IMG/VR virus record: IMGVR_UViG_2935054407_000001
Location: 1-64,000 of that record
Source of the DNA: a virus
Taxonomy: Duplodnaviria > Caudoviricetes
Strand: one strand, 5' to 3'
Length of the DNA: 64,000 nucleotides
Under the pieces are notes generated by a model. The model was not told the origin of the DNA. It made no database searches and saw nothing but the letters and a program-made list of their open reading frames with translations. This document shows positions 1 to 64,000 of this stretch, in pieces. How positions within the stretch are numbered: the stretch's first letter is position 1; each line of letters begins with the position of its first letter. Made by a program: the position numbers and the translations under genes.

Positions 1-175
1 CCCCCAGTCTGTCTATGATGTACCAAGTAGGAGATCATTCGGCCTATTTCCCCAGGTAGATGCCCTTACAGAGCGGTTTACAAGGGGGATGGTGGAGCAT
101 GGTGGATCGACGTGTCACTAGCACGGCCACTAGCAACGATGATCTTGAGAAACGGACATCGAGACAGGACCCCCC

Positions 176-1531
176 GTGCCGTACACACAACCTCGACGCA
201 CCAAGCGCGGCCACCTTCGCTTCGCTGCCTACGCGCGTACCCCCGACGGCAAGGCTGCCTACGTCGGGACCTTCGACACCGATGAACGCGCCAAGGAGGT
301 GGCAACCCAGCAGGAAGCATTCCTCAACTACGCCGAACACGACGCCTCCCCCGCTTTCAAGGCCCGCGTCACCATCGCCGAATTCGTTCCGATCTTCCTG
401 TCCTTGCACGACGTGGAACCCAACACGCTCGACAACTACCGATCTCTGCTGACGCACTGGCTCATTCCGGCCCTTGGGAAGTTCCGCGTTTCCGAGGTGG
501 AACGCAGTCACATCAGGACGTTCCTGATGCGGCTGAAGGAGAAGAGCGTTCCGGCGCAGACCCGCAAACACCTCAAGGCCGCCATGAGCGCGATGTTCCG
601 GATGGCATGGGGCGACGGCTACCGCGACGACAATCCTGTGGACGGACTGCCGTGCATCACGGTCACCCGTAAGCCGATTCTCGTCTTGACGATGAAGCAG
701 TTCGGTCGGCTGTGGCCAAACGTCCAAGGCGAGCCCGCCCAGCTCTTCTTCCGCCTCATGAACGCCAGCGGCATGCGCATGGGCGAGCTAACGCCACTCA
801 AGGTGTCTGACTGGCATGCTCCGACCAACACCGTCACTGTCAGCAAGTCCCTGGCTGTCGTAACCAAGCACATCCAGCCAAACCAGGAGCGCTTTTCGGT
901 GCGCGACTACACCAAGAACGGCACCCAGCGTCGCGTCCAGGTCAGCGTGGCGATCGGCAACCTCATCAATGAGCACATCAAGCAGCACGGCCTCACCGAC
1001 GACGACCTAATCTTCCCCGCACATCTGGTCGCCCCCCGCAGTGTCGCCTACCGCCGCACGGTGCTCACCGAAGAGCAGATGCAAGCAGCCCGTCAGACGT
1101 TCATCCAGGCCGAAAACGGGCGAACCTATGCTCACGGGACAGTCAACGCATACGAGATCGCCCGGTGCCGGTGCGACGCCTGCCGCCAGGAGCGCTCGGA
1201 GTACTCACGCCGCAAGCGCGCCGAAAGAGGCTTGGTCGCCAAGACCAGGCACGACCCTCGCGACAACTCCAAGTACGTCAGCCACGAGTCCCTCAACCGC
1301 TTGTGGCGGAACGCCTACGAGATCACCGACCTGACGATCCGCATCCCGATCAAGAACCTCCGCCACGGCCACGCCAACGCGCTCCTAGGACAGGGATGGA
1401 CTCCGGACGTCATCTCCGCACGGCTGGGGAACTCCGAGAAGGTGCTCCAGAAGCACTATCTGTGCTACCCGGACGAGTACGACACGGTCATGCTCGGCGA
1501 CCTCGATGAGCTGGACGCACTGGCCGCCTGA
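176..1531 (+). CDS. int: Tyrosine integrase with an inserted Cys/His Zn-binding segment
   Basis: N-terminal arm/SAM-like region; SGMRMGEL (Arg), YTKNG (Lys), KNLRHGHA, RLGN and KHY catalytic motifs; adjacent to a tRNA. Confidence 0.9.
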   Translation: MPYTQPRRTKRGHLRFAAYARTPDGKAAYVGTFDTDERAKEVATQQEAFLNYAEHDASPAFKARVTIAEFVPIFLSLHDVEPNTLDNYRSLLTHWLIPALGKFRVSEVERSHIRTFLMRLKEKSVPAQTRKHLKAAMSAMFRMAWGDGYRDDNPVDGLPCITVTRKPILVLTMKQFGRLWPNVQGEPAQLFFRLMNASGMRMGELTPLKVSDWHAPTNTVTVSKSLAVVTKHIQPNQERFSVRDYTKNGTQRRVQVSVAIGNLINEHIKQHGLTDDDLIFPAHLVAPRSVAYRRTVLTEEQMQAARQTFIQAENGRTYAHGTVNAYEIARCRCDACRQERSEYSRRKRAERGLVAKTRHDPRDNSKYVSHESLNRLWRNAYEITDLTIRIPIKNLRHGHANALLGQGWTPDVISARLGNSEKVLQKHYLCYPDEYDTVMLGDLDELDALAA

Positions 1532-1639
1532 CCGCTGCCACCACGGCCCAGGAAGCGTCGTCGCCCTCCTGGGCCGTGGTAGTGTTTACCTCGCGCCGAA
1601 GAGAGCGGGAAGCGAAAGCCGAACGTGATCCAACAGCCA

Positions 1640-1714
1640 CGGGATGTAGCGCAGCTTGGCTAGCGCACCTGACTGGGGGTCAGGGGGTCGCAGGTTCAAA
1701 TCCTGTCATCCCGA
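1640..1714 (+). tRNA. tRNA-Pro(GGG)
   Basis: Acceptor stem CGGGATG/CATCCCG, anticodon arm CCTGA-CTGGGGG-TCAGG, T-arm CAGG-TTCAAAT-CCTG; CCA not encoded. Confidence 0.95.
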
Positions 1715-1724
1715 CACAAAACGG

Positions 1725-1763
1725 ACAGAAGCTCCGCATCGTAAATGATGCGGAGCTTCTGTC
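1725..1763 (+). terminator. Hairpin downstream of tRNA (terminator-like)
   Basis: acagaagctccgcatc-gtaaat-gatgcggagcttctgt inverted repeat. Confidence 0.65.
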
Positions 1764-2557
1764 GTAAGATCACCTGCATGCTGAAGGTGACCATTTCAGG
1801 CAGCGATGTCACTCATACCGATATTGCGCAGGCAATCGCCAAAGCACATTCATGGCGCGGCGCTCTTCGGTTACTCGGTCTGCCAGAAGCCTCCGCCTCG
1901 GCCATGAGAATCGTGAAGCGATTCGCCAGCGACCATGACATCCCATGTGATCACTTCACAGGCGTACGCCGCTGGAGTGATCAAAAGATCAGAGAAGCGA
2001 CGCCAGAAGCCCGAACCTGGGCAGAACTCCTCCGGATGCTCGGGATGAAGTCCGACACAGGGGAAAATCGAGCAAGCGTGCGCGCCCACACGTTGCGGCT
2101 GGGGCTGGACATCAGCCACCTGGAGGCTCCCACATATGCCGCGCCCGCCGATACGAGCGTCCCCCAGCTCGCCCACCTCCGGAGCGCGGCCGAAGCGCTG
2201 GCGCAGGCGTGGTTCGAGCTTCGGGGCATCCCCGTGGCCAAGCCCACCACTGCTTCCCAGGTCTACGACATGCTCGTTGAACTGGATGGGCGCTTTCAGC
2301 GAGTCCAGGTCAAGACAACCACCACACGAGACAGCCAAGGCTCCTGGCTCGTGGTGACCAGTCGCCGTACGCCAGGTGCGACGAAAAACGGTCCCCGCGT
2401 CCCGTACCGACTCGACGATGTTGATCTATTCTTCATCATCGATGGAGACATGATGGTCTACCTGATCCCCAGCATCGCGGTGTCGGGCAAGCTGCACATT
2501 TGCCTCAGCGCCTACATGTCGTACCAGGTAGGCTCGTTTTCAAGCCCGCTGAAGTGA
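1745..2557 (+). CDS. PD-(D/E)XK endonuclease (group I intron-associated type) with N-terminal repeated helical domains
   Basis: YDMLVELDGRFQRVQVKT motif; two HSWRGALRLLGL / RTWAELLRMLGM repeats; true start may be ATG 1778. Confidence 0.75.
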   Translation: MMRSFCRKITCMLKVTISGSDVTHTDIAQAIAKAHSWRGALRLLGLPEASASAMRIVKRFASDHDIPCDHFTGVRRWSDQKIREATPEARTWAELLRMLGMKSDTGENRASVRAHTLRLGLDISHLEAPTYAAPADTSVPQLAHLRSAAEALAQAWFELRGIPVAKPTTASQVYDMLVELDGRFQRVQVKTTTTRDSQGSWLVVTSRRTPGATKNGPRVPYRLDDVDLFFIIDGDMMVYLIPSIAVSGKLHICLSAYMSYQVGSFSSPLK

Positions 2558-2688
2558 GGGCTTGGCAGAGCAGGCTCTCACCGCCGTTCAAGCTGCTCCT
2601 CGCTCAACAGGCAGAGCGCCATCAAACAGGCAAATGGGTAATTGATCGGCCTCCACGAAACCGCACGGATGCGGAGGCCGATCGAGGC

Positions 2689-2907
2689 TCAGGCGGCTTT
2701 CGCGGACCTGCGGGCGTCAAGCCACGTAGCCAGCTCGCTCATCTTGAACCGAAGAGTTCGCCGCCCGAGCCGGTGATGCGGCAGGCCGCCCTTGTCCTCG
2801 CCCAGCGCAACCATGTCGTAGATCCAGTCCGCATTGACGCGCCACATCTTGCAGAGGTCATCGACGCTGATGAGCGTGAGGTCCGCGACCGTGAGATCTT
2901 GCTCCAT
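2689..2907 (-). CDS. Excisionase-like HTH protein
   Basis: LISVDDLCKMWRVNADWIYD...LPHHRLGRRTLRFKMSELATWL; ATGA overlap with upstream gene. Confidence 0.8.
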   Translation of the reverse strand: MEQDLTVADLTLISVDDLCKMWRVNADWIYDMVALGEDKGGLPHHRLGRRTLRFKMSELATWLDARRSAKAA

Positions 2908-3107
2908 CAGTGCTGCGCCACCTTCCGCGTCTTCAGCCAGTCCATGAACTCGCTGCGGTGGGCTCGCAGCTCGCCGCCGATGTCGAAGACGGGCAAGCGG
3001 TAGCGCTCGACCAGCGTCCTGACCTTGTATTCGCTGACGTTGAGGTAGCTGGCGATCTCGGCCTTGCCCCACATGGGCTCGTCTGTGATGGTCTGTGCGG
3101 TGCTCAT
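2907..3107 (-). CDS. Excisionase-like HTH protein
   Basis: WGKAEIASYLNVSEYKVRTLVERYRLPVFDIGGELRAHRSEFMDWL. Confidence 0.8.
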   Translation of the reverse strand: MSTAQTITDEPMWGKAEIASYLNVSEYKVRTLVERYRLPVFDIGGELRAHRSEFMDWLKTRKVAQH

Positions 3108-3145
3108 GGGGTTGATTCCAGCCGATGGTGGTTCGTGGCGTCTCG

Positions 3146-3162
3146 TAACCTAGTAACTGGTT
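3146..3162. promoter_or_regulatory. Imperfect palindromic operator candidate TAACCTAGTAACTGGTT
   Basis: Identical 17-mer at 61759-61775 upstream of recA; variant at 44922-44937. Confidence 0.6.
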
Positions 3163-3178
3163 GCTTGTGTGACGTGCG

Positions 3179-3424
3179 TCACAGGTGTCGGGCGGCCAGG
3201 GCGTCGGCGATGCCGTCGAGCGTGGACAGGTTCGTCAGGAACTCCACCAGGCGTTCGGTTCCGGGCTCGCGCTTGTAGCCGTCCAGGGCCATCCAGCTCG
3301 CGCCCAGGTATTGCTCGGCGTAGGTGAGGATCTCGGCCGGGGAGAGCGTGGACATGCGCTGGGCGGCCTTGTCGCGGATGGCGTCGCGCTGCTCCGGCGT
3401 CGCCTTCTTCTTGAAGAGTCTCAT
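3179..3424 (-). CDS. Hypothetical phage protein
   Basis: ORF MRLFKKK... within a coupled minus-strand run. Confidence 0.7.
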   Translation of the reverse strand: MRLFKKKATPEQRDAIRDKAAQRMSTLSPAEILTYAEQYLGASWMALDGYKREPGTERLVEFLTNLSTLDGIADALAARHL

Positions 3425-3529
3425 GTCAGCTCCATCAGGTTCAGCAGGTGCCATTCAATGTCGGGGTCGCCGTCGGCGAATTCGGCGAGGAGGGTCCGCA
3501 TGGTGGATTCCACGATGCGTGCGTAGGGT

Positions 3530-3847
3530 TCATACTCCGGTCGGCTCATCGTCTTCGCCGATTCTCGGGAGGTCGCTTTTGTCAACGCAGTTGAGCGCGG
3601 CCAGCAGTGCGCTGTCCTCGTCCAGGCGTTCGCCGGTCCATCTGCCGACGACTACCCCGATTTTCGTTCCCCACAGATGGAGGATGGCGCTGCGGCCGAC
3701 GAGGTAAGGGGGCTCCTGCGTTAGCGTGGTGCGCCGCTCGAAGATGGGTCCGAACCGCTTCAGGCTGATCCAGTGGGCGTAGTACTTGCGGTAGCGCATG
3801 CCGTAAGCGGATTCCTTTAGCGGGCCGAAGTCGAAGGTCTGGGGCAT
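3530..3847 (-). CDS. Hypothetical phage protein
   Basis: ORF in the minus-strand run. Confidence 0.65.
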   Translation of the reverse strand: MPQTFDFGPLKESAYGMRYRKYYAHWISLKRFGPIFERRTTLTQEPPYLVGRSAILHLWGTKIGVVVGRWTGERLDEDSALLAALNCVDKSDLPRIGEDDEPTGV

Positions 3848-3880
3848 AGCGGAATCCTATGGAAGCCCTCGCTGCGTTTG

Positions 3881-4396
3881 TTAGCGCGTGCGCCTGCGGT
3901 AGGTGCTGCGGTTGGCGCTGCGGTAGCTCTTCGTGCGGAAGGGGTTGTAAATGCTGTCGTCGATCGTCGGCTCGGTTTCGCGCTCATACCGGTAGTTGTT
4001 CAGCACGCGGTTCACGTAGCGGCCGGGCGACTTCACGCGCCGGAAATTCTTCCAGACGCTCGGGGGGACGTCGTGGTAGACGTAGCGCGAGCCGTCTCTG
4101 AATTCGATGCGCAATTCCTGGCGGGCGCGGTCGTATCCGGCGGCCTGGGTGCGCGGGCGGGGAGGGTAGGAGCTGGGGGTGGGCCGGTAGGGCAGGAAGA
4201 GGTCGTCGTCCTCGTCGGGCTCGCTGAGGGGCTGGCCGTAGCTCGTCTTGGTGCCGGGCCGGACGCGGGGCAGTTCGTTGCCGTCTTCGTCGCGGGGCGG
4301 GTCGGAGGCAAACTCGCGCGCCCATTCGTCGGCCTTGCTGCGCGCGTAGCGTGCCAGGTCGTCCCAGCTAGGGATAGGACGGCGGTCCTCGGCCAC
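3881..4396 (-). CDS. KTSC-domain protein
   Basis: AAGYDRARQELRIEFRDGSRYVYHDVPPSVWKNFRRVKSPGRYVN. Confidence 0.85.
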   Translation of the reverse strand: MAEDRRPIPSWDDLARYARSKADEWAREFASDPPRDEDGNELPRVRPGTKTSYGQPLSEPDEDDDLFLPYRPTPSSYPPRPRTQAAGYDRARQELRIEFRDGSRYVYHDVPPSVWKNFRRVKSPGRYVNRVLNNYRYERETEPTIDDSIYNPFRTKSYRSANRSTYRRRTR

Positions 4397-4461
4397 GGAT
4401 GCTCCCGTCTGCGTGCCAGAGCCCCCAGGAACGCTCTCCTGGGGGCGTGTGGGGTTGGGTG

Positions 4462-4725
4462 TTACTCGTCGGCCTCAGAGGGCTCTGCGGGCGTCTCAGG
4501 CTCGAACACGATGGCCCTGGCCCACTGGTCGGGGTTGATACCGGCGGCGCGCTGAACCTCGGGGTCCGGGAGCTGGTCGGGAGTGAAGGTGTTGCCGACC
4601 GTGTCATCCACATCACGCGGCTTGGGGTGATCGGACTGGGCGGTCCAGCCGATGGAAGCCTCGCGAGCGTCAATGGTCTTATCCACTATTTGCCTCTCAA
4701 CAATGGGGGTACGTACCTCTCCCAT
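4462..4725 (-). CDS. Hypothetical protein
   Basis: MGEVRTPIVERQ... with RBS-like upstream sequence. Confidence 0.6.
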   Translation of the reverse strand: MGEVRTPIVERQIVDKTIDAREASIGWTAQSDHPKPRDVDDTVGNTFTPDQLPDPEVQRAAGINPDQWARAIVFEPETPAEPSEADE

Positions 4726-4977
4726 TATTGCGCTTCTTGGGCCAATTCTTGTTGTACGGTCCAGCCCCACGGTTTGATCTCGCCGAATTCGTCTACCTCT
4801 TGCGTGTGGTAGCAGTCTTCGGGGCCGTAGTGATAGCCGTCCTTGATGACGCAACTTTGTCGATGCAGCATGCCTACCACCTTCTCAGCATGCGAGCGTT
4901 GTTACCGAGAATCTCGTCGAGAGTGTCCATACGTGACCGCATCTTGCGCATGTGCTCTTCGATGAGTTCTGCGTCGG

Positions 4978-5310
4978 TCAGTGATCCTTGACCTTCAGAT
5001 ACGCCGTCACCTCGTGGAAGGCCGCCGTGTTCTTCTCGATCAGCTCGGTATTCTGCTCGCATATCTCAACCAGTTTCGCCGTGAGGGGGATGACGGTTTC
5101 GACCAGCTCGCGGAGCCGGGCGTTCTCTTCCTGTTCGCGCCGGTAGGACTTACCGGGCACGATGACCTCGTACACGAAAACGGCGAAGACGAACCCGACC
5201 ACTGGGCCGAGAACAATAGGATTCGTCAGCGAGAGACCTGGGTCTTCCGCTACGAGAATCGCGAGGGACGCGAGGAACACAAAAACCGCCATTCCGTGCC
5301 GGGAACTCAA
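4978..5310 (-). CDS. Membrane protein (holin-like topology)
   Basis: Two hydrophobic segments followed by a coiled coil. Confidence 0.55.
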   Translation of the reverse strand: MSSRHGMAVFVFLASLAILVAEDPGLSLTNPIVLGPVVGFVFAVFVYEVIVPGKSYRREQEENARLRELVETVIPLTAKLVEICEQNTELIEKNTAAFHEVTAYLKVKDH

Positions 5311-5348
5311 TCCCAGAGTAAACGGAATGACGGTTCTTTTATTAAAGC

Positions 5349-5981
5349 TCAGGCGGCCAGGGCGTCGGCGATGCGCGTCTTGGGGTCCTCCCAGCCGGGC
5401 GGCTTGAGGATCTTGCCGTCTTCGCGGCGGTGGATGGTGCCGTCGGGCCAGACCTTGTCCAGGTTGGCCGCGTGCACGATCCGGATGACCTTTTCCAGTG
5501 GAATGCCGTTGTGGCTGGCCACTGCGTTGATCTTGACGTCGATGCGTTCCAGCATGACGGCCAGAGCTTGTCGCGCCTGCTCTTCCTGCTCGCTGCCCGG
5601 CTCAGATTGCTTCAGGGCGGCGAAGTAGTTCGCGGTGCGCTCGGAAAGCTGGCGGATGCCGCCCCAAAGATCGGCGGAGTGGAACGTCGGTGGTAGGTCG
5701 AGATAGAAGGCGGCGGCGTGACGCGGCGGAAGGCTCAGCGCATGGCGGGTGTAGCCGGTGACGTAGCGTACGTCACCCAGCTCTTGCCCGAAGTGTGCTC
5801 GGGTCTCAGGGCCGGGGGCTGCGTTGTAAGCAGCGTGAGCTTCCAAAACCTCTTCAGCTTCCTCGGTGACGAGGTTCTGGCAGCGGTCGATCACGTCGTT
5901 GCGGGTTTCGGGGGTGGCCTTGTCGATGGAGTAGGTGGTGAAGAACTCTTCGATAAGGCCGAGAATTTCGGGGGTGCGCAC
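5349..5981 (-). CDS. MazG-like / PRA-PH nucleotide pyrophosphohydrolase
   Basis: EEAEE...ELGD motif; C-terminal ANLDKVWPDGTIHRREDGKILKPPGW. Confidence 0.85.
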   Translation of the reverse strand: MRTPEILGLIEEFFTTYSIDKATPETRNDVIDRCQNLVTEEAEEVLEAHAAYNAAPGPETRAHFGQELGDVRYVTGYTRHALSLPPRHAAAFYLDLPPTFHSADLWGGIRQLSERTANYFAALKQSEPGSEQEEQARQALAVMLERIDVKINAVASHNGIPLEKVIRIVHAANLDKVWPDGTIHRREDGKILKPPGWEDPKTRIADALAA

Positions 5982-5985
5982 GTTA

Positions 5986-6519
5986 CTAGTCCTCAGAAGA
6001 AGGGGCTGCCTCCACCAGCTTAGCCAACTCTTCCGGGGTTAGATTATCTAATTCGTGCCGATTCTCCAGGAAAAGAGTTACCCCTTCGCCGCGTATCTTG
6101 CCACGCCCGGTGATCTTGAAGCCTTCTGGCAGTTTGTTCAGTTTTGCGAGGACGCGGAGGCCCTGGCGGATGGAGGCGTCGTCCAGTCCTTCGCCGCTGG
6201 CGCTGTTCGTGTGGATGGCTAGCTCGACCTTGGCAGCGAGGTCGCGAGCCGGGCCGCCCGTGTTCGTCTCACCCACGAAAGGTTCGATGAGCTGGAGGAA
6301 TGCCTGCTCGTGCTCGTCGCAGAGGTCCATGCGGCTGACCTGTCCGAGGCGAGCCGAGATTAATCGCAGTGGGTTACGGGTCGCTGGCAGGATGCGACCG
6401 CAGATGCGGTGCTCCTTCTCGTCCAGGTATCGGCAGAAGCGGCGGTCCACGGGACTCACTCTCTGTCTGTCTGGGTCTGTGTCCGACACATGTTGCATGA
6501 AATCATTAGTGCATGTCAA
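5986..6519 (-). CDS. Divergent Lsr2-like protein
   Basis: MDLCDEHEQAFLQLIEPFV resembles the Lsr2 dimerisation domain; ASIRQ...ITGRGKI resembles the RGR AT-hook. Confidence 0.55.
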   Translation of the reverse strand: MTCTNDFMQHVSDTDPDRQRVSPVDRRFCRYLDEKEHRICGRILPATRNPLRLISARLGQVSRMDLCDEHEQAFLQLIEPFVGETNTGGPARDLAAKVELAIHTNSASGEGLDDASIRQGLRVLAKLNKLPEGFKITGRGKIRGEGVTLFLENRHELDNLTPEELAKLVEAAPSSED

Positions 6520-6633
6520 ACAGGTAGTCGGTTAGTTTAAGGTTCAGTTACAGGGTAGGTATCGATACACAACCAAGAAGCCCCGTCCGAAAGAAGATCG
6601 GTACGGGGCTTCATTAATAGAACACCTATTCGA

Positions 6634-7182
6634 TTAAGCAGGGAAAGGGCCTGTCGGCTCCGCCTCAAAGAAGGCTTCCTGGAGGCGCTTCGCGTCTCTG
6701 CGGAGGCGAGCACGCTGGGCTTCGCCGAGGTCATGCCGAGCGCCGAGCATGTGCGCGGCCCTGTCCAGAAGGGCAGCCAGGTTGCCTCGCTCGACTAGAG
6801 GCGTACACCGCGCGCACGCAACCCACCGCTTGTCATAGCCGTTCCCCGTGCCAGTCGGGTTGCCCTGCGCATCCACATCGGGCACAACGATCTGCTTTGC
6901 CGTCACGAAGGACGCAGAGATACCGGTCTCGCCGCAGAAGTCGCAGACCGTGGTCGCAGGCGTTGGCTTACCCGTCGTCGGCATCGGACGGTGCTCGAAC
7001 TCCAGCTTGATCCCGGCTGGGTGGCTGAAGCTGGTGATGCCATTGGCGGTCTTCCAGTCGAGCGGTGCTCGACAGATCTCGCAGATGAGCGTGTCTTCGG
7101 CCAGCAGTTGCTCTGCCTGGGCTCGTCTGGCCGGGTTGCCGCTCACTCCGCGTCTTGGGACCTTCTTCGTCTTCTTCGCCAC
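6634..7182 (-). CDS. Zn-finger hypothetical protein
   Basis: CEIC, CDFC and CARC motifs. Confidence 0.65.
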   Translation of the reverse strand: MAKKTKKVPRRGVSGNPARRAQAEQLLAEDTLICEICRAPLDWKTANGITSFSHPAGIKLEFEHRPMPTTGKPTPATTVCDFCGETGISASFVTAKQIVVPDVDAQGNPTGTGNGYDKRWVACARCTPLVERGNLAALLDRAAHMLGARHDLGEAQRARLRRDAKRLQEAFFEAEPTGPFPA

Positions 7183-7289
7183 GTTGCTACTCCTACACCC
7201 TGCGTCTGCCTTGAGCCGTCAATGTTGCATAAGCTTCCTCACTTGTGCAACATTGGTTTCTCGCAAGTCGGTCCCCACCTGGAGCACAC

Positions 7290-7574
7290 GTGAACCGCTA
7301 TCTCGTAGATCTCGCAGCAGCCGTCAAGCCCGAGGACATGCCGCCCAGCGGAACGGCCATCGCAGGACCGGGCCTGGCTGCCGTCTACATGAACAGGGCC
7401 ATGGGCGTGATCTCCGCCCGCTACATCGGCGAGGCCGAGAACCCCATCACCGCAGCCATCGCAGCGAACGAAACCTTCTTCGTCGCCGTCTGCCGACACA
7501 TCAAGCCGGGACTGTTCGAGATCACTCAGGTTTCCAGCGAGAAGGCCCCCGAGGTTCCGCAGGAGAAGATCTGA
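7290..7574 (+). CDS. Hypothetical protein
   Basis: GGAG RBS with GTG start; coupled to the recombinase gene. Confidence 0.6.
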   Translation: MNRYLVDLAAAVKPEDMPPSGTAIAGPGLAAVYMNRAMGVISARYIGEAENPITAAIAANETFFVAVCRHIKPGLFEITQVSSEKAPEVPQEKI

Positions 7575-8485
7575 TGACCAAGCTGCCTGCGCACGTGGGC
7601 GAGGACGTCAAGGATCCGGTCGCCAGCTACATGCGTTCGCTGGCTGCTGGCTCGCGGCGCTCGCAGCATGGCTGCCTGGACCGGATCGCCTCCCTGGTGC
7701 GTGGGAAGAAGGTTTCGGCGGAGGAGATGAGCTGGCACCTGCTGCGGTATGAGCACACCAGCCGGATCCGGGAGATGCTGTGTGCGCAGGGCTGGACGCC
7801 TGCCTATGTCAACAAACACCTGGCCGCGTTGCGCAGGGTGTTGAGGGAGGCGTGGCTGCTGCGGCTGATGGCGGCCGAGGACTACCAGGCCGCCATCAAC
7901 ATCAAGGCGGTCACGGGTAGTCGCGTGCCGCGCGGTCGTCACATCGCGGCCGAGGAGATCACCGCTGCCATCGACACGTGCGCCAGCGCAGGGACGCACC
8001 TGGAGATCCGCAATGCGGCGGTCTTCGGCGTCTTCCGCTACACCGGCATGCGGCGGGCCGAGCTGGGCGGGATGAAGCGGGCCGACTACAACCGGGAAGC
8101 GATGGAGATCCGCGTCATCGGTAAGGGCGACCGCGAGCGGAAGATCCCTCTCAATGAGCGGGCCGTCGAGTTGCTGGAGGCGTGGCTGGCGATTCGCGGC
8201 GACGCACCCGGCGCGCTGTTCATCCCGATCGGCGGAGACTTCCTGTCGCCGTCGGCCTCACGCCAGCGGCACCTGTCCGGCCAGGCCATCAGCAACGCCA
8301 TCCACAAGCACCTGGACGCCACGCCGCACGATTTCCGGCGGACGCTGGTGGGTGACCTGCTGGACGCCGGAGTGGACCCCAAGACGATCATGGACATCAC
8401 GGGACACCAGTCGATCACGGTGATGCTCAGCTACGACCGGCGGAACGGGGCTCGCGCACGGGAGGCTCTGGCGCAGGTCGCCTGA
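7574..8485 (+). CDS. XerC/D-like tyrosine recombinase
   Basis: TGMRRAEL, GKGDRER, TPHDFRRT, TGHQS and SYD catalytic motifs. Confidence 0.9.
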   Translation: MTKLPAHVGEDVKDPVASYMRSLAAGSRRSQHGCLDRIASLVRGKKVSAEEMSWHLLRYEHTSRIREMLCAQGWTPAYVNKHLAALRRVLREAWLLRLMAAEDYQAAINIKAVTGSRVPRGRHIAAEEITAAIDTCASAGTHLEIRNAAVFGVFRYTGMRRAELGGMKRADYNREAMEIRVIGKGDRERKIPLNERAVELLEAWLAIRGDAPGALFIPIGGDFLSPSASRQRHLSGQAISNAIHKHLDATPHDFRRTLVGDLLDAGVDPKTIMDITGHQSITVMLSYDRRNGARAREALAQVA

Positions 8486-8486
8486 C

Positions 8487-8873
8487 CTACTCCTGCGGCT
8501 TCGGGGCGTCCTTCTTCATGCGCTTCTTGACGGGACGCGTGGCATCGGAGGGACGCTCCCCCGTGGTGATGACCATGTAGCGGGCGTGCACGCCAGCCTT
8601 GGACATGCCCACCTGCGCGCCGATCTGGGCGAAGCTCAGCCCGCCTTCGCGTAGCTCGACGATGAGTTCGTCCGTCACGTCTTCGCGGGTTCGATCGCCT
8701 TGCGGACGCATGTCCTTGAAGCCGAGGTTCGCGAGGTAGTAGCGGACGGTGGATTCGTGGACGCCCATCTCCTTGCCGACGTCTGCAAGGGAGCGCTTCT
8801 CCTTGTAGATCTTGGCCGCCTTGTGCCACTTGGCCACCTGCGGATCCTCGATCTTCTCCTCTACCTCGCCCAT
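8487..8873 (-). CDS. Double-HTH DNA-binding protein
   Basis: SLADVGKEMGVHESTVRYYL and LSFAQIGAQVGMSKAGVHARY. Confidence 0.75.
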   Translation of the reverse strand: MGEVEEKIEDPQVAKWHKAAKIYKEKRSLADVGKEMGVHESTVRYYLANLGFKDMRPQGDRTREDVTDELIVELREGGLSFAQIGAQVGMSKAGVHARYMVITTGERPSDATRPVKKRMKKDAPKPQE

Positions 8874-9062
8874 CCTTGCCTCCGGCCCGATTCCGCTGTG
8901 CACCTACTGTATCCCGGACCGGCTCACACGTCAGTTGTCGATCATCGCGCGGGCATGGGATAGTGACCCCGAGGGCTCCGCTGCCCTTTCTGTGTGTGGC
9001 ATCTGGAAGCCTCGGCCAGGCAAGGGCCGGGGCTTCTGCCGTGTCAGGACCCGAATGCCGTG

Positions 9063-9500
9063 TTAGGACCCGAACTTCGTCGCGTCGGGGAACATCTGCC
9101 AGATCGCCACGCCTGTCGAGCGGTCGGCCGAGGCGTCCAGTACCCAGGTGTCGTAGGTCAGGACGAGCGGGAAGTCCCACTGCTGGCGCAGCTCCTCATA
9201 CAGCCGCTCTGCCGCCGCGCGGGCCTTCGTCGCGTCGGCGTAGGCGGTGATGTGCAGGGGCTTGCCCAGGAGTTCGCATCGGGCCGCATCGAGCACTCCT
9301 TCGCCTTCGGGCTCGGCTTCGGTGCACGGGATGCGTTGCTGGCCGGTCAGCTTGCTGGCCAGGTCGCGGGCGGCGGTCGAGCTGGGGGGCGCTGTGGAGC
9401 TGGGGAGAGAAGCCTGCTCGGGCAGTGCGCTGGCGCCGCCGCACCCGAGAATGCCTCCTGCCAGGACGAGCAGAATGGTCGCTAAGGGTAACAATCGCAT
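9063..9500 (-). CDS. Putative lipoprotein
   Basis: Signal peptide with ILGC lipobox. Confidence 0.65.
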   Translation of the reverse strand: MRLLPLATILLVLAGGILGCGGASALPEQASLPSSTAPPSSTAARDLASKLTGQQRIPCTEAEPEGEGVLDAARCELLGKPLHITAYADATKARAAAERLYEELRQQWDFPLVLTYDTWVLDASADRSTGVAIWQMFPDATKFGS

Positions 9501-9646
9501 AGGCGGCAGCGTACATCACCCGCAATTGCGCAGGGATATGTTCACTACTTACGACTTATTCGCCATTCGATTTGCATTCCCGAATGACAGTGGCTAGATT
9601 CGGACTTAGTAAGTTCGAGCAGCACAGAGTTCAGCGGAGAACCACA

Positions 9647-9982
9647 ATGGCTAAGCGTATTCAGGAAATCCTCATCGACGACATCGACGGTGGCGAGGCG
9701 GACGAGACGATCCTCTTCGGTCTCGACGGTGGCGGCTACGAGATCGACCTATCCGGCTCCCACGCGAAGCAGTTGCGCGAGGCGCTCGCGCCTTTCGTCG
9801 AGAGCGCTCGCCGCGTCCGCGAGCCGGTCGCCGTCCGCCGTCGCCGTGGTAGTTCGACCCCTTCGATCGACAGGGAGAAGGGCCGGATCATCCGCGCGTG
9901 GGCGAAGGACAAGGGGATCGAGGTCAGTGAGCGCGGCCGGATCGCGGCGAGTGTCGTCGAGCAGTACGAGGCAGCGCACTAG
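9647..9982 (+). CDS. lsr2: Lsr2 nucleoid-associated protein / xenogeneic silencer
   Basis: LIDDIDGG...FGLDGGGYEIDLS...IRAWAK...VSERGRI. Confidence 0.95.
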   Translation: MAKRIQEILIDDIDGGEADETILFGLDGGGYEIDLSGSHAKQLREALAPFVESARRVREPVAVRRRRGSSTPSIDREKGRIIRAWAKDKGIEVSERGRIAASVVEQYEAAH

Positions 9983-9990
9983 AAGGCAAG

Positions 9991-10028
9991 CGAAAGGCCC
10001 CGTCTCCGGAAGGAGGCGGGGCTTTTCG
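9991..10028. terminator. Bidirectional intrinsic terminator
   Basis: cgaaaggccccgtctcc...ggaggcggggcttttcg between convergent genes. Confidence 0.75.
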
Positions 10029-10031
10029 TAT

Positions 10032-10430
10032 TTAAGCGGCTTGGACCTTCGGGTCGTCACGCAGGGTGCCCAGGGAAGTCCGGACGATTGCCAGGTGCAT
10101 CGTCGGCGCGGTGAATGCCTCGTCCATCGCGGTCTTGATCACCTGGAGCACATCGTCGCGCGTTACTCCCGCCGATTTCTCTGCCGGGGACAGCGCCACA
10201 GCGGGGTCGCTGTCCACCCAGGCGAGCATGCCTTCGCGGACGCGGTCGGTCACTCCGTGGGATTTCCCCGCGCACAGGTCGAGCACATTAACAGCGCGGA
10301 ACCAGTCACGCGCGCTCTGGGCGCTGGGGTCCAGCATGTCGATCTGCTCGGCAGCCTGCCGAAGGAAGTGAGCCGCTGAGGTGAGTGACTCGATGGCCTT
10401 CGACAGACTCATGTCGCTCATACGTATCAT
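10032..10430 (-). CDS. Hypothetical protein
   Basis: ORF converging on lsr2. Confidence 0.6.
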   Translation of the reverse strand: MIRMSDMSLSKAIESLTSAAHFLRQAAEQIDMLDPSAQSARDWFRAVNVLDLCAGKSHGVTDRVREGMLAWVDSDPAVALSPAEKSAGVTRDDVLQVIKTAMDEAFTAPTMHLAIVRTSLGTLRDDPKVQAA

Positions 10431-10529
10431 CCCTTGCGTGTGTGTCTTATAAGCCAGGTCGTGTCTTTGTGCGGCGGTTCGCCGTATGCGTAACTAGCTC
10501 CTGACGTCTTGTCGTGCGGGCTGGTTTAC

Positions 10530-10916
10530 CTACCAGCCGATTGCGCCGTTTCGCTGGTTCGTCGTGTGCGTCGGCGTCGAGCCGGGCGTCGGTCCTTCGC
10601 CGGGCGTCGGCACGGTCGGGGTGGCGGACGGCTCCGGCGCAGGGGTCGGCTCGGTCGTCGGCTCTTCGGTCGGCTCGGGCTCGCTCGGCGTCTGCGTGGC
10701 CGTCGGCTCCGGCTCCGGCTCGGTCGTCGGCTCCTCGGCCGGTTCTCCGGTCTCCTCCGGCGTCGGCTCGGAAGAGGGCTCCGGCTCGGGGCTCTGCGTG
10801 GTGGTCGCTGTCGGCTCAGGGGTCGGCTCGGAGTCGGCGAGCGCGTGGGCCGGAGCGGCGAGCATGATGGCGGCGGTGAGAACGGCGCCGAGCAGGCGTG
10901 CAAGTGAACGAGACAA
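10530..10916 (-). CDS. Secreted Pro/Glu/Thr-rich protein ending NGAIGW
   Basis: Sec signal peptide (AHALA/DS) and (EP/TP)n repeats. Confidence 0.75.
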   Translation of the reverse strand: MSRSLARLLGAVLTAAIMLAAPAHALADSEPTPEPTATTTQSPEPEPSSEPTPEETGEPAEEPTTEPEPEPTATQTPSEPEPTEEPTTEPTPAPEPSATPTVPTPGEGPTPGSTPTHTTNQRNGAIGW

Positions 10917-11295
10917 CGTGCTTCCTCTATCTATGTGTACGGGTGCGCTAGGGCACTGAAAGGTTCTGGACCGTGACAGGCGTCAGCGGCGGTGACCATG
11001 TAACCGGCGGGACCGATGGGGCGTCTAGGTTTTCGGCTGTCCCATTCGGACATTGTCCGTGATACGACATCTACGCACAGTTACCCGTCCGATACTTGCT
11101 TGGGACGTTACAGATCCATGGTTTCGGACGTCCCTATGCATCAATGTCCTCGATGCACCATCCGTACCCCGTTACTCTTCCGAGACCTTCTTGGGGTCTT
11201 ACAGACGGCTCGCGTCTTTTCGTCAAGAGGTCTAGTATTTTCGGATTCGCGCCCGATAGGTTCCTTTACGCACTGACAAGCTGTAAGGACGGCAG

Positions 11296-12285
11296 GTGAA
11301 GATGGAACATGTTCTGGGACTGACCGACACCGAACGCGAGGTCTTGACGCACCTGATCAAGGACGGCTCGGATCCGGAGCAGCTCAGGCAGGCGTTTGGG
11401 CCGGAGGTGACTGCGACGATCAACTCCCTGCGGCAACAGGGAATCGTCGTAGGTGATCCGCCTGTCCCAATCCAGCCGAATCTGGCTTTCGGACGACGGC
11501 TTATGAACGAGGCCCAGACCCTTATCGCCGGTCGCGAGCTACTGGCGGAGCTGGAGCGAATGTTTCAGCAGCGGCCCACAGAAGTCGGCGCACAACCCTT
11601 CGAGATCCTCACGGAGGGAGAGGCGATCCGCCGCTACTTCGGGGCGATCTACGACAACGCCAAGAAGGAGGTTCTGAACTTCTCGACCTCGCCCTATGTC
11701 GTGGCCACACCGACCAACACCCCCAGTGAAGTGGAGGCCGCGCGGCGGGGAGTCCGGACGCGCATCATCGCAGAACAGTCAGTACTGGCCGAGGACCAAG
11801 GCCAATACGGGCTCGCGTACGCGATCAAGGCGGGCGACGAAGTCCGGGGAGCCCTGGGAACACTTCCCATGAAACTCATGGTCGCCGACCGGACGATAGG
11901 GATGCTGCCCCTGCACCGGCCGGACCACCCGGAAGGCAACGCAACGGTGGTCCTGCGCAAAAGCAACATGCTCGTCGCACTCGTAAACATGTTCGAGCAC
12001 TACTGGGAGCGTTCTGTCCCGCTCCACGTGGCTGGTGACCGGGTGGTCGCAACCGCCCCCGGCTCGCGACGCAAGAGTCTGTCCAAACGTGATCAAGTGA
12101 TCCTTGGAGCGCTCCTGAACGGAGCCACAGACCAGACGATCGCCACCACCCTGGGCGTCGCCACTCGCACCGTCGGGCGTCACATCGCCGATCTCATGAC
12201 GGTCGCAGGCGTCGAGACCCGCTTCCAACTCGGCTACCAAATCCACAAGCTCGGCTGGATTGGCAGAGACAAAGCCGCAAGCTGA
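11296..12285 (+). CDS. TrmB-like / LuxR-type HTH transcriptional regulator
   Basis: N-terminal LGLTDTEREV; PLD-like PMKLMVADRTIGMLP; C-terminal LuxR HTH (GATDQTIATTLGVATRTVGRHI...TRFQLG). Confidence 0.85.
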   Translation: MKMEHVLGLTDTEREVLTHLIKDGSDPEQLRQAFGPEVTATINSLRQQGIVVGDPPVPIQPNLAFGRRLMNEAQTLIAGRELLAELERMFQQRPTEVGAQPFEILTEGEAIRRYFGAIYDNAKKEVLNFSTSPYVVATPTNTPSEVEAARRGVRTRIIAEQSVLAEDQGQYGLAYAIKAGDEVRGALGTLPMKLMVADRTIGMLPLHRPDHPEGNATVVLRKSNMLVALVNMFEHYWERSVPLHVAGDRVVATAPGSRRKSLSKRDQVILGALLNGATDQTIATTLGVATRTVGRHIADLMTVAGVETRFQLGYQIHKLGWIGRDKAAS

Positions 12286-12294
12286 TCTACCGCA

Positions 12295-12862
12295 TTTGGG
12301 GTTAAGCCCCCCTCCGGGGCCGAGAGAGGGAAGCCAGGGAGGGGAGGCCCTGCCCCCTGCTCATGGGACGTATACGCCCGCCAAGAAGCGGGCCGTCTCA
12401 CAAGCAGAGGGGGTAGCTCATCTCCGTACGCCGTCGGTCGGTCGCATCGGTCAGGTATGGCTGCCAGGCCGGTCATTACGCGGCCCCAGGGCGGGGTGTT
12501 CTACAGATCCATCGCCTCGGCCCGATTCCCCTCGGGGTTCGGTCGTCATCCGAGGCGTACGCGTCTGCCGCGTCCAGTCCGAGCCTGCCGTGTTCCGATC
12601 CCCGCCTCGCGGCGTCCCTCGCTCGCTGGGTCCGTGCCGGAACGGTGGCCTTCGTCGAGCGGGGCTTTGGGGACCAAAGACTGGTCGCCTGTAGATTCAA
12701 TCCCCTTTAGCCTGTTCGGCCTCGCTCTACGACCGGTGGGTGAGCCGGTGCCCGGGTACTCTTTCCGCCTCGTGCCGGGATGGCGGGCCGCCTGCCGCTC
12801 GGGCAGCGTGGAGCGGGGGCTTCTGGTGCCCGCTAGACCCTGGTGGTTGTCTGACTGGGCAA
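12295..12862 (-). ncRNA. Candidate ~570-nt structured non-coding RNA
   Basis: No credible ORF; TAGGCT -10 at ~12864-12869; many hairpins and a long-range TCTACAG/CTGTAGA pairing. Confidence 0.35.
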
Positions 12863-12930
12863 GAGCCTAGCACCAAAATACCGGTCTGAAAGACGCCTTC
12901 CAGACCGGCATTCAGGCACTTCCAGGAGCG

Positions 12931-13149
12931 TCAGGCGTTGCGCTTCGCGTCCAGCTCGTCCTGCTTCTTGCGGCGGGCCGGGTGGATCTTCTCCGAGATC
13001 ACCAGCCGGTACTTCGTACGCTTCTTGCACGGCTGGTCCCTGACCGCACCGCACCAGGGCACAGGGCACATGACCTCGACGTGCTCGAATCGAGCCGCCT
13101 GGCTCTTGACCCTGATCACTCCCATACCGGGCAGTCTACCGGCAGGCAC
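12931..13149 (-). CDS. Small Zn-finger protein
   Basis: CPVPWCGA..QPC...HPAR. Confidence 0.6.
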   Translation of the reverse strand: MPAGRLPGMGVIRVKSQAARFEHVEVMCPVPWCGAVRDQPCKKRTKYRLVISEKIHPARRKKQDELDAKRNA

Positions 13150-13192
13150 GGTGATCGGTCAGCCCGGATTTCCTGCGCCGTCCTGCACAGGC

Positions 13193-13855
13193 TCAGGAAG
13201 CAGGACAGCGATCGAACGGGCGTTTGTCGTCCAGCCGGACCACGAGCTGGTGGGCGAGCGTCATGGGATGCCGGGAGTACTCCTCGAAGCTGACGAAGAC
13301 GTTCTTGGCCTGGCGCACCGGATACCCGCGCCAATTCGGCTCGAAGACGTCCCCCAGCACGCCGACCGGCTCGGCGTGCCTCACCCAGAAGACCTCGGAC
13401 GCCTCCCGCACCTTCGGGCACTGCTCACGGGCGACCGGCATACAGCGCACGCACGTGGGAGGGGCATTCGTGCCTTTGAGACCGCCGCCGATGGGCTGGT
13501 AGGTCGTTGGAGTGACGATCCACGGAATCAGCCCATTGTCCGGATCCGTCGCAGGCAGGCTGCACACCTGGCACAGATCTCGCTCCATGGCGAGGAACTG
13601 CCGCCGGGTGTTCATCTTGCGCCACAGCGGCTTGCCCTTGTAGCTCTGGCGGACCCGAGCGCGAAGGAGCGTGCCGTCCACGATCCAATCGCTCCGGCGC
13701 GGGCGGCGGTAGGAAAGACGATCCCTACCCATGGCCCGGCTTTTGGTGAAGACGAGATCTGCTGTCACGCCTTCGTCAGCATGGGCGAGCACCCACGGCA
13801 CCCGCAGATCTCCTTGGTACTGGACGAAAGGAGCCTCACGGAGTGCTTGATCCAT
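13193..13855 (-). CDS. Cys-rich hypothetical protein
   Basis: RRQFLAMERDLCQVC, PPTCVRC...CP motifs. Confidence 0.7.
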   Translation of the reverse strand: MDQALREAPFVQYQGDLRVPWVLAHADEGVTADLVFTKSRAMGRDRLSYRRPRRSDWIVDGTLLRARVRQSYKGKPLWRKMNTRRQFLAMERDLCQVCSLPATDPDNGLIPWIVTPTTYQPIGGGLKGTNAPPTCVRCMPVAREQCPKVREASEVFWVRHAEPVGVLGDVFEPNWRGYPVRQAKNVFVSFEEYSRHPMTLAHQLVVRLDDKRPFDRCPAS

Positions 13856-13856
13856 C

Positions 13857-14327
13857 TCAGGAGCCCGCTAAATTGAGCCGGAACCAGAACGCCCGGCCGA
13901 TCCCCTGGACATGATCAGTGCCCCACTCGCGCGAAAGCTGGTGTACCAGGGCCAGCCCCCGCCCGCCGAGATCTTCGTCCTCCGCCGGTCGCATGGCGGG
14001 CACGTTGACGAGCGATCCCGGATCGATGACCTCGATGTGGATCATTTCGCGGTTGACGCCGACGCCTACCGTGATCAGCCTGTCGGGATCATTGCTGGGG
14101 TCGGCGTAGAGGTGGCTGTTCGTGACGACCTCGCTCACCAGCAGCTCGGCCGTTTCCAGCAGCTCGCCCGAGACACCGTGTGCGCGCAGCAGATCGACCG
14201 CCCAGTGACGCGCCAGGCCCGGCGTCTGCGCGTTGTCGCAGGTGAAGTGGCGCATCCCGATGCACATCCCTTGCCAGCGCAAGAGCATCGATGATGCCGC
14301 TATGTAGATGTCGTCCCTGGTCATCAT
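13857..14327 (-). CDS. HATPase_c ATP-binding protein (anti-sigma/AbaA-like)
   Basis: LLVSEVVTNSHLY, IEVIDPG, GGRGLALVHQLSREWG. Confidence 0.9.
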   Translation of the reverse strand: MMTRDDIYIAASSMLLRWQGMCIGMRHFTCDNAQTPGLARHWAVDLLRAHGVSGELLETAELLVSEVVTNSHLYADPSNDPDRLITVGVGVNREMIHIEVIDPGSLVNVPAMRPAEDEDLGGRGLALVHQLSREWGTDHVQGIGRAFWFRLNLAGS

Positions 14328-14653
14328 CGCGTCGCCACCTCGTATATCTTCTGCGCCGCGTTGTCGGCCAGGGCGTCGATGCGCTGCATGTGGCCCCTCC
14401 CCCACGAGAAGAACCACTGGCCGGAGAAGAGCATCGCGTACACCCGCAACGTCTCCACCGGGAGCATCACCGCCAGGCGAGGATCCTTTTTCAGCGGAAG
14501 CTCCACCCGCGTCTCCAGCCCCAGGTCCCGAAGGTCCCAGGCCAGCCGTATGAGGTGTGTGTACTGCTCTTCCGCCTCTGTCGGTACCGTCCTGGGTACA
14601 GTGCTTTCGGTCGGCATGGATCGCACCTCCGGCGAGTGGTCAAGGTCCGTCAA
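14324..14653 (-). CDS. Hypothetical protein
   Basis: Coupled to the HATPase gene. Confidence 0.65.
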   Translation of the reverse strand: MTDLDHSPEVRSMPTESTVPRTVPTEAEEQYTHLIRLAWDLRDLGLETRVELPLKKDPRLAVMLPVETLRVYAMLFSGQWFFSWGRGHMQRIDALADNAAQKIYEVATR

Positions 14654-14811
14654 TCACCTGGTCAGCGGCTTGGCGGAGCACTTTTGAAATCGGGGGGAAT
14701 CGAGTGAACTGCGCGGATTGCGTGACCTTCTCCCACGGCTGATGGCATAGACGTAGGCCGGATCGGCTCATTCGCCTGCCGAATTCCGTAAGAGCAGTCA
14801 AGCTCTATGCC

Positions 14812-14848
14812 ATGATGCACACGTGAAGACGCACATGCAACGGCGCAT
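14812..14848 (-). promoter_or_regulatory. Promoter/operator TTGCAT-N17-CATCAT
   Basis: 19/21 identical to the element at 16023-16043. Confidence 0.55.
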
Positions 14849-14883
14849 CAACAACTCGCAAGAAAAACCGCTACCCTGGGCGC

Positions 14884-15765
14884 GTGGCAGCACGCGACAA
14901 GGCCCCGACACTGCGACTGCGGCGCTTCGCCTCCCGGCTTCGTGAGCTGCGGGAGGCCGCCGACATGTCGCCTACGGAAGTAGCGGAGCAGACCCAGATC
15001 AACCGGGCAACACTGTTCCGGATCGAAGGCGCGAAGGTGCGACCCCAAGCGCGGACGCTTCAAGCACTCCTCGACGCGTACGACGCTCCCCCGGAAGACC
15101 GTGAGTCACTGCGCGCACTTCTCAAGGCCGCAGCGGACCAAACGTGGCTCCAGACGGCAGCGTCCCTGCCGAAGGAGTACGCCACCTTCATCGGCTTTGA
15201 GTCTGAAGCCGAAAAAGTGAGCACCTACGAGCCCTTGGCCGTGCCCGGACTGCTTCAGACCGAGGACTACGCGCGGGCCATGATCAAGGGCACGGATCCC
15301 AGCCTGGCGCGCGATGAGGTCGAAAGCCGCGTCGCCGCCCGGTTGGAGCGTCAGCACCTCCTCACGCGGACCGATCCGAGCCCGCTGATGCTCTGGGCCG
15401 TGATGGACGAGTCGTCCCTGCTTCGGGAGGTCGGCGGCCGTCAGGTCATGGCCGAGCAGATGGCCAAGCTCCTAGAGGCAGCCGAAGAGCCCAACGTCAC
15501 AATCCAGGTGATTCCTCGGAGCGTTGGGGCTTACCCTGGCATGCACGGGGCGTTCGTCATCCTCGAATTCCCTGATGAAGGCCACGATGTCGTCTACATC
15601 GAGGGCAGTACAAGCACACTGTTCCTGGAGAACAAAGCGGACATCAGGGAATATAGAGTTCTAATTGAGCATCTACGGGCCGCAGCCGACGGTCCGGACG
15701 CAACACGGGCACTGCTGGCCAAGGCCCAACGGAAATGGAAGGAGGGCGGGCATGACGAAGCGTGA
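14884..15765 (+). CDS. XRE-family HTH regulator with DUF5753 domain (WhiJ/Scr1-like)
   Basis: LRELREAADMSPTEVA...; VPGLLQTEDYARA; RVAARLERQ; VVYIEG. Confidence 0.92.
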   Translation: MAARDKAPTLRLRRFASRLRELREAADMSPTEVAEQTQINRATLFRIEGAKVRPQARTLQALLDAYDAPPEDRESLRALLKAAADQTWLQTAASLPKEYATFIGFESEAEKVSTYEPLAVPGLLQTEDYARAMIKGTDPSLARDEVESRVAARLERQHLLTRTDPSPLMLWAVMDESSLLREVGGRQVMAEQMAKLLEAAEEPNVTIQVIPRSVGAYPGMHGAFVILEFPDEGHDVVYIEGSTSTLFLENKADIREYRVLIEHLRAAADGPDATRALLAKAQRKWKEGGHDEA

Positions 15766-15949
15766 CCTGTCCGACGCCAAATGGCGCAAAAGCTCGCGGA
15801 GTCAGCAGGGCAACTGCGTGGAGGTTGCCACCAACCTCCCCGGCCTCGTGGCTGTACGGGACAGCAAGGACCCTACCGGTCCGGCGCTGGTCTTCCCGCC
15901 CGGCGCATGGGCTGCCTTCACCCGCGCCATCCGGCACGGAGATTTGTGA
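15752..15949 (+). CDS. DUF397 (BldB-like) protein
   Basis: WRKSSRS...NCVEVA...VAVRDSKDPTGPAL. Confidence 0.92.
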   Translation: MTKRDLSDAKWRKSSRSQQGNCVEVATNLPGLVAVRDSKDPTGPALVFPPGAWAAFTRAIRHGDL

Positions 15950-15972
15950 TCACTCTCTGACAACGCTCTCGT

Positions 15973-16010
15973 TGGAGCCCCCGTCTATGTGACGGGGGCT
16001 CCAACTTTTT
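15973..16010 (+). terminator. Intrinsic terminator
   Basis: tggagcccccgtc-tatgt-gacgggggctcca followed by a T run. Confidence 0.75.
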
Positions 16011-16095
16011 GCCACGATGCGCATGCGCCGTTGCATACGCGTCGTTGCCGTGCCATCGTAAGGGCAGACAACCCCGCAGAGAGAAAGGATCCACG

Positions 16096-16377
16096 ATGGA
16101 CCTCAGCGTTGCCCCGTGGCGCAAGAGCGGTCGCAGCACCAGTGGCAACTGCGTGGAAGTGACGGTCGTCCCCGGCAGCCCGGAGGTCGCCGAGCACAAG
16201 GCCGACGCCGATCTGCTCTTCCTCGTCCGCGACTCCAAGGACCCGAACGGCCCGAAGCTGGCGTTCACCCGGAGCGAGTGGGACGCCTTCGTCGGCGGCG
16301 TGAAGGACGGCGAGTTCGACGGCCCGGCTTCGGGCGTCATCTCCAAGACCGACGATCGCGAAGTTTGCAACGCGTGA
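16096..16377 (+). CDS. Second DUF397 protein
   Basis: WRKSGRSTSGNCVEV...VRDSKDPNGPKLAFTRSEWDAFVGGVKDGEFD. Confidence 0.92.
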   Translation: MDLSVAPWRKSGRSTSGNCVEVTVVPGSPEVAEHKADADLLFLVRDSKDPNGPKLAFTRSEWDAFVGGVKDGEFDGPASGVISKTDDREVCNA

Positions 16378-16453
16378 CCCTCTGACCACGCTGGTCGGTA
16401 GGTAACAAGGCGAAGGCCCCTGGAGAGATCCGGGGGTCTTCGGCGTTCCCGGC

Positions 16454-16846
16454 CTACGTGCTGAAGAAGCACATCACGTACATCAGCGCGAGGGCCGAGA
16501 GCGCGTCAACCATCTCCATCTCCTGGCCCTCGCCGGGAATCTCCTCCACGCCGGTCTGGAAGTAGGTGATCAGCGCGTGCGCGCGGTCCAGGGCGAGCTG
16601 GGGGAAGGGCAGTTCCGCCGCCTCCGACAGCTTGGCGTAGATCGACGCGAGCAGCTCGGCCGGGGCGTCCGGCTTGCGCTGGTGAGCCATGGTGACGAGA
16701 CCGGCGACCACGGTGTTGAACGTCTTCATATCGCCGTGGTACATGAGGAGGCGCTGGAGATCGTGCGTCGGCCATGCGTTCCGGCCCGGATTTTCGGCGA
16801 TGCCGTCACAGATCTCGGAGAACTCGCGGAAAAGGGTCTCGTCCAT
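16454..16846 (-). CDS. Hypothetical protein
   Basis: MDETLFREF... with GGAGG upstream. Confidence 0.6.
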   Translation of the reverse strand: MDETLFREFSEICDGIAENPGRNAWPTHDLQRLLMYHGDMKTFNTVVAGLVTMAHQRKPDAPAELLASIYAKLSEAAELPFPQLALDRAHALITYFQTGVEEIPGEGQEMEMVDALSALALMYVMCFFST

Positions 16847-16976
16847 GGTCACAACGCTAGGAGGCCGCAGGGGCGGCAGGCCAGCGGCAAGCGGGTACTG
16901 CAAGAAAATGCAACGCACCCCAGCCCGTCTTTCACACAGGTAGACAGGTCGTCGGGCATGCACTAAGGTCTTCCAC

Positions 16977-17585
16977 ATGGCTAACCAGTCTAACCAGGCT
17001 AACCAACATCCGACCTATACGGAGATCGCTGACGGGCTGCGGCGCCTGATCCTCAACGGCGTCCTGGAGCCAGGCCAGCAGCTCCATCCCATCAGGGAAA
17101 TGGCTGCGAAGAACGGTGTCTCCCTAGGCACGATGAAGAACGCTCTCTCCCTCCTGCGAAACGAGGGCCTCGTAGAAGGCCACCCTGGCAAGGCGGTCTA
17201 CGTCTGCTCGACGCTCGCCATCCGCAAGGTCCTCACCGAGGAGGAGCAGGCAGCGGCGGCCGAGGCGGTCCGCGCAGCGCTGACTGCGGCCGGGTACGCC
17301 ATTCCAGCGCCGTCGCCAGAAATGACCGACACCGCAGCGCAGGTCTTTGTGACCGAGGACGAGACGGTGGATGTCGAGTTCACCGATAGCCCGTGGACGT
17401 ACACGCTGGTGTCTAACGTCTGGCACGTGCCCGCTGGCGAGGCCGGGGACTACATCCAGAAGGATTTCGGCGAGGTGGACGACCCTGAGGCAGTGGTGGC
17501 CCTCGTCAACTGGTGGATTCAGAAGCGTTATCGGGAGATCGAGGCGGAGAACGCACGGACCGACACACCGAAGGAGAACGCGTGA
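16977..17585 (+). CDS. GntR-family HTH regulator
   Basis: YTEIADGLRRLILNGVLEPGQQLHPIREMAAKNGVSLGTMKNALSLLRNEGLV. Confidence 0.85.
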   Translation: MANQSNQANQHPTYTEIADGLRRLILNGVLEPGQQLHPIREMAAKNGVSLGTMKNALSLLRNEGLVEGHPGKAVYVCSTLAIRKVLTEEEQAAAAEAVRAALTAAGYAIPAPSPEMTDTAAQVFVTEDETVDVEFTDSPWTYTLVSNVWHVPAGEAGDYIQKDFGEVDDPEAVVALVNWWIQKRYREIEAENARTDTPKENA

Positions 17586-18016
17586 AGTATCGCCGCCCAG
17601 CTCCCCGCCCGTGCGAGAGCTGCCCCTACCGCAAGGACGTCCCTTCCGGCGTATGGGCACCTGAGGAGTATGAAAAGCTCCGCGAGTACGACCGGCCGAC
17701 GGGAGAGCAGCCGCCGACCGTGTTTCTGTGCCACCAGCAAGACCGCGACTCGGCCTCCCGGATTTGCGGAGGGTGGGCCGGATGTCACGACGGTGACGAG
17801 CTGCTGGCGCTGCGAGTGGCTACGATGACGGGTCGGATGACGCCCGAGGAGGCTTACGCGGTCACGGACTACGTCTCCCCCGTCCCGCTGTTCTCCTCCG
17901 GCAAGGAGGCCGCCGATCACGGCATGGCGGAAGTCGAGCAGCCAAGCGACCAGGCAGGCAGCGTAATCGAGAAGATCGCGCGAGTGCGGCGGGACATCCG
18001 CTGGAGGGATATCTGA
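17582..18016 (+). CDS. DUF6283-like Cys-rich protein
   Basis: PRPCESCPYRKDVPSGVW...FLCHQ...CGGW. Confidence 0.75.
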   Translation: MKYRRPAPRPCESCPYRKDVPSGVWAPEEYEKLREYDRPTGEQPPTVFLCHQQDRDSASRICGGWAGCHDGDELLALRVATMTGRMTPEEAYAVTDYVSPVPLFSSGKEAADHGMAEVEQPSDQAGSVIEKIARVRRDIRWRDI

Positions 18017-18627
18017 TGCAAGTCAAGTGGTGGGGCAAGTTTCTGGAGCGTGTCGAGAAATCCGGACGGCCCGAGGAGGCTGCCAGACAACTGCGGATAC
18101 CCATGACAGAAATACGACAGCTCTTTGACGCCAAACCGGAGCTTATGAGCGAGAGCCATGAGGCACAGGCGCGGTACCACAAGAATCGCGCTAACGAGAT
18201 TCTCAGAAAGATGCTCAAAGGGAACACCTTTAAAAGGGCATGTTCAAGCAGTGGAATTAACGAAGAGGCGGCCAAGAGGTTATTTAAGTACAGCCCCGAA
18301 CTTGAACAGAAATACGAAGAGCAGCTAGCTGAATGGAACAAGTCGAATAACTGGCTTGCCAACGAAGAGCAATATTCTGAGGCCGACGCAATCACGATAA
18401 CATGGGGCGTCACCTATGCCGGTCGCATCGTGTCGGTTAGCGTACACAAATTCGGCTGCAAGTACATTCCTAAGGGAACCACCAACCTACACCAGCTCAA
18501 TTCTATCTCAGTAACCAGTAAGCGTGCGGCGGAGATTGTTCGCGAAGCCGAAAAGTTCGACGGCGCCACTCGCGGATTTCTCTGTAAGCCGTGCGGCGGG
18601 ATAAAGAATCTCCCGTCGGACGGGTAG
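18016..18627 (+). CDS. Hypothetical protein, visibly lower GC than neighbours
   Basis: 203-aa ORF coupled to the upstream gene. Confidence 0.65.
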   Translation: MQVKWWGKFLERVEKSGRPEEAARQLRIPMTEIRQLFDAKPELMSESHEAQARYHKNRANEILRKMLKGNTFKRACSSSGINEEAAKRLFKYSPELEQKYEEQLAEWNKSNNWLANEEQYSEADAITITWGVTYAGRIVSVSVHKFGCKYIPKGTTNLHQLNSISVTSKRAAEIVREAEKFDGATRGFLCKPCGGIKNLPSDG

Positions 18628-18649
18628 GAGTTCTGGAGGGGGACAACTG

Positions 18650-19684
18650 ATGGACGAGAAAGCGGCGGTGGAGGAGGCGGTGAAGAGCCGCCTTTCCCTC
18701 ATCAAGTATTTCGGGGACGCCCAGATCGGCCTGCGGATGATGCTCGCGGTGATGATGGTGACCGACCTGTCCGGCATACCACTGACCAAGGCGACGCCCG
18801 GCCAGCTCAGCACCGCCGCCAAGCTGCGGGATCTGCACCGGGAGGAGCTGATCGCGGGGCCGACTTTCGTACCGCCAGTGGACGTGTGCCAGACGCTCAG
18901 CGAGATGTGGGAGAGCTACCCGTCCACCACGGCCTACCTCACCGACATCCTCACCCCCACGGGTTTCGTGCACTTCGCCGAGCCGCTGCCGGACCCGATT
19001 CCCCAGGACGGCAACTCAATGCCGGTCGCGGCGATGTCCTGGATGGTGCTGAAGGCCGACGACGAACGCGTCACCTTCTTCGGGGATGGCGACCTGGACG
19101 GCGCCTACATGCTGATGCTCATGATCTACGCGCGTACGACGGACCTGGGGATGGACCCGCAGGAGAACCCCCGCGTACTGCCGGTGGCCTCCGTGGTCTG
19201 GACGATCGGCGACGAAGGCACGATGGAGCTGTGGAAGGAGGGCCTCGATCCCAACTTCGCCCAGAAGCGCCAGAAGTCGCCGTACATGCAGGTCCTCCTG
19301 TCGTACTTCGCGATCATCCGCCAGGAGCTTCTGGAGCGCGGAGAGCCCAAGGAGCGCAGCAAGAGCAACGAGATGCGGCTGAAGAGCGCCCGCAGGAAGC
19401 ACCCGAACCTCAACGGCAAGATCCAGGTCACGCGATTCACGCAGCAGACCGGCAGCGGGAAGGTACGAGGGTCGTCGGCGGGCGGCTCCGGCCGGGAGTA
19501 CTCCGTGCGATTCCCTCGCCGGAAGCACTGGCGCTGGCAGTGGTACGAGAAGACGCAGGAGAACAAGCCGATCCTGATCATCACCAAGGGGTTGATCGGC
19601 CCGGCGGGTGCGCCGGTCGTCGGCATGGAACGGGCCTTCCTGACGCCAAAGCCCCTTGGCCCGAGGCCCGAGAGGAGGAGCTGA
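18650..19684 (+). CDS. Hypothetical phage protein
   Basis: 344 aa; C-terminal RRKHWRWQWY...GPAGAP. Confidence 0.75.
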   Translation: MDEKAAVEEAVKSRLSLIKYFGDAQIGLRMMLAVMMVTDLSGIPLTKATPGQLSTAAKLRDLHREELIAGPTFVPPVDVCQTLSEMWESYPSTTAYLTDILTPTGFVHFAEPLPDPIPQDGNSMPVAAMSWMVLKADDERVTFFGDGDLDGAYMLMLMIYARTTDLGMDPQENPRVLPVASVVWTIGDEGTMELWKEGLDPNFAQKRQKSPYMQVLLSYFAIIRQELLERGEPKERSKSNEMRLKSARRKHPNLNGKIQVTRFTQQTGSGKVRGSSAGGSGREYSVRFPRRKHWRWQWYEKTQENKPILIITKGLIGPAGAPVVGMERAFLTPKPLGPRPERRS

Positions 19685-19686
19685 TA

Positions 19687-19947
19687 GTGAATGCCATCGA
19701 CACTGACGCTCGGCGCCGGGCCGGGGAGCAGATCTACCTAGACGGCACGTCTATGCGCGAAGGCGATCTTTGTGAGGTCGAGCCCACCAGAGACGCGTAC
19801 AACCGACCCAAGCACTGGATACACGGGCAGGGGTGGATCGTGGCCCTCAACCGGAGTCAGGTTGTCCTCAAGTCAACTAACGATGGGAAGACGATGGACT
19901 TCCATCCGGCGGACCTCACACTGATTTCGCGAGCGGAGGACGAGTGA
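19687..19947 (+). CDS. Hypothetical protein
   Basis: GGAGG RBS with GTG start. Confidence 0.6.
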   Translation: MNAIDTDARRRAGEQIYLDGTSMREGDLCEVEPTRDAYNRPKHWIHGQGWIVALNRSQVVLKSTNDGKTMDFHPADLTLISRAEDE

Positions 19948-20303
19948 GTCGCTACTACATCAAGCCGGACCGGGACAAGGACTACTACGTGGTCATGTCC
20001 ACGATCGCCATGGACTGGGTGTTCGCTGGAACGGCGGCCGAGGTCGCTGACTTCGAGGCCGAGAAAGCGGCTGAGGAGGCGCGCGAGGAGGCCAAGCAGA
20101 TGCTCGTCCGAGCTGACAGTCTCGGCTCGTCCAGCATGCGTGGCCGTAGCCAGTGGGGCTCCCCCTGGGTGACTATCGGGAACGGCACCAGGTTGCGCCG
20201 CGAAGATCTGGTGAGGTACGTGGAGCTGACCGACGACGAGGCCCCTGAGGGGGCGAAGGAAGAGGCCGCCGCCCTCCTGGATTCGTATAGGGAAGACGAC
20301 TAG
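19944..20303 (+). CDS. Hypothetical protein
   Basis: GTGA-coupled ORF. Confidence 0.65.
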   Translation: MSRYYIKPDRDKDYYVVMSTIAMDWVFAGTAAEVADFEAEKAAEEAREEAKQMLVRADSLGSSSMRGRSQWGSPWVTIGNGTRLRREDLVRYVELTDDEAPEGAKEEAAALLDSYREDD

Positions 20304-20315
20304 CGACGGCAACGA

Positions 20316-20350
20316 GAAAGGCCCCGGAATCTCGGACTCCGGGGCCTTTC
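20316..20350. terminator. Bidirectional terminator
   Basis: gaaaggccccgga...tccggggcctttc between convergent operons. Confidence 0.75.
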
Positions 20351-20366
20351 GCTGTCTACGCCTCGG

Positions 20367-20870
20367 TCAGCCGTTCTCCTGCTCGTCCAGCCACGCCAGC
20401 ACGCGGCCCATGTCGATGAAGCCCAGGCCCAGATGCGACGGCGGATTGATCAGCAGCGTCGGGATCCCTTCCTCCGTCCGGTCCAACGCCCAGCCCCAGT
20501 CCTTGCCGCCGAAGACGTCGTCGATCCATACCGTCGGCCGGTCACCGATGTACTTCTCCACCGGCCCGATCTTCGCCGTTCGGCCGAAAGTCACGCCGCC
20601 GTACTTGCCGACGTCGATGCACGGCAGATCCTCCGGCAGCCCCAGCTCCTTGGCCAGCCAGCGCAACGCCCACATCTCCGTGCTCCAGCTCGTCGCCCAC
20701 ACCAGCTCGACGCGGGGCAGGACCTCGGCCAGCCAGCGGACGTGATCATCGTTGACCCAGACGTAGCCGTCCTGCTCCGATCCGGGGTAGGCGACCCTCC
20801 TGTAGCCGCGAGGCTCCTCAGCCGTCGGGTTGATGACACCGTCCACGTCCATCACCAGGTACGGCTTCAT
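20367..20870 (-). CDS. HAD-superfamily protein (Swiss-Army-Knife RNA-repair HAD type)
   Basis: MDVDGVINP, LVWATSW, VWIDD. Confidence 0.85.
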   Translation of the reverse strand: MKPYLVMDVDGVINPTAEEPRGYRRVAYPGSEQDGYVWVNDDHVRWLAEVLPRVELVWATSWSTEMWALRWLAKELGLPEDLPCIDVGKYGGVTFGRTAKIGPVEKYIGDRPTVWIDDVFGGKDWGWALDRTEEGIPTLLINPPSHLGLGFIDMGRVLAWLDEQENG

Positions 20871-23448
20871 GACTCGTCCTTGGTCGCGAGCGGGTCGTCC
20901 TTCAGAGCTTCCGCAGCCAGTTGGTCTATCAGGGTGTTGACCTCATTCTCCAGGCCGTCCATGATCCTCTGGTACTCGCGCATCGCCGCTGCCACCTCAT
21001 CCGGCTTCGCGCTCTGCGCCTTACCGACGTGCTCGTGGACCCGCCTGTAACTCTCCCGCAGGACGTTATGCGCCTCCATGACCGCGCGCAGCCGGGCCAT
21101 CTTTTCCTTCACTACGACTCCCCCGGCTCACAGTTGTACTTCCCGTTGGGGCACACCTCGTCGCGGGCCTGCTGGACGAGATCCAGGAAGGTAGAGAACT
21201 CCACGGTGCCGAGCGACGATCGGACGACCACCCAATCACGGCCGACAGCCTCGACGCGAGCGCAGTAGAAGTGGTCGCGGCCGAAGGCGCCATAGGCGAA
21301 TCCGTGGATGACGTCGCCAACCGCGAGGGGGCGGTTGCTCTCGCTCACTCCGCCTCCCATTCCATCAGCTCGTTCATCGTGAAGCGCTCGGCGCTGATCA
21401 GGAAGCGATTGCTCCAGGCCGCTGTCCCGTCAGTGCAGACCCACAGCTCGTCCTTCGGGATCTCGTCACCCGAGTAGATGGTCGCGAAATCTGACACCGT
21501 CCGGACGGCGAGGTTGCACCCTTCGGCCTTGGCCAGCGCGCCCTTCACCGCCTGGCGCATGCTCTCCGCGTTGTCGCACACGCCGAGCTGCGTAGGAGCC
21601 GACACACCACGGCGGCGGTCCATGGTGAGGATCCACACCCACCCATCCCCCGGCTTTTCCGGGAGATCGTCGCCCTCCACCGTCACCGACGGCAGCTCCA
21701 CCGCCTCAGTCACGACCGTCGGCGACACGACCAGCAGCGCGGCGGCCACATCGTGCAGTGCCTCCAGCTCGACCTTTCGGTACTTGCGCATGTCCTTGTC
21801 GTTGTACGTGCGACCGTCGTTACCGAAGTACCAGAGCCGCTGATATTGCCGGTCAAGTTCCTCCGAGATCGTCTGTATGTAGGCCAATGCCACGGCGTTG
21901 CCCGCGACGGCCTCGCGCAGGTGCCGGAAGATGTCCTTGTTCGACGAAAGCTCACTCACGACCCCTCCCAGGTGAAGTCGTTCTCCCACGGGAAGATGAC
22001 GTCGGCAGCCAGCCGCGCGACCTTCCATCGCTCGACCCAGACCTTGCGGCGCTGGCCGTCCTGCTTTCCGTTCGGGTGGCCGAGGCGCATCGTCCGCTCG
22101 ACGCAGACCTTGTCCTCCCCCAGCTCCGACACCACACCGAAGTTGATCGTCGGCTTGCCGTACTCCTGGCCCGCGAAGGCGACCTTGTACCCGGGCCGCA
22201 GCGCTTGGCCAATCGCGTCCTGGATCACGCCGCCTCCTCGGTGTCGCTCGTCGGCAGCAGCTCTCCAGTGATCTTCGTGCCAACGAGGTTGTCACGGTCT
22301 TCCAGACCGGCATAGATCCAACCGCTGGCGACGTCTACCAGCTCGTCAGGGTCGAAGTAATCGCCCTCGAATCGCAGATTGACGATCATGCGGACGTTGT
22401 TGACGGGCTCAGTCACTCCCCCGCCTCCTGCGTCTGCCGGTTCTCGAACCACATCTCCAGCTCCTCGCGCGATAGCGTCAGAACGTGGTGTAGGTCAGCG
22501 ACCGAGATTTTGAGGTAACCGCCCTTCGTCCTTCGTATGGTCTGCCAGACGATCGAGCAGTTCCGGATCTTCCACTCCTCGGTGCCATCGGAATCGACCC
22601 AGAAAGTCAGCCACCACAGGACGTTCTTGGCCGAGATGTAGTACCTAGGTCCGGGATATTCGCTGATCAGGACCAAACCATCGATCGTCCAACCGTGCTG
22701 AAGGATCTCCTTCAGTGTGGACGACACCAGCGCAGGCAGCTCCGACTTGTCTGTCAGCTCAGTCACGCCGACTCCTCCGCCTCGAACGTGTCGAGCAGCG
22801 CCACCAGCGCTTCGAGCTGATCTAGGTCGAGCTTGTGCCCGTCCCGCACTGCGATCTTGTGGTGTTGCAGCCGGTTCATGGCGTTGTTGTATCGAACGTC
22901 CTGCTCGGCCTGGGCAACCGTCTTGACGTACGTCCGGCTGTTCTTCTCGTTCAGGTAGCCGTCTTCCAGGCGGAAGGTCCTCGTGAACGTCCCGTTACCG
23001 TTGAACTCGGCGTCGAACAGGGTCCGGCGTACGCTCTTCACGATTCCCGGCTGGCCGCCAGGCTGCCGACTCCCGCTGTAGTAGCTCTCGAAGAGACGGA
23101 CCTCGTCGCCCTCCTTGACCTCGATCACGCCGCAGCCTCCCGCCGTGCGTGCTGACGCTCGGTGCAGCCGTGCTCGGGAAGGGACTCCAGGCTCCTCGGC
23201 CGGACGCGCTTCCCGCAGTCATCGCACAGGACGCCGCCGGACTCGTGGTAGTCGGCGTCACCGTCATAGGTGATGACGTCGAAGACCTGGTCACGCGGGA
23301 TGTACCAGAACGCGTAGCGCGATTCCCCCGACGAGATCGGAAGCACTGATCCCAGGGTGATGCCGTCGGCGTCGTAGGCGTTGATTCGATATTCCTTGCC
23401 CTCCGCGACGACCGGCAGGCCGACACAGAGGTCCTCGTAAATGAGCAT
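20867..23448 (-). other. Run of small coupled hypothetical phage genes (20867-21112, 21112-21360, 21345-21959, 21956-22228, 22225-22416, 22413-22766, 22763-23128, 23125-23448)
   Basis: Successive short start/stop overlaps with GGAGG-type RBS. Confidence 0.7.
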
Positions 23449-23530
23449 GTCGCTCCTGTGTGAAAGACGGGATGCGTACACTCTGCCGTGCCGGTGTGAA
23501 AGACGCAAGCGCACGCATCCCGCCCAGCAG

Positions 23531-23998
23531 CTACGCCTCCAGCTCGACGTCCACGCCCAGCTCCAGCAGCTCGGCCTTGAGGTCCTTCAGGGAATCGGCC
23601 AGGCCCTCCATCTCATCCCTCGCCTCCGCGATGGTCTCGCGGTCCTCCTCATTCTCGATCCACGTACCGGCGTGCTCCGAGAAGGACTCCGCCACCTCGG
23701 TGAACTCGCCCAGCTTCTCTTCGATCGAGCCCAGGTCGGCCGTCAGGTTGGCCAAGGCCGTCAGGTGCCCGGCGATCTGCGGGAAGATGCCGCCCAGCTC
23801 CTCCAGTGCCTCGGCCTGCTCAACGAGGCTGGCCAGCTCCGCCTGGGAGAGCGACTGGAGCTGACCCTGACGCGTCTCCGCGTGGCCGGACCAGGTCTCG
23901 ATGTCGGCCTTCAGTTCCTCTGCTTCCGAGCGGCTGTACTTCTTCCCGAGCGCGACCTTCTCCAGAATCGTGAGCGGGGCCTTCTTGGTCGTAGGCAT
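23531..23998 (-). CDS. Acidic helical hypothetical protein
   Basis: MPTTKKAP... with GGAG RBS. Confidence 0.65.
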   Translation of the reverse strand: MPTTKKAPLTILEKVALGKKYSRSEAEELKADIETWSGHAETRQGQLQSLSQAELASLVEQAEALEELGGIFPQIAGHLTALANLTADLGSIEEKLGEFTEVAESFSEHAGTWIENEEDRETIAEARDEMEGLADSLKDLKAELLELGVDVELEA

Positions 23999-24247
23999 GC
24001 GAAATAGCTCCTGTCGCCAGGTGGTCTTTTGGGATGCCTCCATTCTCCCAGCCCTGGCCGACCGCAGCAACCGACCTCCGACGAGTGTCTACGCAGGTCA
24101 GGACCCCTTTTTCGAGCCTTCAGACGTGCTTGTGGGCCTTATTTAAGGGTTATCCCAGCGTAGAAGGGGCCGCTACGCCGTCGAAAGGCGGTCGCGAGCC
24201 TCTTAATTAAGCCCGCAGTGCACCAAAGCCCTTTTGTAACAGTCGGG

Positions 24248-24697
24248 TCACGGATTCTGAGCCCGTTCCCGGCGCGACTCCTCAGCCCGATAGGCGCGAG
24301 CAATAGGGCAATGACAGCGCTTTCGCGGCTCCTGGCGCTTCCAGCCGGTGCCCTCACAGGTGCAGGCCGCCGAAGTCGCCTCGTCCAGCTCGCGCCCCCA
24401 CTCCGGATCGATGCGCGCCAGGGCGTAGATCGCCTGGAAGCTCGTACGCAACCGCTCGGCCGCTTCGCGGGGACTGACGCCGTCTCTGATGGCCTCCAGG
24501 AGAGCCCGGCGTAGCCAAGCCGGATGGGCGGCGGCCAGTAGTTCCCGGCGGCGGGCGTTCTCCTCATCGACATGGGCGCATCGGGCCGCATCATCGCGAT
24601 TGCCGTAGCGGTATCTGGTGGCGTCCTTCAGCACAGGTCCTCCAACACGCGAGCAGGGGAAGGTGCCCGATGGGGTCTCGGGTACAAACCCCCGCAT
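24248..24697 (-). CDS. Hypothetical protein with HTH-like region and Cys cluster
   Basis: LLEAIRDGVSPREAAERL...; CTC...CHC; start uncertain. Confidence 0.55.
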   Translation of the reverse strand: MRGFVPETPSGTFPCSRVGGPVLKDATRYRYGNRDDAARCAHVDEENARRRELLAAAHPAWLRRALLEAIRDGVSPREAAERLRTSFQAIYALARIDPEWGRELDEATSAACTCEGTGWKRQEPRKRCHCPIARAYRAEESRRERAQNP

Positions 24698-24789
24698 GCG
24701 TGGGGAGCATGCCGCTCAGAAAGCGGCTGTCCTCGCCCTCAGAGGACTATCCCCCGCGAGTGCGGGGCCAATAGCCGCACGATACACGA

Positions 24790-25002
24790 TCACCAGAACC
24801 GGAGACTGAAGCGCGAACCGCCATCTCCGGTGTCCTCTGGCGCGATCACGTCCTGCTGGTCCGGCTCCCCGAACCGCTCGACCATCGACGTATAGGCGCT
24901 CGCCAGTTCCGGAGCGTCTGGCGGGAAGACTCCCCAGCTTTGCACCGTCGCCGTACCGTCCTCGGCGTATCGAACGAACATGATGCGGGTTCCTGGTTGC
25001 AT
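24790..25002 (-). CDS. Hypothetical protein
   Basis: First gene left of the non-coding block. Confidence 0.5.
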   Translation of the reverse strand: MQPGTRIMFVRYAEDGTATVQSWGVFPPDAPELASAYTSMVERFGEPDQQDVIAPEDTGDGGSRFSLRFW

Positions 25003-25023
25003 GCGACGTATCCTATCCCACCG

Positions 25024-25078
25024 AATTAGATCTAATTAATTCAATTAGCCCAATTAATTCAATTAATTAGATTAATTG
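25024..25078. repeat. AT-rich AATT tandem tract
   Basis: aattagatctaattaattcaattagcccaattaattcaattaattagattaattg in a GC-rich genome. Confidence 0.85.
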
Positions 25079-26037
25079 CCCGAATTCCCGTGATTCCGTG
25101 GCTTCCGCAGCTCCGTGACCTTCCGTGAGCTAGCAGTTACGCCGCATCACCGGCCACTGTTCTCACTCTCCGTACTCCCGGCGCGGCTCTGGTCGGGCCG
25201 TCAAGGTACCCCTGCAAGATCATTTAAGGGTGGGGGGGTACCTGTCAAGGCCAAACGCTTGTTACAACGCGTTCTAGACCACCTACGTAGAGCCATTGGG
25301 ACTTGCGAGAATAGCCCTACTCGCACACCGTGCCTGATCAGGTCAAACTACTGAGAGTATTTCGGAAATCCTGTCAAGAGCCCTTCGACCTGCAATGACG
25401 CAGCGTGCATCGACACACAGCGTTAGGAACATTGGTACAGGGAAACGCGCGTGATCCGAACCGGCTACTGTCAGAAACGCCTGACTGAGACCTGTTGCCG
25501 TTGCCTCACTGAGCGGAAATGGGACGCAATCCCCACTACTCAAGTAGGTTAACTGAGCGTTATGTAATGACATTCGCTCAAAGTGCTTGCAGCGCGCTTG
25601 CAATAGCAAGCAGTGCGATCCACGCGAGCCGCGCGACGCGCGCACGGGCGAGACCTCGGCCAATCTCCCTATGCCTCTGTATGCGTCTGTAGTGTCTCTA
25701 TGGCTGGAGTAGGTGTCCTTTAAGGTACTTGGACCTGAGCCCGATTTTCTCGTCTCTATGGTGTGTTGTAGAGGCGTACAGAGGCATTCCCTTAGGGCTT
25801 CCCCGATCCCCCCGAATTCGCGGGCAGGGTGCGGGCGAACGGCAGTGCTGGCACGCGCGAGAGCCGATCCCGCACGCGCCGGAATTCTCCCACGGAATGC
25901 TCGAATGTCCGAATCATCGGTGTGACCTGCGTCACACTTTGAAGATCTTTTGACCCTTGAACAAGATCAAACCAAGCATGTGATTGGTTGGTACACGAGG
26001 GTAAAAGTGCAGGTCACAAGCGAATTTTAGAAATGTG

Positions 26038-26066
26038 TTGACATCTATACTCGAAACGAGGATAGT
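26038..26066 (+). promoter_or_regulatory. Housekeeping-sigma promoter of the rightward operon
   Basis: TTGACA-N17-GATAGT with AT-rich upstream region. Confidence 0.8.
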
Positions 26067-26071
26067 TCTCG

Positions 26072-26910
26072 TTGTGAGGCCAGCGGGACCGGCCACACGG
26101 AGCCTCCCGGCTCCGGACTCGCGAAAGCGGGAACGGGGAAGGTGCGGGCATGAAGCTTGATAACCGCATAGGACGTACGGGATACGGATGGACTCTGTAC
26201 CCAACGACCCCGGCAATATCTGAGATGCTCGCGTTTCAGTCCCCTATGTGTGGACGCGCTAGAGCGGCCGGTGAAAATTCGTTGGACGCCAGAGGTCTAT
26301 TAGGTCACGCACGCCCTGTGTCGGGAATCTTGCGGTTGCTTGAGAATTTAATTTAAGCCTGTTTCTTCGGGCGGGACGCTGCGCTTTATGGCGCGCGGTC
26401 CAGCGCTCGCTGTGCTAGCTGGCAGACCCTTTGGAAAGGTCAAGACCAGTCGGGAAGCGAGAAAGCTGGGACGTGCTACCTAAAATGCGGCCAACGTGTA
26501 AGAACGGGTAGAGCAATACGGACACAGCCTATGTCATGAGCTGTACCTACGCGTTAGTGTGCGCACGGGCAACCGTGTGCCGAGATTTCGCGATGACCGT
26601 ACGGATAACGCGCTTAGATGCGTCTTTCAGCCCAAATTCTGTGGGCAGACGCTAGCGACAGATCACGACGCGAGCGATTACGCGGGCAGGCCAAAGCACA
26701 AGGTCACAGCGTCATAGGTGGGAGTGTCTAGGTACAGAGAACGCAAGCGAATGCGTTCGGGCGAATGCATCGGTAACCCGATGATGTGCACGAACGAAAA
26801 GCCGTAGCGGGTAGCTGTACCAAGCACGCCGGGAAATGGCCTAGCGAACCATTTCCCTGTGTGTTCTCAACACGGGCAACCGCGCGTGTTGGGAACATGC
26901 ACCAAGGCAA
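26072..26910 (+). ncRNA. Long structured leader / candidate ncRNA with boxA-like motifs
   Basis: No credible ORF; many hairpins; TAACCGCA (26161) pairs with TGCGGTTG (26331); TTGCTTGAGAA at 26336. Confidence 0.5.
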
Positions 26911-26930
26911 ATCACAGAAAGGCGGAATAC

Positions 26931-27104
26931 ATGATCACTCTTGAATACAACCCGTATGCGAAGCAATTCGACGTCAAGCGTGATGGCGAATACGTAGGCG
27001 TGGTTCAGGAGAACTATGGCACATACCGTGCCCAAAAAATCGGCGCAGACTGCGCATACACGAAACAGAGCATGTGTGACGCGCTCGACGCAATCAGCGA
27101 ATAA
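26931..27104 (+). CDS. First small early gene
   Basis: CACAGAAAGGCGG RBS then ATG. Confidence 0.7.
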   Translation: MITLEYNPYAKQFDVKRDGEYVGVVQENYGTYRAQKIGADCAYTKQSMCDALDAISE

Positions 27105-27112
27105 GTAGTAAC

Positions 27113-27179
27113 GGCGAAACGCGCGTCTTTCAGACAGGCACGCGTCGTACGTGATTGGTCATCACGTGCCTGATGAGCC
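27113..27179 (+). ncRNA. Type II hammerhead ribozyme HH1 (predicted cleavage after 27146)
   Basis: ggc-GAAAC-stemIII-GUC-gtacgtgat/atcacgtgc-CUGAUGA-gcc. Confidence 0.92.
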
Positions 27180-27220
27180 AAACCGGACTCACAGAGACGA
27201 CACAGAATGAGGGCGACCAA

Positions 27221-27454
27221 ATGGCTAACGGGCATCTGTCCAACGTGCGGGCCGACGACTACATGGGGGTCATCCTCGGAGCCGCATTTTCCGTCGGCTG
27301 GCACGCGGAACAGCAGGAGGACGCGAGCTATGTCCTGACGCGCGGAGACGTGACGGTCACGCTGCCGTACGTCCAGAGCATGCGCGACGCGTTCGACGTG
27401 CTGGCCTTCATCGAGACCTCCGGACTGATGGAGCGCATCACGGGCAGGCGTTGA
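27221..27454 (+). CDS. Hypothetical early protein
   Basis: ATG downstream of HH1. Confidence 0.7.
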   Translation: MANGHLSNVRADDYMGVILGAAFSVGWHAEQQEDASYVLTRGDVTVTLPYVQSMRDAFDVLAFIETSGLMERITGRR

Positions 27455-27561
27455 CCTTCTCCCGCGTTTCCCTGTGTGCTAGCGTCTTTCACACCGGCAG
27501 GCGCTAGCACACCCTTCACACGCTCTGACCTGGCTTCACTGTGCCTGAGAGGCAACCAATC

Positions 27562-27870
27562 ATGATCGTTACGGCTCTGTGGTTTGGCGGCAACGGCTCT
27601 TACAGCCTCCCGGACGCTGACAGCGTCGAACAGTTCACCAGCATCACGCACGCTATCAACACGTTCCGGGAGCGTGCCGAGACGTCGGGCGCGTTCGGCC
27701 TGCCGACGTACTTCGTGAACCGGGAGAACTCCCGTGTGTGCTTCCCGGCCGTGGGCGAGGACTGCACCATGGACGTCTACATCGGGCGTGCTGGCGAGAC
27801 TGCCAACTATCCGGATTTCCGCCTGGCGCTCGGACCGCGCGGCGGCGTCAAGCGAGAGAGCTACGTCTAG
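27562..27870 (+). CDS. Hypothetical early protein
   Basis: WFGGNGSYS...YPDFRLALGPRGGVKRE. Confidence 0.75.
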   Translation: MIVTALWFGGNGSYSLPDADSVEQFTSITHAINTFRERAETSGAFGLPTYFVNRENSRVCFPAVGEDCTMDVYIGRAGETANYPDFRLALGPRGGVKRESYV

Positions 27871-27874
27871 ACAA

Positions 27875-27945
27875 GCCGAAACATGCGTCCTTCACACCGG
27901 GAGACGCGTGTCGTACGGGACTGATCGCCCGTGCCTGAGGATGGC
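27875..27945 (+). ncRNA. Type II hammerhead ribozyme HH2 (predicted cleavage after 27912)
   Basis: gcc-GAAAC-atgcgtc/gacgcgt-GUC-gtacggg/cccgtgc-CUGAGGA-tggc. Confidence 0.9.
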
Positions 27946-27982
27946 AGATCCCCATCACCACACACAGAAAGACGGTACAACC

Positions 27983-28567
27983 ATGCTTCCCGAGGTTGAG
28001 AAGTACTTCGCCGCTCGCGACGCCCGCAACAGCTCCGACTACTGGGACAGGCGCTCGCAGGCGGAGCAGGACAACCCGGTTCCGGCCTGGTCCCCCCTCC
28101 TTCCGAAGGAGGAGAGAGCGGCTTACTACGTGGCGGCAGAGAAGCGTGAGGCTGCCCTCCGGCAGGTGGACAATGACTGGAAAGAGGCGGAAGCGGCTGC
28201 GTTCGATGCTCTCCGCGAATCGGAGAACGCAATGGTCCGCTGGATCGCGACCACGCCGCCGGTCCTCAACGGTTACGAGCACCACGCGCACACGGTTCTC
28301 CGCGCTCTCCCGATGACGCGTGAGGAGATCGAGACGTTCGGCGATGAGCAGGGTTGGTGCGGTGAGTACGGACGTTTCCTGAGGCTGGCCGAAAAGGCAG
28401 GTGTCCTGCCCGAGCAGGCGCCCGACCTGGCCGACATCGAGCCCCTGGTGGACGCGCTTCGGGACTGGTACGGCGGCGGTGCCGACAACACGTTCCGCAA
28501 GATAATCCGGAAGCAGCTCCCGGCGCTGATCGAGAGTGCCCGCGAGAGGGCTGCTGTCCAGCAGTAA
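27983..28567 (+). CDS. Hypothetical early protein flanked by HH2 and HH3
   Basis: CACAGAAAGACGG RBS; 194 aa. Confidence 0.75.
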   Translation: MLPEVEKYFAARDARNSSDYWDRRSQAEQDNPVPAWSPLLPKEERAAYYVAAEKREAALRQVDNDWKEAEAAAFDALRESENAMVRWIATTPPVLNGYEHHAHTVLRALPMTREEIETFGDEQGWCGEYGRFLRLAEKAGVLPEQAPDLADIEPLVDALRDWYGGGADNTFRKIIRKQLPALIESARERAAVQQ

Positions 28568-28568
28568 A

Positions 28569-28640
28569 GGCGAAACGCACGTCTTTCACACCGGGAGACG
28601 TGTGTCGTACGTGGGTGGTGCCCGCGTGCCTGATGATGCC
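28569..28640 (+). ncRNA. Type II hammerhead ribozyme HH3 (predicted cleavage after 28606)
   Basis: ggc-GAAAC-gcacgtct/agacgtgt-GUC-gtacgtggg/cccgcgtgc-CUGAUGA-tgcc. Confidence 0.9.
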
Positions 28641-28681
28641 AAACCGGACTCACAGCCATCACACAGAAAGACGGTAAACAC

Positions 28682-29788
28682 ATGTCTCGCGAGACTGCGC
28701 AGTGGCTCAACACCATGACCCTCATCGGCTTCACCGGCAAGCGTGGCAAGGCGTGGCACTACCGTGCCGACGTCCAGGGTGACGAGAGCAACCACTACGA
28801 CGGCGCCATTCCCGTGGAAGACGTCAAGCGGCGTCTGTTCCACTGGGCGCCCGTCGAGATGCCCGTGTTCACCATCGTCCCCCCGCGTTTCGACCTGGAC
28901 GGCGTCCACCCCGCGCGTATCGTCCGCCTGGACGGGCGTAAGGCCGTTCTCCGGGATGACGAGCTGGCGGCGGCGGGTATCGACCTGACCGGCCTGGACC
29001 TGTCCGGCAACCTGTGGGACCTGCCCGGCATGGACGCCATGGGCATGTTCAAGGACTCGTACCAGCCGCACCCCTACCACGAGTGGCTCGTGCTGAACGT
29101 GGAGCGGATCCTGGACGGGAACCTCTCCATCGGCTCGGCCGGTCTGCTGCGCGGCGGTGCTCAGGCGTGGGTGAGTGTGGAAGTGCCGGACAACATCACC
29201 ACGCCAGAAGGGGTCGAGTTCCGGCCGAATCTGCTGGCGTGCACGTCCTTCGACGGCTCGTTGGCGACCACGTACAAGCGCCACGTCACGGTGGTCGTGT
29301 GCGACAACACGCTGAGCATCGCCAGGGGCGAGAACGGACAGCAGTACAAGGTCAAGCACACGAGCAAGAGCCTCAACCGCATCACTGACGCTCGCGAGGC
29401 TCTGAACATCGTCTACAGCGCTGCGGACGACTTCGCGGCGGAAGTGGCGGAGCTGTGCCGGATCGACGTGTCCGACAAGGCGTGGGCCGCCTTCATGAAC
29501 GAGATCGCGCCCCTGCCCGAGGACCCGAAGAACAAGCGGGGTGCCACCATGGCGGAGAACAAGCGCGCGGAGTACAACCGCCTGTGGAACCACGACGCTC
29601 GCGTCTCCCCCTGGCAGAACACCGCCTACGGCGTGCTGGCTGCGGTCAACACGTACGACCACCACATTGCCACCACGCGCGGCATGAGCCGGGCCGACCG
29701 CAACATGGACAAGGCCGTGAGCGGTGACTTCGACAAGCTGGACCGAAGCACGCTCGCCACGCTGACCAAGGTTCTCGCCACCGTCTAG
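28682..29788 (+). CDS. DUF932 (phage/plasmid TIGR03299-like) protein
   Basis: SAGLLRGGAQAWV, PNLLACTSFDGSLAT, VVCDNTL, TAYGVLAAVNTY. Confidence 0.88.
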   Translation: MSRETAQWLNTMTLIGFTGKRGKAWHYRADVQGDESNHYDGAIPVEDVKRRLFHWAPVEMPVFTIVPPRFDLDGVHPARIVRLDGRKAVLRDDELAAAGIDLTGLDLSGNLWDLPGMDAMGMFKDSYQPHPYHEWLVLNVERILDGNLSIGSAGLLRGGAQAWVSVEVPDNITTPEGVEFRPNLLACTSFDGSLATTYKRHVTVVVCDNTLSIARGENGQQYKVKHTSKSLNRITDAREALNIVYSAADDFAAEVAELCRIDVSDKAWAAFMNEIAPLPEDPKNKRGATMAENKRAEYNRLWNHDARVSPWQNTAYGVLAAVNTYDHHIATTRGMSRADRNMDKAVSGDFDKLDRSTLATLTKVLATV

Positions 29789-29882
29789 GCGGTTCGTTGG
29801 GCACGCGTCTTTCACACCGGGAGACGCGTGTCCTTCAATCCGATGTGACGTCGGTACCTCCCCCAGAAAGGCGGCTCTAACG

Positions 29883-30155
29883 ATGATCAACAGACTGCGG
29901 ACGTCGCAACAGGTGGCTACTCTCCTGCTTTCGCTCGGCTGCACGGGCGTCCAGCAGCTCGCTAGAAAGTGCCCTGTGTCCGCGTACTACAGACTCCAGT
30001 ACCCGCACGCGACGCGAGTGACTGTAGGTCGTTACAACGTGACCCTCTGTTTCGGCAGCTTCAGGTACACCACCATCCCCAATTCCGCAGCCGTGCGACG
30101 GTTCATCGGGGAATTCGACTGTGGCGCCTACCCCGGCTTGATCCGTAAGCCGTAG
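29883..30155 (+). CDS. Hypothetical early protein
   Basis: CAGAAAGGCGG RBS. Confidence 0.65.
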   Translation: MINRLRTSQQVATLLLSLGCTGVQQLARKCPVSAYYRLQYPHATRVTVGRYNVTLCFGSFRYTTIPNSAAVRRFIGEFDCGAYPGLIRKP

Positions 30156-30157
30156 CC

Positions 30158-30406
30158 ATGGCGGCATACCCGCCTGGATTCATTCCCGCGCTTTCTGATG
30201 ACTCGCCGGAAGTCCGGGCGGATGCCGCTCTGTGGATTATCGGGGAACGCGAGACAGAGCTAACCGGCATCGAAGCGCGCATAGAGCAAGAGCGCAACGC
30301 GTCGCGACGGAACAAGCTCCGCACCAAGCACAAAGCCCTACAGAACAACATCAGCGCGTGGCAGGTGTACATGGACGATGGTTGCCCGCGCTACGCACCT
30401 AGCTAA
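30158..30406 (+). CDS. Hypothetical early protein
   Basis: Coiled-coil ORF in the operon. Confidence 0.55.
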   Translation: MAAYPPGFIPALSDDSPEVRADAALWIIGERETELTGIEARIEQERNASRRNKLRTKHKALQNNISAWQVYMDDGCPRYAPS

Positions 30407-30426
30407 CACACAGAAAGGCGGAACAC

Positions 30427-30582
30427 ATGCTCATGGCCCCCCGCAACCGTGGCCGTGTCGGATTCTCCGGCTGCGAATTCACCTGCTGCCCGATCTGGTC
30501 GAACAAGCGGCGCGAGCGGCGCCACATCCGGCGTAGGGAGCGCCAGACGGTTAACCGGATGCTCGTCGCTCTCGACTACTAG
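30427..30582 (+). CDS. 51-aa basic peptide absent from the ORF track
   Basis: CACAGAAAGGCGG RBS; MLMAPRNRGRVGFSGCEFTCCPIWSNKRRERRHIRRRERQ... Confidence 0.65.
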   Translation: MLMAPRNRGRVGFSGCEFTCCPIWSNKRRERRHIRRRERQTVNRMLVALDY

Positions 30583-30643
30583 CCGAAACGCACGCTACGG
30601 CGTGCGTCGTACCGGGATTGGTTACCCGGTACCTGATGACGGC
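30582..30643 (+). ncRNA. Type II hammerhead ribozyme HH4 (predicted cleavage after 30608)
   Basis: gcc-GAAAC-gcacgc(UACG)gcgtgc-GUC-gtaccggg/cccggtac-CUGAUGA-cggc. Confidence 0.95.
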
Positions 30644-30676
30644 AGACCACCGTTAACACACAGAAAGGCGGGAGAT

Positions 30677-31207
30677 ATGGCTCCGCGCATTGACAGGAAC
30701 ATCGTGTTGGTTCTCGACGTCGAAGAGAACTACGGATACGGTCACATTTACGCCAGGCCGCGCGTGGAGAACAACGGCTTTCAGAAGTACGCCGATGCCC
30801 CCGTGTTGCTCTCTCCGGGACTGGGTGACCGGTACGGCTGGGACGAGCCGTACAACCACCTGGGCAACCTTCGCGCTTCGTGCCAGTACGACGTTACCAA
30901 CCGTTCGTGTGTCTACGGCTACGAAATCGAGTACGCCGACATGACCAGGGTCCGCACGCGTGAGGCTGAGGTCATGGCGAAGGCTCTCCGCAAGATAGAC
31001 CGGGAGATGAACAAGCTTCGCGACGCGCACGGCTACCCCGATTCTTATGGGGAGTACCTGGCGCACTTCGCCGCCGCGATCGGATGCAACCGCTTCGCCA
31101 TTAGGCATCGCGAAATGCGCGCCAACGGCACCCACTACCAGTGGTTGGACGTGGCCGGTATGCGCTCGTGGGTCGCACAGCAGACGGCGGACAAGGTGTC
31201 TGCGTAG
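30677..31207 (+). CDS. Hypothetical early protein
   Basis: CACAGAAAGGCGG RBS. Confidence 0.75.
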   Translation: MAPRIDRNIVLVLDVEENYGYGHIYARPRVENNGFQKYADAPVLLSPGLGDRYGWDEPYNHLGNLRASCQYDVTNRSCVYGYEIEYADMTRVRTREAEVMAKALRKIDREMNKLRDAHGYPDSYGEYLAHFAAAIGCNRFAIRHREMRANGTHYQWLDVAGMRSWVAQQTADKVSA

Positions 31208-31347
31208 GCGACGGATCCGATCCGGTCTAGGCGAGCTAGGGGGATGTGCGGACACGCGCCGTGCCTCCCTCAGTTCGATGTGACATCGGACTGCTTAAAC
31301 CCCCATGCGTCTTTCACACAGGCACGGCGCAACACAGAAAGGCGGCT

Positions 31348-31929
31348 ATGACACCTATCCCCCTCCCGATTTCTGGTGAGACGCACGAACGGTTCGTGTC
31401 CAGCATCCTGGACGTCTGGCACAGCGCTACGCCGGACCAGTTGGAGCGTGGAACGCGCTGGTATCCCCAGGCTAACCAGTTCGCCGCCATGATCTCTGGT
31501 GGCGACGTAGTAGCCGGGGCCGGTGTCATCGCTGCCCTGTCCGCCAATAAGCGATGGGACGAGAACACCAAGATTGCGGCCCGCGCTTTCGTGAATGGTG
31601 AACCGTCGGGGCACGTCGGTGATGCGCTCACGAAAGCGGCTCGGATCATGGGCGGTGAGTCACCTTCGGATGTCCTGCCCATGGACGTCAAGACGGGCCA
31701 GTTTTTCCGATGCATCGCTGACCCGACGGACCCTGAGGCGGTCTGTGTGGACCGTCACGCGCATGATGTGGCGGTTGGTCGCCGGTATGGCAGTGCGGAC
31801 CGTGGCCTTAGCTCTCGCAAGCGTTACAAGGCCATTGCGGACGCCTACAGGGAGGCCGCTAGGCGGCTGGGTGTCCTGCCTCTGACAGTCCAGGCCGTTT
31901 GCTGGATTGTCCAGATCGAAGCCAACTAA
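31348..31929 (+). CDS. Phage protein, possibly DNA glycosylase-like (DUF7178-like)
   Basis: GTRWY, GVIAALS..KRWDEN, VCVDRHA, QAVCW. Confidence 0.65.
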   Translation: MTPIPLPISGETHERFVSSILDVWHSATPDQLERGTRWYPQANQFAAMISGGDVVAGAGVIAALSANKRWDENTKIAARAFVNGEPSGHVGDALTKAARIMGGESPSDVLPMDVKTGQFFRCIADPTDPEAVCVDRHAHDVAVGRRYGSADRGLSSRKRYKAIADAYREAARRLGVLPLTVQAVCWIVQIEAN

Positions 31930-31947
31930 TCCAGAAAGGCGGATGAC

Positions 31948-32379
31948 ATGCCGTACACGGCACATGGTCACTGGTTTGGCGACGGTGAGCCCACCGGGCC
32001 TAGGCCGGACAGGGTCACACGGTGCAACGGACTGCACGGGTGCCCGCAATGCAAGATGGATGCCGAGCTGGTCTCGATGCTCGCGAGTCCTAAAAAGGGA
32101 ATCGCTCTCAAGTTCGGTGACCAAATTTCGAACGGTGCTCACGTGCTGGCCTACACCGGCATCCACAGCAGCACGAGGATCACACGCGCGGTTGCGCTGT
32201 GCTGGTGTCCAACGCGGAAAGAGTTCGTGATCTGGACCATCGAATACGGATACGCCGACCAGGGCGAAGCCTGGTACGCACACAACGGCCACCGCGCGGG
32301 ACAAGACCTCGCCTATGCCCTGCTGAGCTATACGCAGCAGGCCGGTCCCGGCGCCTCTCTCCCGAATTTCATCTACTAG
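31948..32379 (+). CDS. Hypothetical early protein
   Basis: RBS; RCNGLHGCPQC. Confidence 0.7.
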   Translation: MPYTAHGHWFGDGEPTGPRPDRVTRCNGLHGCPQCKMDAELVSMLASPKKGIALKFGDQISNGAHVLAYTGIHSSTRITRAVALCWCPTRKEFVIWTIEYGYADQGEAWYAHNGHRAGQDLAYALLSYTQQAGPGASLPNFIY

Positions 32380-32450
32380 GCGAAACGCGCGTCTTTCACA
32401 CCGGTAGGCGCGCGTCGCGTCGGGAGTCGTTACCCGATGCCTGATGAGCC
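32379..32450 (+). ncRNA. Type II hammerhead ribozyme HH5 (predicted cleavage after 32416)
   Basis: ggc-GAAAC-gcgcgtct/aggcgcgc-GUC-gcgtcggg/cccgatgc-CUGAUGA-gcc. Confidence 0.93.
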
Positions 32451-32478
32451 AGACCACACAGAAAGAGGGCACAGACCC

Positions 32479-32829
32479 ATGAGCAACACCGCTAAGCAGA
32501 TCCAGGTTGGGACGCACGGCAAGGGCCTGCGGGCGCTGATTGAGGCCCTGGAGACCTGCACTCCCTTCAAGACGGCTGGTGCCTTTCAGGCCATGGCTGG
32601 CGTGCCCTCCGGGACCGGCCGCATGCCGAAGGATGAGCGCGAGCGTTTCGAGACCGACCGACCGCAGATCACGTACACCGTTCTTTCGTACGCCACCCCG
32701 ATTGCCTGGGTTCTGGAGAACGGAGAGACGTACGTCTCTGACACCTATTACTCACCCACGACGACCAAGCACCAGAGCCGTGTTCGCGTGTATCTGAACC
32801 GCGCAAACGTCATTGACGAGGCTGCGTAA
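32479..32829 (+). CDS. Hypothetical phage protein
   Basis: YTVLSYATPIAW...YSPTTTKHQS. Confidence 0.75.
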   Translation: MSNTAKQIQVGTHGKGLRALIEALETCTPFKTAGAFQAMAGVPSGTGRMPKDERERFETDRPQITYTVLSYATPIAWVLENGETYVSDTYYSPTTTKHQSRVRVYLNRANVIDEAA

Positions 32830-32897
32830 CGGTCGTGAGCGCTTCTGACATCGCCCGGAAATCCGGGCGGTGTTGGTGGCACGGCGAACGTGTCAGA
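32830..32897 (+). repeat. 68-bp intergenic structured repeat, copy 1
   Basis: Near-identical to 33500-33567. Confidence 0.9.
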
Positions 32898-32927
32898 CCT
32901 AAGAACATACACAGAAAGAGGGTTGTA

Positions 32928-33497
32928 ATGCTCACAGAGATCCGTGCCATCGCTACCGATGTTGCTCGCGAGATGGGTAACTGGACCATTCGCGACGGCT
33001 ACATGAACGGCCAGTTCTTCATCGCCGACGAGAACAAAGAGCTGTGCCTGATGTTCGATCTCACACACGAGACGGGCAGGCTCAGCATCAGTGCCTCGTA
33101 CCCGAAGAATTCCAGTGTGGTGCACGGCATCAAGGGCTACAGCATCCGCGTGTCTTACAAGCGCGGCGCGGTCGTGATCGCACGGGAGATCAAGCGGAGG
33201 TTGATGCCTGACTACCTCCGCGAGCTGGAGAGCGTTGTCACACGGATCGCCGCTCACGAGGCGGAGGAAAGGCGGCAGGCGACCATAGCGCAGACCGTCG
33301 CAACGGCGCTTGGTGTCGATTGCCCGGAGACCGTCCACCCATCCGGAGTCTATGTCCGTAGCGGCTGGTGCGGTCCGAAGGCGCCCGTTACACGCTCGGA
33401 ATTCCGCGTCATGTCCGGTAGCAGCGTGGCTATCGAGATCAAGACGGATGGTGAGGTAGCCGCAAAGATCGCCGAATTCCTTCGGACTCTTATGTAG
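32928..33497 (+). CDS. Hypothetical early protein
   Basis: ACAGAAAGAGG RBS then ATG. Confidence 0.7.
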   Translation: MLTEIRAIATDVAREMGNWTIRDGYMNGQFFIADENKELCLMFDLTHETGRLSISASYPKNSSVVHGIKGYSIRVSYKRGAVVIAREIKRRLMPDYLRELESVVTRIAAHEAEERRQATIAQTVATALGVDCPETVHPSGVYVRSGWCGPKAPVTRSEFRVMSGSSVAIEIKTDGEVAAKIAEFLRTLM

Positions 33498-33499
33498 TG

Positions 33500-33567
33500 C
33501 GGTCGTGAGCGCTTCTGACATCACCCGGATTTCCGGGCGGTGTTGGTGGCACGGCGAACGTGTCAGA
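33500..33567 (+). repeat. 68-bp intergenic structured repeat, copy 2
   Basis: Near-identical to 32830-32897. Confidence 0.9.
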
Positions 33568-33591
33568 GCAACACGCAGAAAGGCGGGACAG

Positions 33592-34191
33592 ATGGGATCG
33601 ATTGGACTTCACCGCGAGCCTGGCATGACCGATCGGGAATTCTTCGAGAAGGAGTTCCCGAACATGCTCGGCAAGTATGGGCAGATCGTGGCCTGTGCTT
33701 CCAACCCCGCTGGTGGCGATTGGAACCGTGCTTTCTATGCGGCGGTCACCAACAACGATGACGCGTCGTATAAGCCGGGCGAGACGTGGGCGTTGGTCGT
33801 GCTGATGCGCAACGACCGTAAATCGTCGGGCGGGTGCAACTTCTACTACAAGGACTTGGACGAGACCATGGGGCCGGTTGAAAGCACCTGCCCGGACCGG
33901 ATTCTTGACCTCCTGTCACCGACCGAACATGCAGGGGCCACCAGGTGGCGAGAGCGCTGCCGTGCCCACAATGCCCGCCTGGACAAGGCGCGGAAGCTCA
34001 CCGACGGTCAGATCATCCGCTTCACCAACCCCATGCCCTTCGGTGAGCCGTATGGAGAGGCTCAGCGCTTCCGCTACCGGAAGGCGGGGCGTAAGTCGGT
34101 CCTTGAAGCGATCACCGATGACGGGGAATTCCGCTTCCGTGCCCGGATTCCCGGCTGGCGCGCAATGTCATTCGAGATCGAGAACAACTAG
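33592..34191 (+). CDS. DUF6927-like protein
   Basis: FYAAV, FYYKDLDETMGP...CPDRILDLLSPT...WRERC. Confidence 0.75.
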   Translation: MGSIGLHREPGMTDREFFEKEFPNMLGKYGQIVACASNPAGGDWNRAFYAAVTNNDDASYKPGETWALVVLMRNDRKSSGGCNFYYKDLDETMGPVESTCPDRILDLLSPTEHAGATRWRERCRAHNARLDKARKLTDGQIIRFTNPMPFGEPYGEAQRFRYRKAGRKSVLEAITDDGEFRFRARIPGWRAMSFEIENN

Positions 34192-34207
34192 CAGAAAGAC
34201 GGTAGTG

Positions 34208-36918
34208 ATGGACATCCCCGCTCTCCTCGTACGCATGGCGCGCAGCGTTCCCCGGCACGACAATGCCCGAATGATTATGTGGACGGCACACGAGGCGGTG
34301 AACAACACGTCTGACCTGGTGGATGGTGCACGGGCAGCGCTGGCGTACGTGTCAACGCACATCGGCGATGCTCCCGGACAGTCCAGGGATGAGCTGCTAA
34401 ATGACGCGGTTGCGGTGCTCTCCCTACATCTGGCGCTGCACACCATCGCCGAAAAGTACAAGTAAGGGAAAGGCGGGAGTAATGCCAGAGCGGCGCAAGG
34501 CGACCACGAAATACACGCTCGTACAGCACAGCGGGAGCACATCGCATGCGGAATTCCGGCACGCGGTAGAAGTGCTCTCCGTCTCGACGCTCACGGAACA
34601 GGACAAGATCGAAAAGGTCGGCGGCCTGCTGTTCGAGAGCTGGGAGGAGGCGGACAACAGGGAGTACGAGGAGAACTACCCGCCGGGGGTTACCGGGCTC
34701 TACCCGCGCGTGCCCGGCACGTTCCGGACCGATCTGAAAATCGATGGGTTCAACCTCTACATCCCCGCTGCGAAGAACGACACGGAAGGCCAGTGACCAT
34801 GCCTCTTACCGCCCCCGAAAAGCGAGCCATCAAGCGGGCTTACCGCTGTGTCGTGATGCTGAACGAGCACACGCCGGAATGGCGCGGAATGGTGGACAAG
34901 GACACCCTTGCCATGCATCACACGAGCCGCTGTGTGTTCGGCCAGGTGTTCGGCGACTTCAACGAAGGGATCGACGTGCTGTCCCTGCACGGTTGCGACG
35001 AACCGCAGCGCTACGGGCTGGATCTCGACGTGAGGAACGACGTCATGTACCCCGTGCTGGACACCGCCTGGCGGATCGTGCTTGACCACCTGGACGCGCG
35101 GTCGGCCTAGCGGATCCTCTGGTCCCCATGCCTGCCAAATATCGGGGGCGGGCATGGGCGGCCGGGGCGTCCGCTTGGACGATCACCACCACACACACAC
35201 AGAAAGGCGGGAGATGGGAAGGCACAGCAGGAACCGATCGCCGTACCCGGCCAGCAGCACGACCCCTGACCGCTCACAGGTCACGGAATCTGAGAGCGAG
35301 GCTCTCGTCCGGCTCGCTGCTCTGGTCTGTCACAACATCGCTACCGGCTTCGCTCCGGAGCGGGCTGTGGAGGCGGCTCTCCGTTCCTTCGACGACCCCG
35401 AAAGCGTGGTCGAGCTGTGGGCAGCGGTCTGGGAGCGCATCAAATCTGAAGACACCGAAAGGCGGTAGAACCATGACCTACAACCACGCACGCATGACGG
35501 ACGCGGATCGCGCTAGGAACACCCGCACCATCACGAACAGGCTCATCCATGCATGGGAGATCATGAAGGCCACGGGTCCGGTTTCTGGCCCAGCCGACTA
35601 CTACACTGGGATGTCCACCGCGTACGAGGCGTTCACCGGCTGCAACCCCGTAGCGCTGTCGATGGCGCTGGACGACAACCGGAAGCGCCACGGCAATCTG
35701 TCGCTCTCCGATCGGGCTGACAAGCTGATCGAGTCCTTGTCTCTGGCCGAGGTCTTCCCCTACCTCAAGGACGGGGACGCGTGATGACTGCATACGAGAT
35801 CGCTGCTCGGGCCGCTTTCTTCGCCTCCCAGCGCGCGACACAGGCGACCGTGGCAGAGCTGCACAGGTGGGAGCGCGCGGCTCGGCGCTCTGGCAACCGC
35901 GAGCACGTCAAGGAGATCCGGCGCGAGGTGAGGCGCATTCGCGCTACCAAGCGGCTCTCTCTCATCAAGCACGGCGGCGCGTGGGCCTGCTTCGACAACC
36001 GCACGGGGTCAGTCTGCGAGACCTTCGCTTACCGCATGGACGGCGCGACCTACGTCGAGTACTGGAACGGCCAGTACCACAAGCACACGTCCTAGCGGAT
36101 CCTCCGATCACCGCGCGTCTTTCACACCGGTAGAGATGCGCGGCCGGTCGGGGCGTCCGCTGGGGCGATCACGACCAACACACACAGAAAGGCGGGAGAT
36201 CTATGCGCTTCTCCTACATCAACGAGGACTACATGCGCGAGCGGTGGCCGGTCGGCTGCCGAGCACGGCTCAAGAGCCTTCCGGGGAACTCGACCACCCT
36301 GACGATCGCCCCGCACGCGGAGACGAACTCCCCCTACAACCTCCGCTACTCGACGCGGACCAAGAGCGGTCCGGCGGTCAACATCACCTACCCGAAGTAC
36401 TGGCGGAACCGCAAGGGCGGCTGGGTGTTCGCCGCAGCGCTCCGACTGATCGGTAAGTGCGCTGACGGTACGTGCAACCACGCGGAAAGGCGGTAGATCC
36501 GCGTGCACTGTGACCGTTGCGGCCGAGAGCTGCGGGCCTGGCCGTTGGAGCGCGGAAGCCGTTGCAGCCCCAAGCGGTGGACGTACTGCATCAGGCCGAA
36601 GAGCGACTGAGACTCCCCAACCGCACACAGAAAGGCGGTAGTTCCACCATGCCTAAGATCCTGATCGCCACCGACAAGGCTCCGCAGAGCAGCGTCCCCA
36701 ACGTGCGCGGGATGAACTGGGTGGCCCGTCGCGCCGCCATCATCCGCGCGGCCTTCCACCTGGAGAGGCAGGAGCGGGCCGTGCGGGCGCTGATGGCGAT
36801 GACCTTCGACGGCGACGAGCGGATCAAGCTCAAGGCCCTGCTCCAGCAGATCCAGGCGGACATCCGGAGCATCCACGTCTACGCCAAGGCCGGTTATCCG
36901 TCTGTCCGGGAGATCTGA
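34208..36918 (+). other. Run of small early genes (34208-34465, 34482-34796, 34793-35110, 35214-35468, 35473-35784, 35781-36095, 36203-36496, 36503-36610, 36649-36918)
   Basis: Most preceded by GAAAG(G/A)CGG; 36503-36610 is a 35-aa Cys peptide absent from the ORF track. Confidence 0.7.
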
Positions 36919-37692
36919 GTGCGCGCCCGGTTTCTCTGTGGTGCTCCGGAGTTGAGTTGGGCCGAAGATCACGGCGACATCGGGCCGCTTTTCATCAGCT
37001 TCAACCGCATTTGCCGATTGAAGTTTCGGCCCATCGATGTCACCACGGATTTCGCTATCGACAGTGGCGGCTTCACACAGCTTTCCAATGGCGGTTGGCC
37101 GGACGGCTGCGAAGAGCCCTACATCGCGGCGATTCGCAGGCTCAAGCGCTTCATCTGGAGAGGCGGCCACCACCTTCTGTGGATCGCTCCGCAAGATTGG
37201 ATGTGCGAGGAAGAGCAGCTAGCCAACACTGGTCTTACGGTGCTCGAACACCAGAGACGCACCGTGCGGAACTTCGCCCGGCTCACTCAGCTTGCCCCCG
37301 ATCTTCCGTGGGCCATGGCTGTGCAGGGTGATACGCCGAGAGCCTATCTCCGCATTCTCGACATGTACGCAGACGCAGGAGTCGATCCCCTCGCACAGAA
37401 GATCGTTGGCGTCGGTTCCATCTGCCGAATTCAGCACACGGACAAGGCCGTCGAGATTATCGAGACCTTGCACGATGCCGGACTGCGGAAGCTACACGGA
37501 TTCGGACTGAAGACGGAAGGGCTCGCGAAGGTCGGGCATCTCCTCACCTCCGCCGATTCGATGGCCTGGTCTGAGCATGCCCGCAAGCAGAAGATCCACC
37601 TTGACGGGTGCTCGCATAAGCGGTGCGTCTCCTGCCCGAAATTCGCCAAGCAATGGCGAGACAACCTCATCAATCGCGGGCTCGCTGCCTAA
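36919..37692 (+). CDS. Queuine tRNA-ribosyltransferase-like / DpdA-like protein
   Basis: FAIDSGGFTQL, APQDWMCE, VGVGSICR, LHGFGLK, SADSMAWS. Confidence 0.8.
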   Translation: MRARFLCGAPELSWAEDHGDIGPLFISFNRICRLKFRPIDVTTDFAIDSGGFTQLSNGGWPDGCEEPYIAAIRRLKRFIWRGGHHLLWIAPQDWMCEEEQLANTGLTVLEHQRRTVRNFARLTQLAPDLPWAMAVQGDTPRAYLRILDMYADAGVDPLAQKIVGVGSICRIQHTDKAVEIIETLHDAGLRKLHGFGLKTEGLAKVGHLLTSADSMAWSEHARKQKIHLDGCSHKRCVSCPKFAKQWRDNLINRGLAA

Positions 37693-37720
37693 TCGTTCAC
37701 ACAGAAAGACGGTAATAGTC

Positions 37721-38236
37721 ATGTCCTTCTACCCCTATGAGCTGTGCGTGACGCTCCGATCCCAGAACCCGGATGACACGGATGAGATGTCGGTTGATCT
37801 CCTGGCTGTCGAACTGGACGAGTTGAAGGCTGCGGTTCTCAGTACCTTCGGCGGTATCTACGTCGAGGTGGACACGGACGACGGCAACTGGGAAGGCGTC
37901 CAGGTGTCCGGGACCACCATTGAGCAGCTCTGGAAGCTGGCGAAGCTGGCCACCGAGTCTCGTGACGCGAACTGCTTCATGGCCTGGGCGGGCATCCTGC
38001 CGGGCGGGCTCGCGAGTCTTGACCCGGAAACGGCGATCAGGGACTTCCGTAGGGAGTTCGAGGGCGACTACGAAGACCTCGCTGAATATGGACACACCCT
38101 CATGGAGGACGAAATCCGGCACATGCCCATCCTGGACCAGTTCTTCAACTTCGCGGAGTACGGCAAGTACGTCGCCGCTGACCACCGGGTTGTCGAGCTG
38201 TCCACCGGCCGCATCGCCGTCTTTGGGAAGGGCTGA
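37721..38236 (+). CDS. ArdA-like antirestriction (DNA mimic) protein
   Basis: Acidic; DFRREFEGDYEDLAEYG...QFFNFAEYGKYV...AVF. Confidence 0.7.
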   Translation: MSFYPYELCVTLRSQNPDDTDEMSVDLLAVELDELKAAVLSTFGGIYVEVDTDDGNWEGVQVSGTTIEQLWKLAKLATESRDANCFMAWAGILPGGLASLDPETAIRDFRREFEGDYEDLAEYGHTLMEDEIRHMPILDQFFNFAEYGKYVAADHRVVELSTGRIAVFGKG

Positions 38237-38239
38237 GTC

Positions 38240-38614
38240 ATGGCTGATGGCATCCGCAAGAGCGACGGGGCGCGCGGCAAGCTGGTTGGTCCTGCTCCCT
38301 GGGGGCCTGAGGGGCACACCGTCTATGAGTGGAGCGACACTCAGCCGCGCTTTACCCGAGAGATCCTGCCGGATCACATGGTGGTCAACCCGGACGAGCC
38401 GAAGAACGGTCGATGGGGGCAGGTGGCAGAGCTGGCGGTGGCCACGGGCGGCGCAGCCTTGAAGCTTGGCGAGATCGCCGCGCTCTGCCTGGACGGCGGC
38501 TGGTACACCGAGACGGAGCTGGACGCCGTACGGCAGCTCGATCGGCTGGAGAATCTCGTCAAGCTGATGCGGAGCCGGGTGGAGGCGGCCCGGCGCACGC
38601 AACGCAACGCCTGA
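38240..38614 (+). CDS. Hypothetical protein
   Basis: ORF in the operon. Confidence 0.6.
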   Translation: MADGIRKSDGARGKLVGPAPWGPEGHTVYEWSDTQPRFTREILPDHMVVNPDEPKNGRWGQVAELAVATGGAALKLGEIAALCLDGGWYTETELDAVRQLDRLENLVKLMRSRVEAARRTQRNA

Positions 38615-38679
38615 TGTCTCGGCGGGGTTGACTCCTAGAATCGAGTAGACCTGGAGCCAACCCCGATCGGAGCCGAATC

Positions 38680-39015
38680 ATGGCGAATTCCCTGACGATG
38701 TATCTGCCCGTTTCAGCTATCGATGCAATGAGCGAAAAGGCGGAAGGAAGCGGGCTCACCCTGTCGTTCGTTGCATCGGCTCTTGTAGCCAGAGCGCTGA
38801 GGGATAAACTCCCCCCCGAGTTTCTCGACCTCCCGAAATTCGAGCGGGGTTTGAAGAAGCGCAATCAGAATGTCTACGTCCCTGATAGTGTTTGGACGGC
38901 TGACGGAGTCATTAAGACGGTTCCTGAAAATGAGCGCCCTAGGTTCGTCACGGCGCTGATGTACGCCTACTCCCGATGCCTGGTGGACGTACAGCTATCT
39001 GTAACAGTCACCTGA
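38680..39015 (+). CDS. Possible ribbon-helix-helix protein
   Basis: SLTMYLPVSAIDAMSEKAEGSGLTLSFV and QNVYVPDSVW. Confidence 0.5.
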   Translation: MANSLTMYLPVSAIDAMSEKAEGSGLTLSFVASALVARALRDKLPPEFLDLPKFERGLKKRNQNVYVPDSVWTADGVIKTVPENERPRFVTALMYAYSRCLVDVQLSVTVT

Positions 39016-39039
39016 TACACGCACAGAAAGAGCAGCGGA

Positions 39040-39825
39040 TTGAGAACAAAGGAAGACATCGAGCGGCGGGTGAAGGCTTACCTTGCCAAGGCCGAATCTG
39101 CCGTCAAGCTCGGAAACATGGAAGAAGCGAAGCTGTTCTTCGGGGCGGTTTCCGAGATGGTCTATACCTATGACCTCGACGAAGCCGTTTTGCGGACAGA
39201 GAACAACGCCGGTAAGACGGAAATCACGATCTCTTCGCATCGTTTCCAAGTGTCGAACCGTGGCCAGCACGGACCAGAGCGGATCGAAGCGCTGTTCTCC
39301 TTCGTAGGCGCGATGAACTGCGAGGGGGTGTCCATTGGCTGCGCACGAAACACGTATGGACAGCCCATCGACTTTGAAGTCCTGGGACCTGCTGAGACAG
39401 TGGACCGGTTGAAGCTGTTGATCCCAATTCTGCTGTTGCAGATGGAGGACGCAGCTCGTCAGTCGGCGAAGAAGTTCCGCAAGGAACAGGAGATGTACTA
39501 CCTCAACCCTGCGAACTTGTCTCGCGCGGTGACCAAGTGGTTCAGATCGGTGCTCGTTGGCTACGGACGAGGCGTTGCCGCGAAGATCCAAGAGCGCATG
39601 GCCAAGACGTACGAAGAAGCCACGGAGGGATCGACGGCTGCTCTGGTCCTCTACGATCGCGCGACGGCACTGGAGGCCGCTCTCAAGGAGCGGTGGCCAA
39701 AGCTCCGCCCTTCTCGAACGCGCAAGCTCTACAGCGATGCCCTCCGCGAGGGCCAGCGGCTCGGCAAGCAAGCTGACCTGGGTGACGCCCGGATCGGCAG
39801 CGAGACGCGGGCCATTCCTCGATAG
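39040..39825 (+). CDS. DUF2786-domain protein
   Basis: IERRVKAYLAKAES...EEAKLFFGAVSEMVYTYDLDEA; C-terminal GQRLGKQADLG. Confidence 0.75.
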   Translation: MRTKEDIERRVKAYLAKAESAVKLGNMEEAKLFFGAVSEMVYTYDLDEAVLRTENNAGKTEITISSHRFQVSNRGQHGPERIEALFSFVGAMNCEGVSIGCARNTYGQPIDFEVLGPAETVDRLKLLIPILLLQMEDAARQSAKKFRKEQEMYYLNPANLSRAVTKWFRSVLVGYGRGVAAKIQERMAKTYEEATEGSTAALVLYDRATALEAALKERWPKLRPSRTRKLYSDALREGQRLGKQADLGDARIGSETRAIPR

Positions 39826-39901
39826 CCGGTTCCATGTCGGGGCGGCGTCCTACCATGGGGCGTCGCCCCGCTTCGTCCCCGAATACACACAAGGAGTAAG
39901 G

Positions 39902-42900
39902 GTGTCCGACAACGAGCACGGCGAGCTGGAAGCCTGGAGCAAGTACTACATTCTGGGCGACGACGAAGAGGCCGTTCTCCACTGGAGCACGAACGACGAC
40001 GGCGACACCGGCTACCCCGGCACCTTCGCGAGCGACAGTCGCTCCTTCCACAGGCGTGAGGACGCGACCGCGCTCCAGCAGGCCGTGAGACACGCGGGCG
40101 GTGGCTCCCGTCAGGGGATCGGCCACAACGTGCACGTCTACATCAACGGCGAGGAGTACAAGGGCGGCAAGGACTGCCAGCCGGAGCCCTCTGCTCCTGC
40201 CCCGCTTTCGGCTGAGTTCGTGATGGCTATGGCTGGTGCCCTGGTCGCGGGGAAGACCGGCGACGGCACGGCCATGCTGAACGCTCTCCGCGAGATCAGC
40301 CCGGAGGACCGGGAGCACCTGCTGTGGATGTGCGAGCAGGTCATAGCCGGAATCGAGCAGTTGAGAGAGGACGACTAGTGAGCAGCGAGATGCGCGTCAG
40401 GATCGTAGAGACGACGGTTCCCTGTCCCGAGTGCGGTAAGCCCGTCTGCAACCTGTGCGCGTTCAACCAGATGTGCCAGCACTGCAAGAACCCGCTCGAT
40501 GGCGAGACCCTACAGCGGGCGGAAGACGAGCTGGAAGCGATGTTCAGGAACGAGGCGCAGAGTGAGCAGTGACAAGCCTTTGGTGGAGGTCGAAGTCGCC
40601 GACCCCATGGCGGGCGACACTGAGCCGTCCATCCGCTACACCACCCGAAATCGCGTAGCTCCAGGCATGTCGCAGGGTGGGCACGTCAGCGCGGAGACGG
40701 CGCGCGCTCTGATCACGGCACTTCGGTACGGGCTCCAGATGATCGAAGAGCGGAAGCCCAAGAAGCCGAAGGACGACGTACCGCGCTGTGAGGATGACGG
40801 CTGGGTGCTGGAGGCCAGCGAGGACGCTACCGGCAAGATCCTCTCGTGCCCGCGATTGAGATGCGGGTTCGTCTGGGAGGTGCCGGGACAGGCAACGGAA
40901 GAGCAGTGGAACAAGGCATGGGAAGCGGGGCGCGTCTAGTGAAGAAGATCCACCGTAGGCACATCACGGAGGCCCTCGGTAACGCCGGTATCGATCACAC
41001 CGCCGAAATTCTCAACTCCCACGAGTCGCCCACCGGCCGGGTTGGATTCGGCATCGAATTCAAGTCCTACGGAGACGCCACCAAGTTCTTCGTCGGCCTG
41101 GGAATGTTCCTTTACGACGACGCAGACGAAGAACTTGCTTACGAACTGGCGGGCGCTGTGGCGCTGGTAAACACAGCCAGGACCACGATCTTCTTCTTCC
41201 CCGGCTGGGAGCTGGAGGACTGATGTCTGAGAAGAACGAGGTGACGGCCGAGGAACTAGCTGCGCTCGACGCCGTGTGCAAGGAAACCGGCCTGGTGGAA
41301 GGGTGGGAGTACTTCAACCTGTTCCGCAAGCGCGGCAACCCGGACATTCAGGTGGTCGGTCCGTTCAACTGGCCGCACCGGATCCCGCGTCCGAACGTCA
41401 AGCTCGTACGCCGGAAGAAGGTCACCAGCTACGGGAAGTTCGAAGCAGTCCAATTCGACGTGAACGGTGACGCTATCGAGGACACGCCCTTTCATGCGTT
41501 CGTGCGCTGGATCGCATCTCTGGACGATCCGGAAAACGCGGAAGAGCGGCTCGGCGTAACGCCGTCCGAGATCATCGCCAAGGCCACCGCCATAGTGAAA
41601 GACGCGGAGAACAACGAGTGAGCCGAAGGGTGCTCATCTGATGGACGCCATAGACCGGGAACACGCGATCTACGCGGCGGAGACCACTTCCAACTGCCCC
41701 AAATGCGATACGAGCAAATTCAGCATCGTCCCCAATTCTCCGCGCGCATTCTGCGAGCCCTGCGGCTACACGTGGGTACTCGGGTCGGAGCTGTACTCCT
41801 GTGCCTGTGCGAAGTTCATCGGCAACAACGACCAGGCCATCATGCACATCCGCGAAAACGGCGGCTGTGAGACCTGCCTGGGCACTGGCGAGGCCACCCC
41901 GATGGGCGGGGCGCACGGTCACTGCACATCGTGCGGCGGCTCGGGGCGGGGCTACAACGGCATAGAGGAGACCGTGACACTCACGGTGACGCTCAGGGTT
42001 CACAAGAACCCATCGGCCGAACCTGCTCTCGGTGTCGATGACCAGCCTGCCGAGTTCATCGCAAAGGAGTTCGCGGATCGTGTGCGCCTGGCCTTACAGG
42101 ACGAGATCAAAGAACCCGTTCTCGAACGTGTCCTCGTAGGCACGCTGAGGCAGGGTAGCGGCTCCTTCACCCTGTACGACGGCAGGGTGGCGCGCGTGGA
42201 AGTGACCGCGAACAGGGTCCGAGTGGAGGACGCAGCGCGATGACGTACTACGACAAGGAGTAAGTGATGGGCCACGAGCTGCACGTGACGACGTGCTACA
42301 ACCCCGTTTGCCGGAAGGTCTTCGACTTCGATCCCGAGACGGTCAATTCGGTCTTGGTCGATCCGGAAACCGGTCTTCCACCGGACACGGATCCAGAGAC
42401 GCGCACGCCGACGCGCACGCCGACGCCGGAGGAGCTGGCGCGGTCGGAGCGGATGCCGATCTGCCCTGAATGCGCTAACAAGATGCGTCGGAGAATCGCT
42501 CGTGAGCAGAAGCAGGGCTGAGTGAGCGCCTTTGTCGCCCGAATTCGGGGCGGGCGGCATTGGGGTCTACTCAGGTCATCGAAAGGAGCTGCTATGGGCA
42601 ATCACTATGAGGTGTCCATCGAGGTCGAAGGTAGGCGCATCGACATCGCGCAAGTTCATGACGATCTGGAAGCCAAGCGCATGGGTGCCAACATCGCACA
42701 ATCCTACAAGCCCGAAGTTCGTGAGTGCCGCTGCGACGGCATTCTCTTCTGATCAGGGAGAACTGATATGACCGAACAGCCTGAACAGCGCATCATCGAA
42801 TCCGTTAGCCGGAAGGAGGATGTCTCGGAGGAGGACGCTAAGCGCATTCTTGAGGCGATCTATTCGGGTAGTCAGTTGCGATGCGAGACCCTCCGCAAGT

Positions 42901-44856
42901 CTGGTTACGCCTTCGGAGACGACGTGAGAAAGGAGGTGTGTGTTACCTCCTTCGTCTGCCCGATTCTTCAGACGCCGCGCGTTGCCGTCGAGTGCTGGAG
43001 CGGGACCAACAAGTGGACCCGCGACTTCGCCAATCAAGAAGCTGCGGATGCCTACGCCGATAACGAGATGGTTCGTCTCGGGATTTAGGAGAACTTATAT
43101 GGGCGCTGGAACATCAACGCCGGGCAGGAACGTCGTCGAGATGTACGACAGCGGCATGAGCATCAACGAGTGGGACTGGTGGAAGACGAACTACATCAAG
43201 AACATGGAGCGGATAACGCTCGGCGAGGCGAAGGACGACGAGAAGGAGTTCTGGGAGACGGCTGTCTTCTACATCCGTGAGGATGGCTCGAAGGTTCTTT
43301 CCCCCGCGCTCAGGCTTCGCGCCAGGCCGATTTTGAAGAAGAACTTCGAGCCGGGCGATCGCGTTTACGTATGCTTCGAGGAGCTGGAGAGCGGCCAACC
43401 CTACGTGCATAACGGTGAGGTGCTGTCCTTCGAGTACAACCTGTTCGAGGGTCTCACCCGATATACTCTGACCATCTTTCCCCGCGAATCCACGAATGAC
43501 CCGATTCCGGAGAGCTGGAACGGCACGTTGCTCCTCTCCAGTGACTCTCCGATTCGCAGTAGTCAGCTCACTAGAGGAACGTGGGCGTGGATTGACTCGC
43601 ACACGCTGGACGTGGGAGTGAGCGGGGATGTCTTCGTGACACCGTACGGCGAGGACCCTGGCGTCACCGACGCCATCGCCTCCCGCGTTATCGCGATCAA
43701 AGAGAGGGTGAGCGCATGAGCGAGAGTTTGATCCCTGGCCGCGTCGATCTGCCGAGGCAGCACGAGGGCGAGACCATCGACGGCACGGTGTTCGTGATCA
43801 TCGGTCCCAACCTGATCAGCACCATCCGCGAGAGCGACATGCCTGCCTGGCTCGCGCGGCACTGGGAGCACGAAGAGGAGTTCGCCATCTACGCCGTGAA
43901 CACCGTCCTGACTGCCCATGATGTTGGGCCGCTTATCGCGGTGTCGTTCAGCTTCACGGGAGGTCGCCCCGGATACAAGGGCAAGGTGATGCTCGGCCCC
44001 CACTACATGCGGAGGCGAAGCCCGTACCTGGACGAGAACGGCAAGCCAGTCGAGATCGTCTTCGACCCCAAATCCGCTGACGCGTAGCTGGAGAGCAGGT
44101 AACGCAAGGCATGCACGTCATCATCACTAACTGGGACGATTTCCCCTTAGATGCTCCCTTTGACAAGGTCCTTCGCGGCGACTTCTCCACCTACGCCTGC
44201 TTCTGCCGCACGGAGCTGAAGTCCAGCATCGAAGCCGTCATTCATGCAGCGGAAAACGATCTTTGCACCGCCTGTCTCGGGCGCGGATCGGTCCGGCTGG
44301 TGCCGTCGCGAGAGCACTTCTGCGGCAAGTGCAACGCTACGGGTACGCGTGACGCTGAGCTGGCCAACGAGCTGGGACAGGGCGAGGTCGAGCGGACCTT
44401 CGACGAGGAACTGCTACGGAAGATCATCGCTGACAACGGCGGTCAGGTGCCGTCACGTACGGAGATCTTCAACCAGGTTCGTCCGCTGCTTCCGGAGGCT
44501 GAGCCTGTGCACATCGCTATGCGGATCGGTGGCCTCCTGCGGAAGATCGCCGAAGACAGAGGCTAGCGATACGATCCTCGGTGCGCAGGACGATCGGGGA
44601 CGGTATGACAGGTCGCAGGGTATACAGGACCGAGACGGGCCAGCCGCCAGCCGACGAGGGCCGGGACATCATCCCTACCCGAGACGAACGCTGGCGGCCT
44701 AGCTCCCTGGACGATCCTGATCCTCCGGGCAAGCTGGACAGTCACATCCGCCTCTCCCCCGCCGTTCTTCAGCACGTCCTTCGGGAGTGTGAGGCCAGGG
44801 GCGTGCGGTTGAGTGATTGCACGTTTGCCGAAGACGGCTCTGTCATCATCCCGTGA
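39902..44856 (+). other. Run of small hypothetical genes ending the rightward operon (39902-40378, 40378-40572, 40562-40939, 40939-41223, 41223-41621, 41641-42243, 42264-42521, 42594-42752, 42768-43088, 43099-43719, 43716-44087, 44111-44566, 44605-44856)
   Basis: Coupled ORFs, several with CxxC Zn ribbons. Confidence 0.65.
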
Positions 44857-44889
44857 AAAAGCCCCGGCTTCGCGCCGGGGCTTTTTTTT
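44855..44889. terminator. Bidirectional intrinsic terminator
   Basis: aaaaagccccggc-ttcgc-gccggggcttttttt at the convergence of the two arms. Confidence 0.9.
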
Positions 44890-44930
44890 GCTCGAACACG
44901 GTTCCGCTGCATTTGGCTGTAAGCCAGTTA

Positions 44931-46385
44931 CTAGGCTTCCCTGACGATCTCGCCGGAGATCACGCCCATTTGCCGGAGTACGTCGTCGGCGGGCACGGCC
45001 TCGGGGAGCGCCTGGGCCTGCTGCGCGGCCTTCTCTCCGAAGAGCTGGCCGACGAGTCCGGTACCGGCCGCCGCGCGTCCGCTGGCCTTGATGGTCATGG
45101 AGAAGCCCTCGTTCTCGGCGGCCACCTTCTTCTCAATCATCTTGTCGAGCAGCTCCAGCTCACGTGACAGGTTAGGGTCTGCGTAGCCGCCTTCCTGCTG
45201 CTCAGCGGCATACATCGTGGCGACACGCTGGGCCTGGATCTCGATTCCCATCTCCCGGATTCGCTGAAGCTGCTCAACCGTGCGGGCCTCCACGGGTAGC
45301 TTGTAGGCGCATGTGGAGCCGGGATCAAACTCCTGACAGCTCGGGCTCAGGAAGCAGGTGTCACAGAGTCGCTGGCTCTCTCCGGATACGTTGATGAGCC
45401 CGATTTTCCGGGTGGTGAAGTTGCCGTCTTCGCCGACAACGCGCTGTTCCACCTCTTCGATCCCGAATCCGGGGGCGATTTTCGCGGCTTCACGGCGTCG
45501 GGGAGTTGCTAGCCTTTTCCGCGCTTCGGAGGGTGGGTTATCAACTGTTTCGTCGTCATTTTCCGCGAAACTCCAACCACGCGATTCAGTGTCCACAGTA
45601 ACTAGCTTTCTTCCGTTCAAATGGTCGATGTACTGCTGCCAGCTCCACAGCGATAGGCGTAGAAGCTCGTTGGAGTCGCCGGACTCGATCAGCTCGGGAT
45701 CGAAGCCGTTCTTGGTGAAGAGCTGCCGGTGGCGCTTCCTGGCCTGCTCGGCGTATTTCTTGGGGTATCTCTTCAGCGCGTTTCCGGTCCAGACGATCGT
45801 GTCGTTGTACTGGGCTGGGCTGAGCCATGAGGTGCTGGAGACCGAGTCCCACGGCAGCGCCTCCAGGACCTCGGGCTTGGTCATGGCCACGCCGTGCAGC
45901 TTGACGCCGGAGCGTGCGAGGCTGCGCAGTACCGGCATGATGTCCCGGCCGCCCACGCTCGTCTGAGGGACGCCTACACGCCCGTGTGCGTCGGCCAGCT
46001 CGCGCAGGTGCGGAAGCCCGTCTTCGGCGTGCCAGATCGGCAGGTACTTGTCTCCCGCGATTGTGGCGATGTCGGCCGGTGCTTGGGGGACGTCCCACTC
46101 GGTGACCAGGGAGACGCGGTCAAGGTTGGTCTCGACGAAGGACTGATACTTCGCGGCCAAATCCGGGAGATCGTACTTTCCGGGATTGGCTCTGACGCTG
46201 TACCCGCCGGAGTCGAGAAGGATTTCCGTGTCTTCCCCGAATTTCGTGGACAGGAGCCACGGGCGGGAGAATTTGACTCGTCTGGATAGTCCGATGAAGG
46301 AGAGCGAGACGTGGCGCACTCCCTGGCTGTGCAGGAGGATGCGCCACGATGGAATCTCGGCCCCCGCGTAGTAGAGGCGGGTCAT
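44931..46385 (-). CDS. TGT-like barrel protein fused to a Cys-rich C-terminal domain
   Basis: ILLDSGGYS, LPIWH, KLHGVAMTKP, WDSVSSTSW; CDTC..C..C. Confidence 0.65.
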   Translation of the reverse strand: MTRLYYAGAEIPSWRILLHSQGVRHVSLSFIGLSRRVKFSRPWLLSTKFGEDTEILLDSGGYSVRANPGKYDLPDLAAKYQSFVETNLDRVSLVTEWDVPQAPADIATIAGDKYLPIWHAEDGLPHLRELADAHGRVGVPQTSVGGRDIMPVLRSLARSGVKLHGVAMTKPEVLEALPWDSVSSTSWLSPAQYNDTIVWTGNALKRYPKKYAEQARKRHRQLFTKNGFDPELIESGDSNELLRLSLWSWQQYIDHLNGRKLVTVDTESRGWSFAENDDETVDNPPSEARKRLATPRRREAAKIAPGFGIEEVEQRVVGEDGNFTTRKIGLINVSGESQRLCDTCFLSPSCQEFDPGSTCAYKLPVEARTVEQLQRIREMGIEIQAQRVATMYAAEQQEGGYADPNLSRELELLDKMIEKKVAAENEGFSMTIKASGRAAAGTGLVGQLFGEKAAQQAQALPEAVPADDVLRQMGVISGEIVREA

Positions 46386-46400
46386 GGTGAGTGTGCCTGA

Positions 46401-48176
46401 TCAATCCGTGGCGGGCTTGGCGGCTCTGCGGGTGCGCAGCCGACTGGAGCTTTCCGCGCGGGTCTCCACGCGCTGGCCGGGACGCATCTGCGTCTGACGG
46501 TCGCTGAGACTGCGCTTGTCCCAGGAGAAAGAGCCGTGGACGTGCTCACCTGCGCCGATGGGCTCGTGTCCCCCTACCTCGATCTTCTCCCCGACCTTCA
46601 TGGCCGGGTTCACCTTGCCGGTGGCCCGGGGCAGGTTGGGGAGCTGGCGAGCCTGCATGGGGTTGCTGTGGTGGAGCTGGGACACGGGAGTTCCTCCTGT
46701 AGGAGCCGGATTCTTGGTGGGAGTGGTGGGCGTCTTCGGGGCTGACGGCGCGGGCGAGGCGGGTGTCAGGTCAAGGGACTGCTGGCCATTGCTGGCGGGA
46801 GCCTTCGGGGTCCGGGTTCGCTTCGGCTTGGGGGCCGGGATCTGCTGGGCGTTGACCGCAGCCGGTGTCGCGGGCGCGCTGATCGGGTCGGTGCGCTTCG
46901 GTGTGGTGGGCACGGCGTTCGGCGTCGCGTTCCTGGGAACGGTGGGCCTGGGCGTGCTCTGGACGGGATCCCCCAGGCGCGAGCGCTGTCCTGCCTGGCG
47001 CTTGGGAGCTGGAGCGCTGGGAGCGGTAGCGCGGATCTGATGTGCGTTGACGTGGCCGGTGGCGCGAATGTTGGCAGCGCTGGCGTCACCCTCGGCCCGA
47101 ATTCGGGCTGCCTCGGCCGCGTGGGTCGCGATGGCGGGGGCGTTGGAGGCGGCGTCGAGCTGGCCGTGTGCAATCTTCCGCGCGGCGTCGGCTCGGCCCT
47201 GACCGACCGTGCGGGCGGCATCTGCGCTGCCCTGGGCGCGGACGCGCGAGGCTTCGGCCGCATGGCCAGCCACGTTCAGACCGCCACGGGCCTTGATCAT
47301 GGCGGCGTCTACGCCGCCTTGAGCGCGAACGCGTGCGGCGGACGCTTCGTGGCCAGCGGTGGTGATTCCCGTGTGCGCAGCGGCGGCCTTGCCCCGCGCC
47401 CTGATCTGCTCTGCCTCGGCATGTCCTACTGCTCGCGTGCGTGTCGCCTGGGCGTCGTAGTCGGCGGTGGTGAGTCCGACATGGGCTGCGGACGCCTTCC
47501 CGCGCGCCTTGATCTGGTCTGCGTCGGAGATACCGGTGGCACGGATGCGGCTGGCGTCGGCGTCGGCATTCGCGTGCAGGCGGACGTTGTCGGCCTTGAC
47601 CTGACCCTGGAGCTGTGCGCCGTCGGCCGAGCCCTTGCCTCTGCCGTAGGTGGTGGAGTAGCTGACGTTGAAAGCCGTCTGGGCCTTCGCGTTACCGAGT
47701 TTCTGGGCCGCGTCGGCGTTGATGTCACCCATGGCCGCCGCGTGGCTCTGGTTGCTCTGGTGCATCGCGTCCTGGTGGGAGACGCGCTGAGCGTTGGTCT
47801 GGTCCTGGCGGCGCAGTTTGTGGCCATGGGCGAAGTTGTCGCGGCGGGACTGGGTGACCGTGGAGATGTCGGCCTGTGCCTCGTCATCGCGGAAGGCGTT
47901 CCAACGCTCCTGCGAGCGGTACTGCGACTTGGCGGCATCGCTGGCTCGTGCGGCATCCCAGCGGATGCGCTGGATGTGCTGTTCCTTCTCGATGTCCTTT
48001 CCCACCGAGTAGTCGCGCCTGTCGTAGAAGTCCTGCTGGCGGGTGCGGCGGACGGACTCGCGGTACTTCTTCTCCCGTCTTTCCTTGAACGTCTGGAAGC
48101 CGAACTTGTTGGGGCTCTTGGCGGCGTTGGTGCCCGGCGAAGAGACCGTGGAGTAGTTGAAGGGGGATGTGGACAC
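46401..48176 (-). CDS. Ala-rich repetitive protein (possible virion-internal protein)
   Basis: RAxGxxDAxxIKARG-type repeats and a Pro/Thr-rich tail. Confidence 0.7.
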   Translation of the reverse strand: MSTSPFNYSTVSSPGTNAAKSPNKFGFQTFKERREKKYRESVRRTRQQDFYDRRDYSVGKDIEKEQHIQRIRWDAARASDAAKSQYRSQERWNAFRDDEAQADISTVTQSRRDNFAHGHKLRRQDQTNAQRVSHQDAMHQSNQSHAAAMGDINADAAQKLGNAKAQTAFNVSYSTTYGRGKGSADGAQLQGQVKADNVRLHANADADASRIRATGISDADQIKARGKASAAHVGLTTADYDAQATRTRAVGHAEAEQIRARGKAAAAHTGITTAGHEASAARVRAQGGVDAAMIKARGGLNVAGHAAEASRVRAQGSADAARTVGQGRADAARKIAHGQLDAASNAPAIATHAAEAARIRAEGDASAANIRATGHVNAHQIRATAPSAPAPKRQAGQRSRLGDPVQSTPRPTVPRNATPNAVPTTPKRTDPISAPATPAAVNAQQIPAPKPKRTRTPKAPASNGQQSLDLTPASPAPSAPKTPTTPTKNPAPTGGTPVSQLHHSNPMQARQLPNLPRATGKVNPAMKVGEKIEVGGHEPIGAGEHVHGSFSWDKRSLSDRQTQMRPGQRVETRAESSSRLRTRRAAKPATD

Positions 48177-48187
48177 TTTCGGCTCTC

Positions 48188-48628
48188 CTAGGCGGCGTTC
48201 GCTTCGAGCTGGCGCGTGCGGTTCACGGTGGTTTCCAGGTCGGCCCAGGCTTTGAGTCCGGGACGGTGCCGCAGGTGGGCATAGCGGGGGTGGCTGTAGA
48301 GCAGGGTGGGCTGGCCTGCGTCGAACAGGGCGGCGCAGATCGTGGGATCGGGGTCAATGACGAGGTCGAGCGGTCCGGCGGCGCGGAGCTGGGCAACCTG
48401 GTAGAGCCGCTCGGTGTGCATCGGGTGGCCGGGGCGCGGTGTGCTGATGGAGACGTGGCCGGTGATGTGTTCCAGGCGCAGCCACTCGATGTCGGCCGGG
48501 TCGTCGGCCAGCAGGTGCACGCGGTAGCCCTCCTTCATGGCGGCATACAGCGTCCGGCCGTGGTCGCTGGGCTGACGGCTGATGGGGTCGCGGAGAATGC
48601 CCCATATGGTCATGGCGCAGGCGATCAC
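48188..48628 (-). CDS. Degenerate HAD-like protein
   Basis: CAMTIWGILR...LVIDPDP. Confidence 0.5.
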   Translation of the reverse strand: MIACAMTIWGILRDPISRQPSDHGRTLYAAMKEGYRVHLLADDPADIEWLRLEHITGHVSISTPRPGHPMHTERLYQVAQLRAAGPLDLVIDPDPTICAALFDAGQPTLLYSHPRYAHLRHRPGLKAWADLETTVNRTRQLEANAA

Positions 48629-49575
48629 AGGCGTACTCCTGGGACGGTGCTGAGCTGGGCGCGGAGCAGCTCGTTGTGGATGTCCTCGATCGAGTGGCTG
48701 GGCCGGTCGCGGAGCTGGGAGATGGCGCGTAGCGCGTTGACGACGCCGTTGCGCTTGTGGCTCTGCCAGCGGAAGTTGGCCCAGTCGGAGTAGCCCGCTC
48801 CGTGCTCGGTGAAGGCGGATCTGCGGCCGGTGTGGATGTCCTCGTACAGGGCGGCGGCTTGGGCCTCTGCGAGGTGCATGACGGTCTGGGAGTTCGTCCA
48901 GGCCCCCGAATTCGGGGCGGCCTGCTGGGCGTCCACGGCGGCCTGGTGGAAGCGCTTGACGACCTGGGCAGCCTGCCGGGCTTCGGCCACGATGGCGCTG
49001 TGCCAGTCGGCCGGGAACAGAGAGGCCGGGTCGCTCGGGAGCTTCGGCGGCCGGACGCTCCAGGTGTCGTCAGTCAGGCAGTACGCGGCGTAGGGCCGGA
49101 TGGACCTGATGTCGAGCCCAGTGTTGACGTTGACGTAGAACGTCAACTCGTATGCCTTCTGCCCGAAACGCGTGTGAGCGGTGCGCGGCCACAGATGGTC
49201 GCGGAGCAGTGTGTTGATGTAGGTGGCGGCTTCGCTGTTTCCGAGCCCATCGAAGTTCGGGTTGTGCTTGCGGAAGGTAATCCAGTCCACGCCGAAAAGG
49301 CAGTCGAGGTCACCATTTCCGCGTGAGGCGGCCCACTGATAGGAGACGCCGGATCCGGCTATCCAGACCTTGCTCCATGACTGCGGCCGGTGGAAGTGCT
49401 GAGTCAGAAAGCCGTACAGGGTGTTGAGGACGTGCGTCCTTACCTCGGGCCGGATTCTGTCGCCCTGGAAAAGGTTTGGATCGAGGTCGTTGCGTGGCGT
49501 CGAGAAGTAGCCGGATTCCCCTTGGGTGATTTCGATTCCGGCTGCTTGACGAAGGAACTTGTTCTGGATGGCCAC
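48625..49575 (-). CDS. Pol-beta superfamily nucleotidyltransferase
   Basis: WIAGSGVSYQW...GDLDCLFGV (GS...DxD); YELTFYVN. Confidence 0.75.
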   Translation of the reverse strand: MAIQNKFLRQAAGIEITQGESGYFSTPRNDLDPNLFQGDRIRPEVRTHVLNTLYGFLTQHFHRPQSWSKVWIAGSGVSYQWAASRGNGDLDCLFGVDWITFRKHNPNFDGLGNSEAATYINTLLRDHLWPRTAHTRFGQKAYELTFYVNVNTGLDIRSIRPYAAYCLTDDTWSVRPPKLPSDPASLFPADWHSAIVAEARQAAQVVKRFHQAAVDAQQAAPNSGAWTNSQTVMHLAEAQAAALYEDIHTGRRSAFTEHGAGYSDWANFRWQSHKRNGVVNALRAISQLRDRPSHSIEDIHNELLRAQLSTVPGVRL

Positions 49576-49645
49576 ATACCCAGATTACCTTTTTGGCCTT
49601 TTAGCTCGTTAGCGCAGAAAGCGCCGGGCGACCGGCGCTTTCTGC

Positions 49646-49909
49646 TTAGAGGTCTCGTTCCTCTACATGTCGCAGGATGACGGCTCCTTCGTTGGCCATC
49701 ATCTTGATTCGGTATCGCATCTCTGGCCAGTCTCTATGTTCCGCGAATCCGTAGGCGAGGACGATACGAATACCGCGTCCGTGGATCCCGCGCAGATTTT
49801 CCGGACCACTGACGTAGACAGCGCGCACGGCCGGGTGCTGGAGGTCACGGATCACGAAGTCAGCTATGCGCCGCTCTCGCGCGAAAACCAAGTAGGTCGG
49901 GTTGTTCAT
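49646..49909 (-). CDS. Hypothetical protein
   Basis: Coupled ORF followed by a hairpin at 49614-49645. Confidence 0.6.
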   Translation of the reverse strand: MNNPTYLVFARERRIADFVIRDLQHPAVRAVYVSGPENLRGIHGRGIRIVLAYGFAEHRDWPEMRYRIKMMANEGAVILRHVEERDL

Positions 49910-50247
49910 CGGCCCGGCATCCCGATGTCGTTCATGATCTGCTGGGTGAGTGCCTGGTCCTGGGATGCTCGGGCGGCGGCCATCATGCCGTGGTGCACCT
50001 GGGCGGCCGTCTTCTGCGCCTGGATGTCCTCGCGGGTGACTGCGCAGGCCCCTGAGATCTCATCCTGCGTCGGCTGCCGTACGACCTTGATCTTGTCGGC
50101 CAGCATGGAAGGGTCGTCGGTGGTGAGGATCATGCCATGTGGGGTCATCAGAGTGACGAAGCCCCACACGACCTGAAGCTCTTCCGGCGCGGCGGCCGAC
50201 TGAGCGGAGGGCGGCAGGTGCAGGGAGGCGGCTCCGGAGCCGTTCAT
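49906..50247 (-). CDS. Hypothetical phage protein
   Basis: Coupled ORF. Confidence 0.6.
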   Translation of the reverse strand: MNGSGAASLHLPPSAQSAAAPEELQVVWGFVTLMTPHGMILTTDDPSMLADKIKVVRQPTQDEISGACAVTREDIQAQKTAAQVHHGMMAAARASQDQALTQQIMNDIGMPGR

Positions 50248-50411
50248 CAGGCAGGGCTCCCCACGGTGGTGTTCTGGCCGTGGGCCGCCTTGAGGTCGTC
50301 CAGCTCCCGGTAGGCGTTGTCGCGGGCCGCCTGCGCGTACAGCAGGTCGTAGGTCAGATTGTCAACAATGCGCTCGTGCTTTGATCTCCGGATGAACCAC
50401 ATGTCGTTCTC

Positions 50412-50906
50412 CTATTCGGTGTAGTCGTATGCGCCCTTGGCTGCGGTCTTGCGCTGTTCCACGATCTGGTGGTACGGGCAGAAATTGCACAGGAAGGTGT
50501 TGGGCCGGTTCCTGTGATTGAGCCCGGCTTCCTTGCGCTCGGCCTTGGTGTCGGGCAGGAGACGCTTGCGGTCGCTCATGTAGTCACCGCAGTTATGCGT
50601 ACGGTTGTGCTGCTTCCAGCACTTGGCCGCGTCGAGCTGGAAAGTGTTCTTCGAGTCGTAGAAGTGATTGCCGAGACCCTCGGCGGACCGTGCATTGATC
50701 TGCTCGATGATCTGGCGGCGGATGTTGTTGTCGCGCCAGTGCTCCTCCTTGATGTCCCGGACCAGAAGGCCGCCAGCGTGCTCGGCGCCGGACGGGAAAC
50801 GGTGGCGGGAGACCAGGACATCAAGGAGGTGGTCGCCTTCAACGGGGCCTTCATAATCCGGCAGCTCTTCCATGGAGCCGCAGGTGCCGCAAAGCAGGAG
50901 TCGCAT
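50412..50906 (-). CDS. Zn-binding hypothetical phage protein
   Basis: LLLCGTC...KCW..H...C.DY...FLCNFCP. Confidence 0.75.
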   Translation of the reverse strand: MRLLLCGTCGSMEELPDYEGPVEGDHLLDVLVSRHRFPSGAEHAGGLLVRDIKEEHWRDNNIRRQIIEQINARSAEGLGNHFYDSKNTFQLDAAKCWKQHNRTHNCGDYMSDRKRLLPDTKAERKEAGLNHRNRPNTFLCNFCPYHQIVEQRKTAAKGAYDYTE

Positions 50907-50926
50907 AGTGGTTCGGGTGTTCCTTC

Positions 50927-51745
50927 TCAGGTGATGGGGGAGGTCCAGAAAAGAGGCCAGGTAACGGCGCCGACGAGGCCGTCTGCCTTGATGTTCTTCT
51001 CGTCTTGGAAGTCCATGACGATGGCCTTGGTCTTCGGCCCGAAAACGCCGTCCACGGCGATATTCCAGCCGCGTTCCTTGAGGCGGGCCTGGAAGAGCTT
51101 GATGCTCTTCTTGTCCACGGGTGTGGTGCCGGAGTGGGAGCCGGGCGTGGTGATGCTGATGCCGAAGTAATGGCCAGCGGGGAGCGGGAACCTCGGGGCG
51201 GTCTTGACGCTCGGCCGGTCGGCCTTTGCGGGCTCCGGCTCGATCTGGCCGGGCTCTGCATAGGTCGGGTAGCCGAAGCCGACGATGTTGCGGTAGGAGC
51301 GGTACATCTTCCGGAAGCCGTTTTGGACGTTGCCCTCGTAGGTGACGAGCAGGCCGTCAGCGGTCTTTCCGGCCACGACGCCGATGTGGTCGATGGCGCT
51401 GATGCCCTTGCTCGCGCCCCAGTCGAAAAAGGCGAAAGATCCGATGGTGGCGTGGGTGCCGAAACGACCCTTCCTGGCGAACCACTGGGCGTGGTAGGGC
51501 GTGTAGGCGAAGCAGCCGGTCTGCCTGAGAGCTTCCTCTGCGCCGTCTGCGCCGTTCTTTCGCTTGCCCGCTTCGTGCGCAATCCAGGCGAGGCTCATAT
51601 CGCACCAGGCGGCGCCGTCGAATGCGGAATCGTTGACGCGGTCGCCGTACCACTTGCCGTAGGGGGTGGTGCCGTTCTTGTCCTCGTAGGTGCCGATCTG
51701 CTCCTTGGCCACGGCCAGGAATTCACGGGAACTGATGCCGATCAA
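50927..51745 (-). CDS. Endolysin: CHAP domain plus peptidoglycan-binding domain
   Basis: AWCDM, DHIGVV, TYEGN; VDGVFGPKT...FQ...ADGLVGAVTW. Confidence 0.9.
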   Translation of the reverse strand: MIGISSREFLAVAKEQIGTYEDKNGTTPYGKWYGDRVNDSAFDGAAWCDMSLAWIAHEAGKRKNGADGAEEALRQTGCFAYTPYHAQWFARKGRFGTHATIGSFAFFDWGASKGISAIDHIGVVAGKTADGLLVTYEGNVQNGFRKMYRSYRNIVGFGYPTYAEPGQIEPEPAKADRPSVKTAPRFPLPAGHYFGISITTPGSHSGTTPVDKKSIKLFQARLKERGWNIAVDGVFGPKTKAIVMDFQDEKNIKADGLVGAVTWPLFWTSPIT

Positions 51746-52131
51746 TGCCGGTACTCCTCAACGAATTCGGGCAGCTCCAGCTCGTCCACGACGTGGGTGG
51801 CGGGGTCGCGGTCGTGCCCGGTGAGGCCGTTGCCGTGGCGCGGGCGGGCGGGGACGGGCTCAGGCATAGATGCTCCTAACGCATGCCGGTGTGAAAGACG
51901 GTTAGCGGACGCCAGAGGTGCGCCGGGAGACGCGGAATTCGATGGCAGTGGGGGCGGAAACGGCGCCGTCACGGTTCGGCGTGGAGTCGTATTCCGCGCC
52001 CTCACGGACGCCCTTAGCGAGACTGGCGTTCATGGATCGCGGCTGCGGATAACTCACGTCCGACCCCTTCCATTGCTGACGATGAAACGTACAAGCAATA
52101 GATTATGGGGACGGATCAGACTTTTTATAAT

Positions 52132-52641
52132 TCAGGTTCGCCACGACGGCATGAAGGCACGCAGGCGATCAGCCGTGTATTGGCTCGGGGCGAACTTGTC
52201 TTCCTTCTTGCGCAACTCCAGCGGGCCGACGACCTCGGTCTTGCCGTTGTTCACGAGGTACTCATCCGGATTTCCCTGCGGAGCCCATTTCTTGCCCTGC
52301 GCCTGATGCTCCAGCGATGTCGCCATGTTGAAATCACGAGGCCAGTCGTAGTCGCCCGGATCGATCCGGATCCCCGCATGCGGGCCGGTCGGCCCAGGCC
52401 GGGAGTTGATCTTCAGCTTGACGCGGTCCAGCAACCGGTCAGACCGGCGGCTGGGCACAGTACCCAGATAGCCGTCCGGGTACTGGGCTTCTGGCGTACG
52501 CGGGTCATCACCCGAGCGGCGCGCGTCCAGCACGTCACGCCAGCCGACGGGGAGCTGTCCCCCGCCGCCGGTCGTGAGTGCCTCGGACTGGCCCGCCCCT
52601 TGCGGGACGTACCAGCTATTGGAGTCGTACGGGCGAGCCAT
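52132..52641 (-). CDS. Hypothetical phage protein
   Basis: RTPEAQYPDGYLGTVPSRRSDRLL. Confidence 0.7.
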   Translation of the reverse strand: MARPYDSNSWYVPQGAGQSEALTTGGGGQLPVGWRDVLDARRSGDDPRTPEAQYPDGYLGTVPSRRSDRLLDRVKLKINSRPGPTGPHAGIRIDPGDYDWPRDFNMATSLEHQAQGKKWAPQGNPDEYLVNNGKTEVVGPLELRKKEDKFAPSQYTADRLRAFMPSWRT

Positions 52642-52877
52642 CAGACCCAGATCGACTTCTGATCGCCGCTCTGCGGCGGCTGCTCGGAAGCGCCGACGAC
52701 ACCGCCCAGGGCGCGGCCGACGCCGTTCTGTGTCGCGCCAGAGGCGAAGGACCCCACGCGGGAGGCGGCCCCATTGACAGCCGTGCGCGCGGCTGCGCCA
52801 CCGGCAGCGCCAGCAGCCTCACCGGCCAGCATCGGCAGCGCTCGGGCGGCGATCGACGCGACGAGTGGCCACACCAT
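52641..52877 (-). CDS. Gly/Ala-rich small protein
   Basis: Coupled ORF. Confidence 0.55.
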   Translation of the reverse strand: MVWPLVASIAARALPMLAGEAAGAAGGAAARTAVNGAASRVGSFASGATQNGVGRALGGVVGASEQPPQSGDQKSIWV

Positions 52878-53209
52878 TACATGCCCTGCCCGTACTGCCG
52901 ACGCGCGTAGAAGTCGCGGTTGCCGATCGCACTGCGGACGAGCCGGGTGTTGCGCAGGTTCGCCTCAGCGGCCGGGTCGTTGCCGACGACCATCTGAGCG
53001 CGCGGGGCGTAGGAGGCGCCGTGGCGCTCGTGGGTCTGACGCCTAACGCCCTCGGTCAGCGCAGCCTCGATCATGCCGCCGACACCGCCGTGCCGCCTGA
53101 CCTCCGTGGTGTACGGAGACGAGGCACCCGAGACGTTGTTCACCGTCGCCGCGCTCGTGCCCATAGTCGGGAACTTGGTCGTGGTCTTGTCACCCACGAT
53201 TTCCTCCAA
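52877..53209 (-). CDS. Hypothetical phage protein
   Basis: Coupled ORF; start uncertain. Confidence 0.55.
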   Translation of the reverse strand: MEEIVGDKTTTKFPTMGTSAATVNNVSGASSPYTTEVRRHGGVGGMIEAALTEGVRRQTHERHGASYAPRAQMVVGNDPAAEANLRNTRLVRSAIGNRDFYARRQYGQGM

Positions 53210-53254
53210 AGCGGTTATTTGAAGCCCGAGCAGCGGATCGCTTCCAGGCTACGA

Positions 53255-53557
53255 TCAATCCACGAGAATCTTGTAAACCAGAGCGCTCACCTTGCCGTCA
53301 GCCATTTCCACGGTCGTGAAACCGATGCGCGCGGCAAGGGTGATGCCACGCGAGCCGACATACGACTGAGCGATGGCGATACCCTTCGAGGTCTGGTTCA
53401 CCGCACCCGCGCCAATGGCTCGCAGAGAAACCTGCTTGCCGTCGTACACCGCGTGCGCGATGGCGCTGGCCAGCTTCGCTGCGTCACTGCTGGCAGACAC
53501 GCGCAGAAGAACGCTGCGATCCTCGTTCTTCTCAACACCTGCATTCTCGGAAACCAT
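53255..53557 (-). CDS. spoVS: SpoVS-family protein
   Basis: LRVSASSDAAKLASAIAH...LRAIGAGAVNQTSKGIAIAQSY. Confidence 0.88.
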   Translation of the reverse strand: MVSENAGVEKNEDRSVLLRVSASSDAAKLASAIAHAVYDGKQVSLRAIGAGAVNQTSKGIAIAQSYVGSRGITLAARIGFTTVEMADGKVSALVYKILVD

Positions 53558-53703
53558 GTTTTTCTCCTTTTCGGGTTTCCCAATCTGAGCCGTCCAATTC
53601 AGATTAGGGAAAAGGAGAGCAATGTTTGTAACGCGAAAAACCCCCGCCCGCATCAGCGGAACGGGGGCCTCTCGGCATTTAGCGCGGACCTCGCCGCTCT
53701 CTT

Positions 53704-54255
53704 CTATCGTGCCATACGCTCTGTGTGCCGTGTTACATCGCGTATGGCCTTGCGCTCATGCAGGCGGGTGTCGGTTCCGTGCGGCTCGGAAAGATACTGA
53801 GCCATTCGCGCGAGCGCGTAGGAATCGGCCGCGTTGTCGTCAGCGCACTCGACTCCCCACCTTTCCTTGACTCCGGCGATCATCTCCTCTTTGGAAGCAT
53901 TGCCGTTCCCGGTGGCGAAGAGCTTGACCTTGCTCGGCGCGATGATCGTGGGATAGCAGACAGGCTCCGGAAGGTGCCAGCGCAGGACTCGCTTCACGGC
54001 ATAGGCCAGCTCCCCCATCTCCTCCCGCCGATTCTTCGACCCGCGTGACCAGCCCTCCATTGCCACATGGACCGGATACTCCGGCAGCAACTCGATCTGC
54101 TTGCCCAGCCAGGACTCCACATCCATTAACCGGTCCACGCCCTTGCCGTACTTCACACTGGTGAACTTCACGACGCTGATGTCCGCGTAGGCGGGGTAGA
54201 GCCGGGTCAGGCCGAAGCCGCCGAAGGACTGGTCGATCCCGAGGTAGAGGGTCAC
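53704..54255 (-). CDS. RuvC-like Holliday junction resolvase
   Basis: YLGIDQS, VAMEG, PSKVKLFATGNGNASKEEM, DNAADSYALA. Confidence 0.88.
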   Translation of the reverse strand: MTLYLGIDQSFGGFGLTRLYPAYADISVVKFTSVKYGKGVDRLMDVESWLGKQIELLPEYPVHVAMEGWSRGSKNRREEMGELAYAVKRVLRWHLPEPVCYPTIIAPSKVKLFATGNGNASKEEMIAGVKERWGVECADDNAADSYALARMAQYLSEPHGTDTRLHERKAIRDVTRHTERMAR

Positions 54256-54857
54256 CAGGTCTCCACCAGCGCAGCCAGCTCGCGCACCTTGAGCGGCATA
54301 TCCGCCAGTGGCGTGCTGGACAGGTCGAACAGATGGTTCTCCGTTCCCGGCATGAAGTACTCGCTGGCGTGATCGTTCACAGGCCCCACGCCGTCCCGGT
54401 GGATGCGAACCACCTTGAACCGGCCGTCCACCACGGAGACCCGGTCACGCAGGGCACATGCCTCATGGAGGAAGCGCACGTCCGAGACGACCACGCGCCC
54501 ATGTCCAGGGAGCTGGTCCAAGACGATGTTCACCCAGGCCCGTTCGCCAGCGACCTTCTTGACCGCTTCTCCGGTGTCCTGGAGCAGGCGGCGAATCTCG
54601 GGGTATTCGCGCTTGGCGTCATCCCAGCCGAGGTCGGCTACGAGATCCCCGAGACGACGGGCCGCCCAGTCGATCGGGTAACCCCGCGCCTCCTCATATC
54701 CAGGTGCGTCGATGATGGGGTTGATCTCCGTCAGCATGACCTTGAGTGCGTCAGCGAAGGCGAACCGCTTGTAGCCGTGCTCGCGGACCAGGAGGTCGGC
54801 CACGGTGTCCTTGCCCACGCCGCCGTATCCGCTCAGGCCGATAATCCGCAGGCTCAC
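54252..54857 (-). CDS. Deoxynucleoside monophosphate kinase
   Basis: IIGLSGYGGVGKDT, FADALK, RRLLQDTG, VVSDVRFLHE. Confidence 0.9.
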   Translation of the reverse strand: MSLRIIGLSGYGGVGKDTVADLLVREHGYKRFAFADALKVMLTEINPIIDAPGYEEARGYPIDWAARRLGDLVADLGWDDAKREYPEIRRLLQDTGEAVKKVAGERAWVNIVLDQLPGHGRVVVSDVRFLHEACALRDRVSVVDGRFKVVRIHRDGVGPVNDHASEYFMPGTENHLFDLSSTPLADMPLKVRELAALVETW

Positions 54858-55171
54858 AGCGAGATCTCCGATTCGGGAACGTACTGGATTCCGTAGTAGC
54901 CGCTTCGCTTAACGCCTCGCCAAATCCCATAGACGTTGCCGAAAATGATGTTCCGGTGCTTGATGAGCCGGTCGAAGTCGGACCAGAACATCGGGTAGCG
55001 GAGGCCGTTCACGCCGCGCCAGTAGATCGTCATGGCCGACCGGCCACGCGTGTATCCGTCGTACTCAAGGGTTCCCTCGAACGGAGCGAGCGGACGGCGC
55101 TCCGCGACACCCCACGATGTGTCGTGGCGCATGTTGCCCTGCTCGTCGAAGGGAACGTTTTCCAGGATCAC
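54854..55171 (-). CDS. Hypothetical phage protein
   Basis: Coupled ORF. Confidence 0.65.
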   Translation of the reverse strand: MILENVPFDEQGNMRHDTSWGVAERRPLAPFEGTLEYDGYTRGRSAMTIYWRGVNGLRYPMFWSDFDRLIKHRNIIFGNVYGIWRGVKRSGYYGIQYVPESEISL

Positions 55172-55848
55172 GCCGCCTCCAGCAGGTTCTTGGCACGATT
55201 CATGAGCCTGGCGGCATTGCCGTGCCAGCTCTGGTCACCGTTGGACCGCAGCCAGGTCCCGGAAGCCAGCTCTTCGAGCAGCTCGCGCAGCGGCCGGTTC
55301 TGCTCGGCCTCGTAGGCAGTGAGGAAGTCGCCGATGGTCTTGTTCCACCGGGCATCGTGAAGCGCGTGGTGGACGATGGCCGTCTGCGCGTCTTCTGCCT
55401 GCTGCGGGAGCGCCGGACGGCCGAGCCGCTTCCACTCCGTCATCAGGTCGTCTGTCTGCATGGGGATGCCAGAAGGCAGGTCCAGCATCCGGCCGAAAAT
55501 CTGGGCCAGGCCGACGTGGTCATACGCGCTGTAGTAGGCCCACAGCTCCGGGTCCGGCGTCTCGGCCACGAAGGCGGAGATGGCCTTGCGCAGCTCGTTC
55601 CGGTACATGACCTTGGTCATGTCCGGGTGCTGGAAGTCCCAGCACTCCCAGCCGTCGGTCTCGGGCAAGCGCACCGGCAAGTGCGGAGCGACGTTCTCTC
55701 GCAGGAACGTGTGATCGACCAACGCGTGATACGGCAGCTCCGCGTTGATCGCGTACAGCTCGCGCCCGTCGTCGGCGACCATTCCGATGCTGATGAGGTC
55801 GATGGTCCGGCCGGAGTCGAAGAACTCCAGGTCGTAGTAGATCCTCAT
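55168..55848 (-). CDS. DEDD 3'-5' exoribonuclease (Rv2179c / RNase AS-like)
   Basis: IYYDLEF, LISIGMVADDGRELYA, WAYYSAYDHV, HHALHDARW. Confidence 0.88.
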   Translation of the reverse strand: MRIYYDLEFFDSGRTIDLISIGMVADDGRELYAINAELPYHALVDHTFLRENVAPHLPVRLPETDGWECWDFQHPDMTKVMYRNELRKAISAFVAETPDPELWAYYSAYDHVGLAQIFGRMLDLPSGIPMQTDDLMTEWKRLGRPALPQQAEDAQTAIVHHALHDARWNKTIGDFLTAYEAEQNRPLRELLEELASGTWLRSNGDQSWHGNAARLMNRAKNLLEAA

Positions 55849-56126
55849 GCGCTCGCCTCCTGCTCGGCGTCCTTCGGAAGGATGAAGCGGTCGGTGACGT
55901 CCACCCAGCCGGAAAGGCCGTAGAAGATCGCGGTACACGCCGCGTACACCTTCGTTCGGGCCAGCTCGGCGTCCGACATGCAGTTGAGGCGCTGCTGGAC
56001 GTGGGCCTTGGTCGTGTAGGGCCGGTCGCGGTTGCTGCCGACCAGGAGGTAGATGGTCGCGGGCAGCTTGTCGTCTACGATGCGCGGCGCCTGGTAGAAG
56101 GGCGGCATCGGGAGGAGCTGGGACAT
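55845..56126 (-). CDS. Hypothetical protein
   Basis: AAGGA RBS then MSQLLP. Confidence 0.6.
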   Translation of the reverse strand: MSQLLPMPPFYQAPRIVDDKLPATIYLLVGSNRDRPYTTKAHVQQRLNCMSDAELARTKVYAACTAIFYGLSGWVDVTDRFILPKDAEQEASA

Positions 56127-56211
56127 GTGATTTTCCTTGTGATCTTCGACTGGTGCGCCTGTGTGAAAGACAGGGCCGCGCACGCGCGGCGCATGCGCGG
56201 CCCTGGTCGCG

Positions 56212-56547
56212 CTACTCCACGACGGTGAGGTTCGACAGGACGGAGATGGTCACGGTGGCAGCCTGGTAGCGCCAGTTGTTGCCCTGCGAGCGGCGCTCCG
56301 GCTTGACGGTGACCTTGGTGACGGGCTTGCTGACGAGGTTGTCGCCATCCCAGGAGTAGCCCTGGCGCGTGACGATCTTGGTGACCTCGCCCTCCACCAT
56401 GCGCAGGCCGTTGCCGTACTCGGACGGGTAGAGGACCTTGCTGCCGATGGTGATGTCCTTGCCACGCCAGTCCTTGAAGACGAGCTGAATCTCCACAGTG
56501 GGCTCAGGGGCGACCTTGTGCGTGGGGGCGTCGGTGTTGAAAAACAT
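56212..56547 (-). CDS. Hypothetical phage protein
   Basis: AAGGAG RBS; KDWRGKDITIGSKVLYP. Confidence 0.65.
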   Translation of the reverse strand: MFFNTDAPTHKVAPEPTVEIQLVFKDWRGKDITIGSKVLYPSEYGNGLRMVEGEVTKIVTRQGYSWDGDNLVSKPVTKVTVKPERRSQGNNWRYQAATVTISVLSNLTVVE

Positions 56548-56561
56548 TGTCAGTTCTCCTT

Positions 56562-57248
56562 TTAGAGCATGTCCGCGAAAACGGACGGGCTGGTCTCGGA
56601 CAGAGCGGTGAGCGCCATTTGCGCGAACTGCTGGATTTCGGCGTCGGCGGAGGGGTCGATACGGCGGGCGATGACCTCGCGCCAGGCCCGGAAATTGCCG
56701 GTGACGACCAGCTCGACGGGCGTCATGTTCGGCAGGACGCTGCGGGCGGCTTCGCGCGCCTGCTTGCGCGGCAGCCCTTTCTTGGTCAGGTCGAAGACCA
56801 GGGAGTCATACCAGCCCTTCATCTCCTGGTAGCGGGTGAGGAGGGCGCTGGTCAGCTCCAGGTCTTCCTGGATGGCGGGCGGGATGACGGGGACGTTCTC
56901 GGGCGAGCAGTAGCGCTGGCTGATCACGGAGAAGCTCAGGTGGCGGTGGCGGGTCAGCTCAGCCAGCAGCGAGCGGGAGACGCCTTCCACGTACAGTGAG
57001 GCGGAGGAGTGCTCCAGGACCGACAGGTGGCCCTGGGAGATGATGTGGGCGATGTAGTCGGCGTTCTTCTGGGTGGCCGGGTTCTTCTTCTCCCAGCTCT
57101 GGTAACAGAGCCTTCCTGCGTACTCGATCAGCGCTTCGGTGTCCTTGGGGTAGCCGCCCTCAGGAACAGAACTGATCCAGCCGTATCCGAGCTTGTCGTC
57201 CACGACCTCGCCTTCGAGGCGAGTGATGGCAATCAGTGTGACTTCCAA
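56562..57248 (-). CDS. thyX: Flavin-dependent thymidylate synthase
   Basis: GHLSVLEH, ELTRHRHLSFSVISQRY, REAARSVLPN. Confidence 0.95.
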   Translation of the reverse strand: MEVTLIAITRLEGEVVDDKLGYGWISSVPEGGYPKDTEALIEYAGRLCYQSWEKKNPATQKNADYIAHIISQGHLSVLEHSSASLYVEGVSRSLLAELTRHRHLSFSVISQRYCSPENVPVIPPAIQEDLELTSALLTRYQEMKGWYDSLVFDLTKKGLPRKQAREAARSVLPNMTPVELVVTGNFRAWREVIARRIDPSADAEIQQFAQMALTALSETSPSVFADML

Positions 57249-57260
57249 TTTGTGCTCCAG

Positions 57261-57839
57261 TTAGTTGTTCCAGCGGTGATTTCTGGCCTCGCGATCTGCT
57301 CGGCCGGTTCTTCGGGTGAGTTCGCGGGAAACGAGGAAACAGTCCCGTTCCAGGGAGTCATGAATCGTCTCTGTGAGCTTGCGGACGGCGTAGGCGGCTG
57401 TTGCGGAATTGCGGGCCTCTACGACGTCGGGGTCTTCATCGGCTTTGGCCTTTGCAGCGGAGACCGATTTCTCGGCTTTGCCGTTGATGAGAACCCGAGC
57501 CCGGCGCACGTCCAGCTCTGCCTCTGCGTCCTTCTCATCGATCGCCGCCAATGCCAGTTGGCTCCCGGCGTAGGCGACCCATGCGTTGAGGAGGCTGAAC
57601 AGCTCCATCAGCGCGCCGTCCGACAGCTCCGTCAGGTCCTTCGGCAGTCGCGGCCGGGACTCGTCGGGCTGCTCGGGCAGCTCCAGTCCGGCTCTTGCCA
57701 GCGCGAGCCGTGCCTGCCGGTTGGCCTGGCTGGTCTGCTCCGGCGGGTTCTGTGTTCGGCTGATCCGGCGCAACGTCGCTCCAACAGCGGGAGAAGTAGG
57801 GGCAGTCGGTGCAGGTCTTGGAATCGCGGGCGAACTCAC
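57261..57839 (-). CDS. Helical phage protein (possible recombination mediator)
   Basis: LPKDLTELSD...LVSRELTRR; start uncertain; overlaps the nuclease ORF. Confidence 0.65.
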   Translation of the reverse strand: MSSPAIPRPAPTAPTSPAVGATLRRISRTQNPPEQTSQANRQARLALARAGLELPEQPDESRPRLPKDLTELSDGALMELFSLLNAWVAYAGSQLALAAIDEKDAEAELDVRRARVLINGKAEKSVSAAKAKADEDPDVVEARNSATAAYAVRKLTETIHDSLERDCFLVSRELTRRTGRADREARNHRWNN

Positions 57840-58683
57840 GCGCCGGAATCATGCCGGTGTGAAAGACGGCTTCCTTGATCGAGGTGGCCTTCTCAAGCAG
57901 CGGCTCGACGACGGCCATGTCCAGCGAGATCGCGAATTCCTTGACGGCCTGGTTGCTCTTGTACTCATACAAAAAGGTCCCGCGCCGGACCCCCAGGCCC
58001 ATGAGGCGCATCGTGATGTAGAGGTAGATCTGGAGCTGGCGGACGTGCGACGGCAGCGGCTCCTGAAGGTCGGCCCACAGGCCGTCCAGGTCGTAGAGCT
58101 TCTTCCCAGCCTCATCGCTGGCGAAATACCACTCCTTGAGCACCTCGGGCGCGTCCATGCGAAGCGTTCCCATGCCGATGGTCTTGATCTCGATCAGCCG
58201 GGCCTTCTCCAGAAGCATGCCGTCGGAGTGGCCCTCGATCAGGAATTCCTTCTCGGCCCGGATCGGCACCTCGGCATACGTCACCGCGAAGGACCAGCAG
58301 CGCGGACACTGCTTGGGGTCAAGACGCAGGTCGGTGACATGGCCACAGTGCAGGCACTTCCACTGGCCATACAGGTCGCCGCTCAGCCTCAGCCAATTCT
58401 GCCATTTGTCATGCAGAGCGTGGCCGGTGGCGAAAATGCTCTCCATCTGGAAGTTGAAATCTGGCCGGGCAGGCATCTTGCCAGCGCGGGCATCCACGAT
58501 CCGGTAGTACGTGGAGCGGGCGCACCAATCATCCTTGGCCATCTCGGAGGGGTGGATGACGTCGGCACGCCGGTCGGTCGGCTTGAGCAGCTCGGCCGCG
58601 ACGTTCTCTGAGATGTCTCCCAGGACGTCCCAGTGCGTTCCCTTGCGCCTGCTGATCTCGGCGAGAGTGCCGCTCAGCTTTAT
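57535..58683 (-). CDS. Cas4/RecB-like PD-(D/E)XK exonuclease
   Basis: HPSEM..WC.R, GHSDG, IEIKT, QLQIY, CTDCPYFSRC; start uncertain. Confidence 0.85.
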   Translation of the reverse strand: MKLSGTLAEISRRKGTHWDVLGDISENVAAELLKPTDRRADVIHPSEMAKDDWCARSTYYRIVDARAGKMPARPDFNFQMESIFATGHALHDKWQNWLRLSGDLYGQWKCLHCGHVTDLRLDPKQCPRCWSFAVTYAEVPIRAEKEFLIEGHSDGMLLEKARLIEIKTIGMGTLRMDAPEVLKEWYFASDEAGKKLYDLDGLWADLQEPLPSHVRQLQIYLYITMRLMGLGVRRGTFLYEYKSNQAVKEFAISLDMAVVEPLLEKATSIKEAVFHTGMIPAREFARDSKTCTDCPYFSRCWSDVAPDQPNTEPAGADQPGQPAGTARAGKSRTGAARAARRVPAATAEGPDGAVGRRADGAVQPPQRMGRLRREPTGIGGDR

Positions 58684-59069
58684 GGCTGGTCGTCTTCCTC
58701 GTCCGCTGCCGCTGCCAGAATTTCCTCTTCCGGTGCGTCCGGTTCTGTTGGCGGGTGCCATTCCCATTCCACCTCCTTCAGGGGGATCCCGTCGGCCTTG
58801 GCCTCTTGCCGCAATTTGTGCCGGTCGTGAGGAAGCATTCCGCCCCACACGCCCGCGCTTTCGTTATTGACACAAGCAAATCGAAGGCAGTAATCCCGGA
58901 CCGGGCAAGGGCCTTCGTAGATGTCACTGCCGTTGCAGACCCCCAAAACCTCGTCGTACTGCGAGGTGTCGAACCAGGGATCTTCCTTCTCGCTCGGCCG
59001 AGCGTGCCGCACGCATCGCGCACCGCGTCCGGCCCAGTCGATCGATGGGATTCGGAGCCGCAGAACCAC
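58680..59069 (-). CDS. whiB: WhiB-family transcription factor
   Basis: C...DPWF...VC...CPVRDYC..FA...GVWGG. Confidence 0.9.
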   Translation of the reverse strand: MVLRLRIPSIDWAGRGARCVRHARPSEKEDPWFDTSQYDEVLGVCNGSDIYEGPCPVRDYCLRFACVNNESAGVWGGMLPHDRHKLRQEAKADGIPLKEVEWEWHPPTEPDAPEEEILAAAADEEDDQP

Positions 59070-59371
59070 TACTCACCGACCAGCTCGTGCAAGTCCTCGT
59101 CGGCGATGACGTCCCACTTTCGGCCGCACATCTCGATTTGGAACATCATGGTCCGGCCGTCCAGGAGAGCGATCTTCTCCGCTTCCCTCAGCTCCTTGTC
59201 GGTGAGCCGATAGGAGGCGGCGGAGGTGGTCTTGCACTCGATGGAGAAACGCGCGGAGCGCACGTCGTTCTTTCGCACCCAGCCGTTTCCAGAACCCGAG
59301 TTTTGCGTGCCGCCCCATTTCTTGGCCGTGCTCTTCTCCTGGGACTGAGACGCCTTGTGGATTTCGCTCAT
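59069..59371 (-). CDS. PD-(D/E)XK Holliday junction resolvase-like protein
   Basis: SGSGNGWVRKNDVR...IECKTT. Confidence 0.75.
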   Translation of the reverse strand: MSEIHKASQSQEKSTAKKWGGTQNSGSGNGWVRKNDVRSARFSIECKTTSAASYRLTDKELREAEKIALLDGRTMMFQIEMCGRKWDVIADEDLHELVGE

Positions 59372-59601
59372 GCCGCGCTCCAGAGCGCCGGGAGTTCAGC
59401 GGGACGTGCGAATCCCCAGATTTTCTGGTTCCCGGACTCCGACAGCACCGTCATGCCGATGCTCTCGGGGTCCTGGCAGCCGGTGGCCTGCCGCTGGTGT
59501 GCGTCGAAGGTGCTGACGCTGGAGAAGGTCAGGTGACAGCCAGCACAGTGAGCGCGGGAAGTCCCGCTCCACTTCGCAGGACAGCCTCCACAGGTGAGCA
59601 T
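59368..59601 (-). CDS. FDXHR-type Zn-binding phage protein
   Basis: CGGC..W....AHCAGCHLTFSSVSTFDAHQ. Confidence 0.75.
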   Translation of the reverse strand: MLTCGGCPAKWSGTSRAHCAGCHLTFSSVSTFDAHQRQATGCQDPESIGMTVLSESGNQKIWGFARPAELPALWSAA

Positions 59602-59716
59602 CAGAACATCACCAGCACGAGGACGAGCAGGACGATGGCGAGCAGAGCGATGGTGCCGCCGACAGCAGCCAGGAAGAAGCGGTTCTCCTTGTCCACCTGG
59701 TCTTGACGGTGGGCGC

Positions 59717-59992
59717 TCATCGAGCCACCTCCGGGTGGGGGTGGCCGTAGTCACATGACACCGATCCCTCGCGGTAGCCGGTGTAGGTGATGCAGGTGAC
59801 GTACCAGCCGTCCGACAGTTGGACCTGGTGCTCGCCCCAGTTCTGTGTGCCAGCCGCGTCGGTGGTGGTGCTCATCCAGCTCGTGTGGACGCGCGTCTGA
59901 TTCGGCTCCGTGGTGGCAGCCTGGGGGGTCGCGCACGAGGCGAGGCCCAGGAGGGCGCCAGTGGCGGCGGCGATCAGCAGTCCGGTCTTCAC
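59717..59992 (-). CDS. Putative lipoprotein
   Basis: LASC lipobox. Confidence 0.6.
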   Translation of the reverse strand: MKTGLLIAAATGALLGLASCATPQAATTEPNQTRVHTSWMSTTTDAAGTQNWGEHQVQLSDGWYVTCITYTGYREGSVSCDYGHPHPEVAR

Positions 59993-60112
59993 GTCCGGTC
60001 CCTCCAAAAGCACATGTAGTAGAAGGCCAGAAGGAAGACGAGGAAAGCGCTGAAGCGCAGCAAGGAGGCCAGCTCAGGATCCATCACTTGCCCGCTTTCA
60101 CGGTCGGGGCCG

Positions 60113-60553
60113 TCACGGCTGCCAGTCCAACGATGAGAGCGCGCTCCACGAGGGGTCCTCCATGATCTGGTTGAGTAGTTCGATCGCCTGGCGGCGGAAG
60201 TCTTCGGTCTTGTTCGGCTCGCCGGACGGCCACTGAAGGACTTTGAGGTAGTCCCGCATCGCGCGGGCGTTGTGCTTCCAGGCGATGTCCCGGCGAATCG
60301 CGGCTAGGAGTTGGTCGGCCTGTTCCTGGGTTCGGCAGACGGCGGCGAGGTAGCAACCGGAGCAGCCCGCTAGGTTGACCACGCCGTACAGGCCCAGCGC
60401 GGAGCGGAGCAGGAGACGGGTGTTGCCTCGGTAGAAGCCGTCTTCGACACGGAGGAGCACGTCATGTCCGAGGACGCGGATGAACTCCTCCAGGCCCCCG
60501 AATTCGTCGGCCCACTCCAGCTCGCTCACTGAACGCTTTTCCAGAGGATCCAC
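60113..60553 (-). CDS. Hypothetical protein
   Basis: ORF downstream of recA. Confidence 0.55.
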   Translation of the reverse strand: MDPLEKRSVSELEWADEFGGLEEFIRVLGHDVLLRVEDGFYRGNTRLLLRSALGLYGVVNLAGCSGCYLAAVCRTQEQADQLLAAIRRDIAWKHNARAMRDYLKVLQWPSGEPNKTEDFRRQAIELLNQIMEDPSWSALSSLDWQP

Positions 60554-60623
60554 AGGCCGAGCAGGAAGGAGATGAAGTAGAAAACGCCTACGACCGCGAA
60601 GAAGCCGACGGTGATATCCCAGA

Positions 60624-61697
60624 TCATGCTGATTCCAGCTCTCTCATGCGCTCGGAGTCGGGCTTGGCCGCCTCGATGAGGATTTTTGCCCGCAGTTCTT
60701 CCTGGAGATCGACCTCTTCGCGGATGCTGGCAAGAAGCTCGTCTTTGCCCTTCCACTTTCGATCGCCGTAGGTGTAGATGGCCCCGCCGCGCCGGATGAC
60801 GTCGTACAGGACGGCGTACACTAGGAATTCCTTGGCGAGGTCGTAGTCCCCGACGGAGAAACCCAGAACAGGGGCGTCACCGAAGTAGAAGTCCACGCTC
60901 GCGATCCTCTGCGGGGGCGCGGATTTGTTCTTCACGGTCTTCAGTTTGATGACCTGGCCGACGCGTACCTTGCCCTTTCCAGGGCGGGCCTCGTCGATGA
61001 ACTCGTCTCGCGTGATCTCGACCCGGCACCAAAAACTGTAGTTCTTGGCCTTGCCTCCGGGACTCGTTTTCGGCGTGCCTCGGGGGCTGTACTGGCCGAT
61101 CGCATCACGCCACTGGTTGATGAAGAAGCAGGTGATGGCGCGGTCGTTTCCGTCCATGCTGCGGATCATCGCTTCGCCGACTTTCCGGAAGAACTTCCCG
61201 GTCAGTCTCGCGCCGACCGCCATGACTGCCTCCGCCATGTCCTTTTCGGCTTCCTCAGAAGCGACCAGGGCAGGGTAGGAGTCCAGGACGATGCAGTCCA
61301 CGGTGCGCGATGCGGCGAATTCCAGAATGGTCTGGTAGGCGAATTCCATAGCCTGCGTGGGGATTACAATGACACGGTCATTGTCCACGCCCAGCTCTTC
61401 AGCGCGTTCCTTGTTGTAGTGCTCGGCGGCGATCCAGAGCGTAGTAAACGCGGGATCGAGAGCCTGGTTGGCAGCGATCGTCTTGAGGACAATCGTCGTC
61501 TTACCGTGGCTTTCCTGTCCGATGATCTCGGTCCACTTGTTGACGGGCCAGCCGCCGCCGAGCGCTACGTCCAGGGCGAGGGACCCGCTCGTGATGTACG
61601 AGCCCGCAGCAATGTTGGAAGCCAGGGTGATGGAATTCTCCCCATGCGCCTTCCGAACCTTTGCGATCAGAGCGAGCGCATCACTATCGAGTCCCAA
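60624..61697 (-). CDS. recA: RecA recombinase (phage type)
   Basis: TSGSLALDVALGGGWP, GQESHGKTT, VLDS, FINQWR, PGGKA, KNK. Confidence 0.93.
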   Translation of the reverse strand: MGLDSDALALIAKVRKAHGENSITLASNIAAGSYITSGSLALDVALGGGWPVNKWTEIIGQESHGKTTIVLKTIAANQALDPAFTTLWIAAEHYNKERAEELGVDNDRVIVIPTQAMEFAYQTILEFAASRTVDCIVLDSYPALVASEEAEKDMAEAVMAVGARLTGKFFRKVGEAMIRSMDGNDRAITCFFINQWRDAIGQYSPRGTPKTSPGGKAKNYSFWCRVEITRDEFIDEARPGKGKVRVGQVIKLKTVKNKSAPPQRIASVDFYFGDAPVLGFSVGDYDLAKEFLVYAVLYDVIRRGGAIYTYGDRKWKGKDELLASIREEVDLQEELRAKILIEAAKPDSERMRELESA

Positions 61698-61830
61698 TTT
61701 ACTTCCCCTCAGGAGGTGTACGTATCTACGCTATGAGGTCGAAGTGGGGCATCTCCACTAACCTAGTAACTGGTTAAATGGGAAAATCCCCGCACGGCGA
61801 GCACGGGGATTCTCAGGGAAATGGCTGTGA

Positions 61831-63957
61831 TTACCTCACATCGCACCCGTCGGCAGTGCAGGCGAACTCCTGGCTTCCGGTGGTGCCGTCCTCGTTCTCG
61901 TAGAAGATCAGGTCGGCCCAGCGGACATCCGGCATGGCCGCGACGGCGGCTTCGTACTCCTCCTTGGTGATCTCCTGGTAGGGGGCCTGCGCGTAGGTGT
62001 GATCGCTGAAGGGGAGGAAGGCGACGCCGGACAGGTCGGCGCGGTGCGTCCAGACCCATTCGCGGACCGTGTCCCACTCGTAGGTGAAGGAAATCAGGGA
62101 GCGCAGGTGGTCCAGGATGAGCGTGCCGCTCGTGGGGTCGTAGTCTTTGAGCAGGTCCGGATTCTCGCCGACCATCTGCATGATCGTGACCTTGTCCTCC
62201 ACGGACAGCGCACTCGCGATGAGCCGCAGCGCGAGGTCTTCGGGGAAGGGGCCGGGGTCGGTGATGGTCGCGCCGCGCACGCTGACGGTGATGGACGGCT
62301 TGTGCTCGCACCAGTGCTTCTGGAACGCCAGCCACAGCTCCAGGTGCTCGATGGCGGTCATCTTGTCGCGCGTCAGCGCACCGGCCGGGGCCTTCATGGG
62401 GAAGGTGAAGACCCAGTTGCTCGGCTGCATGACGTCGCGCTCGTGCGGAATTCCGGCGTCGATCATCATGGCGGCCAGCGGGTCCCTCTCATCAGCGCGG
62501 ACGGTCCGCAGGTAGTACTCCGCGTGGTAGCCGTGGATGCCTGCCGAGACGCCTGCGGCGGAGGAGGCGGTGCCGGAGGGCTTGACGCAGGTGGCGGCGG
62601 CGGAGGCGGGGATGCCGATGCTCTCAGCCAGATTGAGGTTGACCCAGCGGACCTCCTCGCGCAGGTCCTCCAGCTCGTCCCAGGCCCAGGGGTCTCCCTG
62701 ACCGGCGGCTACCAAGTTCGCGGAGTTGACGATGCCGGTCTGGGAGACGCCCAGCAGCCTCTCTTCTTCCGCGTTCAGGATCCACTCGCGCCGGACGAAG
62801 TGGAAGTCCGTCAAGGTGGCCTGCCAGGTGCCGAGAATCGCCGCGAGTCGGGCCTTGCGCAGCAGGTCGTTATGGGTGTCGGTGGCCTGGACGACGATCT
62901 CAGACAGATTGCACAGGCCGTAGGGGCGCATGACGATCTCGCTACAGGGGTTGACCCCGTACTCGATGTCAGCGCTCCGGCGGCCCCAGCGCGAGGCGGT
63001 CCGGCGCAGGGCATCACGGTTGATCAGGCCACGCTCACCGCTGCCGCTGGCGACGAGGTTGTCCCACTCGGCGTCGAACTGCGGGCGGGTGATGGTGTCA
63101 TCGATGACCGCGCTGTTGTTGGCCAGGGCGCGATGGGGAGAGGCCACCCACCACTCCCCCGATTTCGCGGTGGCCATCTCGGAATCGTCCAGGTCCGACA
63201 GCGAGATCATCGCCGACCGGCGCACGCCGCCCACGACGACGACGGACGCCACCTTGCAGGCCAGATCGTGGACTTCGAGGCTCGTGAGTCGGCGGCCTCG
63301 CGCGGTGTGGAGCAAGTTGGCCGTGTAGGAGAAGAGCTGGCGCAGCGGCTCGGGGCCAGAGGCGCGGCCACCGAACGTCTTCAGTCGGGAACCGGCCGGG
63401 CGAATGAGCGACAGGTCACAATGGGGCACCTCACCCCTGGTCCAGACGGCCTGCAAGAAAGTGCGGAAAGCGATGGCCCAGCCTTCCTTGCTGTCGTCCA
63501 CGATGATGGTGGTTCCAGGCGAGATGTTGAAATTCTTCGCGACGGGCGGGAGCTTGCTCACATACCGGTTCTCCACCGAAAATCCCACGCCGGTACCGCA
63601 CATGAGGATGTAGAGGATCTCGCTGAAAGACTCCATGTCCGCGATCGGCAGGTACGCGCAGTTGTACGCCGCCAGGTTCTCACGCTTCAGCGCCGGACCG
63701 GCCGTCATAAGGGCACGCATGCTCGGGAGGACTTCCATCTCCCGAATTGCCTCGCGAACCTCGTGGTAGTCGTCGCTCGGGACCACGTAACCGAACTTCT
63801 CCATCAGGTGCGTGGACATGAAGGTCATGTAGCGGTCCACGGTTTCCGCCCACGTCTCGCGACGGCCTTCCTCTTCCAGCCACCTCGCGTAGCGGGAAAG
63901 GACGATGTAGTTGCGGAATGGATCCTTCAGGGAGCCATCGGCGTTAAGAATGGTCAC
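61831..63957 (-). CDS. nrdJ: Class II (adenosylcobalamin) ribonucleotide reductase
   Basis: PSMRALMTAG, YNC, GGVRRSA, NPCSEI, CNLSE, TCVKPSGT, C-terminal CTADGC. Confidence 0.93.
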   Translation of the reverse strand: MTILNADGSLKDPFRNYIVLSRYARWLEEEGRRETWAETVDRYMTFMSTHLMEKFGYVVPSDDYHEVREAIREMEVLPSMRALMTAGPALKRENLAAYNCAYLPIADMESFSEILYILMCGTGVGFSVENRYVSKLPPVAKNFNISPGTTIIVDDSKEGWAIAFRTFLQAVWTRGEVPHCDLSLIRPAGSRLKTFGGRASGPEPLRQLFSYTANLLHTARGRRLTSLEVHDLACKVASVVVVGGVRRSAMISLSDLDDSEMATAKSGEWWVASPHRALANNSAVIDDTITRPQFDAEWDNLVASGSGERGLINRDALRRTASRWGRRSADIEYGVNPCSEIVMRPYGLCNLSEIVVQATDTHNDLLRKARLAAILGTWQATLTDFHFVRREWILNAEEERLLGVSQTGIVNSANLVAAGQGDPWAWDELEDLREEVRWVNLNLAESIGIPASAAATCVKPSGTASSAAGVSAGIHGYHAEYYLRTVRADERDPLAAMMIDAGIPHERDVMQPSNWVFTFPMKAPAGALTRDKMTAIEHLELWLAFQKHWCEHKPSITVSVRGATITDPGPFPEDLALRLIASALSVEDKVTIMQMVGENPDLLKDYDPTSGTLILDHLRSLISFTYEWDTVREWVWTHRADLSGVAFLPFSDHTYAQAPYQEITKEEYEAAVAAMPDVRWADLIFYENEDGTTGSQEFACTADGCDVR

Positions 63958-64000
63958 AGAAAGCGGCTTTCTCTACGAAATTGCGGGGGGTTAGCGAACC

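Follow-up and report, generated by a model that had tools for sequence, protein, structure and literature searches.

A repeated 68-nt intergenic element in an actinophage operon looks like a transcript punctuation hairpin rather than a new ribozyme

Between the cistrons of the early and late mRNAs of phage T7 lie hairpins that are processed by RNase III, and the rpsO-pnp hairpin is a bacterial case. Promoter-stem-loop (PeSL) cassettes sit at the mosaic junctions of T4-type phages. The relevant passages of Perreault et al. 2011 (PMC3088659) describe hammerhead ribozymes on either side of single prophage genes and infer that long phage transcripts are cut to gene-length mRNAs. For the Cluster K mycobacteriophages, the passages of Pope et al. 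2011 (PMC3203893) on start-associated sequences (SAS) give a 13-bp consensus, GGGATAGGAGCCC, located 3-8 bp before starts. The same passages describe extended SAS (ESAS), which are imperfect inverted repeats with 17-bp arms that lie upstream in many copies and whose function is unknown.

The window analysed here covers the first 64 kb of a 108,967-bp record (63.4% G+C). At its left end, a tRNA gene with an adjacent tyrosine integrase is accompanied by a second integrase, HTH regulators and an Lsr2-like protein, and further in DpdA (7-deazaguanine DNA modification), ThyX and RecA are encoded; these genes indicate a temperate actinophage. The features at 176-1531, 1640-1714, 6848-8485, 9572-9982, 22766-23128, 36919-37692 and 55171-55938 of the window comprise the integrase by the tRNA gene, the second integrase, the Lsr2-like protein, a ProQ C-terminal-like protein (22766-23128), DpdA and an Rv2179c-like 3'-5' exoribonuclease. 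All genes from ∼26.9 kb to at least 38 kb lie on the + strand, and a scan of 26-39 kb gave one sigma-70-like promoter match on that strand, at 26038-26066. Five type II hammerheads were located within 6 kb in successive intergenic slots of this one operon, and most of the longer intergenic regions of the + strand stretch carried conserved structure. The hammerheads, graded by the Rfam gathering score, were:

27112-27183, + strand: type II hammerhead, below the gathering score
27874-27953, + strand: type II hammerhead, above the gathering score
28568-28644, + strand: type II hammerhead, below the gathering score
30581-30651, + strand: type II hammerhead, above the gathering score
32378-32458, + strand: type II hammerhead nearest the element, in the preceding intergenic slot, above the gathering score (42.4 bits; gathering score 37)

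The element occurs in two copies, W1 and W2, with the following neighbours:

32479-32829, + strand: 116-aa gene (phrog_32689), upstream of W1
32830-32897, + strand: element copy W1, 68 nt, directly 3' of the TAA stop of the 116-aa gene (model R1, 98.6 bits)
32912-32922, + strand: conserved ribosome-binding motif CAGAAAGAGGG, ahead of the 189-aa gene
32928-33497, + strand: 189-aa gene, between W1 and W2, with an orthologue (52% identical) in a Nonomuraea provirus
33500-33567, + strand: element copy W2, 68 nt, 2 nt past the TAG stop of the 189-aa gene (model R1, 95.5 bits)
33576-33587, + strand: matching ribosome-binding motif, 3' of W2
33592-34191, + strand: 199-aa DUF6927 gene, downstream of W2

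An earlier note on this DNA had reported a near-identical 68-nt element in two copies right behind stop codons, in the slot that the hammerheads occupy, and this description was confirmed by the sequence, a repeat search of the window and BLAST. The copies formed repeat family D7 (n = 2, 68 nt, 96% identical, 670 nt apart) and matched each other with E = 5.7e-27 in a BLAST search inside the 108,967-bp record, which gave no third full copy. W1 and W2 were identical at 65 of 68 positions, and the three differences, a G>A at position 24 of the element and AA>TT within the loop, were those given before. W1 begins on the first base past the TAA at 32827-32829 and W2 two bases past the TAG at 33495-33497. 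The order is that of the type II hammerheads, with the stop codon, the element and then 8-14 nt to CAGAAAG (14 nt from the end of W1, 8 nt from the end of W2); across three copies, including the provirus copy described below, this gap was 6-14 nt. Ribosome-binding motifs of the AGAAAG type were present at 17 sites in the record, 16 of them between 26.9 and 37.7 kb. The extended motif, with a consensus of approximately ACACAGAAAGGCGG, precedes 16 starts at 26916-37703 and also recurs in the Nonomuraea provirus.

Two GTG-started open reading frames on the + strand (32835-33497 and 33505-34191) cross W1 and W2 in frame with the next gene and, except for two residues, have a common N-terminus of 21 residues. 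In the provirus copy GCG stands in place of the GTG start and the frame is out of register with the downstream ATG, and the substitutions within the GTG-started frame all alter the amino acid. An N-terminal coding extension was therefore ruled out: the start is lost, the frame is off in the provirus, and there is no synonymous pattern.

The search for homologues found a single one, at L005:10574-10641 in the provirus of Nonomuraea sp. SYSU D8015, directly 3' of the orthologous 189-aa gene, so that W2 is the copy in the orthologous position; the predicted nested hairpin was kept in it. The 189-aa protein itself had only two homologues among 5.8 billion proteins, the closer of which is the one in the Nonomuraea provirus. 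The two phages are collinear here, with 13 of 24 window genes having provirus homologues at 38-88% identity, and L047 of IMG/VR, which matches L005 exactly over 3 kb, represents that same provirus. No homologue of the 116-aa gene was present in the compared syntenic stretch of the provirus. Streptomyces phage Comrade encodes a homologue of it (38% identical), and the Comrade intergenic regions held ordinary hairpins and neither a hammerhead nor the element. Compared with the provirus, the window phage has additional sequence at 31948-32829, where the DUF7178 and 189-aa genes are separated by a 143-aa gene followed by a hammerhead, the 116-aa gene and W1; W1 therefore lies at an insertion edge. 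The distant Saccharopolyspora relative has a simple 8-bp hairpin in the same slot. At that locus, a stretch ∼5 kb upstream of the distant 189-aa gene homologue (L006 4521-4969) contains three tRNA genes and an abiF RNA match (44.2 bits).

The provirus element was identical to the window copies at 61-62 of 68 positions (90-91%), compared with 64.2% for the adjacent orthologous gene, 79.0% for the DUF7178 gene and 64.2% for the third codon positions of the latter. The probability of at least 61 identities in 68 was 1.7e-6 given the third-position rate of 0.642, a significant excess, 0.026 against 80% and 0.13 against 84%. Seven other pairs of intergenic elements of both phages were 67-84% identical; among them, the orthologous hammerheads, at 77%, were less conserved than the element. 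Judged by this comparison and by the folds described below, the element is a real, selected RNA-level element of the sense strand, and part of its high identity could come from recent phage-phage exchange instead of selection.

Further searches enlarged this set by no copy. With blastn, region 32300-34200 had no match in GenBank phages, and the 75-nt element region matched, at E <= 10, only parts of 10 records, over no more than 51% of the query and chiefly in the palindromic top of the hairpin. Exact patterns in IMG/VR hit the known provirus and, by chance, L051 and L052, the latter inside a 688-aa ORF. IMG/VR scans anchored on three single proteins gave no relative, and a scan with the DUF7178 alignment found L047, the known provirus again. 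A gapped pattern was present in 32 metagenome stretches, none of which contained the rest of the element. Model R1, run over 151 genomes of the Nonomuraea family, scored 99.2 bits on the provirus and 34.1 bits on the next hit, a generic hairpin; an R1 hit in L021 was rejected because it falls in a coding region. Among 110 genomes of the genus, blastn matched the full length in the provirus only, and nine others matched 22-33 nt of G+C-rich sequence; among 401 genomes of the order, the provirus was the one match. The provirus host genome held no additional copy. A 16-mer of the ribosome-binding motif occurred in 16 IMG/VR stretches, with several matches per stretch in the known provirus only, and R1 was negative in the other 15. 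Within these searches, the element is known from two phages only, in three copies.

The predicted fold divides the element into the following parts:

32830-32844, + strand: 5' leader of W1 (element 1-15), paired with 49-61 as basal and middle stems in the nested fold
32845-32876, + strand: hairpin HP1 of W1 (element 16-47), 14-bp G+C-rich stem with a 4-nt loop, -25.0 kcal/mol alone
32877-32895, + strand: element 48-66 of W1, the 3' strand of the basal and middle stems or hairpin HP2, invariant in three copies
33515-33546, + strand: HP1 of W2, with one A-C mismatch

The RNA of W1 folded with -36.7 kcal/mol (z -4.0, 0 of 200 shuffles as good) and that of W2 with -31.3 kcal/mol (z -2.9, 1 of 200 shuffles as good). 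The RNAalifold consensus of the three copies was one nested irregular hairpin of 25 pairs, with internal loops of only 1-2 nt, that spans from the stop codon to just before the ribosome-binding site. Over the three sequences 74 of 75 pair cells were standard, the exception being the pair broken by G24>A in W2. Five pairs were changed on one side with pairing kept: A/G at -1 with U62, U7>C opposite G55 (U-G to C-G in the leader of the provirus copy), A19>G opposite U44, U45>C opposite G18 and G46>A opposite U17. All three changes in the HP1 stem of the provirus homologue are still paired, and the HP1 loop reads AAAU in W1 and AUUU in W2. The covariation check thus yielded changes that fit the nested hairpin and no pair changed on both sides, a value equalled by 500 of 500 shuffles; with three copies in two phages, covariation has little power. 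Except for position 68, the variable positions all lie in stems or the apical loop, and the bulges, internal loops and tail (62-67) showed zero variation. This conservation of primary sequence exceeds what a plain structural hairpin would need. The fold is also polar: the complement of W1 reached -25.5 kcal/mol, 11 kcal/mol worse than the + strand, and all five non-Watson-Crick pairs of W1 are G-U on the + strand, with no A-C pair, which suggests that the structure acts as RNA and not as a DNA palindrome.

Two alternative pairings that had been proposed before can indeed form in the window copies, as TCTGACA (15-21) with TGTCAGA (62-68) gives seven Watson-Crick pairs and GTCGTG (3-8) with CACGGC (51-56) gives six pairs including one G-U. 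As the main fold, TCTGACA/TGTCAGA was not supported, since forcing it cost 9-14 kcal/mol relative to the nested hairpin under nested-only energy rules, with the pseudoknot estimated by hand. The proposed pseudoknot fared poorly against the provirus copy, in which U7>C turns U7-A52 of GTCGTG/CACGGC into C-A and A68>C breaks the end pair of TCTGACA/TGTCAGA; 57 of its 60 pair cells were standard over the three sequences. A19>G is tolerated by both the nested and the pseudoknot model.

A diverged relative of the element was detected further downstream:

42518-42575, + strand: diverged paralogue X, with the GUGAGCGC leader and G+C hairpin in common with the element and without its 3' part

With filters off, R1 matched 42518-42580 weakly (13.4 bits, E 0.11). 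The local alignment of X with the element scored 39, a value that none of 2000 shuffles reached (18.2 ± 3.6), and 11 other intergenic regions scored 14-22. X begins at a stop codon and precedes a ribosome-binding site; it does not contain the GGCACGGCGAACGUGUCAG part of the element, including the GGCGAAC region. Its consensus is again a long hairpin, of 19 pairs, with the upstream stop codon in the basal stem. The provirus counterpart (L005:19242-19298) was 53 of 58 identical, and the genes upstream of the two are unrelated. Between the two phages the basal stem of X contains one compensatory change, U-A>C-G, and the internal-loop bases vary.

The element and X thus persist at ∼90% identity beside genes that are unrelated or poorly conserved, W1 sits at the edge of a block inserted before the 189-aa gene, and element 48-66 is a 7-N5-7 inverted repeat at the DNA level too. 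These features would fit a mainly DNA-level function, as a recombination junction or module boundary or as a protein operator, or else a recent duplication with no RNA function. We consider a DNA-level account quite unlikely, since the substitutions keep the RNA pairing, the five wobbles of W1 are G-U and never A-C on the sense strand, the complement folds so much worse, and the identity is far above that of synonymous sites.

No known RNA class was recognized in the element. Rfam 15, run over 26000-38000 at E <= 5, placed no family on it, ribozymes included, and a run over 32800-33600 at E <= 10 with the most permissive filters gave four matches, all with E > 2 and none to a ribozyme family. 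In particular, no HDV, hammerhead, twister, twister-sister, pistol, hatchet or hairpin ribozyme model matched it at E <= 10; RF02276 and other hammerhead models matched the five other window sites and not the element. The hammerhead core comprises CUGANGA, GAAA and a UH cleavage site, connected by three stems. A degenerate hammerhead was ruled out by the core, as the element has CUGACAU in place of CUGANGA, and GAAC in place of GAAA followed by a stem. An integron attC site or a MITE was ruled out by inspection, which showed no core sites and no target duplications.

HDV-like ribozymes are defined by a nested double pseudoknot, with a short P3, a conserved L3 joining the P1 3' strand, and P4 before J4/2; J4/2 holds the catalytic cytosine, and they are cleaved 5' of P1. 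The element resembles them in the string GGCGAAC, which the earlier note had likened to the J4/2 strand, and in the order 5'-a, 5'-b, hairpin, 3'-a', 3'-b'. The likeness did not hold: RF00094 and related HDV-like models were negative and the double-pseudoknot geometry is absent. That a canonical HDV fold does not fit, as the same note had conceded, is clear from the 14-bp hairpin with a non-conserved tetraloop in place of a short P3 and L3, the lack of a P4, the ten nucleotides between the hairpin and CACGGC, and the C-A at P1 pair 7-52 in the homologue.

A new class of small self-cleaving ribozyme, replacing the hammerhead in these slots, would nevertheless account for the position of the element, for primary sequence conserved beyond the needs of the stems and for alternative pairings that could form a pseudoknotted core. 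It also speaks for this reading that previous ribozyme classes were discovered as motifs in the neighbourhood of genes associated with hammerheads. However, the comparative data favour a plain nested hairpin with internal loops of 1-2 nt only, the one informative substitution breaks the proposed P1 helix, and X keeps the hairpin without the candidate core and varies in its internal-loop bases, all of which weaken the case. In addition, no known ribozyme model matches, and the element is carried by two phage lineages only. We therefore regard a new ribozyme as very improbable. Equally improbable, in our estimate, is the form in which the invariant leader, the GCGAA region and the GUGUCAG tail would make up the core of a self-cleaving ribozyme, or of a nuclease-independent switch, around a peripheral hairpin.

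The element was also compared with transcription signals. A promoter was ruled out, since the scan gave no sigma-70-like site on the element and inspection gave no conserved -10 hexamer. As a leaky terminator or attenuator, the G+C-rich hairpin would pause or release RNA polymerase and create an expression gradient along the operon. HP1, with 14 bp and -22 to -28 kcal/mol alone across the copies, has the hairpin that an intrinsic terminator requires and comes directly after stop codons, and the simple hairpin of the Saccharopolyspora relative lies in the same slot. Actinobacterial terminators are often reported without U tracts, a further point for this reading. Still, a U tract is absent 3' of both hairpins, where HP1 runs into UGGCACGG and the full hairpin into GUGUCAGA, and the terminator scan, which returned seven terminator-like sites, placed none on the element. 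Since the scan of 26-39 kb showed no sigma-70-like promoter further downstream, two terminators within 670 nt would leave over 10 kb of downstream + strand genes short of transcription, and the invariant unpaired bases would be left unexplained. Termination is, on balance, doubtful.

Besides the nested fold, the element can form two consecutive hairpins, HP1 and then HP2, a 7-bp stem (48-54 with 60-66) that has a GCGAA loop and uses the GUGUCA tail. In all three copies this form lay 1.8-2.8 kcal/mol above the nested fold (nested/two-hairpin -36.7/-34.9, -31.3/-29.5 and -41.3/-38.5 kcal/mol). The near-equal energies, together with the invariance of the unpaired bases and the GCGAA loop, are what would be expected of a binding site or conformational switch in which a phage or host protein, or a terminating ribosome, picks one of the two forms. 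A ribosome at the adjacent stop codon would presumably cover the leader and favour the two-hairpin form. The 'b' elements of the same operon (see below) likewise have a long hairpin followed by a short one, and the phage encodes the ProQ C-terminal-like protein mentioned above. The proposed targets are antitermination, translation of the next gene or mRNA decay; for none of them do we rate a switch as anything but unlikely. By eye, no examined fold pairs the ribosome-binding motif with the element, and HP2 is invariant, so that no variation bears on it. Moreover, nut and put sites sit near promoters, whereas the single provirus copy lies more than 5 kb past the start of its operon.

Several other intergenic structures were recorded in the two phages. 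The provirus has three type II hammerheads, at L005 5389, 6167 and 8424. The stem I half of the window hammerhead at 32378 is nearly identical to that of a provirus hammerhead at a different locus (L005 8426-8509), and hammerhead halves therefore appear to have been shuffled. An unclassified motif family, 'b', occurs at 35111-35192 and 36096-36178 in the window and at L005 11856-11932 and 13775-13858. The family combines a CGGRUC leader and an AUCAC tail with a long hairpin, the top of which is exchangeable, and a 5-bp hairpin next to it (CGUCC-GCUN-GGRCG); its four copies have 24 predicted pairs, six of them with compensatory changes, and gave no Rfam match. Repeat families D3-D5 correspond to a hairpin module, GCGUCU-loop-AGRCGC, whose loop contains a conserved ACCGG motif. 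This module stands alone at 27475-27504, 29798-29827 and ∼31300-31330, and is contained in the hammerheads at 27874, 28568 and 32378 (stem III) and in the 'b' copy at 36096-36178. The provirus has its own loop variant of this module, which may be a protein-binding module. A further unclassified block (CUAGGCGAGCUAGGGGGA ... CCUCCCUCAGUUCGAUGUGACAUCGGAC) is conserved at 31208-31347 of the window and at L005 7433-7581 and 9240-9397, with ∼70% identity between the phages.

Taken together, these data make the element look more like a signal that punctuates the transcript than like a new ribozyme. The explanation that we tentatively prefer is an intercistronic processing and stability hairpin that is cut by a nuclease, in parallel with the hammerheads. 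The earlier note had offered a nuclease processing site as one option; what was observed here is the repeat with its conservation, its nested fold and its polarity on the sense strand, whereas the cutting and the cutter are what we infer. The element would act in cis as an RNA structure on the sense strand of the long early polycistronic transcript, where an irregular hairpin of ∼25 bp would start at the stop codon of the upstream cistron and end a few bases before the next ribosome-binding site. A double-strand-specific host nuclease of the RNase III type, or a sequence-specific factor, would cut in or beside the stem. The hairpin would then remain on the upstream mRNA as a protective 3' end, and the downstream cistron would be freed with an accessible ribosome-binding site. 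The type II hammerheads nearby would achieve the same by autocatalysis.

This nuclease-cut hairpin is preferred because W1, W2, the provirus copy and X all run from a stop codon to a ribosome-binding site, and because they belong to a setting of a single + strand operon with one promoter match and five hammerheads in neighbouring slots; the transcript is demonstrably built for ribozyme cutting at neighbouring junctions. It is further favoured by an element identity above that of the flanking genes and third codon positions, and by a nested hairpin that is kept, has its wobbles as G-U on the sense strand and finds a counterpart in the long hairpin of X. The predicted duplex of 25 pairs between cistrons compares with ∼20 bp or more in RNase III-type hairpins. 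The strict sequence conservation points to a specific partner and, with the near-isoenergetic two-hairpin form, keeps the switch, terminator and DNA-level readings alive.

The early operon is unusually dense in conserved intergenic RNA structures, with five hammerheads, the element, X and at least two further motif families, all of them better conserved than the genes they separate. It is thus a compact natural test bed for how a phage splits one long transcript into separate mRNAs, and for whether ribozymes and nuclease-dependent hairpins substitute for each other. Should self-cleavage occur, the element would represent a new class of ribozyme in a phage operon set up for single-gene mRNAs; otherwise it is one more phage punctuation hairpin, whose main value would lie in the strict sequence conservation.

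Compared with the known systems, the element shares with the T7 RNase III hairpins an irregular hairpin of ∼60 nt with small internal loops, repeated between the cistrons of one polycistronic phage transcript, after stop codons and before the next ribosome-binding site. It has no sequence relationship to the T7 or rpsO-pnp hairpins, its host is an actinomycete, it is more conserved in sequence than structure alone requires, and its cleavage is proposed from sequence and predicted fold. With the type II hammerheads it shares the operon, the slot and the presumed purpose, but not the hammerhead core. Like PeSL cassettes, it belongs to short conserved intergenic stem-loop modules that persist while flanking genes swap; unlike them, it contains no detectable promoter, and it comes from an unrelated phage group. 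The Cluster K SAS and ESAS, as far as they are described in the passages cited above, are likewise actinophage sequences with an extended ribosome-binding motif, in some cases accompanied by a conserved inverted repeat, beside different gene families. Their consensus is GGGATAGGAGCCC and not ACACAGAAAGGCGG, and the 68-nt element is present here in two copies as opposed to many, so that membership was rejected and the SAS/ESAS serve as an analogy only. By sequence, the element is a member of none of the T7 RNase III, hammerhead and SAS/ESAS families. By analogy, its nearest functional counterparts are the T7 RNase III sites and the prophage hammerheads, and its nearest genomic pattern is that of the SAS/ESAS.
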